DNA from: Macrostomum lignano
Lineage: Eukaryota
DNA: 64,000 bases
Direction: 5' to 3'
Assembly: GCA_002269645.1 (NCBI GenBank)
Contig: NIVC01000346.1
Location: forward strand, 124,001-188,000
Of the stretch, positions 1 to 64,000 are shown one piece after another. The notes below the pieces were generated by a model. That model was not told the DNA's origin and made no database searches. It saw only the letters and a list, made by a program, of their open reading frames with translations. Within the stretch, counting starts at the first letter, position 1, and each line of letters starts with the position of its first letter. The translations under genes and the position numbers were made by a program.

Positions 1-784
1 AAGGGCGTCTTATTGGTTCGAGAAGGTGTTCACGCGTGCGCATGTGCACAATATCTATTTATTATTTACTCAAGTTTACTATACTTAATTCATTATAGGT
101 GAGAAAATTACACACACAATCTGTGCAAGGCCTAATAATCTTCAAGGTGCTCTATAGCAATTATAGGTATTTACCCCCACCCCTTCCCTGATCGTTTAGA
201 TTTTTATACTATATATTAGATAAGATAGAGTGCCCTATCTGTTAATTCGTTTATGTTTGTCCATTAATTTGCGAGTTTTCTGAGTCGCAACCATTCCCAA
301 AGCTGGACTCACGCAGGGCGCCTCGCGTGCTCCAAATCTAGCTGGCTAACTAATAGGTGTTAAAACCGCCATCCTCTTTAGAGCTTTAGAGCCGGGCATT
401 CACGCTTTATATCTGATGCTTTATCTGACTCGCCCGCATTTGTTTAAACTTTTGCGTCTACCTTCAGACACTTTAATTGACAATATATTTATATATATAA
501 AACTTTTCGATACAATGGTCAGCTATAAGGCAAGGGTATAGCCAACCCTCTGAACAATGGGATGATGGCCCAAGCCTATAAAATCTCTTGATTTACAATT
601 CAACCTGACGTTGTGAATTCGAAGGCTAAATCGTGTATATTCGAATTTTGTTGTGACTTTTCGAGAGTATTATTAGATAAAGAGCTCATATATAGTGGGG
701 ATGGATGTTAAAGTTTGTATTGTTTGCATCACGGGGGGATACTGCCAGAGCATACTGGTTTGTCTCACCCTGACACAAGCGCTT

Positions 785-1100
785 TTATTTAATGTTGGGG
801 GGCCTTGTGGCGCCCTTTTAAAGTTTGCTGACTGTGGCGAGAGTCATTGCTGCCCATTCCGCCGACTCCCCTGAGCAGGCACACAAGCGTGCGGATACGT
901 ACGCAGTCATACGCACAGGCACACACTCACACATGACTCAAGGCATGTACACTTCACTGTGCCTTGGGGGGTTGGCTTTTAATTGCACGAGCAGAGCCAA
1001 GCCGAGATTCCAATTCAGCCCCAAATTAATGTGACTGCACTTGGAATCGAGCCTGGGCCGCTGGCACATCAGGGCGCCGCGCTGGACCACTCAAAGGGAC
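785..1100 (-). mobile_element. tRNA-headed SINE-like repeat, family B (copy 1)
   Basis: Minus strand reads GAGTGGTCCAGCGCG (A-box-like) then GGCTCGATTCC (B-box-like). The body matches 53395-53710 (+) and 49935-50103 (-). Confidence 0.6.
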
Positions 1101-1595
1101 CCCCGCGTCTGGTAATTTGTAGCGCAATTCGAAGATGTTTTGTGGTGATGTGCAATTACAGCTGGGAGTCAATCAGACAGAGATTTCAAGCCATTAAAAT
1201 GCGATGTCATTGGAGTTCCAGTCCAAGTGTAGCAAAACACCAATAGCAGTCCTTGTTCGGCAGAAAAACAATTAATAAAACACGGCGGCGCGCATTTTTG
1301 GTCAGCACCGGATGCAGGCAATCAATATCGAGTCTTTAGCCGGCAATTTACAGTCTGGTTATAAATAAATGAGCCATTTTTATTCCCGCAATTATGATAT
1401 GCTGAACTCGCAATAAAATTAAGAACCCAGGCAAAACGTTTAAGCCATATAAGTAAATATAGATACGTCACGCTTTGTTACTTCGCTGTAAATATGATAT
1501 TTTTTGTACTACAGCTTCAAAAGGTTTTGCGACTTGTTCAGGGACTGCTTACACATACCATGGAATAGAGAAAAGAATAGGTTTTTTATAGAAAG

Positions 1596-1906
<311 letters not shown>

Positions 1907-2536
1907 GGAGCTATTTCCAATCTCGCTCCCCAGTCCAGAGCGGTGCTGCCGGGGTCCCTGTCTGTGCCGTCCCAATGCCACAAGAAGTCACAAGTGACAG
2001 ATAAATAGCACTGAACTTCCGCTCCAGCCACCGGCCTGATTTGCATCACAATCGAAGTTGCTCTGGGAGCGACTCCAAGTGTCGCGGAGCGGCGTTTTAA
2101 AAGAATCAACGGAAATCAAAAGCGCAGCCAGAAAGGAAACGGAGAAGCCGAGTTTTGCGACAGGGTCCTGTAGAGGGTGGAGGCAAGCAGGGTTGGACTC
2201 GACCCCAAGAGGAGCACGTGGCCTTTTTATAATTTATTTTTCTAAATCGGTCATTCCTTCGAATTCGGTGTAAAAACCTTAACCTCATCTGTGTCGGATC
2301 ACATAAGTTATACGAATTCAGGCTCTATGTGTGATATGCTTGATTGAGCTCGCTCAGAACCATGGCGTCATGTATGAGATTGAACAACAAATTCCTTGGC
2401 CTGGGGGTCAACGCTCAGTCCAGTTGACTGACCAATCTTAATTGAAATCTGTTAGAATTTCTTGTGGCATGCGTTATAATTAGACTTTTGAAAACTTATG
2501 AATACAAGTCTTGATTTGACTAAAACTTTTTTCCTC

Positions 2537-4257
2537 TGTGTCAGATATCTTCTGTGTCAGATGTTTTCTGTGTCAGATATCTTCTGTGTCAGATGTTTTC
2601 TGTGTCAGATATCTTCTGTGTCAGATGTTTTCTGTGTCAGATATCTTCAGTGTCAGATGTTTTCTGTGTCAGATATCTTCTGTGTCAGATGTTTTCTGTG
2701 TCAGATATCTTCAGTGTCAGATGTCTTCTGTGTCAGATATCTTCTGTGTCAGATATCTTCTGTGTCAGATGTCTTCTGTGTTAGATATCTTCTGTGTCAG
2801 ATGTCTTCTGTGTCAGATGTCTTCTGTGTCAGATATCTTCTGTGTCAGATGTCTTCTGTGTCAGATATCTTCTGTGTCAGATGTCTTCTGTGTCAGATGT
2901 CTTCGGTGTCAGATATCTTCTGTGGTCAGATAGTGAGGTATCTTCTGTGTCAGATGTCTTCTGTGTCAGATGTCTTCTGTGTCAGATATCTTCTGTGTCA
3001 GATGTCTTCTGTGTCAGATGTCTTCTGTGTCAGATGTCTTCTGTGTCAGATGTCTTCTGTGTCAGATATCTTCTGTGTCAGATGTCTTCTGTGTCAGATA
3101 TCTTCTGTGTCAGATGTCTTCTGTGTCAGATGTCTTCGGTGTCAGATATCTTCTGTGGTCAGATAGTGAGGTATCTTCTGTGTCAGATGTCTTCTGTGTC
3201 AGATGTCTTCTGTGTCAGATATCTTCTGTGTCAGATGTCTTCTGTGTCAGATGTCTTCGGTGTCAGATATCTTCTGTGGTCAGATAGTGAGGTATCTTCT
3301 GTGTCAGATGTCTTCTGTGTCAGATGTCTTCTGTGTCAGATATCTTCTGTGTCAGATGTCTTCTGTGTCAGATGTCTTCGGTGTCAGATGTCTTCTGTGG
3401 TCAGATAGTGAGGTATCTTCTGTGTCAGATGTCTTCTGTGTCAGATATCTTCGGTGTCAGATATCTTCTGTGTCAGATGTCTTCTGTGTCAGATGTCTTC
3501 TGTGTCAGATGTCTTCGGTGTCAGATATCTTCTGTGTCAGATGTCTTCGGTGTCAGATGTCTTCGGTGTCAGATATCTTCTGTGTCAGATATCTTCTGTG
3601 TCAGATGTCTTCTGTGTCTGATGTCTTCGGTGTCAGATATCTTCTGTGTCAGATGTCTTCTGTGTCAGATGTCTTCGGTGTCAGATATCTTCTGTGTCAG
3701 ATGTCTTCTGTGTCAGATGTCTTCTGTGTCAGATGTCTTCGGTGTCAGATATCTTCTGTGTCAGATGTCTTCTGTGTCAGATGTCTTCGGTGTCAGATAT
3801 CTTCTGTGTCAGATGTCTTCTGTGTCAGATGTCTTCGGTGTCAGATATCTTCTGTGTCAGATATCTTCTGTGTCAGATGTCTTCTGTGTCAGATGTCTTC
3901 GGTGTCAGATATCTTCTGTGTCAGATGTCTTCGGTGTCAGATATCTTCTGTGTCAGATATCTTCTGTGTCAGATGTCTTCGGTGTCAGATGTCTTCTGTG
4001 TCAGATGTCTCTGTGTCAGATATCTTCTGTGTCAGATATCTTCTGTGTCAGATGTCTTCTGTGTCAGATATCTTCTGTGTCAGATATCTTCTGTGTCAGA
4101 TATCTTCTGTGTCAGATATCTTCTGTGTCAGATATCTTCTGTGTCAGATATCTTCTGTGTCAGATATCTCCTGTACCAGATGTTCTTCTGTGTCAGATAT
4201 CTCCTGTACCAGATGTTCTTCTGTGTCAGATATCTCCTGTACCAGATGTTCTTCTGT
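2537..4257 (+). repeat. 16-bp minisatellite TCTTCTGTGTCAGA(T)(A/G) with higher-order variants
   Basis: About 100 tandem units. The variant TGTGGTCAGATAGTGAGGTA recurs near 2922, 3156, 3276 and 3397. Confidence 0.97.
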
Positions 4258-5094
4258 CAAACAGTCGTTAACAAACAATTTTCACCATCTAAGTTATCTT
4301 CTACAAAACACACCTGGCTAAAAGATTTAAACAAAAATATTATACAATGCAAAAGCGTTTGTGTTGCTGGGCCAAAGGACAAGTCAGCCAACCTTGGACT
4401 CAAAATTAATTTGGGACACCATCAGATGAAAAAAAACAGATTATAAATGATCAATTCTCAAGTCACAGCAATGAGGCTGACTGTTGTAAATTAAAAAAAT
4501 AAATGTTTTTCTAATCCTAACCTATGTTACTCTTAGGTCACCATGGTAACTTTGAGCGCGCTGTTTTCTTAACTTTCTAACTCCTAATATTTTATATTCA
4601 TTCAGAAGTTCCTAGCTCGCATGTTCATACCCCTGCCCGTCATGACGTCATGTTTGATATGAAACTGTGTCGCACATAGCAGACACAGCACCCTCAGGCC
4701 CCCATGTATAACCATTGCAAAGTAAGCGTTATTTTTATGACTGCCTAAGCTCTAACGAATTTGATTTATTACTTTGAAAAAGTATGAAATCAGTTATGGT
4801 TTTAGAATTGAGGCCTGCATTTTGTCAGTCAGTTAATTGTGGTTTTACCTGTCTGTGTCAAGTCAAATATTATAAAGCCGCGGTCAGGGGTTCGAGTCAC
4901 GCTTCGCTCAGTTGCAGTTCACGCCTTGTATATATTTACAAACACACACACACACAGCACTTTGGCCTGGCCTTCGCCTTTCCAATGTTGGGTCACCTCT
5001 TTGTATAGACAAATAAATTATTGCGCTGTTTGACAGGTCTTCAATGGAGAGGGGGGCTTTTATGCTATTTTACCTGATTAAAATGATAGTTTAC

Positions 5095-5890
5095 AGCTTG
5101 TTTTGAGGGGAATTTCTCCTTTGTTTGGAGTGGAATTTCTCACTTGCTCTAAGGGGAATCTCTCACTGGTTTTGAGGGGAATTTCTCACTTGTTTTGAGG
5201 GGAATATCAATGCTTGTATGCTTGTTTTAAGGGGACTTTCTCGTTTGTTTTGAGAAGAATTTCTCAGTTGTTTTGAGGGGACTTTCTCGTTTGTTTTGAG
5301 AAGAATTTCTCAGTTGTTTTGAGGGGAATTTCTCACTTGTTTTGAGGGGAATATCAATGCTTGTATGCTTGTTTTAAGGGGACTTTCTCGTTTGTTTTGA
5401 GGAGAATTTCTCAGTTGTTTTGAGGGGACTTTCTCGCTTGTTTTGAGGGAATTTCTCGCTTGTTTTGAGGGAATTTCTCGCTTGTTTTGAGGGAATTTCA
5501 AGCTTGTTTTGAGGAGAGTTTCTCGGTTGTTTTGAGGGGAATTTCTCGATTTTTTTGGGGGAATTTCTCGCTTGTTTTGAGGGGACTTTCTCGCTTGTTT
5601 TGAGGGAATTTCTCGCTTGTTTTGAGGGAATTTCTCGCTTGTTTTGAGGGAATTTCTCGCTTGTTTTGAGGGAATTTCTCGCTTGTTTTGAGGGAATTTC
5701 TCGCTTGTTTTGAGGGAATTTCTCGCTTGTTTTGAGGGGACTTTTTTGCTTATTTTGATAAGAATTTCAAGCTTGTTTTGAGGGGAGTTTCTCGGTTGTT
5801 TTGAGGGGAATTTCTCGATTGTTTTGAGGGGAATTTCTGGCTTGCTTTGACGGATCTTGGGGGAATGTCTCGTTTGTTTTGAGGGGAAGT
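5095..5890 (+). repeat. 22-23-bp minisatellite TTGTTTTGAGGG(G)AATTTCTCGC
   Basis: Tandem degenerate units visible directly. Confidence 0.93.
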
Positions 5891-6302
5891 TCAGGTTCTA
5901 TAGAGAAAAAATCTCTACCTTGATGAAAAGACTTGTTGCTGCATGAACTGCCGCATCAATGGACAGGTAAAACAGAAAATCACCCCAGTTGGCTTGCAAA
6001 TGATTAATTTAATTGCTTTACCTATTTTTGAATGATGCGCTTTATCTAATGCAGTTTTTAATTCTGTGCAAGGATAAATTTCCTCATCAATCAGATAGTC
6101 ATGATGCCAGCCATGGATATCCCACTTCAATTGCACCCCGGTATAGAGCAGGGATGTCACATTTTTGTGGGAAATGGAAAATATTTCTTCCTCTGTATAG
6201 CGATAGCTGTTGGGTGATAGACAATTTGAAGGAATGTGCTTAGCGTCTCAAAGCTCTCTGCCTTCTTAAGTTCTATATACAAATGGGAGATTAGCCTTAT
6301 TG

Positions 6303-7060
6303 GATATCTGACACAGAATATATCTCTCACAGAAGACATCTGACACAGAAGATATCTGACACAGAAGACATCTGACACAGAAGACATCTGACACAGAATA
6401 TATCTCTCACAGAAGACATCTGACACAGAAGATATCTGACACAGAAGACATCTGACACAGAAGACATCTGACACAGAATATATCTCTCACAGAAGACATC
6501 TGACACAGAAGATATCTGACACAGAAGATATCTGACACAGAAGACACCTGACACAGAATATATCTGACACAGAAGACATCTGACACAGAATATATCTGAC
6601 ACAGAAGATATCTGACACAGAAGATATCTGAAACAGAAGACATCTGACACAGAAGATATCTGACACAGAAGATATCTGACACAGAAGATATCTGACACAG
6701 AAGATATCTGACACAGAAGATATCTGAAACAGAAGACATCTGACACAGAAGATATCTGACACAGAAGATATCTGACACAGAAGATATCTGACACAGAATA
6801 TATCTGACACAGAAGATATCTGACACAGAAGACATCTGACACAGAATATATCTGACACAGAAGATATCTGACACCGAAGACATCTGACACAGAAGATATC
6901 TGACACAGAAGACATCTGACACAGAATATATCTGACACAGAAGATATCTGACACCGAAGACATCTGACACAGAAGATATCTCTCACAGAAGACATCTGAC
7001 ACAGAAGACATCTGACACAGAAGACATCTGACACAGAAGATATCTGACACAGAAGATTAT
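6303..7060 (-). repeat. 16-bp minisatellite, inverted copy of the 2537-4257 array
   Basis: The unit TCTGACACAGAAGA(T/C)A is the reverse complement of the first array's unit. Confidence 0.97.
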
Positions 7061-7413
7061 TTGAGTCTGACATGAGATATTAACAGCTAGAAGTTCACCT
7101 CAGGGCCCTGCCGCCTTCCCATCCTTCCTCCCCGCCCAGGTCCTGTCATTGGCTGTGGAATTCTTTAGCATAGGGCCCACAGGCCGCCCAATAGGACCGG
7201 TCCGTGGGCCGCTCCGGCAGTGGGGGGTCTGGGGTGGCTGAGGGAGGGTGGAGGGACTTAGTCAGGGGCGCCCCGCCAGACTGCCTGTCGCCAGTTAAAA
7301 TTCAGACACCCACAAGCCCCGAAGCAAGTAGCGAGAGAGCTGGAGAGACACAGGAGAAAATCTTTAATTATCTTATAAAGATTGCAATTTGAACTTGCAC
7401 TCAAAACTGACTA

Positions 7414-11466
<4,053 letters not shown>

Positions 11467-12109
11467 TATGAAATACACCACGCAATCAAATTGATTATGA
11501 ATTGAACTTTAAACAAGCGCGAACTAAAAACAGTTTTAGTTACCATGGTGACTCCATGTTGGCTGGAGAGTTGTCGTTTTTTCGTACACAGATCACCGTA
11601 ATCTCCTGTTTTCTCTTTCTATGAAACTCATAGCCTGTTTATGTATAAATCTGTTCTAAATTGATTCCATATCAATTATTGCCTTATAGCATAGCATGTC
11701 TGTCTGTCTGGCTGAGAATAGAAAAATTCTCTAATATTTATATCGCCAGCAAGTTTGGCCCTGTCGTCTGTTATCGTTTCTGATCTGATGTGTCCGACAG
11801 GTAATAACCGGATTTTATCTTGAATCTCTCAACTGTATATACTTTCATAAGTCTTAATTATTCTATGAAATACTTTTATTCGTCTCATTGTAAACTCTGT
11901 TTCTATCTCAGCAGGACAAGTTGTTTTTGCTTCGTAAAAAAAGACAAGAAAATATTTGCCAGTTTGTTCAGTTTGAAATAAAAGCAATTCAAATCTGCCT
12001 TTGCCAACTTATACTGCCATTTCTTACTCTATCAAAGCAAACCCGGCATTCTGTGGCTTTTGTTTTACTTTTTTATTCAATTTTAACTAGAGACAGAAAA
12101 CAAGAAACA

Positions 12110-12635
<526 letters not shown>

Positions 12636-13144
12636 CGGGAGCCCGCAGACTACACACCACTCAGAGCAAACGGCTCCGCAGAAAATGTTTTGCAAGACAA
12701 CAATACGGAAATGAAATTTCGCACGCCAGCAGCAAATAAAACACGGATATTCCCCAAAGAAGTATTTAGGGGCTCCTGTTCGCAGCTCTGAAGCCTCCGT
12801 CAGTTGCCGATGCGGACTGGAACCTGACACCGCATAAAATTAGCATCTCGCACGGCTGCAATTCTGCAGATTGCATGCGATTAGATTAGCGTGTGAAGAA
12901 ACTCGTTTTGAATATTTTGTTGAGTTTCCGTCGGCCATCGCTCATATTTAATACCCTGTTGCGAGCGAGTCCATTGTTAATCCGTTAGAGGGTTCGCGCA
13001 GACGGATTAATAAAACCTGCGGCTAGGATCAAAGAAATCCCAGAGTGTGGGATTTGGACACGATCGCAAACCAGCTTAAATTGTTGCCATTGCTTTTTTA
13101 CAATTCTGGTCTGAACAGTAGTGCGGCTGAAAAAAATGGAAATC

Positions 13145-13810
13145 TCACCCTCCTTTCGTCTCTAATTTCATCCTACTCCTGTCTCTAATCTCACCGTACT
13201 CCCGTCTCTAATCTCACCCTACTTCTGTCTCTAGTCTCACCCTACTTTTGTCTTTAATCTCACCCTCTTTCTGTCTCTAGTCTCACCCTACTTTTGTCTC
13301 CATTCTCACCCTACTTCTGTCTCTAGTCTCACCCTACTTTTGTGTCTAATCTCACTATATTCCCATCTCTAATCTCACCCTACTTCTGTCTCTAGTCTCA
13401 CCCTACTTTTGTCTTTAATCTCACCCTCTTTCTGTCTCTAGTCTCACCCTACTTTTGTCTCCATTCTCACCCTACTTCTGTCTCTAGTCTCACCCTACTT
13501 TTGTGTCTAATCTCACTATATTCCCATCTCTAATCTCACCCTACTCCTGTCTCTTATATCACCCTACTCCTGGCTATAATCTAACCCTACTATCGTCTAT
13601 AATCTCACCCTACTCCAGTCTCTAATCTCAACCTCCTGAATCTAATCTTATTCTGCTCCCGTTTCAAAATTCATTATTTTCTTGTCTCTAATCGCACCCT
13701 CTTCCCGACTCTAATCTCACCTTCTCCCATCTTCATCTCGCCCTCGTGAATCTGATCTTACATCCTCGCGTCTCTAATCTCAACTATTCTCATCTCTAAT
13801 CTCAGACAAC
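13145..13810 (+). repeat. About 20-bp minisatellite TCTAATCTCACCCTACTTCTG
   Basis: Tandem degenerate units. Confidence 0.9.
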
Positions 13811-14559
13811 TCCAATACCTGAATTACTCCAATTATTTTGCGTCTCACATTCCCCCAATGGCCTTGAATTTTTAAGCAACACATTTAGCTGACACAAAAT
13901 AAGCAAAAGTCAAATAAATTTCCATCTCTAATATTTCACTGACACCTAATAAATTACCGCGTCGATTTCATTTCATTTTTTCAAGCAAATTTTACTCTCA
14001 AGTATCAACACAAAATTCCCTCTTCGGCATGGAGTTGCAATAATTTATCGTCAGCATTCCCTGATAAGATGTGATGAGGAGACAATTCCCCTCTCTTTTG
14101 AATAAAACTGCTGCTGCAGTTACCGGCATGGTTTGGGGGGGGGCTTATTTTTTAATCACATCAGCGCGCCAAAAACGCACACCGCCCCCCCTCCCCAATA
14201 GCATGGCCAAATCAATAATTCACACCTTCATCTGGGTAATTATCTGGGGCCTTTCACACTGCCGACTCCGGCACTGACACATCCTGAATGGAAGCAAGCC
14301 AGCGCACACAGCCCTGTGGGCACACGGGAGCGTGACAATCCGACTGGATCCCGTTCGCTAATCTGGGTCAGTCTTTTTTCCTAAAACTTCCCAACCAGAT
14401 GAAGATCCCCGTTTGAGTCTGCGGTCTAATAGGAGATGATTTATAACCCAATATGGATTTTGTCTCTCTTTTCTAAGTGTTAGAGAAAGTTATTGTTGTC
14501 ATATTCATTGTTTGTTTCAGGAGACAGACCTTAGAGGCTGGAGGGTGAGATTAAAAACA

Positions 14560-15285
14560 CTAGAGAAATTAGCATGAGATTAGATACAGTAGAGTGAGAT
14601 TTGATGCAGTAGGGTGAGATTAGATAGGGTTAGGTGAGATTAGATAGGGTTGGGCGAGATTAGATACAGTAGGGTGAGATTAGATAGGTTGGGTGAGATG
14701 CGAGTCAAAATAATGAGATAAAAGAGATTGCTGAGATTAGAGAGAGTTTGGTGAGATTAGAGATTGTATAGCGATATTAAAAACAGTAAGGTGAGATTAA
14801 AAACAGTAGGGTTAGACTAGAGTAAAAAGAGTGACATTAGAAATAGTAGGGTGAGAGTAGGCAATAGTAAATGATATTAGAGAATGATAAGTGAGATTAG
14901 AGAATCATAAGTGAGATTAGAGAATGATAAGTGAGATTAGAGAATCATAAGTGAGATTAGAGAATGATAAGTGAGATTAGAGAATCATAAGTGAGATTAG
15001 AGAATGATAAGTGAGATTAGAGAATCATAAGTGAGATTAGATAATGATAAGTGAGATTAGAGAATGATAAGTGAGATTAGAGAATGATGAGTGAGATTAG
15101 AGAATTATAAGTGAGATTAGAGAATATCAAGTGAGATTAGAGAATGGTAAGTGAGATTAGAGAATGATAAGTGAGATTAGAGAATGATAAGTGAGATTAG
15201 AGAATGATAAGTGAGATTAGAGAATGATAAGTGAGATTAGAGAATGGTAAGTGAGATTAGAGAATGGTAAGTGAGATTAGGATGA
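14560..15285 (+). repeat. 20-bp minisatellite AGTGAGATTAGAGAATGATA (inverse orientation of the 13145 family core)
   Basis: The core GTGAGATTAGA is the reverse complement of TCTAATCTCAC. Confidence 0.92.
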
Positions 15286-15782
15286 AATTATATTTTCTGG
15301 AGGATGAGCGAGCCTCCATCCACCACTGATAAACAACCAAAACAATATTGATAACCAAGGCAGATGCAGTGGAAGGCAGTTGACTCAGCATTTCGGATTA
15401 GCGATTTATTACAATATTCCCAATTTTTCAGACAGTGATTAAGAGACTCAGATGAGGAAAAAATTAAAACAATGGATGACAAAACAGTTAATAAGCTGAA
15501 TTCTTCCGCAGACGAGCAAATATTTTCACTCACTAATTGAAGATATCAATTATATCTGAATCCGGGCCCCGCGCGCGGCAATTGAGACAATCCTGTCTAT
15601 TAGTTTAATTGGCCCCGTATTGATCTCGATTGCCAGCAAATTTAGGTGTGAAAAAGCTAATTAAACACGGGAACAAAGGTTTCTAACTGGCATCGTTTGG
15701 GTTAATCAGTTTTATGGCTTCCGGCCGGGTTAGCTCGTATGAAGCACACAAGGGTGATGATACTCAATGCTTTTCTTGATGA

Positions 15783-16535
15783 GCTATAGGGGGCGCTATT
15801 TCTGTGCTACAGGGGGCGCCGTTTCTGTGCTACAGGGGGCGCCATTTTTGTGCTACAGGGGGCGCCATTTCTGTGCTACAGGGGGCGCCGTTTCTGTGCT
15901 ACAGGGGGCGCCGTTTCTGTGCTACAGGGGGCGCCGTTTCTGTGCTACAGGGGGCGCGATTTCTGTGCTACAGGGGGCGCCGTTTCTGTGCTACAGGGGG
16001 CGCCATTTCTGTGCTATAGGGGGCGCCATTTGTGTGATATAGGGGGCACCATTTGTGTGCTATAGGGGGCGCCATTTGTGTGATATAGGGGGCGACATTT
16101 CTGTGCTACAGGGGGCGCCATTTCTGTGCTATAGGGGGCGCCGTTTCGGTGCTACAGGGGGCGCCATTTCTGTGCTACATGGGGCGCCATTTCTGTGCTA
16201 TAGGGGGCGCCGTTTCTGTGCTACAGGGGGCGCCGTTTCTGTGCTACAGGGGGCGCCGTTTCTGTGCTACAGGGGGCGCCATTTCTGTGCTACAGGGGGC
16301 GCCGTTTCTGTGCTACAGGGGGCGCCATTTCTGTGCTACAGGGGGCGCCGTTTCTGTGCTACAGGGGGCGCCGTTTCTGTGCTATAGGGGGCGCCGTTTC
16401 TGTGCTACAGGGGGCGCCGTTTCTGCGCTATAGGGGGCGCCGTTTCTGCGCTACAGGGGGCGCCGTTTCTGTGCTGCAGGGGGCGCCGTTTCTGTGCTAC
16501 AGGGGGCGCCGTTTCTGTGCTACAGGGGGCGCCAT
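15783..16535 (+). repeat. 23-bp minisatellite GTGCTACAGGGGGCGCCGTTTCT
   Basis: About 32 tandem units. Confidence 0.96.
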
Positions 16536-17369
16536 TTTGAATACATTAAATTTGAGCGCTTGGTAGGCGAAGATTTTGGTTTCGAAAAACCATTTTTGAG
16601 TGTCAGGCGCTAATTACTCGTATTGTGTCAGACTCGGCGCCATTTTGAGTGTCAGACGGGGCGCCACTTTAAGTGTCAGGTGGGCGCCAATTTCGACCTC
16701 AAACTGAGACAAAACTTAACTTGCTAATCTCTACGAGTATCAAGAGTGTTGAGTAGGCATTTCAATTTAGAGGCCGGCTGCATGAGAACAACAGAAAAGC
16801 AACTGTGGAGACCCGATCTGCCGTGTCAGATTCAGCAGCTTCAAGGTGGCCGAGATTAGTGAGTGACTCAAACAAAAATGTTTGCGCATGCCATCTCTCT
16901 CTCTCTCTCTCCTCGCTCCCTTTGAGCAGCTCAGGGCGTTACAAAAAGAAGACACACACACGAACACGAATGCAATACAAGCAGCAGGGACCTCTCGCAA
17001 AAGGTAGGTATAAATATATGAAAACAGCCACAGCTCTCCAAGTTGTTCAACACAGCACAATGCAACCAGTGCGGACTATGATAGCTTTAGAAAAGCATTC
17101 TTCTATTGTCAGGGGGGGGGATAGGCTTTGATAATCTCTAAGGTGGGGTTCTCTTAAAGTTTATTTTTGTATAGCGAAATAACTTTGTTTTTACAATCCT
17201 TCGGATTCGACTGAGATTGTTTGCACACGCCATGGATGCCTTGAGCCAAGAGTCTGGACTGGACTTCCAAATGAACATGCACTAAATAAATCTGAATATT
17301 AATATTTATGAATATTAAATATTGTTACAGACATTTCAACACTATGAGCAAATTTTGGGGAGCCTAGTG

Positions 17370-18152
17370 CTGGCGCCCCTTGGTGCTGGTGCCCCTTGGT
17401 ACTGGCGCCCCTTGGTACTGGTGCCCCTTCGTGCTGGCGCCCCTTGGTACTGGCGCCCCTGGTGCTGGCGCCCCTTGGTGCTGGCGCCCCTGGTGCTGGC
17501 GCCCCTGGTGCTGGCGCCCCTGGTACTGGTGCCCCTTGGTGCTGGCGCCTCTTGGTGCTGGCGCCCCTTGGTACTGGCGCCCCTGGTGCTGGCGCCCCTG
17601 GTGCTGGCGCCCCTGGTGCTGGCGCCCCTTGGTGCTGGCGCCCCTTGGTACTGGCGCCCCTGGTACTAAAGCCCCTTGGTGCTTAAGCCCCTTGGTGCTG
17701 GCGCCCCTGGTGCTGGTGCCCCTTGGTGTTGGCGCCCCTTGGTGCTGGCGCCCCTTGGTGCTGGCGCCCCTTGGTGCTGGCGCCCCTGGTACTAAAGCCC
17801 CTTGGTGCTTAAGCCCCTTGGTGCTTAAGCCCCTTGGTGCTGGCGCCCCTGGTGCTGGTGCCCCTTGGTGCTGGCGCCCCTTGGTGCTGGCGCCCCTTGG
17901 TGCTGGCGCCCCTTGGTGCTGGCGCCCCTTGGTGCTGGCGCCCCTTGGTGCTGGCGCCCCTTGGTGCTGGCGCCCCTTGGTGCTGGCGCCCCTTGGTGCT
18001 GGCGCCCCTTGGTGCTGGCGCCCCTTGGTACTGGCGCCCCTGGTACTAAAGCCCCTTGGTGCTAAAGCTCCTTGGTGCTGGCGCCCCTGGTGCTGGTGCC
18101 CCTTGGTGCTGGCGCCCCTTGGTGCTGGCGCCCCTTGGTGCTGGCGCCCCTG
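17370..18152 (+). repeat. 15/16-bp minisatellite GGTGCTGGCGCCCCT(T)
   Basis: About 50 units; same family as 51245-51930 in the opposite orientation. Confidence 0.96.
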
Positions 18153-19004
18153 GTACAGCTTCCACACCCACATGTTACAAACTTTATCCACTTGATTCGG
18201 TAAAAGTCAGCATTTCCTCTTTACCAAATAAAATCTGAATTTGAAAAAAAACAAATTGATAAATTTCACAATACCGCTGACTCCAGAATTTCTATTTCAA
18301 TACTCCCCGACAGGGGTCGCATAGAGAAGCGTGGAGTGGAGTAAAAAAGACGAACAGAGAAGAGAGAAGAATTATGGTATAAACGCACACAAAAGGGTGG
18401 GACACACACACTAATGCACCGCGTTTTAGGAGGTCGGAGGGAACAGCCCTCAGACAGTGAGGCGCCAGAGGGTGGCAGGCAGGCAGACCAGAGTGCTATT
18501 GGTAGCTCAAAACTCCACTATGAAATTTTTTCTCTTGACAGACTGCATGGCCAAACGGTAAATTGAGCAGAAATATTCCAATCAAATGAGAACTATAAAC
18601 AGTATCTGGGGGCGGGGGTGCAGTTTGACACGCCGATTTCACACCTTGCAGAACAGCTCTCACCTCACTGCATCACCTTCTGGAGTCTGCCTGTCTGCCT
18701 GTCTGTAGGGACGAGTGCTAAGTTTTTAATTCCTCATAGCTAGGGGGCCGGCATCTGGCACCGTGACACACCTTAGCGTCTCAGTGTGTGACAGCTGCGG
18801 ACACGAGCGCCACGGATCAGTCTTTGACGTGTCGGAATTAATCTTATAGGGGAAACAGATTTAATAATAACAATATGCTTGGCCTGTCTTTGAGTTTGAC
18901 TGCTTGAGTAATGCAGGACAGTTTTAAAAATAAGAGTTGCAGAGGCGTTTGCCATTTGGCTGTCACTCTGCATCTGTCTTCTATTTATTCTTCATCTGGC
19001 TTTG

Positions 19005-19480
19005 CTGTCCACCATCCGCTCTCTACTTTCCGCCCCTCCACCATCCGCTCTCTACATTCCGCCCCTCCACCATCCGCTCTCTACTTTCCGCCCCTCCACC
19101 ATCCGCTCTCTACTTTCCGCCCCTCCACCATCCGCTCTCTACTTTCCGCCCTTCCACCATCTGCTCTCTACTTTCCGACCCTCTACCATCCGCTCTCCAA
19201 CAACCACTCTCTACTTTCCGCCCTTCCACCATCCGCTCTCTACTTTCCGCCCTTCCAACATCTGCTCTCTACTTTCCGCCCCTCTACCATCCGCTCTCCA
19301 ACAACCACTCTCCACTATCCGCTATCCACCATCCGCTCTCTACTATCTGCTCTCTATACCATCCGCTTTCTACTATCTGCTCCCTATACCATCCGCTCTC
19401 TACTATCTGCTCTCTACTATCCGCTCTCTATACCATCCGCTCTCTACTATCTGCTCTCTATACCATGCGCTCTCCACCAT
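19005..19480 (+). repeat. 29-bp minisatellite CACCATCCGCTCTCTACTTTCCGCCCCTC
   Basis: Tandem units that degenerate towards the 3' end. Confidence 0.92.
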
Positions 19481-20099
19481 CCGCTGCTCATCAAGCGGTC
19501 CATCAATTTCTGACACAACGCCAACAGGATATCCCGCGAGCTCTCCACCTCAGCCAACAATCTTAGAATTAAAATTGGAATTCTAAAACAAACATAAAAA
19601 TAAAAATAACAGCCGGTTCACGGGTACCAGACTGTCTGCCACTCATGCCTCTCCTTCCCTCTCCATCAGGAGCCTCTTCAACAAGTTTTGATTTCCAATA
19701 TCACCGTCAACCCTAACCTTTTCCTCAATCGCTGTTAAGAAAACAAAGGAACAATGCCCTGCATTGTTGAGAAGTTGAATTGACTCGACAGTAAAAAGAG
19801 CCGAGATAAAAAATAAGAATTGAAAAGCCACTTGACTAGGCTTGAGTGCAACAGTCTCTTTTCTACCCAATTGTTATCAATCCATTGTGCGCTGCTCTGA
19901 CGATAATAAGTCTGAGTGTTTTCCCAAACCCAATGATGTCATTCATGACAAGTCAGTCAGTCAGGGAGTCGATCCTAGCCATAAAGTTACATCGTTAAGA
20001 TAAATATTGGAATCACGGGAAAGGCAGCGGTGAAGAAGGTGAGAAAATAATTTAAATGTGCCAAAGGTCGATGATTGAATGATGGTAGGATGACCTTTA

Positions 20100-20520
20100 T
20101 CTGCCATCTGCCTACTATCTAATCTACTATAAACTACCCACCATCTACCGTCAAATCTACCCCACTTATCTACCTCAAATTTACCCCTCTATCTACTCTC
20201 CAATCTACCCTACTTATCTACCTCAAATCCACCCTACTTATCTACCTCAAATCTACCCCTCTATCTACTCTCAAATCTACCCTACCATCTACCTCAAATC
20301 TACCCTACTTATCTACCTCAAATCTACCCCTCTATCTACTCTCCAATCTACCCTACCATCTACCTCAAATCTACCCCTATATCTACTCTCCAATCTACCC
20401 TACCATCTACCTCAAATCTACCCTACTTATCTACCTCAAATCTACCCCACTTATCTACCTCAAATCTACCCTACTTATCTACCTCAAATTTACCGCTCCA
20501 TCTACTCTCAAATCTACCCA
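20100..20520 (+). repeat. About 24-bp minisatellite CTACCTCAAATCTACCCTACTTAT
   Basis: Tandem units. Confidence 0.9.
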
Positions 20521-21889
20521 CTATAATCTACAGTACAGTCTACCCTCGACTCAACTGACAATACAATTGTGAGTTGTGAGACAGCAATGAGGTTACACAT
20601 TGATTGACAAACAGGATATCAAAGAAGTAACTATAACTGACAGGCTGACAGACAGACCAATAGCCAGCTTGATCTAGCATTATAGGATCTGGACTGACAC
20701 GCGCTTAGCTAAACGCATGGGACATCATCTAGCTGTTTATTGCTGCTCAATTTGCAGTCCCGGGAATTAGCTGGGGTGGGTGCTGCTGCTGCTTCGAGAG
20801 CTCAACTATTATAACAGCCTCCTCATACACGCTGACACACACACGAAAGCTTAAAAAAATTGCAACCATCACAGCTAACCGTGACAATGCCAATTAATTC
20901 CAATTGCAGTCCTGGGCCCTTCCACCACCCGCAGAGGAGAGCCTATATAGTTATAAATATAAGTTAGATGTGGGTAGGGGGTGTTAGCAGCAAGCCAGGA
21001 GCATTCCCTATAGCCTAGAATGCGACTGGGCTCTACCCCAGACAGCCTGGCGCCACGGACCCCCGCCCCAGCTCACTCAATATTGCTCTCCACTCCACTG
21101 CTCTGCTCCACTCTGCTCTACCCTTTTTCAGGTGTGGATAGAGAGAAATATAAGCCGCTTGTGTGTGTGTGTGTGTGTGTGTGTGTAATGTGCCCCCCGC
21201 TTCTCTATTCTACACCCTTAAGTTCTTGAGTCGAGTGGATCAGTGCACACCAAACCAGCTACACTACATACACCATTCAGGCGTCAATGTGTGCACACAT
21301 CAGCAGTATTTTCCTAGCACTGTGTATATATTTGACATAAATAGAGAGAAGACATGACTCTACACAGCAGCAGCAGTCCGCTGAGCTGTCTCTCGGCCCT
21401 GTAATAGTGAATGAGTAGCACAGGGGGGGGGACACGCAGAAGGGTGCTAGCGCGCGAGCGTATGTGCTCAAGTGAGGTGTTCAAGGCGTTTTCCTGCCAA
21501 AACTTTTATAACACCCACTGACGGTTTACCCTCTTTTTAACAATGCTCTCCAAGCACGTATTCTTTTGACTGACGTGACTACCAGCGCCTACACAGAGAT
21601 TCTTTGTCAGCACTTCTACAATTAAACGAGAGCAGCCCTACGCAACATTTTTTATGCTGTGTTTTTTCAAACTGAAAATGAACCAAAAATTAAATTGACC
21701 ATTTCTTTCTGTCAATTATGTAGGCAAAAGCGAGCTCTGAACTTGAGCTTTAACCCCCGCTGTGTTGGCTTAATTGAATTTCCTATTTGTCAACGAGCTG
21801 AAAGAGCGACTTGAAGATGATGCACACTCTGTGTCATCGGCAGTACTGCAGGGCATGCTAGCGCCATGTCACCTTTATAGTACGTATCC

Positions 21890-22415
21890 AGACAGACATC
21901 TAGAGACCCTGAGATCCTGACAGACATCTAGAGACCCTGAGATCCTGACAGCCATCTAGAGACCCTGAGATCCTGACAGACATCTAGAGACCCTGAGATC
22001 CTGACAGACATCTAGAGACCCTGAGATCCTGACAGACATCTAGAAACCCTGAGATCCTGAGATCGTGACAGCCATCTAGAGACCCTGAGATCCTGACAGA
22101 CATCTAGAGACCCTGAGATCCTGACAGACATCTAGAGACCCTGAGATCCTGACAGACATCTAGAGACCCTGAGATCCTGACAGCCATCTAGAGACCCTGA
22201 GACCCTGACAGCCATCTAGAGACCCTGAGACCCTGACAGCCATCTAGAGATCCTGAAAGTTATTAAGAGATCCTGACAGTTATCTAGAGACCCTGACAGT
22301 CATCTAGAGACCCGGACAGTCATCTAGAGACCCGGACAGTCATCTAGAGACCCGGACAGTCATCTAGAGACCCGGACAGTCATCTAGAGACGATGAAACT
22401 CATCTAGAGACCTAC
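21890..22415 (+). repeat. 28-bp to 20-bp minisatellite GACAGACATCTAGAGACCCTGAGATCCT
   Basis: Tandem units that shorten to GACAGTCATCTAGAGACCCG. Confidence 0.93.
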
Positions 22416-23314
22416 TAAGCAGAGCTGCACAAAATTTGAAAAGATTAGACTGCAGTTAACCCTTCACTGGTGCAGAAAAGAATGGAATATCCCACAGACA
22501 GTAGGGCGTCTAAGAATATGCATTCTAACTACACTACTATAGAATCTTCTACCAAGTAGTGTAAGTAGTGTTTGAATCTTAAAATATAGAAAAAATATCT
22601 ATCTTAAAATATGGAAAAATATAGAAAAATATAAAGAAACAATCGTCTGATTTAAGTTCAAGCAATTTTTTCACTACAGTATCAAGTTTTTATTAAGAAA
22701 TTATAGACAAATAAAAGTATAAGAAAGCACAAAGTGAAGATAATTGTTGAAGTTCAGTTTTTTTGTTGGCCAAATAAATAAGGAAGCATAGAAACGCAGT
22801 CGGATCTACAAAGTATAAAAACAGATTACAAACAGTTCTTAAAGAAGATGAATAAAATTAAAAAAATACATTGCTCAATGAATTCTTCAAATTTTTCATT
22901 TATGTACACAAACTGCAAGTTCGTAAAAGCGAAAATTTCTACGAGCTAATAATGTCTTGGATTTCAGAAATCTGTCAAAGCTCCTAAATCTTCTAAATCT
23001 CTCAAATCTTTAAAATCTTTCAAATTTCCAAAATTTCTTAAATCTCCAAAATTTCTTAAATCTCCAAAATTTCTTAAATCTCCAAAATCTCGCAAATCTC
23101 CAAAATCTCTCAAATCTCTCAGATCGCCAAAATCTCTCAATTTTTTAATTTAAAAAGTCACCAAAATCTTAAGTCTCCAAAATTGATCAATTTAAAACCC
23201 CTAAAATCTCAAAAAATCCCACCAAATGGCCAAAATCAGTCAGATTTATCAAAGCTACAAAATTTTTAAATCTTCAAACGCTTCAAAAACAGAATACACT
23301 AAAAAATGCCCCAG

Positions 23315-26300
23315 TCAGTCATTCACGCCTCTGCTAACCAACAGATTAACCGGATCAGCCAGCGACTGCAGCCATCGAGCGGTTTCCGAGTGGCTCAAGC
23401 TGCCGAGTCGCCGTCCGTTGGCCTCGACCAGCCGGTCGCCCGGACGCAGTCGGCCAAATGCCGGTCCATCGGGCGACACTCGCGACACAGCGACCCCGCC
23501 GCCTGCTCCGCCACCAATCATACTACTATTAGCAATGCTGAATCCCAGGCCCCCTGTAGATTTCTGCTTCCAATTTTGACGACACAACGACACCCAAACC
23601 AGTTGGCGACCATTAAGAATAAATTTGGCCCTGTCCAGAGCGTCCATGTTGCTGCTGCTGCTGCTGCTGCTACTACTACTGTAACTGTAGCTGTGACGGC
23701 CTCGACGAGGCAATGGCGGAGGGGCAGCGGAGGGGGCGGCGGAGGGGCGGCGGAGGGTTGGCAGGCATTGGTAGGCCAGTGTTCCGATCGTACACGAGGC
23801 CGCCAGAAATGCCGCAGGAGGAGTCTTCGCCTGTTTGACTAGCCGCAGATGCGACACTTCTTCGATGCTGTTGATGCAGATTCGTTGCGGTTAGCAACAG
23901 AGGTACGGCTTGATAAGCAGGGAATTGCGGCAGGCTTCTGTTACTAATAAACGGGCGAAAAGCGCTCCGGTGACTTTCGCAGGCTATCGAGCCGTCAATA
24001 TGGCCAACAGGATTTACTGCGGACGGCGACTGGGGCGCGCTCTGATTGGCTAAGAATAGCGGCACGCTTTGATGTTTAGGCGAAGGCGGCACGCTTTGAT
24101 GTTTGGGCGAAGGCGGCACGCTTTGATGTTTGGCTGTAGGCGGCATCCTTTGATGATTGGGCGAAGGCGGCACGCTTTGATGATTGGAAGAAGGCGGCAC
24201 GCTTTGATGATTGGACGAAGGCGGCACGCTTTGATGATTGGACGAAGGCGGCACGCTTTGATGATTGGGAGAAGGCGGCATCCTTTGATGATTGGGTGAA
24301 GGCGGCACGCTTTGATGATTGGGAGAAGGCGGCATCCTTTGATGATTGGGCGAAGGCGGCACGCTTTGATGATTGGACGAAGGCGGCACGCTTTGATGAT
24401 TGGGAGAAGGCGGCATCCTTTGATGATTGGGTGAAGGCGGCACGCTTTGATGATTGGGAGAAGGCGGCATCCTTTGATGATTGGGCGAAGGCGGCACGCT
24501 TTGATGATTGGGAGAAGGCGGCATCCTTTGATGATTGGGCGAAGGCGGCACGCTTTGATGATTGGGAGAAGGCGGCATCCTTTGATGATTGGGCGAAGGC
24601 GGCACGCTTTGATGATTGGGAGAAGGCGGCACACTTTGATATTTGGGCGAAGGCGGCACGCTTTGATGATTGGACGAAGGCGGCACGCTTTGATGATTGG
24701 GAGAAGGCGGCATCCTTTGATGATTGGGTGAAGGCGGCACGCTTTGATGATTGGGAGAAGGCGGCATCCTTTGATGATTGGGCGAAGGCGGCACGCTTTG
24801 ATGATTGGGAGAAGGCGGCATCCTTTGATGATTGGGCGAAGGCGGCACGCTTTGATGATTGGGAGAAGGCGGCATCCTTTGATGATTGGGCGAAGGCGGC
24901 ACGCTTTGATGATTGGGAGAAGGCGGCATCCTTTGATGATTGGGCGAAGGCGGCACGCTTTGATGATTGGGAGAAGGCGGCACACTTTGATATTTGGGCG
25001 AAGGCGGCAAAATTTCATAAGTGGACGAACGCGGCGCGCTTTGATCTTTTATTGACGAATTTGGCACACTTTGATAAGCTGACAAAAGCGGCGGTGCGAA
25101 ACCTGAGTCAACGCTGTGTCTGACAATGGAACTATTCGATTCGTTTGATCGGATAGGGATTTCGTAAGCATCGCTTGGATCTGATTGAGCGCACGGACAG
25201 GAGACCTGGGTATTTGTGATGGCCTCCTCTGAGGTGACACAGTTTGCGGCGGCGATATTGCAGTAAACTGACGGCTCGGCTGATGACTCCGGAGCGGATG
25301 ATTCCTGCAGGTTTCAGTGGTGCGAAGGCACACTTCAGGGGCGATGATTATTAATCAGGGACACTTCAGAGGCAAATAAATTTTCATGGACAATTCATGG
25401 ACACTTCATGGCCGATTCTTCAGTAATACTTCAAGGACGAATTTTCAGAGATACTTCGTACTTCATAAGAATCTTACTTCAGGGACACCTCAGAGGCGAT
25501 TTAAGGGCAATTTCTTCGGGGCGATTTTTGGGCGATTCTTCAAGGGCGATTAATCAGGGGCGATTCCTCAGGGGCGATGTTTCAGGGGCGATTCTTCAGG
25601 GGTGATTCTTCAGGGATGATTCTTCAGGGGTGATTCTTTAGGAGTGATTTTTCAGGGATGATTCTTCAGGGGTGATTCTTCAGGTGTGATTCTTTAGGGG
25701 CGATTCTTTTGGTGGGATTCTTCAGGAGCGATTCTTCAGGGACACTTCAGAGAAGTTTCTTCAGCGACACTTCAGAGACGTTTCTTCAGCGACACTTCAG
25801 AGACGATTCTTCAGCGACACTTCAGAGACGTTTCTTCAGCGACACTTCAGAGACGATTCTTCAGCGACACTTCAGAGACGTTTCTTCAGCGACACTTCAG
25901 AGACGTTTCTTCAGCGACACTTCAGAGACGATTCTTCAGCGACACTTCAGAGACGTTTCTTCAGCGACACTTCAGAGACGTTTCTTCAGGGACACTTCAG
26001 AGACGTTTCTTCAGGAACGCATCCGGGGAAACTTTTCAGGGTCACTTTAGAGGCGATTCTTCAGGGACACTTCAGGGGTAATTCCTAGAAGAGATCCTTA
26101 AGACACAGTTCAGTACAGAATCTTCATGGGTCAGTTCAGGTTCCAAAACGATTTCAAATGACTCACCAGACTCTCCTTCTGCACAGAATCGTCATCCTGA
26201 AGATCGCCAGCTTGTCGCTGTTGCATCAACAGACGCCGGCGAGGCCTTCGCTCCGGCAGATCCTTCGGCAAGGACTGGCCAGTGGACGGTTCCGATGCAG

Positions 26301-29300
26301 AGGCGAGGAAATGAACTACCGCCGCTCGACTTCTAGGCGGCGGCGTCGGAGGCTGGCGGGTCTTGTCGCTGCTATTCAACATCAGCAGGGCTGCGGCTTT
26401 GCTAGCGACTTCGTCGTCTCGAGTTTGAGTAGGCCGGTCTCCGGCCGACAGCTGAGGCAGCAGGTAGCAGGTGAGCACGCGGATTGGGCCGCAACGGCTG
26501 GCAATGTCCTCGGGCTGCAGGCGGGGCATTGGCTCCGACTGGTTGTCACTGAGCCAGAGTGCCTGAGGAGCTCAAATTAGTATATAATATCAAGCATTTT
26601 GTGTTTAGGGGAGACTCCAGGAAAAATAGGGAACTCTTTAGGGAAGAGTTTTCAGAGAAACTTCAGGGAGGAGTCTTCAGGGACACTTCAGGAGAGTCTT
26701 CAGGGACACTTCAGGAGAGAGTCTTCAGGAAAACACTTCAGGGGAGAGTCTTCAGAAAAACACTTCAGGGGAGAGTCTTCAGGAAAACACTTCAGGGGAG
26801 AGTCTTCAGAAAAACACTTCAGGGGAGAGTCTTCAGAAAAACACTCCAGGGGAGAGTCTTCAGGAAAACACTTCAGGGGAGAGTCTTCAGGAAAACACTT
26901 CAGGGGAGAGTCTTCAGGAAAACACTTCAGGGGAGAGTCTTTAGGAAAACACTTCAGGGGAGAGTCTTCAGGAAAACACTTCAGGGGAGAGTCGTTAGGA
27001 AAACACTTCAGGGGAGAGTCTTTAGGAAAACACTTCAGGGGAGAGTCTTCAGGAAAACACTTCAGGGGAGAGTTGTTAGGGAAAAACTTCAGGGAGAGTC
27101 TTCAGAGAAACTTCAGGGAAGAGTCTTCAGGGACACTTCAGGAGAGTCATTAAGGACACTTCATGGTAGAATCTTCAGGGACACTTCAGGAGAGTCATTA
27201 GGGACACTTCAGGAGAGTCATTAGGGACACTTCAGGGGAGAGTCTTCAGGAAAACACTTCAGGGGAGAGTCTTCAGAAAAACACTTCAGGGGAGAGTTGT
27301 TAGGAAAACACTTTAGGGAGAGTCTTCAGAGAAACTTCAGGGAAGAGTCTTCAGGGACACTTCAGGAGAGTCATTAGGGACACTTCAGGAGAGTCATTAG
27401 GGACACTTCAGGGGAGAGTCTTCAGGAAAACACTTCAGGGGAGAGTCTTCAGAAAAACACTTCAGGGGAGAGTTGTTAGGAAAACACTTTAGGGAGAGTC
27501 TTCAGAGAAACTTCAGGGAAGAGTCTTCAGGGACACTTCAGGAGAGTCATTAGGGACACTTCAGGGTAGAGTCTTCAGGGAAACTTCAGGAAGAGTCTTC
27601 CGGGGAAACATTACAGGGAAGAGTCTTCAGGGGCACTTCAGGGAAACACTTCAGGGTCAGGGTAGTCTTTAGGGATACTTCAGGGCAGAATTTTCAGGAG
27701 AATTACTTCCGGGGAGATTCTTGAGGAGCACTTCAAAGGAGACACTTCCGGCAAGACCGAACACCAACACCCAGATAGCTTTCAACCATAGAAACTTAGA
27801 AGCACACACAAACCGAGCTCACCCTCAGCTGAGGCAGCCTGAGCATAGAGATCGGCAGGCACCGCAGATGATTGCCACTCAAATTCAGCACCCTCAGCGA
27901 GGCCAAGCGGCCCAGCTCGTCCGGCACCAACTTCAACCGGTTATCCCTGGCTGACAGCACAGCCAACGATCGACAAGTCCCAATCGCTTGAGGCAGTCGC
28001 TTCAATCGGTTGCTATCGCAATAAACCAGCTCAAGCTGATGCAGCCGTCCCAAGCCTGCCGGCAGTTCGTCTAATCTATTTTTAGCAACATGCAGTTCGC
28101 ACAGACTGAAACAGCGGAAACTGCCACCCCCGGAGCTGTCGCAGTTAAACTGCAATCGCATTATTCGATTGTCGCCAATTCTTAGACACCGCAGACTGGC
28201 TGGCAAACTCGAATCCGCAAGCTCTGCTATTCGATTCGAGCTGGCGTCCAGATCTGTGAGCTGCGGACAGCCGCCCAGCTGGTTGGGCAGGAAGTCCAAC
28301 CTATTAGACGATATGTCCAGCTGCTGCAGACTGGGGAACAGGACGGACTGCCTGTTGCCATGGGGAAGCGCAGCGGATGACAGCGCCAGTCTGCCGAGGC
28401 GGTTGTGGTCGACGCAGAGGTCGGTCAGACAGGGTAACAGAGATACGGACTCGGGCTGTGGGGCAATGGTGAACTGAACACTTCAGACTGAGCACTCATG
28501 ACTTCTGATGACCTGATGAGTACTCTCATGACCAATAATGAATGACCCGATGAGTACTCTCATGATCAATAATGAATGACCCGATGAGTACTCTCATAAC
28601 AGTAATGAATGACCTGATGAGTACTCTTATGACAGTAATGAATGACCTGATGAGAACTCTCATGACTACTAATGACCCGATGGGTACTCTTGTGACCAAT
28701 AATGCCAGCAGAAAAATTCATCACATGCTACATATACATCGAGCACTAACCAAGCTCTCCAGCTGATTTTCGCCAACATCGAGCCTCTCCAATCGATCCA
28801 AACGCCCAACAGACTCTGGCAGCAGTTTCAAATTGTTGTCACGAACTTCCAGAACGCACAGACTTGTTAAACTGAAAATATCAACGGTAAAGTCGCTTTG
28901 TTTACAAAATAAAAATTATATAAATTTGAAAGTTCGATTAACAAATCAAGCCCTGAAATCAAAGGATTTTCAAACGTTTAGGCCCTTAAAAGTCCTGTTG
29001 AAAACTTTACTGTAACAAGAATCTCTAGAGTCTAGCCTAGTGGTTAGAGCGACTCACGACTGAAAGGTCGGGGGTTCGATTCCCAATCCCACTCGGAACA
29101 ATTAGTGTCCTTGAGCAAGGCACTTAACTCTGCATTGCTTCAGTTCACCCAGCTGTAAAATGGGTGCCAGCATTAGCTGGGGTAATTAAGGGTGGGTGTG
29201 GCGACCCCCCCCCCCAGTCCATGGACTGAGCAGCCGTACGCAGCCTTCAGATGCGCCGCGCAATAGCTGCGGCTGAGCTGTCGGTTGCACATCTGGCCAT

Positions 29301-32300
29301 CAGGTGCCATCAATTATTATTATTACGAGCGTATTACCATTACAACGACTCAACGACTGTAATGCGATGGAGAGGCGACTGTTGAGTCACGAGCACATCA
29401 CGAGTTGCCGGATTGTAAAAAGAGTAGCGAAAAAGTCCGTCCAATAGTCGTTGTGTTAGCGCTCAACTTTTAGTTGTAAAAAATAGACGCATTGGATGCG
29501 AGTTATTGGCGACTTGTACCGTTACATATCGTCGTTTTAGAGTCACGAATGGACACGAATGTCCATGTCAGAGAGCTACTAAAAGCATACCGTAATGTGC
29601 TACTTAAAGTAATACTCTAAGAAAAGCCTATAGATAGTGACTCAGAACCCTACGTGGGATAAACGTTTGTTTGATCAAGGAACCGGATTTCAGCAGCTGT
29701 GTTTGCTTAACACCATATATGGTAATGGCGCTTACCGGATTTAGTTCTTGATAGTTGGCGTTAATAAGTTGATTGATTAAGTTTATGAGAGCCGTTTATT
29801 GTCGCGAACATTTGAGAGAAAGGCTTATTTTGTTTCCTAGGACACATTCCTAGAGGATCTACTGATTGATTTGAGTTATCCGTTACGTTTCGGACGTAAC
29901 GAAGAAGACGCCCTTCAGGAGGACCTATTACAGAAACTCATAGAATTCAATTGTTCATTAGGGCCCACGTTCTATTGTTAATTCCGAGTTAGTTACAAGA
30001 GGACTAAGAGATATTTGATTTTGCATATACCTGGCGCACTTGTTCCCCAGTGTCTAGATGTGAGAGTTTTTGAGTGACTGATCACCACTCTTAAACTCTT
30101 CCCTCCCATGGTACTCAGTGAGCAAGTTGTCTGTTTCACCCCTTGTAGTCTCATTATTTAAAGCATTTAACAAAGACAATAAAAATAAAAAACAATAAGA
30201 ATTCTGCAAAAACAACTCACTTGCCAATACAGTGCGGTAGTTTAACAATGGAGCACTGGTTTAATAGCAGATGCTTCAGATTGACCAAATCAGTCAACTC
30301 GTCTGGCAGGCTGAAAGCAACAACAAATAAACAAAATTTAGATTTAAACACAGGTAAAAAACCAAACTAAACTTTAATATTAATGTTTGGGCATGCATCT
30401 AATTTCGTATAGAGGTAAATAAAAATCGCGAAAAAATGTCATTAGTAGCAAAGCAAACAGTCAAGTGCATTTAAACAAAATCAAAAGCAATTTAAACAAC
30501 ATATAAACAGGAATATTCGTATTCATGCTTTTTATTCTCCGAGACAAAGCTTCCGGTTACCAAAAAAGGCGGGGGACAACGGTGCAAACAACATCACATG
30601 GGTACTTACTGATGGTTAATTTCAATTTTTTCTGGAAAAAAGTAAACAATTTCAAAAACAAATTTCAATTTCAAATCTGATTTCTCCAGTCTGACATCAT
30701 ATCTGATTCCCCAGTCTGACATCAGATCTGATTCCCCAGTCTGACATCAGATCTGATTCCCCAGTCTGACATCAGATCTGTTTCCCCAGTCTGACACCAG
30801 ATCTGATTCCCCAGTCTGACACCAGATCTAATTCCCCAGTCTGACACCAGATCTAATTCCCCAGTCTGACACCAGATCTGATTCCCCAGTCTGACATCAG
30901 ATCTGATTCCCCAGTCTGACATCAGATCTGATTCCCCAGTCTGACATCAGATCTGATTCCCCAGTCTGACATCAGATCTGATTCCCCAGTCTGACACCAG
31001 ATCTGATTCCCCAGTCTGACACCAGATCTGATTCCCCAGTCTGACACCAGATCTGTTTCCCCAGTCTGACATCAGATCTGATTCCCCAGTCTGACATCAG
31101 ATCTGTTTCCCCAGTCTGACACCAGATCTGATTCCCCAGTCTGACATCAGATCTGATTCCCCAGTCTGACATCAGATCTGATTCCCTAGTCTGACATCAG
31201 ATCTGTTTCCCCAGTCTGACATCAGATCTGATTCCCCAGTCTGACACCAGATCTGATTCCCCAGTCTGACACCAGATCTGGTTTTCCAGTCTGACATCAC
31301 ATTGGATTGCCAGTCTTATGCTTAAATTTTTACTATTCAAAGATTAAAACAATTAAAACAAACCCACCATTCCAACAGGTTGGAACTTAAATCAAGACTG
31401 TGCAGGTATCTGCAGGCCTTTAGTTCCACCGGTAACTCAATCAGACCTAAAAATAAAGAATAAAGTTTAAATTTAATCCTTTGAAGCACATTTTCAGCTG
31501 ACAAACACAGAAAAGGGTTAATCATAATAGACAGCCAAATAAACTAGAAATCTTACAATTATTTCTGAGATTCAGTTCGCACAAGCTTGTCAATGATGCA
31601 ATGCTTGGCGGCAGTGTGTGAATTATGTTGTTAGACAGCGATAAGTGGTACAGACTTTGGCAGCACAGGAGCTCCTGAAATTTGTTATTTATAAATGAGA
31701 ATCGACTGTCAAACAGGATTTTTGTGAACTGATTATTAATTAGTGTTTTTAGAAGGTCGAACATTGATAGGATATTTTCTGAAGGACAATTATAGATTGA
31801 ATATTTTGAGGGCCTAAAAATTAATGGCTGGCTATTTTTTGAAGGTCGTTCATTAATAGGATATTTTGAAGGCCGATTATTGATTGGGTATTTTGAAGGC
31901 CGATTATTGATTGGGTATTCTGAAGGCCGATTATTGATTGGGATTTTTGAAGGCCGATTATTGATTGGGATTTTTGAAGGCCGATTATTGATTGGGATTT
32001 TTGAAGGCCGATTATTGATTGGGTATTTTGAAGGCCGATTATTGATTGGGTATTTTGAAGGCCGATTATTGATTGGGTATTCTGAAGGCTGATTATTGAT
32101 TGGGTATTTTGAAGGCCGATCATTGATTGGGATATTTTGAAGGCCGATTATTGATTGGGTATTTTGAAGGCCGATTATTGATTGGGTATTTTGAAGGCCG
32201 ATTATTGATTGGGTATTCTGAAGGCCGATTATTGATTGGGTATTTTGAAGGCCGATTATTGATTGGGTATTTTGAAGGCCGATTATTGATTGGGTATTTT

Positions 32301-33127
32301 GAAGGCCGATTATTGATTGGGTATTCTGAAGGCCGATTATTGATTGGGTATTTTGAAGGCCGATTATTGATTGGGTATTTTGAAGGCCGATTATTGATTG
32401 GGTATTTTGAAGGCCGATCATTGATTGGGATATTTTGAAGGCCGATTATTGATTCTGGGATTTTTGAAGGCCGATTATTGATTGGGTATTTTGAAGGCCG
32501 ATTATTGATTGGGTATTTTGAAGGCCGATTATTGATTGGGTATTCTGAAGGCCGATTATTGATTGGGATTTTTGAAGGCCTATTATTGATTGGGATTTTT
32601 GAAGGCCGATCATTGATTGGGATATGTTGAAGGCCGATCAGTGATTGGGATTTTTGAAGGCCGATCATTGATTGGTAATTTTGAAGGCCGATTATTGATT
32701 GGGATTTTTGAAGGCCGATTACTGATTTGGGATTTTTGAAGGCCGATTATTATTAGGACAGTTTGAAGGCCGATCATTAATAGGGATTTTTGAAGGCCGA
32801 TTATTAATTGGGATTTTTGAAGCCCGATTGTTGGTAGGATATTTAGAAGGACGATTTTTAATATCTAATTGTTAAAGGACGAATCCAAAATTGGGAATTT
32901 TATTGAGCCACTTCTCAATGCCATTCTGAAGTTGAATTCTGAAAAGTTGATTTATTAATTACCTTTCGAATTTCTGCAATTTTATTATCATCCAACAGCA
33001 GCACTTCCAGGGTTGCTTCATTTTTAAAAGCGTCCATTGGCACCTCCAGTAGACGTTGGCCAGTGAAGTCCAGGGTTCGAATCTCAGCCAATCGCTTTGG
33101 CCGAAATGAGCACAACAGACGCTCCAT
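23315..33127 (-). CDS. LAP-family protein (LRR array + LAPSD + one C-terminal PDZ; Erbin/Densin-180/LET-413 architecture), about 1197 aa; exons 33127-32963, 31674-31557, 31446-31368, 30310-30221, 28871-28751, 28455-27823, 26562-26167, 25304-23315 (apparent frameshift at about 23721-23747)
   Basis: All introns are GT-AG with matching phases (0,1,2,2,0,0,0). N-terminus RTLDFTGQRLLEVPMDAFKNEATLEVLLLDDNKI; successive LxxLxLxxNxLxxLP repeats; LAPSD motif ALWLSDNQSEPMPRLQ...VLTCYLLPQ; PDZ GGLGFSIA...VSRVSPDGPAFGRLRPGDRLVEANG. The exon at 30221-30310 (LPDELTDLVNLKHLLLNQCSIVKLPHCIG) was found manually and is not in the ORF track. Confidence 0.88.
24060..25010 (-). repeat. 27-bp coding minisatellite encoding about 35 copies of PPS(P/S)NHQ(SV/RM)
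   Basis: In frame with the acceptor at 25304; no stop codon in the reading frame. Confidence 0.9.
25400..26070 (+). repeat. TTCAG-core minisatellite (e.g. TTCTTCAGCGACACTTCAGAGACG), LAP intron 7
   Basis: Tandem degenerate units. Confidence 0.9.
26620..27720 (+). repeat. 27-bp minisatellite TTCAGGGGAGAGTCTTCAGGAAAACAC, LAP intron 6
   Basis: Tandem units with higher-order duplication. Confidence 0.94.
28490..28700 (+). repeat. About 33-bp tandem repeat ATGACCTGATGAGTACTCTCATGACC..., LAP intron 5
   Basis: About 6 units. Confidence 0.85.
29032..29325 (+). mobile_element. tRNA-derived SINE with CORE-like central domain, family A (copy 1)
   Basis: A box TAGCCTAGTGGTTAGAGCG; B box GGGTTCGATTCCC; central CCTTGAGCAAGGCACTTAAC...TCAGTTCACCCAGCTGTAAAATGGG resembles the MIR/CORE domain; (ATT)n tail; second copy at 58444-58720. 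Confidence 0.85.
30680..31300 (+). repeat. 25-bp minisatellite CCAGTCTGACATCAGATCTGATTCC, LAP intron 3
   Basis: About 24 units, each containing the palindrome TCAGATCTGA. Confidence 0.95.
31780..32830 (+). repeat. 27-bp minisatellite GAAGGCCGATTATTGATTGGGTATTTT, LAP intron 1
   Basis: About 35 units. Confidence 0.95.
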
Positions 33128-35261
33128 TGATTAAACAATGGGCTTGAATATCAATTATGTTTATTGCAGTTTCTTGCTGGACTTGCTAAAAAAAACGTTT
33201 TATTTGAATAGAAAAAAATAACTAGGATAATTTTACAAATCTAAATGTCCAAGCAATTCCTAAACAAAAACCGCATGCTTAAGCAAATCAACTGACTGTT
33301 ATTTAAGTCTCCAGACTTTTATGGTGTATAGTACAGATTTATAACATCTCATATCTTAGGAAACATTTGTATATTCCATTAAATAAGTAATATATGTAAT
33401 AATTATTTCAGACCTTCTTTAAATTTACACCAATCTATGACTCATGCTTGTAAAGAATATAGCTAGCTTGTTTTGGCTTGGTCTAACCACTCACTCTAGT
33501 ATCTATACAAGGGACTTGATGGTAAAAGTATTGCCAATTTGTCACACCAACATTAGACTATACACATTCTACCATTGAAAAATTGTGATTTCTTAAAAAA
33601 AATTTGTTAGCAAGGAAGGAGACTAGGATATAGAATAAGGAAAATAGAGTTCGTCACTCTCTGTACTTTACTCTGTTGAAATACTTTTCAAAAACCCATA
33701 GACCTGCATTAGGAGTTCTAGAAAACTTGAAGATGCACCTGACACCTAGAAAATATTAGGTATGCCATCCCATACCAACCATACCATTTTAACCATCCCA
33801 TACACAGATTCAATCTAATGCGATTATATGATTTATACATGGTTTTAAATATATTAATTTCTATGGTAATATTTGTAATTACAATATATTTTTGTTTTAA
33901 GTGGACCAAAAAGTTTTTAAACAAGTTTTGGTCTGAATAAGAGCAACCTTGACTACAACCTTTCCTCATTTCAAAGAAGCCAACTACTAGGAATGAGCTA
34001 ATAAGTAGTGTTTCAAGTAAATATCAAATATTGCATCTAACCTATAAATGTAGTTTTTTTTTTAAATAAAGTTGAAAGAAATCATATAATATATGTGCAG
34101 GGCCCCTCCTGATTCTTTTACAAAATTGATAATTGTATAACTCATTTTGAATGTGTGCCAAATCTAGGAAAACACATTTGTTATAATACATGTATTTTTC
34201 ATAATATTTTATGCAAACTAATTTTTGTTTAAACTAGCAATAAATTTTAGTATAAATAGAAGCATTTTTGGTGGAGGAGAGACCAACCTCATGCATTGTG
34301 GTTGCTTAAAAAAGAAAGCCAGTATCAAATAGTAAGAGTTCCAAGTAAACATTATTGAAGATTGTTTTCCGAGTTATTCATTTGCAGAAGAGAAGTGAAG
34401 TAGATGGAGGTGTACACAGTATATACTACTAAGAAGCAGAAGTAGTAGCTACCAAAATTTATAAAGACAGAAGTTAAGCCCTGTTACAACTTTGGTGACC
34501 TCAGTAGGATTTTTAATAGAGAGAAGCTTTAGCCCATTACAACTTGGTGGCATTAATGGAATAGCTAAAAGAGGGAAGCAAACCCACTATGACAACTTTG
34601 CTAACATTGTGGGATTATTCATAAAGACAGAAGGTTAGCCCTTTGACATATATTAGTAGTAGGGAAGATATATACTCTGCTGCCAGAATTTTGTATAAAA
34701 GCCATAGGCCTAGTGTGTGAATATATGAGCCTATGTAAAAGAGGCCAAGATAGATTTTTTATAAATGATAACCAACTCAGTGAGTGACATTAAATTAGTT
34801 TTACAAAACAACTCTGCCCCAATAATTTTTGCAGATTGAACTTCAAAAATAAGTGAATCTGCTTCCAAATACTAGGGTATTTAAACTTTTTTGATAGTAG
34901 AAATACATGGACCTATGCTTTCTTAAATATGCTTGATAATGTATGCATGTATAAAGAAAAAGCAATGTAATTAATTGATCACAGAAATATGAGGGGTGTT
35001 TTATAAGTACTTGAACTTTTTTATGCTGCTCATAAACAACATAATCAATCATTACAAGTTAGATGTTGCTAGAAAGTGGCTTTTCCCTTTTACAATTTGC
35101 TACTAGAATCATTTGGTTCCATCATTTTTATCAAAATTTACAACTACATATGTAGCAAAAGGTCACCTATAGGCTTACTAGAAATTTGGAGAAGAGTAAT
35201 TGCAACATTAAACTGGGAAAACAGAGATGTGTGGTGATTAGCAGCAACTTTTTTTACTCGA

Positions 35262-35560
35262 ATAGATGCACTTGGACCATCTGGTAAGCATGCTATTAAT
35301 GGTGTCTATGTACAGCTGTTGAGAGATGATGTAGAGCAGAATTCCCCTAACTTCCTCATTGATCTGGTTCCTGTTTTCATACACTCATTCTTTCAGGTGG
35401 CACTTCAATTCTGGGAACAAAACAAAGTCTGCAAGTGCCAGATCTGGAGAGTATGGAGGATGAGAGAACCCTGATCTTTAGCTTTCCAATTGCTTCAACG
35501 GTCCTTTGGGCCATGTGAGGTCTTGTGTTGTCCTTCTTTTGAGTTCATGTTCATGGTGAT
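35262..35560 (-). mobile_element. Degenerate mariner (DD34D) transposase C-terminal fragment
   Basis: Minus strand gives DNTRPHMAQRTVEAIGKLKIRVL, a frameshift, then HPPYSPDLALADFVLFPELKCHLKE*VYENRNQINEEVRGILLYIISQQLYIDTINSMLTRWSKCI. These match the mariner DNARPH, YSPDL and RWxKCI motifs. Confidence 0.85.
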
Positions 35561-38203
35561 GCAGCAGCCAAGGTGGACAATGTGCTCTTCAAACAGTAAG
35601 AAAAAGCAATGAAATTGATAGACCTCCCCCTTTGCGCTGTCAGTATATGTAGTGCCAAGAATGCCATCCACTGTGCCATCTAGGAACCCCCAATCAGCCA
35701 TGACTGCTTAAATCTCACCTATAGCCACCTCAACATCACTTTAAGAAAAACCTCATCACTGAACAAGCCAATGCCATGCTCCTCACCTGCATCTATTTGG
35801 GGCATTATCTTTTCTTGAGCCTACTATAGTGTCATCAACCTGTCAGTCAATCTCTCATGCCTTCTCTATTGTCACCAATGCAATGACCTGGAATAGTGGT
35901 TTTACTGCTTGGCCTTTGCTAGTGATATGCTCCATTTCCTTTGGAGGACACTCCATTGATGTCAGCAGCATTTTAGATAACCCCTTTAAGCTAGTTAGGC
36001 ACTGCTTCGTAACAGTGTCTAGGTACAATCTACCTCATATATACATACATACAATGATAGCAGGCAATCCCTATTCTTAAAAAAATATAGAACATGCCTA
36101 GATGCTAATATAAGTTAGCCTGTCCAATATTATTTGTGATCTTGAGTCAAGCCTTATGCCTCTACTACTACTACTACCATCACTATGATTCAATCTGCAG
36201 CTATAACTACTAATAGCTGCATTCTACTATTGGCATTCAACTTATTGAACTTTGCATACAGAGGGGCCTAGTGTGCCCTCTTGGCATATAGCTTAGCATA
36301 TAGAGTTTGCCAAGACAGCAAGTGGGACCAAAGTTCTGAGTCCCAATCAATGTATATAGTTAATATACATAAAAATGATTAAGTTTAAGTTTGGCAAATT
36401 ACATGTACATAGTTAGATTAGCTAAATTTTAATCAAAATGAGTAGCTCCTTGCCCTTTCAAAAAGAATAGAAAACTAAAAAAATGTATTTAACTTTTCTT
36501 AGAAGTTAAAAGTAAAACAAAAATGTTAAATTAAAATAAACTAGTTTTAACTGATCATTTTTTAATATTAAATTTTGTGAGCCCTAAATATTGAATTCTT
36601 ATTTTTAATTTTTGTTTTGGCATTTATTTGTATATGATAAAAGTTCATTCATTGGCATACATGGGTTATACCAAATTCATCAACAACTAATTTGTCAATA
36701 GACCTAAAATTTAAGAAATTGAAGGAAATCAAATTTGTCAACAATTAAACCAAGCTGGGTGATTTTGTCAACAATAAAACATATTACTATAAAATTTATT
36801 CCTTAATGCAATAATTGTAAATTTCTATTGTAATTTAGCCAGTTTAAAATCTATAGGTTATAACAGGTTGTATAAAAATATCAAATAAAAACCATTTGCC
36901 TTTGTTATCTTATATGTATCTTCTCAATAGGCTTGTGTTTTTGATTTTCAGTGTGTAATAAATATATACTAGCTAGTCAATAGTAATGTTGGGCATGATA
37001 CTCAAAAAAGTATCAATGAAAACTGATCCTCCAATATCCATTCTAAAAAAATATTGCCAATAACTAAAAGTCTGATATCCCAATTTGAGTTTTGTCAATA
37101 CCCTAATTCCAATACTTTATTCCAATACTAGTTTTTTTTTAAAAAGCAATGTCCAACAAGTATAAATATATAATTTAAGCTTATCAGACCTTTTCCTAAA
37201 TATATAGGAAAAAAGCAAGCTTAACATTGTTTTAAATGAAGAAACCTTTAGTAAATAAAAAAATAAATCAAAAACAATCAGTTGCCACTATAGTCAATCA
37301 GATAACTACCTATTAGCCACTGTAGTCAGTCTACTTTATGTCTATTAGTATTATTATTGTTCTAGTATAGTATAGTAGCTTTAGGTCTATAATTGCTATA
37401 CATGCACACTTAATTCCTTAGCCTTTTAGTTGGGTATTAGATGTACTTAGTCAGCCAGCCAGACCAACTACTCTAAGCCAAGGTACAGACTTTAAAGCCT
37501 TATCTCTGATTTGGCAATACCTTGCCATGCTGCTCTTTATACATACATATAAACCTACATGCAAATTGAGTCATTTTCTCTTTCCTTGGCCAATTCAACT
37601 TGGCCTTACCCAATATGTGCTTTTAATAGTGAATTTATTTATTTGTTGCTGACTAATTATTTATATCATTCACTAACTTGCTTATGTTATTATATCCTAT
37701 TGGAAAAAATGTTGAAAACCTGCAGACACATACTTTAGAAAAGAGTCAAATTATTTTACTGCGCTTTAGGATTGTAGATGTTCCATTTCATTGAAATAAA
37801 AGTTTGCTAACTTTCCAAAATTGAAATTGAAATTTTCCAAAACCAAAATTCAAAATAACAAAGTTTAGTATCACCAACACTCACTTATTACTTTCAATTT
37901 ACTACTAATGCAAAATGAAATACATGTACTGGTATATGTAGCAGAAATTAGTTTATTTTTAGCAAATTTTTTAGACACTTCTAAAATTTTGACTTCTAAT
38001 TTTTTTTAGAAATTGAACTTTACTCTTTGCCATTTACAGTTTTACAACTTTTTCCTATAGGGTTACTATAGTGTAGTGCTAGTATATTTACTATTGTAGA
38101 AATTGTAAAATCAATCGGCAATTGGTGACTGACAGTGAAAGTATTGTAGAACTTGTGGCATGATAATTGATAAATTTTAATGATAATTACTAATTACCAA
38201 CTA

Positions 38204-38389
38204 TGAGCTCATACATGCACAACTTTGGGAATCACTTGGCCATTTCCATTGGCAACACACACATGTAAGTTGCTATTGGCTGAGACCAGTCATGTGACTA
38301 CTTTTCTATCCAATAGCAACTTACATGTGTGTTGCCAATAGAAATGGCCGAGTGAATCGCAAGGTTTTGCCCAAGCATGTATGAGCTTA
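38204..38389. mobile_element. Palindromic (foldback) MITE flanked by TA
   Basis: TA|TGAGCTCATACATGC...GCATGTATGAGCTTA|TA; arms of about 90 bp are largely complementary. Confidence 0.75.
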
Positions 38390-39581
38390 TAATTATACTA
38401 TTTTAATCTAAAAACTGGTTTTAAAAAAGAAAATATCTATTTTTTACTTTTATTGACTAAAATGAAATATTTACATTACTTTCTATAAATTATGTCATTA
38501 TTTCCTTTGTTTTAAAGAAATTTTTATTGTTTGCATGTTTAAAATTTCAAAAGTATCAGACTGTTAGACTAAAAAGAACATTTGAGAATTGTATTAGAAG
38601 TTACCAAAGTCCGATATTGCAATGTTGTAGCCAGGAATTTCAATTGGAAAGGGCAGGTCCAAGGTTGGCTTGGCTAGCCATGTCTAATGCCATTGCCATT
38701 GCCACTTTGCACATATATCAGCATTATACAACATGCTATACCATAGTGATAGCCAATGGCCCAATCTCAATGTTATGTTCTATTTGCATAATGGTTTTAT
38801 AATGGTATTGCATAGCATTACATCATGGTTCCTATTTCTCTCTTTGCTTTGTTTTTGGTACTTGCCATGCCTAACCCTACTTCCCAAGTGATTGGAGGGG
38901 GGGCAGCAGCCCCCTGGCTATGCCACTACAATATTGTTGAAAAAATTATTGGTTTCTAATATTTTAATATACAAAAGGTATCATTAATAGTATTAAAGTA
39001 TTGGAATTATACCCAGCATTGGTCAATAATATATTGTCAGGTAGGGGCCCAACTGAATTTGTCAATTTGGTAGCACTTAGATATATATATACATAGGGCC
39101 TATATGTATATTAGCATACATAAGCTAAAGAAGCAATTTATGTTTTAACATACACTAGTACACAATTGATAATCCTGACCCTAGTATTCTACTTGGCCCA
39201 ATTCTAAAAAGCCTAGAGAATCTAAAAGCCTAATTTGAATTTAAATTAAGATGACATAAGTTAAGCTTGCCTTTTGGCTTTTGCCTTAAATAACACTAAC
39301 AAAGAAAAGTGCCCTAGGTTTTTTTCATCCATAACTTTGCATTTTCAAGACCAGGATGCAGTCAAAAACTGGTCTAACATAATACTACTCAATATCCATA
39401 ATACTAAATTGTGAAATCCATATCACATCCTTGCAAAAAATTCTGGTGCACTTTTTGCACCCTGAGTCAAATTTCAGGGTGCGATTTTTAAGACCAGGAT
39501 GCTATTTGCACACATTCGCACAAAAAACCCAGTAGAAAACCCAAGTTTAATCTAGAATATTGAAATTGAATTGCATATCAT

Positions 39582-40544
39582 CCATAGTCAAGAAGGTGGC
39601 AAGTGCACGCGGGAATCAATTTATGAAAAAAAATCCTTGGTGCACGCCAATGTACGTCAATTTTTTAAAACCCTTAACATGATGTTTCTGTTGCACGCCA
39701 AAAATCTTGAATACCAAAAATCATGTACGCCGAAAATTGTGTACACCGTATTAGATATGTAATGTATCTCCATATCTATTTTAAAAGGAAACATATTTTG
39801 TACTTATTTCTCACTTATTATTTGTATTTCATATTTGTATTCTGTTTCTGCATTTACTGTACTTTTTAGTGTATATATATAATTTTGCATAATTGTTTTA
39901 TAATGTAGTTTGTTTTATTGCTCAATGTAACTAATATATAATAAATATTGCTTGTAAGAGTTCGCCGCGCTCTGATTTGGCATTTTCGACTGATCGTGAT
40001 AATTCAAGTGACAGTCCTCGGCATTCATTTCGTTACAGATACTATTTTTAAATAAATTTTCTACTTACGTTAAACAAAGTTTATATAAAAAAAGGAAATT
40101 CGCTACAAAGAACATAGTGAGTATCAAAAACTTTTTCTTCACATTTCAAGAAACAAATAAACTAAAAGTCTACAAGAGTCACAAAATAAGAGCGTTTAAA
40201 AGTTATTGGATATTTTAATTTTAATGTAGGCTGTAAAGTGTAGGCCTGGCTATAGGCTAGGCTGTAGCCTCAACTAGTTGGTTTAATCAATATTCAAATT
40301 CAATTGTTCACGTTTAACTTTATATATTGTATATATATAGTGTATACATCTATATCTGACTTGTTGATATACTGTCAGTTTGTAATTGCACGCCAAGGTT
40401 ACACGCCAAGTAAAAAACTTGTACGCTGAAAATTTAGGCGTGGCTTGAGACCCCTATTTGCACGCCAACTTTGCACGCCAAAATTTTAGCGTGGCTTGTG
40501 CATGTGGGAAAATTCCCGCGTGCAGGCCACCTTCCTGAGTATGG
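39582..40544. mobile_element. Non-autonomous DNA transposon, 19-bp TIR CCATAGTCA(A/G)GAAGGTGGC, 8-bp TSD CATATCAT
   Basis: TSD at 39574-39581 and 40545-40552; TIRs match at 17/19; subterminal GCACGCC/GTACGC motifs at both ends. Confidence 0.88.
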
Positions 40545-40758
40545 CATATCATATATATGCCATACACCCATATGTAATATATACCAACATTGGAAAAGAC
40601 TAAATAAAATAAGTAAATTGAATATCAAGTCTTAAAATTTAAACTATGACTGAAAGTATTAATAAATAATAATTAATAATTAATAAAAATAAATAAATGA
40701 GAAAATATTTATAGACCATAATAATCCCATATGAAAGCTTAGATAAAGAAGGGGAGCC

Positions 40759-41422
40759 CCATAGTCAGGAAGGTGGCAGTTTGGTCGGAAAATTCCGGCG
40801 CACACAAGCCCTTTTTGGGCACACAACGGCGCACAACGGCGCACAGCGGCGCGCTACAACAGCGCACAGCGGCGCACTGGCGCACAGCGGCGCACAACGG
40901 CGCACACCAGAGGACACCGGCGCATGGCGGCGCGGCGCGGCGGGCGCCGCGCCACATGCAGCGTTACCCTTGTGGCGATCCCATGTAACGATGTAAGTCG
41001 TTACTTGTTACAGTACACTATTCACTGTTCTATCTAATGTAACACTGCATTCTACCAAAAAATAAAAAATAAAATAAAATATTTTCCTTTTCCTTTTTAC
41101 CTTTGTTTTTGCCATTTGCTTACTTTTTATGTTTGTTTTGTTTTAAAAATTAGAAATTAAGTTAAAAATTTTTTAAATTTCTATTTTCGGTTTAACGATC
41201 TCAATTTCTCATAATATAATATAGATAGCCCGTAACCGTCCCGTATATTGGCGCACAAAAATTGTTGCTATGTTGTAAAAAAAGGTCTTTTATTGTCGCA
41301 AGGCAGGTAGTGGCGGGCGCACAACGGCGCACACAAGGGTTTTTGTGTCGGCGCACGGCGCACAATTTTGGGAGAGGCCAAAATTTGTTCCGGCGCACAC
41401 TCTGCCACCTTCCTGACTATGG
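40759..41422. mobile_element. Non-autonomous DNA transposon, 21-bp perfect TIR CCATAGTCAGGAAGGTGGCAG, 8-bp TSD GGGGAGCC
   Basis: TSD at 40751-40758 and 41423-41430; subterminal GGCGCACA repeats at both ends. Confidence 0.92.
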
Positions 41423-42289
41423 GGGGAGCCAAAAAGCAGGAATTAAAACTCAGCGGGCCTAGCTATTGGCATGGGCATGGCCATGAGCGGCGACAATTGT
41501 GTCGGCGTACGCATTTCCAGCCTGGCCTGGGCAGAGAAAATTACACAAAAGTAATATACACATGATTGAGTGTATAGAAAAAAAGATAATAATATACAGT
41601 ATAAAAGTAAGTGAATAAGAACAAGTAATAGTAGGGCCATGGCTTAAAATTTAATAGAATCGTTGATCCGATAAGCTCAACTTAAAAATTTCACACTTGG
41701 TGACATGCTAATTAATTGGAATGCAATCAAAATGCGCGAGTTATGCATGATACACGTACTTCGTGGTCGGAACGTCGTATCATCGATCCGGGACTCATTT
41801 AAAACAGTACGAAGAATTCTATGAAACAAACATTTTAGCTGTCAAAATATATCACGTAAAAATCATATTAATTTTATGCATGCAATGCAAAAAACGGTTT
41901 AGTAGTCTTTTCCAAATTTAGTGAATGTCAAATTAAATTATTAAAAGTAGTACAGACATTTCATCACACATGTTAACAAAAGTGGGTAGTGCAACGGAAT
42001 GAAACAGTGAAAATTGTACATTGTAAATATATTTAGGATTGTTCTTATTAACACCTCATACCTTGAAACAGAAAGAAGTTAGTCAAAAAGGCATATTTTA
42101 CATAACTGACCTTCAAATCGGAAAACTCGTTTCATTGCTACATCCACAAGAAACTCCAAGCCTACAGTAGATCGACGTGTTTAACATGCATAGTCATATG
42201 CGTAATATAATTGTAAACTGGGGTCAAAAAATGTTTTAATTTTTAATTTTTAGAGAAGACCCTAAATCAACATTTTAGTTTCTTAGACT

Positions 42290-42830
42290 TGCCAATGCAT
42301 CTCGACCACAATCGGTCATCTTCAGGGCAGACATGCACGTCGATCAATTAATCACACAGAAACCATGTTAATATACTTTATTTAAGAAATGAAAACTGTT
42401 CAATGTCATGTACAAATCAGTTTTAGTCCAGTCCGGTTAACAACAGAAAGAAAAACCTGAATAAAGTTAATGAGACTGCCAACCTAGCTAAAACACATTG
42501 AGTTAGCGGCTTGCACCCCCATGGCTCTAGCTGGATCATGTTCAAATTTGGTTTCTGAGCCTTAATGTACATCGCCTCGAGAATGTTCAGTTTGTTTTCT
42601 TTGCTATAGGAATCGATAACTTTAAACATATCACAACAGTTCATATTGCAGCAGGAGTTGCACGTGAGAAGGTGCTCATTGATGGCAGAATTTCTAATCC
42701 AGTGTTCCTTAACCCTTGTGTTCCAGTGTCGCTTAGTTTTACCAATTTAGGTGATGTTCTGATCCACAGAACAATGAAATTTATAAACGACCTTGTAATC
42801 TGTTCTAGGAATGGATGAAGCCGTCAAAGT
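42290..42830 (-). mobile_element. Penelope-like element relic (GIY-YIG endonuclease and 3' region)
   Basis: Minus strand gives KVVYKFHCSVDQNIT*IGKTKRHWNTRVKEH...SAINEHLLTC...ILEAMYIKAQKPNLN, the typical PLE GIY-YIG pattern with the YIG tyrosine mutated to a stop. Confidence 0.85.
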
Positions 42831-43557
42831 AATAATTAGCTGCACTGACATTTACATGTAACTCGCGATTCTACTCATTTCGGAAGCTAACTGTTTTTGC
42901 ACCTAAGATGTCGACATTGAATATACTGTATATCTTATATACAGTCTATAAGAAAGCGTTTATGTGCTTTTTATGGAGTTCTCAAACTCTACTAATGATA
43001 AACTGAGTTTAATATCTGATTAAAAAGATAATAACTTTCATTTGGTTGGATTATATTAACGATAGAAAAGTAGACAAAGCAACATTAATTGAATCGTAAA
43101 ATCTCTCACAGCCCCCAATGATGAAGTAGAAGCGTCTTGCTGACTGTCGTGTACACTAAAAGAGTTGCGGGAGGGGGGACAGTGTGCATGGCTATGGCCA
43201 ATATTTAATTAACAGCTCCAGCAACTGGGATCTGGGAGGCTGGCCCAGCAACTGACATTCTGGGAGGCTGTCAAACATGAAGCCAGAAAACTGATCTCGT
43301 CCTGCGAGGTTTGAACCAATTTTTTACATGTAGTACGAGTATGCATGTAGTATGTCAAACGTTCTGCGTATTAGCTATAAATGAATTATCACACCTGCAA
43401 ACAGCCCGCATAACGGTAAACGAGTTAGCAAACAAGGCATCTGTCTGCAAATTTACCAAGACGCGATTCCATTTCACGATATTTGACTTCAGTTTATATG
43501 CAATTGCAGCTTCATTTAATTAAAGCCAGCTCCCTATATAATAGCTGACGAAGTTTT

Positions 43558-44869
43558 TTATCGGTTCCATTTTTTCCTGTCGCACCAACGGCCGAATCCC
43601 TGAAGCTGAAGGCGATTGAGTTGCCCTTGAACAATTGCAAAGCATTCTAACCATCCCTTGATGAAGTTGTAGTTGGCATTTGGTCTCACTCCGAATCGTA
43701 GGCATTGAAAAGTTTCAGCACTGGTGTTGAGATCAAGGTTGTGACTTCGCTTCTTCATTTGAGTCACATTTCCATGCGCGTACAATAAGCTGCAGGCATT
43801 CGGAAATTTGCAGTGCAAAGCCAAGGTTTATATCAGCAGCTTCATTTAAAGGACTTAGAGAAAACGCACCAGGGCTGCTGACGTAGTTGTAGTAGCCTTC
43901 TAAGTTGGGTGGATGGTAACGGAAAACGGCACGGGTGTCTCTGCGTACCAGCATAGCATTGCCAACACGTTGAGCAGTGAAACATTTTGTAAACAGATTG
44001 CACAGTGTCGCTGAAAAATGAAAATGAAAGAAAACATAAGGCTATAGTTATGGTGATAGTAGAATTAAGGATTGACATATGCAGCTATTGAAACTTACTT
44101 CTTGTGTAAAAATAGTCTGGCTCGAATGAACACCGTCACGTTGGGCTCGGGCACAAACAGGTCCTCGATTCCTCGATGAAGGAGCCAGACTCTCCCGTCA
44201 CGAACGCGCCCGCAGACCGGTTGAGCACAGCCGACACGAGCACCGGAGTGTGCGGATTCCGGTGCACAGGCGCCAGGTTGAACGAGCCCACACGGAAGTG
44301 GTACAGAATCCGCAGCGAGCTCACCGCGATGCTGCTGGGCAGGTCGGTCGTGTGAGCTGCAATTCGATAACGATGTAACGATATCAGCACACCGGTGCAT
44401 GCATGGACTCGCCAGTGAGTGAACTGGGCACAGCTGCAGTCACACACTGCATGGGCACAGCTGCAATGCACACACTCATGCATGCTCAGGCCTGACAGAA
44501 TGACTTCTCACCCTGCTTGAACTTTGCCAGCCTCCGCCTGTTCACAAACGAGTCGCACTGGCCGTGTCCGTACAGCCATGCAGTGCGGAAAGCCTCGGCA
44601 GTCGCCAGCAGACACCAGCGATGCTCAGCGACCATGCTGGCAGCTGCACAGCTCTCTGTCGTGTGGCAGCTAAGCACGCAGACAGCGATGCTGCGGTCAG
44701 GCAGTTGATGAGGCTCCAGCTTCCACACTCCATCAGTGGGCAGGTCGTCAGGCGGACAGGCGACCAGTCTGTCGTAGTCGGTGAGCCCCACGATGGACGC
44801 TGACGAGACGGCGATGAGGCAGCAGAGGAGCACGAGAGTAAAATACTGTTTTGCGGCTTCTATAGACAT
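43558..44869 (-). pseudogene. Secreted PAN/apple + LamG/pentraxin-like protein, frameshifted copy; exons 44869-44512, 44356-44099, 44010-43558
   Basis: Signal peptide and PAN cysteines as in the 55329 copy. A 16-nt deletion in exon 2 gives a premature stop. Exon 3 homology passes through three frames (DTVQSVYKMFHCSTC / GNAMLVRRDTRAVFRY...GFAL / CKFPNAC...FQCLRFG...KGWLECF). Confidence 0.75.
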
Positions 44870-45515
44870 CAGTTGGTCTCAGCAATGTTAGATTTTTACC
44901 TGAAACTGACTTGTCGCCTGAAACCAGCGCTGAAAAACAACTTTAAAATCAGCTACTTGTAGGTTGCGACAGATTTTATATATGCACAAATTTTTAAGAC
45001 TCTGATAGGCCCTATTCCTTCTCGACCAGTCATGTAATCCACTGTGTAATGGACTTCATCACACCTTCCTTGCCACCAACTGGACAATAGAAATGTAAGT
45101 CAGTTGTTCGTCTTAAAAAGTGCATTTAGAAGAATTTAGTTGCATAGATCGGCTTAGTTATCAACTTGACTGACTTTTTTCCCTTTCAAGGGAACCTCGA
45201 TGTGCAAAAGGGACAAAGCCTAATTTTATTTGTCTATGGTCGCAAAGTCAGCGTTCGTGGCTGGCTGATTTTCCTCAAGAGTTCAACCATAGACAGCTTG
45301 ACAGGCAAGCTACAATTGTGTCTCGCGCAGAAACTTTGTTTTAGTATAGATACCTATTTTCCCATAGAAATCTAATACACTCCATGATGTTGGCCATAGA
45401 CAATAGGTTAGCCGGAAATTTCTGTTGCAGAATCAAGCCTTAAGCGAAACTGACTGACAAATTTGCTAACGGACTAACTTGTTTCTTCGCATCATACCAA
45501 GTCAGCAAGTAAAAA

Positions 45516-48500
45516 ATGACTCAACTTATTGTTCTCAGACTAGTAAATAAGATTTTCATCTGCTTACTATTACTAAATTGTACAGCAACCGCTACAAAGG
45601 AGGTCAAAATTTCCGACGAACGTGCATTAAATGCTATGCTGGCTTTCTTTGCCCTTGAGCGCCAAAGAATTGACGTGCCTTTGTCGGACCTCCCAGACGG
45701 GCATTCAGTGGAGGACCGTGTGCTAAGTGGCTTGGCCTATGTGCCCTTAGCTGACCAGCCAATTCACGCCCTGTACGCTAGAGAAGGATTTCCAGACTTA
45801 AAGCGCATGTTCAGTGCCCCAGTTGTTCGTGACGGGTCAAGAACTTATCCAGCGATTCCCAGTCTGGACGCCAAGCGGAACAAAATCTACTTTCGGGTCT
45901 TTGGTAAGTTTTCCCAAAATTATTGATTACGATACTTAAGTATATACATACTCACGGGTAGGGTTGTAGACGCAACACTATCAGGGGCCGATTTCATGAA
46001 GCAAGTACAAGTGACAAGTACAAACGGCCACTAAAAGTTGCGGCTGCATTACGACACCAGGACGTAACTCTCCCCGTTTGAGTGCGCCTTGTTCTTGTCT
46101 AAGGGTCTATCTGCTTCTAGCGATTCTTTCGTTTTCCATCCATCACAGTTTGGAATTCGTTGGTAGCTTTGAAAGTTGCATATTTTCTTCCTAGTAACGA
46201 ATATTAGCGATTAAAAGTTCATTCAATTCAACAACCAATTTCTAGGTAATTTGCTAAAGAAGGTACCTAAAATTACAAGTTCATTGAAAAAGTATTGTCA
46301 CATCAACGAAGGTAAGTAAATTTCTACCGGGGTAATATATACCTATTTGCTTGTTTGCTGTGATTGAATTATTTACCAGATGGCCGATGAAATCTAAACT
46401 GATTGCGTGCTTGTTTCAGTTGAGTCACAGCGAATCTAGTTTGTGCATCAGTTTGAGTCACATTGAATCCAGTGTGAGTCGTGCCCAAGGGATAGACTAG
46501 TGTGTGTGTAACAACAAACAACTTCAGGTCACTCATGTACCTTTGCTGCCGGCGACGCAATCATATCCTGTGAATTAGTGTCGCATTCGAAGTCGCCAAC
46601 TGAATTGATCGACATGTTCGGATATCTGGCCTTGCGTCTCGTTGGGGTGAGACAAACTGGTTAATCTGTCTGTCTTTAAAGTAGCATTTTACATTCTAAC
46701 TAAAGTGCTTTACACCAGACTAATTGACACTCTTACGCTCGTATATCAAAAATATTCCATTTTTTGGGGATGGAAGTACCCGCAGTACCTTCAGTACCTT
46801 TGGGACCTTCAAGACCTTCGAGACCTTCGGGACCTTCGGGACCTTCGGGACCTTCGGGACCTTCGGGACCTTCAGGACCCTCGGGACCTTCGGGACCTTC
46901 AGGACCCTCAGGACCCTTGATTAAGTGCATGCTTAAAATTGTCTATAAAACGTAAGAGCATATTATATTTTATATGCAACACACTATGTAGTCTGCGAAC
47001 GACGTCTACATGAGATTTTACGGCGTAAAAGTCTACCAACCTGCCAAGAAGTTTAAAAGATTCGTTTTCACCTACGAAGACGAGCGCAATCACCCAAGGA
47101 TTCTCTGGCCAGCCTGGGTTAATCTCTACTTGTTCTTCCGAAACAGCTACCAGGTCTGCCTGGAAGCTAAAAGATGCGGGTATAAAACTGACGATGACTG
47201 CGCGAACTTTTTCAGCAACGTTAACCAATTATCGCTGACGTACGCTTATTTTGTGTGCCGAATTTTGTCAGGCAGCGCTTCGGACAGTCTGTGCCCTAAT
47301 ATTTGCCGGTTCGATCCTTGTGCCACCATACATCATGCTATTAAAGGTGAATTACTGGGGCTTCTTTATCACAGACACCCGAATACTTTACCAGATACCC
47401 GAATACTTTACCAGACACGGGAATACATTACCAGACACCCGAATACTTTACCAGACACGGGAATACATTACCAGACACCCGAATACTTTACCAGACACCC
47501 GAATACTTTACCAGACATGGTAATACTTTATCAGACACCCGAATACTTTACCACACACCCGAATAGTTTACCAGACACGGGAATACACTAACAGACACGG
47601 GAATACTCTACCAGACACGGGAATACTTGACCGGACACCCGAATACTTTACCAGACACGCGAGTACTTTACCAGACACGGGAATACTTTACTTATAGATA
47701 CCTGCCATTTATCATGCGCGCTCTCTCTGCAGGCACCTGCTATCCAATCAGCTTGAAAATACACCGGCATGATTATTTCTGCTTTTGCGAAGAGGGCTAC
47801 AGGTGGGAGGCAAAAGACACAAGAGATTCCATTGGAGTCTGGCGAACTGGAAGGTGCGACCATTCTGTATTTGAAGCATAGAAGAATGACAATCCTCTAG
47901 ACTCGTAACAACAAAGATAACAAAGACTTATTTAACCCGTTCAGTAGACAGTAAGTAGATTTATTTATCTGCATTTTAAAAATGTTTATCTTTCAGGTGC
48001 ATTTCCATGAAGCCCATGTCATCAGACACGGAGGCCTGTACCCCACTAGAGATGGAAACGTTTTGCAATCGAGACGGCACTGCATCTTGCACAGTTATGC
48101 GTGCTACTTACAACCGTAGGGCCGTATGCATTTGCAAAACGGGCTATGGAAATCTGGACTGTAGCTATAAGTTCAGAGACGCCTGCGATGCACACGAATT
48201 TAAGGGCCTATTGCTCTGCAGGAGCCACGAAAAAGTCGGCAAATGCAAACCCTATGGGACAGGTCCAATTTCAGGACCGAAGCTCAATCTAAGGTAGACT
48301 TAATGAACATTTTGTTGACAGCTGAGTGTCTTGTTAAATACCTGGGTGTCTAGTTAAGCCACAGAGTACCACAGAATGCTCAACCGACTAGTATAATAGA
48401 ATGTGTATCTAATTAAAACACCATAGATGCAACGTTTCCTGTGATGATTTATAATTGTCGTAACTACTCGTAATATATAACATCAAAGTAGTAGAGTTGA

Positions 48501-50567
48501 CTGCTTGTAGAGCAGTCGATTCATATTGTTTTCATACAAAATATTAAAGCAGTACAGTTTACTTTCTCCTGAGCAAACAACGTGAACGATTGTCAGAAAA
48601 CTTAAGTGGCAAGCTCTTGTGGTGCTTATAAATTAATAATGGATTCTACTGTATACCAAACAATTTAACCTAAGATCACGTGGCTCTTTGCTGATCTATA
48701 ATTATTCAAAAATACAAAACAATTAAAATCACAAGCCCATGCCAGTGATAATAGTCTATGGTGATTCTTCTCCCTACTACTTTCCCACAGCTTCACAGGA
48801 AGAGTAGTACAAAGCGAAAAGAATTCAAAAAATTCTCATTGAGATTTTTTCTTCGTTCTGGGGTATTCTGTGGACTAAGCAGTAACTGAATAATTTTTTG
48901 TTGTCTATATGGTTTTAGGCTTTGATAATGGATAAATAATCAGCGGTCCCAGTGCGTGACAACGATTGTCTGGCGATCGCCGGTAGGCGCGAGCTTCAGA
49001 CAAATCGTTGTCACGTGCTGCGACCGCTGATTATTTACATTGTTTTTCTATTTGACGATCCTACAGACAATGCATTTTTTGTAGTAATGGATTGTTCTGC
49101 ATTAAAAATGTGAATAATGATCGTCAAATTGCTAAACAATGACAATTAACTATTTATGCCCAAATGAAGACAAATATTTGTGTGCGTTGGTGCATTGGTT
49201 TCAGTGCGTTGGCTTCTTGATAAACGTTCGCGCAACACTTATTGCGTTGTTGCAGTTATTACTTCTTTGATTTTAATCCCGACATAGGGCTTATCAGTGT
49301 CAGTGCTTCTCCTCCAAGTACATTCGATGGGTCGGAAAAACAGGCGAAGAATGCCGGCAGTGGATACCCAGCCTGTGGCACGACAGAAGCCAGCGCTGCG
49401 GCTACGACTTCTTACTAGCCAGACCTGACATGCTGGTCAAGCACTGCAACCAGATCGGCTGCACCGAGGCCTCGATTCGCAGCTACATAGCCGACTTGGA
49501 GGCAGCTGGTCACGCCTGCGGCGGTCTCGGCTCCTGCAGTCCCGGTCCATTGAACATGAGCACCGATATGCGTATGTCGGCCTATTGCCAGTGCAAGCTC
49601 GGCAAGGCTGGTAAACTTTGCGAAAGCGTTTACGCCTCTTATGTTGAGTGGACGCCATGGACCGTGTGTTACGATAAAGGACTTGGTGGGTTGTTTTCTT
49701 GTTTTATTACTACTATGTCAGCTTTTTGCATTAGCTGTTTTGTTGGAGCAAACGCATCAGTGCTCAGATGGGATCCGCGGTGATGTCAGAAAGTCGCAAT
49801 GAAAATTCCTAGCTCAGAAATTTATCGAATCAAATCACTGAAATCCCAACTGTCGGGTCAAAATATGACTTTTCAGGTTTCAGCCATCAAGGATGTTTGA
49901 CCGCTACAATGCCCAGTCTTCACTTTCTAGCTATTTTTTTATTAGAGGCAGAGGTGTTGTGTGCACCCTGGCGCACTTTAAGCGACATAGGCACACAACC
50001 GGCGAGAGGCATTGCTGCCCATTCCGCCGACTCCCCTGAGCAGGCATACAAGCGCGCTGATACGTACGCAGGCACACACTCACACAGGAGTGTACAGCGG
50101 CCCTGATTTTCTGATTTTTGTTTTCGTCCGCAAGTCTCAAATGAATGCAGCCTGTCGTGGCTCTGTTCAACTCACCTCACAAACTTGACATTGCATTGAA
50201 AGAGTAACAAAAACAATTTTCAGTGCTAGCCAAGCAGAGAGGTCGGCTCCGATTCAGGCACTGCCAAGAATTGCATCAGAAACAAGAGGGCAGCCCGCCG
50301 CTCTGCGTCAATGGCAAAACAGAACAACTGCCCTGTCCAGATGTTGCCGAGCATCTGGAGGAGACTTTGACTCATTCGGACTATGGAGTGACATCGCAGG
50401 CGGTCATATCAATGTGGCGAATCGTTGAACTATTGATCCTGACCGATCTACTGCTGGTTGGAATGCTTACAGGAGCCCTGATCTACCACAGGATCGTGTT
50501 GGGCGGGTGGGGAGTTGAAGAGCCCAAAGCTGAAAAAGAAGCTGATTCTGCACCGCAGAAAGCTTGA
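45516..50567 (+). CDS. Uncharacterised type I membrane protein: signal peptide, novel N-terminal region, several EGF-like modules, TSP1-like domain, TM, short tail; about 673 aa; exons 45516-45903, 46528-46646, 46992-47346, 47733-47853, 47997-48293, 49288-49685, 50224-50567
   Basis: All junctions are GT-AG and phase-consistent (1,0,1,2,2,1). EGF-like C-x-C-x(2-3)-G-(Y/K) motifs (FCFCEEGY, CICKTGYGNLDC, YCQCKLGKAGKLC); TSP1-like WTPWTVC...RGRLRFRHC...C...C; hydrophobic segment IVELLILTDLLLVGMLTGALIY. Confidence 0.78.
46790..46915 (+). repeat. 9-bp minisatellite GGGACCTTC (intronic)
   Basis: About 13 units. Confidence 0.9.
47375..47690 (+). repeat. 20-bp minisatellite CCAGACACCCGAATACTTTA (intronic)
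   Basis: About 15 units. Confidence 0.92.
49935..50103 (-). mobile_element. SINE-like family B, 5'-truncated copy with A-tail
   Basis: Matches 53530-53707 and 841-930; the T-run at about 49934 is the A-tail on the minus strand. Confidence 0.7.
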
Positions 50568-51042
50568 GACTTAATTTGATGAAGCTTGATGTCTAATTTA
50601 TATCTGATCGATATCTCATCAATATCTGATCGATTTCTAACCAATATCTAATCGATATCTATCCAATAACTAAGCAACAGTTACCTGTTCTCAATCTCTA
50701 ATTAATCTATTAGATCATTTGTTGCTAGTTTTTCATTGTTTACATCACCGCGAATACCGCTCACATGGAGTAGACAGATAGAAAACTTCTAACTAATGCT
50801 GCAGTCTAACTGTTTAAGCAAAAATTCGAATAAAAACGAGTTAGTTTATTGATCGCGTTTTGTTTTATTTGGCACCTGGCCTAAGCAGGAGAGTCTTAAT
50901 TGAAATTAAGCTAATTTTCGTGTGCGTTTGATAAATTTTTATGCTGTCTACTATTATTAGTCTGATAGGATTGCGAGTAATAGAAGCAAAAAGTAAATTT
51001 TCTTAAGTCCTTGGCACTAAAATTATAATAATCGTAATTTTT

Positions 51043-54644
<3,602 letters not shown>

Positions 54645-55328
54645 TGTTACTCAAACCGGAACTGTTCGGAACTAAAGCCACATCAGCTTAATCTTAAAAG
54701 CAAGAACTTCTCAACGAGCATTGTTTGAAATAGTCGTCCACTTAAGAAGCATACTAGTAGAAGTCATTCAGCTATGAATTTCAGCTGCTTGAAACACTGC
54801 GCGTTCAACATTGCCTGCTCTGTAGCCTCTGCATTGAAGTTGCAGAAACTTCTGGTGACGATTGGGGGCGCAATGTGCAGTTCTGAGCAGTCTGAGTCAC
54901 TGTGGCCCGATAATTTGCTTGTCGGACTGCTTTGAGAAGAGAATACGCTCTTACTGAGGCTACATGGGCAAATACAAAGCCCAAGTAAGACCAACCGGCA
55001 CTGGGCAGAGAGGCGTCGGGTGTTCTGCATGCATTTGCCTCTTTTCCTGTCAATTGTTAATATTTTAATCAAAATAACAGTAATCTTACTCAGCAAAATC
55101 AGTCAAAATCAGTCCTGGGTGGGTAACCAATACCTGAGATTTGTCCACCAATCAGATTTTCCGGGTTTACCAATTCCAATGCAAGGGCAATACATTCACC
55201 CTATAAGTATCTCCGCAAGTTAAAGCGGTATCGAGTTCTGATGGCCAAGATCGAGTTCCACTCCCCCTGATGAATTTCAAAAACAATAAACTTTCACAGC
55301 TTACTGAATTTTTTTAGCTCTTGCCAGC

Positions 55329-56809
55329 ATGCTAGCTTTGTTGAGCACATTTGGGCAATTATTGTGCCTCATTGCCATCGCCTCGGCGTCCATCGTGGGG
55401 CTCACCGACTACGACAGACTGGTCGCCTGTCCGTCAGACGACCTACCCGCTGATGGAGTGCGGAAGCTGGAGCTTCATCAACTGCCTGAACGCAGCATCG
55501 CTGGCTGCGTGCTGAGCTGCCACACGACAGAGAGCTGTGCAGCTGCCAGCATGGTCGCTGAGCATCGCTGGTGTCTGCTGGCGACTGCCGAGGCCTTCCT
55601 CACTGCATGGCTGCACGGACACGGCCAGTGCGACTCGTTTGTGAACAGGCGGAGGCTGGCAAAGTTCCAGCAGGGTGAGGAGTCACGAGTGAATGCAGCT
55701 GTGCCCATGCAGTGCGTGACTGCAGCTGTGCCCATGCAGTGTGTGACTGCAGCTGTGCCCATGCAGTGTGTGACTGCAGCTGTGCCCATGCAGTGCGTGA
55801 CTGCAGCTGTGCCCATGCAGTGTGTGACTGCAGCTGTGCCCATGCAGTGCGTGACTGCAGCTGTGCCCATGCAGTGTGTGACTGCAGCTGTGCCCATGCA
55901 GTGTGTGACTGCAGCTGTGCCCGTGCAGTGCGTGACTGCAGCTGTGCCCAGTTCACTCACTGGCGAGTTCATCCATGCACCGATGTGCTCGATGTTATCG
56001 AATTGCAGCTCACACGACCGACCTGCCCAGCAGCATCGCGGTGAGCTCGCTGCGGATTCTGTATCACTTCCGTGTGGGCTCGTTCAACCTGGCGCCTGTG
56101 CACCGGAATCCGCACACTCCGGTGCTCGTGTCGGCTGTGCTCAACCGGTCTGCGGGCGCGTTCGTGACGGGAGAGTCTGGCTCCTTCATCGATGTGAGCA
56201 CGGCTGACGGAATCGAGGACTTGTTTGTGCCCGAGCCCAACGTGACCGTGTTCATGCGAGCTAAGTTCGACTTCAACGGAGAGTGAGTTCCAAGGAAATG
56301 CATGTTTGAGTGTCATTCTGAACATCCCAATGAAACTGTGTTTTTTACAAAAAATGTGTAGCTGGGTTTTTGGACAAAAGGGATTGAAGTGAATTTTCTT
56401 ATTTGTGTTTCTCACACTTGTTATTGCTATGCAACTGACTAAGAAACTTGTATATAATTACAGAGAAATTTACAACTATTTCTACTACCTATTCAACTGC
56501 GAAGACTACGCATATGGTAATTACCTGGCTATGAAAAACGATGAGCGGCTCAAGATGAGCTACCAGCAATCGAATTCGACAGCTCACTGGTTTTACGAAT
56601 ATCTAAGCAAACCAAACAGCTTTCCAACCAGCACCTCGGGCGCCTATCGTGGCTTTGGATTCGTTCTGGATGCAAGCGTCACTGAGGCGAAGTTTTACAA
56701 CTCCGCTTCTGGTGGAACCTCAACCGTGGAAGTCGAGGCTTCCACTTCTGATTCCGGAATCAAAGAGGCCAATTTCAATTGCATGAGGTTCGTCTTTATG
56801 CACCAGTAA
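55329..56809 (+). CDS. Secreted PAN/apple + LamG/pentraxin-like protein, about 321 aa (C-terminus short relative to paralogues); exons 55329-55674, 56009-56282, 56464-56809
   Basis: Signal peptide; PAN-type RSIAGCVLSCHTTESCAAAS...WCLL; GT-AG introns in phases 1 and 2, identical to the 58934-61046 paralogue. Confidence 0.75.
55690..55950 (+). repeat. 27-bp intronic repeat GCAGCTGTGCCCATGCAGTGTGTGACT
   Basis: About 9-10 units here versus about 2 in the paralogous intron at 44410-44470. Confidence 0.93.
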
Positions 56810-57668
56810 ATCTTCTATCTGTGTAGCTAATTGCAAAGACAGAATGAAAAATCACAGGGCAGTCTTAACCTACACATATATACATGTATACAATTAACCA
56901 TCATAGAGTTTAGTGATTTTGTATCGTATTAACGACATATCTACGAAGGTATTAGGTACGGAAAGGCAAAGGATCCAACTACAAAATGATCTTGGTTTGT
57001 CAAATTTAGAAGTATTTTTTAAATTGGATAATATTAATACGGCATTATTATAATCGTTGCACTTTCCAAATTCAACATCCCAGAATCGGAGTGTTCGAAC
57101 CGGACGCAATCGGGCGCTGCCTTCGAGGCTTCGTCGAGTGCTTCGCCATCTTCAGCGGTCAGCTCAGTGCCGCCCAGTTCCAGCAGCTGAACGCCTGGTG
57201 CGCCAACAAGAATTCGGCTTGAAGCTGAAGAGGACACGGCAAACGTTTCAAGCTTGAAGTTTATTACCTGCGTTATTGTTGGAACTTTCATAAACGAGTC
57301 TGAATCGATCTGCGGCATGGCAACAATATGTTTGTTTATCGACTGTTCGCAATTAAAAAACCGGGATTTTTTGCGTTTTTTATTTTTTAGCTTGAACCAG
57401 CCGGATTTCCTTGCTTTCTAAAAATCAAGAGTTTAGTTTGGAAAAAAATTGAACAAAAATCTAAATCAGTTAGTGATGCATTGTTAAACTGAATCAAAAA
57501 TAAAAAGAATTGGAGGCGGTCTCTGAGTCAGACGAAAACGGAAGTTCGGATGCAGCAGTTCAAAGAAAAACAAAGCGGGAAGCAAAAAAAGTTTTTATTG
57601 CTGCTTCAACCATTGAATCGGGTTTTGTGATTAAAAAAGTCTAAATTAAATGACAAAAGTTTGATTGC

Positions 57669-58199
<531 letters not shown>

Positions 58200-58443
58200 C
58201 AGCTTATACATTAGCTGACACGAATTTTTTATTAACATTTATATTGTTGACAATAGAATATATATTTATGCTGATAATATCCTATTTTGTCAGTGTAATA
58301 GATCGTACAATATAGAAAGTAACAGACATTTGAATAAGAGTAGCTCATATTGTTATCCAATTTCAAGTCAAGCTATAAGCAAGGCTTTTAATTTTACCGA
58401 ATTTTATTCTGCTATAACAGTACCTAGAAAGTTCCTGAGGTTG

Positions 58444-58720
58444 TAACCTAGTGGTCAGAGCGTCGGACTCACAACTTGAAGGTCGGGGGTTCGATTCTTG
58501 ACTCACTCGGAACAATTAGTGTCCTTGAGCAAGACACTTAACTCTGCATTGCTTCAGTTCACCCAGCTGTAAAATGGGTGCCAGCATTAGCTGGGGTAAT
58601 TGAGGCTGTGTGTGGCGACCCCCCCCCCCCCTAGTCCATGGACTGAACAGCCGTACGCAGCCTTCAGATGCGCCGCGCAATAGCTGCGGCTGAGCTGTCG
58701 GTTGCACATCTGACCATTAG
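58444..58720 (+). mobile_element. tRNA-derived CORE-like SINE, family A (copy 2)
   Basis: Highly similar to 29032-29325 throughout. Confidence 0.85.
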
Positions 58721-58933
58721 GGCAGGTGTAATCAGTCGAAGTTTAACATCTTTATAGAAACATGCCCATGGCTACTTCACGTAATGTCTTTAAGAAGTAA
58801 ATTTTAAGAAAACATTCATATCTTGCTGCAAATATTCTAGCTGCAGCCAGCACTGTTATCCACTCTTTTAATTAATCAATCAGCTGTTCTTGTTTTTCAA
58901 ACTCTTAATCTTGATCAATTAGACGTCCTTGGC

Positions 58934-61046
58934 TCAGCCCATCAAGCAGTAGTCCTGGAGCTGCTGGAACTCCGATCCGGTGAGGCTCCGACTGCTCATA
59001 CCGTAGCAGCGGATTGTGCCCTTGAAACTCCAATCATTTCTCAGGCTATAGCCAAGTTTCAGACACCCGAAGCGACCCTCAGGAGCGCTCCCGATGCTTC
59101 CATTTCGCGATGGCTCAGCGTACGTGATGCTTCCGTTGAAATAAAATTTCACACTTTCGGCATTGGCAGAGAACGCAGAGCCAACTGAGATCAAACCGAT
59201 TGAGTCATCGTTAGTAAACACGTTGTAAGCTGACCAACGTTGATACTGGAAATATCCGTTCATCCAATGAAAATAAGCGTACATCGTGCGACTATTTTTT
59301 GCCCAAGTGTTGGACGACTTGGTTCCGTTGCACTGTTGAATCCGGTGGTAGAATTTGTAGCTGAAAGTTTATTAATCAGGGTTTACGGGGTAAGACACTC
59401 AGATAATTTTCTTCAAACAGTCTTTACACCATGCAAGTATCCCCCAACTCACCTTCTGTCCAGTCCCCTCCTCACTCCCTGCCCCAGTCCCCCTCCTCAC
59501 TCCCTGCCCCAGCCCTCCTCCTCACTCCCTGCACCAGCCCCCTTCCGGCACCAGTCCCCCTTCTCACTCTCTGCACCAGCCCCTCCCTCCTCTCTTCCTG
59601 CACCAGCCCCTCCTCACTCCCTGCCCCAGTCCCCCTCCTCACTCCCTGCACCAGCCCCCTCCTCACTCCCTGCCCCATTCCCCCTCCTCACTTCCTGCCC
59701 CAGCCCCCTCCTCACTCCCTGCCCCAGCCCCCTCGTAACTCCCTGTCCCAATCCCCATCCTCACTCCCTGCCCCATTCCCCCTCCTCACTTCCTGCACCA
59801 GCCCCTCCTCACTCCCTGCACCAGCCCCCTCCTCACTCCCTGCCCCATTCCCCCTCCTCACTTCCTGCCCCAGCCCCCTCCTCACTCCCTGCCCCAGCCC
59901 CCTCGTAACTCCCTGTCCCAATCCCCATCCTCACTCCCTGCCCCATTCCCCCTCCTCACTTCCTGCACCAGCCCCTCCTCACTCCCTGCACCAGCCTGCC
60001 TCCTCATTCCCTGCCCAGGCCCCCTAGTCCTTATTCTCTGCTTTGCTTATCTATATCACTTTATCTCTTTCCTAATTGATCTCTAGCCAATTAAACGATA
60101 GTTAAGATAGCGTTGAAATATAGTCTCACCCGCTCGTCATGTTATGCCTAGCTAGCAGGTAGAATGAATAATTTCTATTAAAGTCCAAATCGTGCTCAAG
60201 ACCAGGCGTCTTAGCAATCAGATAGGAGTCGTTGTGCCCCATCAGCTGGGCACCGTCGGTCCCAAGGTTCACGTTGCGAGCGATGAGGCAATACTGCCTT
60301 GGATTCACCTCGTTCAGTAAGCCGCTGTGCGTGAATCGGTAAAACAATTTCATCTGCAGCTGGCTCAGTAGACCAGCGCGTTCTGAAATTATTCAAGAGG
60401 AATACGTTGCGACAGCGACTCTATACGTGGGGGAAGTGTAGAGTCGAAGGATCGTCTGAGTTTCTTTTGCTGACCAAGAAGCGAAATCAAATCTTGTACA
60501 AGTTGGGTCTTCTTCGTCTTTGAATTGACTGCTCACAAACAACGGATAGACAAGTTTCTGAGCATCTTCTCACACAAATTGGCTTGCTGAAACAAGCACT
60601 CTCTGAATTTTTTATGTGAATAAAAAATATCGATGGGGCCAAGCGTGCACGAGTCAGTGTCGCTTTTTACGCAACAAAAAGAGCCTTCTTGGTAGATTAA
60701 TTTGTGCTAGTCACTTACTAGCAGCCCCCGTATGCTGAAAAGTGTCGCAGCTTCCAGACGTCCATTGTTCCTCTGTCGAGCAGGAGTCGCCAGTGTAGCA
60801 CAGCCGAGTGCCCGGATCAAAGTGGAAGGCGTCACAAAGCGGCTGCAGGCTGCAGTGCACCGAGCACTCAGCGTTGCTGCCAACATTGGACGCCGCAATC
60901 ACTGCAGCGTCGGTGGGGCAGAGCGAAGTGCGTTGGAATGTCAGACTGTCCGTTTGGAAGCCGAGAGCAGAAGACAGCCGGCACCAGCATGTCATTAGCA
61001 TGACAATCAGTAGACATAGCTTCGAAATTCGCGTGCAGTGGCACAT
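58934..61046 (-). CDS. Secreted PAN/apple + LamG/pentraxin-like protein, about 335 aa, intact; exons 61046-60719, 60382-60130, 59360-58934
   Basis: Signal peptide; PAN motif SNAECSVHCSLQPLCDAFHFDPGTRLCY; C-terminus FGCLKLGYSLRNDWSFKGTIRCYGMSSRSLTGSEFQQL resembles the end of a LamG/pentraxin domain (F-x-G-x-I...L-x-x-x-E); introns are GT-AG in phases 1 and 2. Confidence 0.8.
59455..60025 (+). repeat. C-rich 21-23-bp minisatellite CCCCTCCTCACTCCCTGCCCCA (G-rich on the transcribed strand)
   Basis: About 25 units in intron 2 of the 58934-61046 gene. Confidence 0.93.
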
Positions 61047-61356
61047 TTTCTAAAAATTACAAAAGGTTGACAAGATGGACTGGGAGTCCGCTTCAGCTCC
61101 ATCATATTTTATCAGCACTGAGATTCCTACATGTGGGGAAATGTACGGGCGATTCTATTGGCTCTTCGTCAAGTTGCCATTGGCTACGGAAGCTGCCTAA
61201 TAAACCCCCACTTCATCTCAGTGTATTTCCTGTGTTTACTCTCAGATAATACTGCTGAAGTTGCTTTCTCCGAGGAAATCAAATTTGCTCGGGAGTATCT
61301 GCTTCTACTGACATCGAGGCTATGATTTGATATGACAGGCCTAAAAGTCTACATGA

Positions 61357-62790
61357 ACTTGACTTACCTGACTTTTCTGCAGGGTGCTCCAGGCATCTGA
61401 ATGCAGCGGGAGGCATTGAAGCCAAGTTCGCCTTAAACCCTGGCGACGACGGTCAGCTGGTGCTGCGGTATAGCGCAGGGAGATCCGGTGGTGCCGGTGT
61501 CCGCAGCGCAGTCCCCCTCCGGGAGAGTTCAGGAGGTAGATGGTCGCTCGCCCAAAAGCCCTCAGGTATCGGACGAGCAGCGAGCTGGCGAAAATGCTCG
61601 AGCCTGAAAACGTCGGAAAGGTCAGGAGTTTGGGCGAGGTAGGTGAGCCTGTCCTTAGTAAATGTGGGGTATTCACAAATTAGATGAGAATGCTGAGAAT
61701 GCTTTGCATTCTCAGAATCTAAGGGGATCTACCTTAGGAACACCTTGTTAGAGGCGCCTAAGCGGTTGAGCTGCCCGATACAGTCGAGGACTGTACGCGA
61801 GCAGGTGTTGGTTCGTTCAAGAGGGTGGATCGCCGCTTGACTGTCCAAGTGGGAGAGTAATCTCCTCCCGCAAGACTCGCAGATTGTAAAGCTTCATGGA
61901 GCAGGAGCTGATTGCGAGAACTTCATTCTGGAAGACGGTAGAGCAAGTGCCAGTGTGCTGGGAGAAGGTCGCCACGGTTCTCCCTCCAGACACGATGCAG
62001 TGGCCGTGGCCAGAGGCGGATTTGATTTGGGACCCGGCAGCGAACCAGTGAATTTCACAGAGTTGTCAGCTTCTCCCTGCCTCGTGGAGTGGTGGAATGC
62101 TGGTTTTCAATTCAAGCAGAGGGCGGAGCTTGAACAGGATTCTGTCCAAAAGGGTCAGAAGGCCCTCCCGTAGCTTCTAGGTCTCTCAGGTTGAGGTCGC
62201 CGTGCGGCCGGAGGTTCCATTTTCTGAGGGGGAACTGCTTCTGGGTGAGAACACCCGCGTCACGCAGTCTTTAGTCACAGACAAAGAAGTCCAGGGGCCG
62301 GGGAAGGTCCATGAAGGAGTTCACGCCAGCGAATGGCGTAGAGGGAGTCGCGCTCATGATGCCATGCGGCTTTAACTTACACCCTGTTGAGAGCATCAAG
62401 AACCCATTTTACCTCTAGGGCACTGTTCGGGGTTGAGGCCCAGGTAGCGTCGAAAGCTCTGCGGATCTGCGCGAGAGTCGCGAGAGCTTTGCGGACTTTG
62501 ATTTGGACGTGCGGGGTCCAGCTCAACCTGTGGTTGAGGGTGACGCCCAGACATCTGGTTTGTTTCTTCATGGTAACAGATTTGCCACAGAGAAAATCAT
62601 CCAATTTTGGTGGCTGGTCTTTGGTGGTGAACACGGTGGTCACGGTTTTAGACTCAGAGCTTAAGGCCGCAGCTGTGTGCCCAGCGCTTAGCACGGTGAA
62701 TGAAGGCTTGGAAGAGGTCTCTTAGGACCACGGGTGATGTTCCAGCCACACTAGCGGTATAACATCATCCACATAGCCGATGTACCGGGT
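61357..62790 (-). mobile_element. 5'-truncated, degenerate non-LTR retrotransposon (RT C-terminus, RNase H, CCHC remnant; I/LOA/R1-group-like)
   Basis: Minus strand gives IGYVDDV (YADD motif); CLGVTLNHRLSWTPHVQIKVRKA; RNase H motifs STVFQNEVLAI and DSQAAI...VLDCIGQLNRLGASNKVFLR*IP; HLICEYPTFTKDR; short AAGTC-like tail. Frameshifts and stops are present. Confidence 0.88.
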
Positions 62791-64000
62791 CCGGATATGG
62801 TCTGCTGAGTCATTAGTCCATGACCAAGTTCCAGAGAATCTGGCTAAGGACTCCACCTTTCTGAAGCGCCACAGAGCGGGACTGTCCGAGGAGATACTGG
62901 GATCAGGTGGCAGTCTGAAGTATCTACGTGTAAATTTCGCCTTTGTTGACTCGCCGGGGAAGAATTTCCCGTTGGATTTCCCCCTTCAGCGTTCTCTCCA
63001 GCAATCACTGCTGCAACCCAGAAAGTTGATGAAAAAGTGGCATCGTTAATAGCCGTTCAACGATGCCGATTTGTGAGCTAGGAAAGCTTTCAGTAGTGAA
63101 GAATTAAGCTTTTTAGCTCTTTTGTTTTTCGCACAGTTTCCCGGGGCTTTTGAATTATTGATTGAATGAAGCAGAATCGCCGGTTTTCTCTTTACAATGA
63201 ATTTCTTTTTTGATTGAATCGATCGAGTTGGCTTCCCGTAAGCAATTTGTCTCTTAGTCTCCCGCACATTTTACGAGCGTAGATCGCAACACTTTTTTCA
63301 GGCTCCAAAGTCAGTCATCAATGTAAAAAGAATGCGCGGAGTGCGTCCTAAAAACGAAGTTTTTTACGGAAATTCAACGCAAAAAGCTGTACCGGTAGGA
63401 TAGTATAGAATAGACTGATGATCTCCATTCTGTACGACATCTAAAGTTTAAAGCAAAAAAATCGGAGCTGCAACTGCGTTCCGCTTGCAGAATGCTTCTT
63501 TTCCTAAAATAATGAGCTTCAAACTACTTGCTGAGAGACATGGAGAGAGACGGCTGAAGCGTGAAAGCGTGAACACGCAATCGGGCACACGCAAAGGCGG
63601 CCAAAGCGGGTCGTAACGTTGACCTCCGCCTTGTCAATTTTGAGAAGAACCCTATAGCTATCGTTTAGTCGCTAAATATTTTTAAGCTCGTGAGTTTTCT
63701 CCAGTTTCACACATTTGCGATGCAGACATTCACGCGAAAATTACACACTTTCAAACACATTTACCACACGCAGTATTGTAGTAGGGGGGTTTAGTTCAAG
63801 CAGTTTTGCTAAGGGCGTTTGCCAAGGTTTCCGATTCGTCGAGTCAATTATTTTAGTAGCATGAATTCTAGAATAAGCAGTTTTGCTTTTGTTGTTAAAA
63901 CGAGGTGCCGTCGAAACCGGCGCGGGTCAGTTCCGAAGAACTCTGCCGCAGTTATATTTTGTATTTGATCGAAAGAATTAAAAATATTTACAAGATTTCG

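Follow-up and report, generated by a model that had tools for sequence, protein, structure and literature searches.

Why has a single intergenic stretch of about 6.2 kb, at the 5' end of an LRR+PDZ (LAP) gene of Macrostomum lignano, lost nearly all of its CpG dinucleotides? Flatworms are usually cited as having lost CpG methylation, and the methylation pattern of M. lignano is barely described. The analysis of the window (the whole 64-kb stretch of DNA that was analyzed) suggests that the CpG loss is most likely the scar of local DNA methylation.

A Single CpG-Depleted Block in a CpG-Replete Window

The feature that carries this question is the following:

33274–39481, no strand assigned: CpG-depleted block (12 CpG, o/e 0.07–0.08, GC 32%, tandem repeats 1.3%)

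By direct count, the 6,201 nt between 33280 and 39480 (GC 32.3%) hold 12 CpG, or 1.9 per kb, located at positions 33652, 33821, 34370, 35259, 35499, 35635, 36008, 37762, 38116, 38349, 38358, and 38612. Base composition alone predicts 160, and 138 are expected at an o/e of 0.86, which is the value for the other unique (non-tandem) sequence of the window, tandem repeats being masked (Poisson P = 1.5e-43 for 12 vs. 138). The initial annotation, which put the number at about a dozen in some 6.2 kb against an expectation of at least 150, was therefore accurate. More than 90% of the CpG sites are gone from the block, and the surrounding 58 kb, which has retained its own, is CpG-replete. The sliding-window scan of CpG o/e suggested at the same time, here run over the full 64 kb, revealed one strongly depleted block, with significant depletion in each 600-nt window across 33.3–39.6 kb. 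No comparable block was found elsewhere in the 64-kb window, 33.3–39.5 kb being unique in this respect, and the sole mildly low stretch outside it, at the same 600-nt scale, is at 20.4–21.3 kb.

This depletion is not an effect of composition, because flanks of equal GC have CpG o/e values of 1.0–1.2 and because GpC is intact. The left flank (32001–33000) has a GC content of 0.37 and a CpG o/e of 1.21, and the right flank (39501–40500) has 0.32 and 1.06, respectively; in the approximately 39 kb of other unique sequence, old exons and introns included, CpG o/e is 0.79–0.92. The possibility that the block would resemble the remainder once composition is allowed for was thus not borne out (0.07 vs. 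0.86).

Dinucleotide Signature of the Block

GpC, with an o/e of 1.42, shows no depletion, meaning that adjacent C and G are not disfavored as such. TpG (n = 412, o/e 1.26) and CpA (n = 423, o/e 1.20) are both in excess, with a combined o/e of 1.23 and a total of 835 versus approximately 680 expected, and they are symmetric between strands. Depending on the baseline chosen, this excess amounts to 75–155, which matches a CpG deficit of 126–148. The block is a CpG-specific, deamination-type footprint, and the abundance of TG and CA mentioned in the initial annotation proves to be a reciprocal and strand-symmetric excess.

Could this signature result from a process that destroys or avoids CpG without stable 5mC, such as selection against CpG, editing by a deaminase, or a RIP-like mutator? 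With an o/e of 0.07, the block does go beyond what ordinary methylation decay would be expected to produce, and fungal RIP also produces sharply bounded C>T hypermutation that leaves AT-rich, stop-riddled relics. RIP, however, acts in a CpA rather than a CpG context, and in its classical form it lowers CpA and TpG and raises TpA, whereas in the block CpA and TpG are enriched and TpA has an o/e of 0.93. Moreover, the host is an animal, and no duplicate that might have acted as a trigger or partner was found within the block or in the window. These observations speak against the repeat-directed mutational process evoked at first. Selection is implausible too, given that it would have to act over 6 kb of non-coding sequence full of stops. 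We therefore regard this whole class of explanations as very improbable.

Contents and Origin of the Block

The block is non-coding, its longest ORFs not exceeding 113 codons. It appears old, as its sole coding relic, that of a mariner transposase, is frame-broken with stops. Two features stand out:

35250–35808, minus strand: degraded mariner-family transposase relic, catalytic domain (three frames joined, in-frame stops)
38199–38394, no strand assigned: near-perfect inverted repeat of 196 nt, foldback or MITE-like hairpin (contains 2 of the 12 residual CpG)

In a phmmer search of PDB, the mariner relic matched SETMAR/Hsmar1 (E = 4e-13) and Mos1 (E = 2e-5), and a Pfam search of it returned no match. 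Between 35253 and 35800, 3 CpG are present versus 26.5 expected. A word-indexed protein search for close relatives gave one match only, 34% identical, and the PDB relatives SETMAR and Mos1 are too distant from the relic for ancestral codons to be deduced and the decay of Arg codons followed. The arms of the hairpin are 87–100% complementary (self-BLAST 77% over 205 nt) and its predicted RNA fold has an energy of -115 kcal/mol (z = -17); its matches to miRNA families were all sub-threshold. Its arms differ at 11 positions, too few for a substitution clock, and one of these differences is of the CG/TG type.

No tRNA, Rfam family, or exon-like ORF was found in the block, and neither Pfam, searched with its three minus frames, nor PDB, searched with the +1 and +3 frames, gave any match. 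A single large TE or LTR element was also considered and rejected, as no terminal repeats link 33.1–33.5 and 39.3–39.7 kb. In BLAST comparisons with the remainder of the window, the block found no homologous sequence, the only matches involving MITE terminal repeats outside it; when the alphabets were collapsed (C>T, G>A), nothing rose above shuffled controls.

This lack of homology counts in favor of foreign DNA, whether an assembly chimera, a contamination, or a horizontal fragment from a heavily CpG-methylated genome. Relative to the average of the window, the block also differs in GC (32% vs. 44%), tandem repeats (1.3% vs. 32%), and CpG content, and the assembly is PacBio-based and was hard to build (PMC5730564). 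It contains 180 Mb of duplicated blocks with an identity of 95% or more (PMC5730564). Once CG, TG, and CA are set aside, however, composition gives no support to the foreign insertion or chimera offered as an alternative in the initial annotation: delta* computed without these dinucleotides separates the block from host chunks by 96–187, and one half of the block from the other by 129. The unusual GpC excess of the host is also common to the block (1.42 vs. 1.28), and the adjoining 39.5–46.7 kb are likewise poor in tandem repeats but CpG-replete. Furthermore, an internal chimera of 6.2 kb requires two false joins, the ORFs expected of a compact contaminant (bacterium, diatom) are absent, and metagenome and viral collections yielded 0 exact matches, although this last argument is weak. 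A foreign origin can hence be given very little weight.

Edges of the Block

In a two-state likelihood scan, the maximum-likelihood positions were 33274 for the left edge (2-logL support interval 33122–33348) and 39482 for the right edge (39429–39608), and the domain model had a logL gain of 80.7 over the no-domain model. The features around the left edge are the following:

32963–33127, minus strand: first coding exon of the LRR+PDZ (LAP) gene (ORF; ATG at 33125–33127; donor AAAG/GTAA at 32963/32962; CpG o/e 0.78)
33177–33196, minus strand: putative acceptor site for 3' splicing or trans-splicing (cgttttttttag/CAAG), predicted from sequence and located some 60 nt 5' of the LAP ATG
31837–32856, no strand assigned: minisatellite in the first intron of LAP, with a 27-bp unit that contains one CpG

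Pfam identified LRR_8 in LAP exon 1 and in the 27796–28299 exon, and PDZ in the 23315–23857 ORF; the LRR exon, used as a protein query, matched no M. lignano protein. As first described, the edge lies 5' of the LAP start codon (ATG 33127, minus strand), some 150 nt away from it. Two insertions of one family lie beyond the right edge:

39582–40544, no strand assigned: MITE1, non-autonomous and hAT-like (TIR CCATAGTCAAGAAGGTGGC; 8-bp TSD CATATCAT on both sides; CpG o/e 1.07)
40759–41422, no strand assigned: MITE2, of the MITE1 family (8-bp TSD GGGGAGCC; CpG o/e 1.38)

MITE2 is a very recent insertion, its TIRs being 100% complementary over 23 nt (arms 40757–40779 and 41402–41424, overlapping the TSD). 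The TIRs of MITE1 have diverged by approximately 5% and it has retained its CpGs. At the resolution of the scan, the position of the left edge is indistinguishable from that of LAP exon 1, next to which lies a young satellite, and the position of the right edge from that of the insertion junction of MITE1, which falls within the support interval and has an intact 8-bp TSD. Because both edges coincide with such features, their sharpness is no proof of a methylation boundary; sequence age or selection could make them equally sharp. The sharp boundary that the initial annotation attributed to a targeting system may thus have either of these origins. Beyond the right edge, the 322-nt remnant that is left when MITE1 and MITE2 are removed is very short and contains 2 CpG versus 4.1 expected (P = 0.22).

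These coincidences are also what would be expected of a fossil footprint, left by methylation that acted in the past, here or at a prior locus before a rearrangement or duplication, and that has since ceased, so that the edges would simply be junctions between old DNA and young or selected DNA. The absence of CpG loss in MITE1, although it sits at the very edge, fits this scenario, as does the low global 5mC reported for M. lignano (PMC11292947). On the other hand, we estimate that approximately 3–5% of neutral divergence without methylation would regenerate 12 CpG from the 835 TpG and CpA of the block, and therefore the CpG-destroying process was presumably active until recently; any cessation would have to be recent too. 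In addition, with approximately 39 kb of other unique sequence at an o/e of 0.79–0.92, a spatial mosaic is required in any case. We consider such a fossil footprint unlikely.

CpG Mutability and Transcription outside the Block

Methylated CpG typically shows at least a 10-fold excess of transitions. In the 27-bp minisatellite, transitions affect 1 of 76 CpG positions versus 7 of 299 other C/G positions, and its CpG is therefore not hypermutable. The figures for dispersed duplicates outside the block (83–94% identical) are 8/171 at CpG versus 37/574 at other C/G, and those for satellites are 78/897 (0.087) versus 116/2809 (0.041), an approximately 2-fold difference in which variants within an array are not independent events. 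CpG outside the block is little or not hypermutable, far below a 10-fold excess, and the decay is therefore spatially restricted. This agrees with the initial view of a depletion confined to one block. The accompanying statement that flanks, exons, and satellites are CpG-rich holds for the flanks (1.06–1.21) and the LAP exons (0.78–1.12) but not for several satellites (2535–4257, 6303–7057, 26632–27631, and 30671–31299), which are CpG-poor because their repeat unit is without CG.

These values bear on an explanation of the gene-body type, in which the block would be a 5' UTR intron of LAP, a trans-splicing outron, or an unannotated non-coding unit, methylated by way of germ-line transcription. 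The strong polypyrimidine-AG acceptor candidate near the LAP ATG would suit such a unit, SL trans-splicing affects 39% of M. lignano genes (PMC5730564), and in invertebrates it is commonly gene bodies that are methylated (PMC11292947). The LAP coding exons, however, are undepleted, as is the unique sequence of the other LAP introns (e.g., 28.5–31.5 kb, CpG o/e 0.88), so that the gene-body rule does not explain the location of the block. The adjacent intronic satellite lacks CpG hypermutability, the TG/CA symmetry leaves no transcription-strand bias, and the block has no exon-like ORF or Rfam family. Transcription-coupled methylation of this kind is accordingly quite unlikely.

A Probable Mosaic Footprint of 5mC Deamination

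The best reading of these data is a mosaic footprint of 5mC deamination, because the signature is CpG-specific and symmetric, because it is confined to a single block, and because M. lignano reportedly retains both DNMT1 and DNMT3 and has a low overall level of 5mC (PMC11292947, PMC9246332, PMC10658182). An Irx ORF, which is 100% identical to a UniProt entry, identifies the host as M. lignano. Reviews differ on what is known of methylation in this species. Wasik and colleagues reportedly obtained bisulfite data for M. lignano in 2015. The block is probably native, old, non-coding DNA that would have been CpG-methylated over a long period in the germ line, while the surrounding DNA would not. 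Three elements of this reading are inferences, namely methylation as the cause, its action in the germ line, and its persistence. Of the overall picture drawn in the initial annotation, the CpG-specific, symmetric footprint in one block is retained, and the sharp edge is no longer taken as proof of a targeting system.

The corresponding scenario would be as follows. Decayed transposon remnants within AT-rich filler would form the old block, the CpG of which would have been methylated in the germ line over a long time, and probably still are or were until recently. Spontaneous deamination of 5-methylcytosine would have converted nearly all CpG into TpG or CpA on both strands. At the left edge, the old block would meet the selected or unmethylated exon 1 and 5' region of LAP, together with a recently arrived satellite; at the right edge, it would meet the recently arrived hAT-like MITEs. 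Any methylation does not spread into MITE1, because this element keeps its CpGs at the edge.

In such a model, an o/e of 0.07 implies a ratio of CpG loss to gain rates near 35. Neither human AT-rich DNA nor the methylated compartments of other invertebrates are known to reach so low an o/e. Such an extreme value is unusual, and it counts against the methylation model, as do the CpGs that MITE1 retains at the edge and a location that the gene-body rule does not explain.

Footprints of this type are already known, and the block is a further example. It would be evidence, at the level of sequence only, that the methylation of this lineage has been strong, long-lasting, and local, and that at this locus it departs from the usual gene-body rule of invertebrates. 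If such blocks are common, segmentation of the genome by CpG o/e would map the historical germ-line methylome, and the blocks would provide targets for tests of DNMT recruitment in a regenerating, transgenesis-ready flatworm. If the block is a one-off, it is a mere curiosity of one intergenic region.

Comparison with Known Methylation Systems

Mosaic methylation in invertebrates (Ciona, annelids, molluscs) resembles the present case in that kilobase-scale domains of low o/e lie beside DNA with an o/e near 1. For Ciona, domains with and without methylation were reportedly described by Simmen in 1999 and by Suzuki in 2007. Germ-line 5mC deamination, with DNMT1 and DNMT3 in the genome, is the cause in these systems (general pattern in PMC11292947) and is the one proposed here. 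However, their depleted regions are the bodies of broadly expressed genes and the depletion is moderate, whereas here it affects non-coding DNA 5' of an undepleted gene and reaches an o/e of 0.07.

An old, gene-free, TE-derived block is likewise the kind of DNA that is subject to CpG methylation of TEs and heterochromatin in some invertebrates, plants, and fungi, for example, in the centromeric repeats of Cryptococcus (Dnmt5). TEs carry 5mC as well in some invertebrates (annelid methylome paper, PMC11292947). Unlike in TE-targeted systems, the young CpG-rich MITE1 and MITE2 and the satellites next to the block are unaffected, and therefore TE identity as such is not the targeting signal.

The bulk genome of vertebrates also contains depleted non-coding DNA that reaches the 5' end of genes, which is unmethylated and retains its CpG, with an excess of TpG and CpA. 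The arrangement is nevertheless reversed: vertebrates have CpG islands in depleted bulk DNA, and here the depleted block is an island in 58 kb of CpG-replete DNA. DNMT1 and DNMT3 might act on sparse, gene-free old blocks instead of gene bodies, these blocks bearing near-complete germ-line methylation in an otherwise unmethylated genome, with promoters as their limits and without room for the expansion of tandem repeats, a possibility that we advance tentatively and with some doubt. If true, such "inverse CpG islands" would explain how low global 5mC goes along with extreme local CpG erosion, and they would constitute a methylation landscape not known from any animal. In terms of degree, the block is approximately three times more depleted than human AT-rich DNA.

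Extent of the CpG Deficit

The non-coding block at 33280-39480 contains exactly 12 CG dinucleotides in 6,201 nt (GC 32.3%, CpG observed/expected ratio [o/e] 0.074), which bears out the dozen or so counted by eye in the initial annotation. From the window's other unique sequence (CpG o/e 0.86, tandem repeats masked with TRF), 138 would be expected (Poisson P(≤12) = 1.5e-43). A likelihood scan in which P(G|C) was modelled as a two-state Bernoulli variable placed the best edges at 33274 and 39482 (2-logL support intervals 33122-33348 and 39429-39608, respectively), with a gain of 80.7 log units over the one-state model. From 33.3 to 39.6 kb, each 600-nt window taken alone shows the depletion, and no comparable block was found in the rest of the window's unique sequence, where only 20.4-21.3 kb is mildly low. 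Low GC is not the explanation, because the adjoining kilobases share it and yet have CpG o/e above 1 (32001-33000: GC 0.37, o/e 1.21; 39501-40500: GC 0.32, o/e 1.06). The block is 1.3% tandem repeats, compared with 32% for the rest of the window, and the 7 kb to its right (39.5-46.7 kb) are likewise poor in tandem repeats but CpG-replete. The satellites, initially described as CpG-rich, are so only in part: those at 2535-4257, 6303-7057, 26632-27631, and 30671-31299 are CpG-poor because their repeat unit lacks CG.

Dinucleotide Signature

The depletion is CpG-specific. For GpC, o/e is 1.42 inside and 1.28-1.29 in the flanks; TpG and CpA reach 1.26 and 1.20 (flanks 1.10-1.19), and TpA stands at 0.93. 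The TG+CA surplus (75-155, depending on the baseline) equals in size the CpG deficit (126-148), a match that is the classical signature of CpG decay to TpG/CpA by transition. TG and CA counts are nearly the same (412 and 423), indicating that both strands were hit equally, with no transcription-type asymmetry. Assuming equilibrium, f(TG+CA)/(2 f(CG)) is 35, a high loss-to-gain ratio that exceeds the value for human AT-rich DNA. Fungal-type RIP removes CpA/TpG and inflates TpA; the block does neither, its CpA and TpG being enriched and its TpA unremarkable, which rules out a RIP signature. That a process not involving methylation produced the block seems to us very improbable.

Content and Origin of the Block

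No open frame in the block exceeds 113 codons. A tRNA search found none, no Rfam family scored above threshold, and there was no match to Pfam in the three minus frames or to PDB in two plus frames (+1 and +3). Two features were recognized:

35250-35808, minus strand: relic of the catalytic domain of a mariner transposase, assembled from segments in three frames, with in-frame stops
38199-38394: foldback element of 196 nt (-115 kcal/mol, z = -17)

The relic matches SETMAR/Hsmar1 (E = 4e-13) and Mos1 (E = 2e-5). The foldback, which holds 2 of the 12 remaining CpGs and has only sub-threshold Rfam matches to miRNA precursor families, may give rise to small RNAs derived from the hairpin. Terminal repeats are absent from the block ends, so that a single large element is ruled out, and nothing homologous was detectable elsewhere in the window, even after C>T or G>A were collapsed.

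We consider it highly unlikely that the block is foreign or a product of chimeric assembly. The symmetrised dinucleotide signature after removal of CG, TG, and CA (delta*, x1000) differs by 96-187 between the block and 3-kb host chunks, while the block's own halves differ by 129. Like the host, the block has an unusually high GpC; it lacks the gene content expected of a bacterial or diatom contaminant, and has no exact match in metagenome and viral collections (weak evidence); as for a chimera, an internal piece of 6.2 kb would need two false joins.

The Left Edge and the LAP Gene

To the left lies the minus-strand LAP gene, an LRR+PDZ gene whose LRR exons match the Pfam families LRR_8 and LRR_4 and whose ORF at 23315-23857 matches PDZ. 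Its features near the block are:

33127-32963, minus strand: first coding exon, with a GTAA donor
some 60 nt 5' of the ATG, minus strand: strong putative polypyrimidine-AG acceptor, cgttttttttag/CAAG

The edge at 33274 thus lies upstream of exon 1, at about the 150 nt from the start codon initially proposed. Given the acceptor, the block could be a 5' intron of the gene or a trans-splicing outron; 39% of M. lignano genes are trans-spliced (PMC5730564). The same acceptor speaks for gene-body-type methylation of such an intron or outron. However, neither the LAP exons (CpG o/e 0.78-1.12) nor the unique sequence of the gene's other introns (0.88) is depleted, which does not fit the rule of invertebrate gene-body methylation, and we consider this explanation improbable.

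A 27-bp satellite with a single CpG in each unit fills the intron after exon 1. Almost all introns of the gene (23300-33127) carry a distinct minisatellite of 25-27-bp units (e.g., 24059-25045, 25505-26075, 26632-27631, 30671-31299, and 31837-32856), some of which give rise to long spurious ORFs.

The Right Edge and a MITE Family

Two related elements lie to the right:

39582-40544: MITE1, non-autonomous, with 19-nt TIRs and an intact 8-bp TSD (CATATCAT)
40759-41422: MITE2, non-autonomous, same family, with an intact 8-bp TSD (GGGGAGCC)

The TIRs start with CCATAGTCAGGAAGGTGGC, and the interiors consist of CpG-rich short repeats (GCACGCCAA and GGCGCACAAC), with CpG o/e of 1.07 in MITE1 and 1.38 in MITE2. 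We take the 8-bp TSD to suggest hAT-type MITEs. Over 23 nt, the MITE2 TIRs show 100% complementarity (arms 40757-40779 and 41402-41424, overlapping the TSD), and the family therefore appears recently active. A fragment at about 41454-41530 has similar internal motifs.

The MITE1 junction at 39582 falls within the right-edge support interval. Without both MITEs, a 322-nt AT-rich remnant with 2 CpGs (P = 0.22) is left, which is not long enough to be classed as depleted or replete, and CpG-rich DNA restarts past it at about 41454. Because both edges abut selected or demonstrably young sequence, their sharpness alone cannot be read as an epigenetic boundary: the edges are sharp, as initially described, but do not by themselves establish the targeting system proposed with them. 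Transposon identity as such does not fit as the targeting signal, since the neighbouring young MITEs and satellites retain CpG.

Locality and Timing of the Decay

Repeats outside the block, namely five dispersed duplicate pairs (83-94% identity) and 14 satellite arrays, served as substitution clocks. They include short dispersed repeats (836-1072, 49929-50110, and 53393-53715; 29033-29304 and 58444-58721) that are 83-91% identical. Methylated CpG is expected to show an at least 10-fold transition excess. In the dispersed duplicates, transitions affected 8 of 171 sites with CpG in one or both copies versus 37 of 574 other C/G sites. The transition fraction in the satellite arrays was 0.087 at CpG versus 0.041 at other C/G, and in the satellite touching the block 1/76 versus 7/299, both comparisons being rough, as within-array variants are non-independent. 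No excess comes near 10-fold; over the time in which several per cent divergence accumulated, the surroundings thus escaped the process behind the block's CpG loss.

With 835 TpG/CpA sites in the block and no loss of CpG, a dozen CpGs would re-form after some 3-5% neutral divergence (assuming that transitions make up 30-50% of substitutions). As only 12 are present, the loss must have been active until recently. A fossil footprint, left after methylation ceased or after the block moved in from a methylated compartment, is in our estimation rather unlikely.

We consider it probable that the block is native, old transposon-derived DNA that would have been CpG-methylated in the germ line while the DNA around it was left unmethylated, with 5mC deamination then eroding its CpGs. 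The core of the initial interpretation, a local and mosaic deamination footprint, is thus supported by a loss that is CpG-specific, strand-symmetric, and absent from the surroundings. The CpG-type transitions initially ascribed to its transposon relics are putative, as is methylation of the block today. Candidate recruiters of methylation are heterochromatin, small RNAs (e.g., from the hairpin), or 5' outron transcription. DNMT1 and DNMT3 were lost in parasitic flatworms and planarians. M. lignano is reported to keep both and to have low global 5mC, according to two papers that cite Wasik et al. 2015 (PMC11292947, PMC10658182). The block adds one more case to a known kind of footprint, in a lineage for which the pattern of methylation has hardly been described. 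Hidden polyploidy makes the PacBio-based assembly redundant (PMC5730564), so a homeologous copy of the block should exist for comparison; our reading is directly testable with this redundant assembly and existing bisulfite data.

Other Features of the Window

An Iroquois-class homeobox gene lies on the plus strand at 7900-11500; its ORF (~8.9-11.5 kb) matches UniProt A0A1I8J4E6 of Macrostomum lignano with 100% identity, and its homeodomain is split after ...MTLTQV by an intron filled with a 23-bp satellite (9680-10598). A 16-bp satellite (TCTGTGTCAGATGTCT) forms two inverted arrays (2535-4257 and 6303-7057, ~90% identical), which together with the ~2 kb between them, including another 23-bp array, may constitute a large inverted-repeat structure. 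A 15-bp satellite (AGCACCAGAGGCGCC) at 51246-51928 has 45.5 copies with 100% matches, which implies that it expanded very recently; a 16-bp satellite 33 kb distant (17367-18151), in the opposite orientation, resembles it at ~84%.

An inverted duplication (44120-44821/55365-56261, 89-94% identity), with no excess of CpG transitions between its copies, spans an ORF apparently coding for a signal peptide and a cysteine-rich domain, by eye a PAN/apple-like candidate; the copy at 55.7-55.95 kb carries an in-frame 27-bp repeat expansion. Minus-strand ORFs at 52239-53424, by eye candidate EF-hand calcium-binding exons (reticulocalbin-/calumenin-like), adjoin long (TAG)n and (ATAG)n microsatellites.
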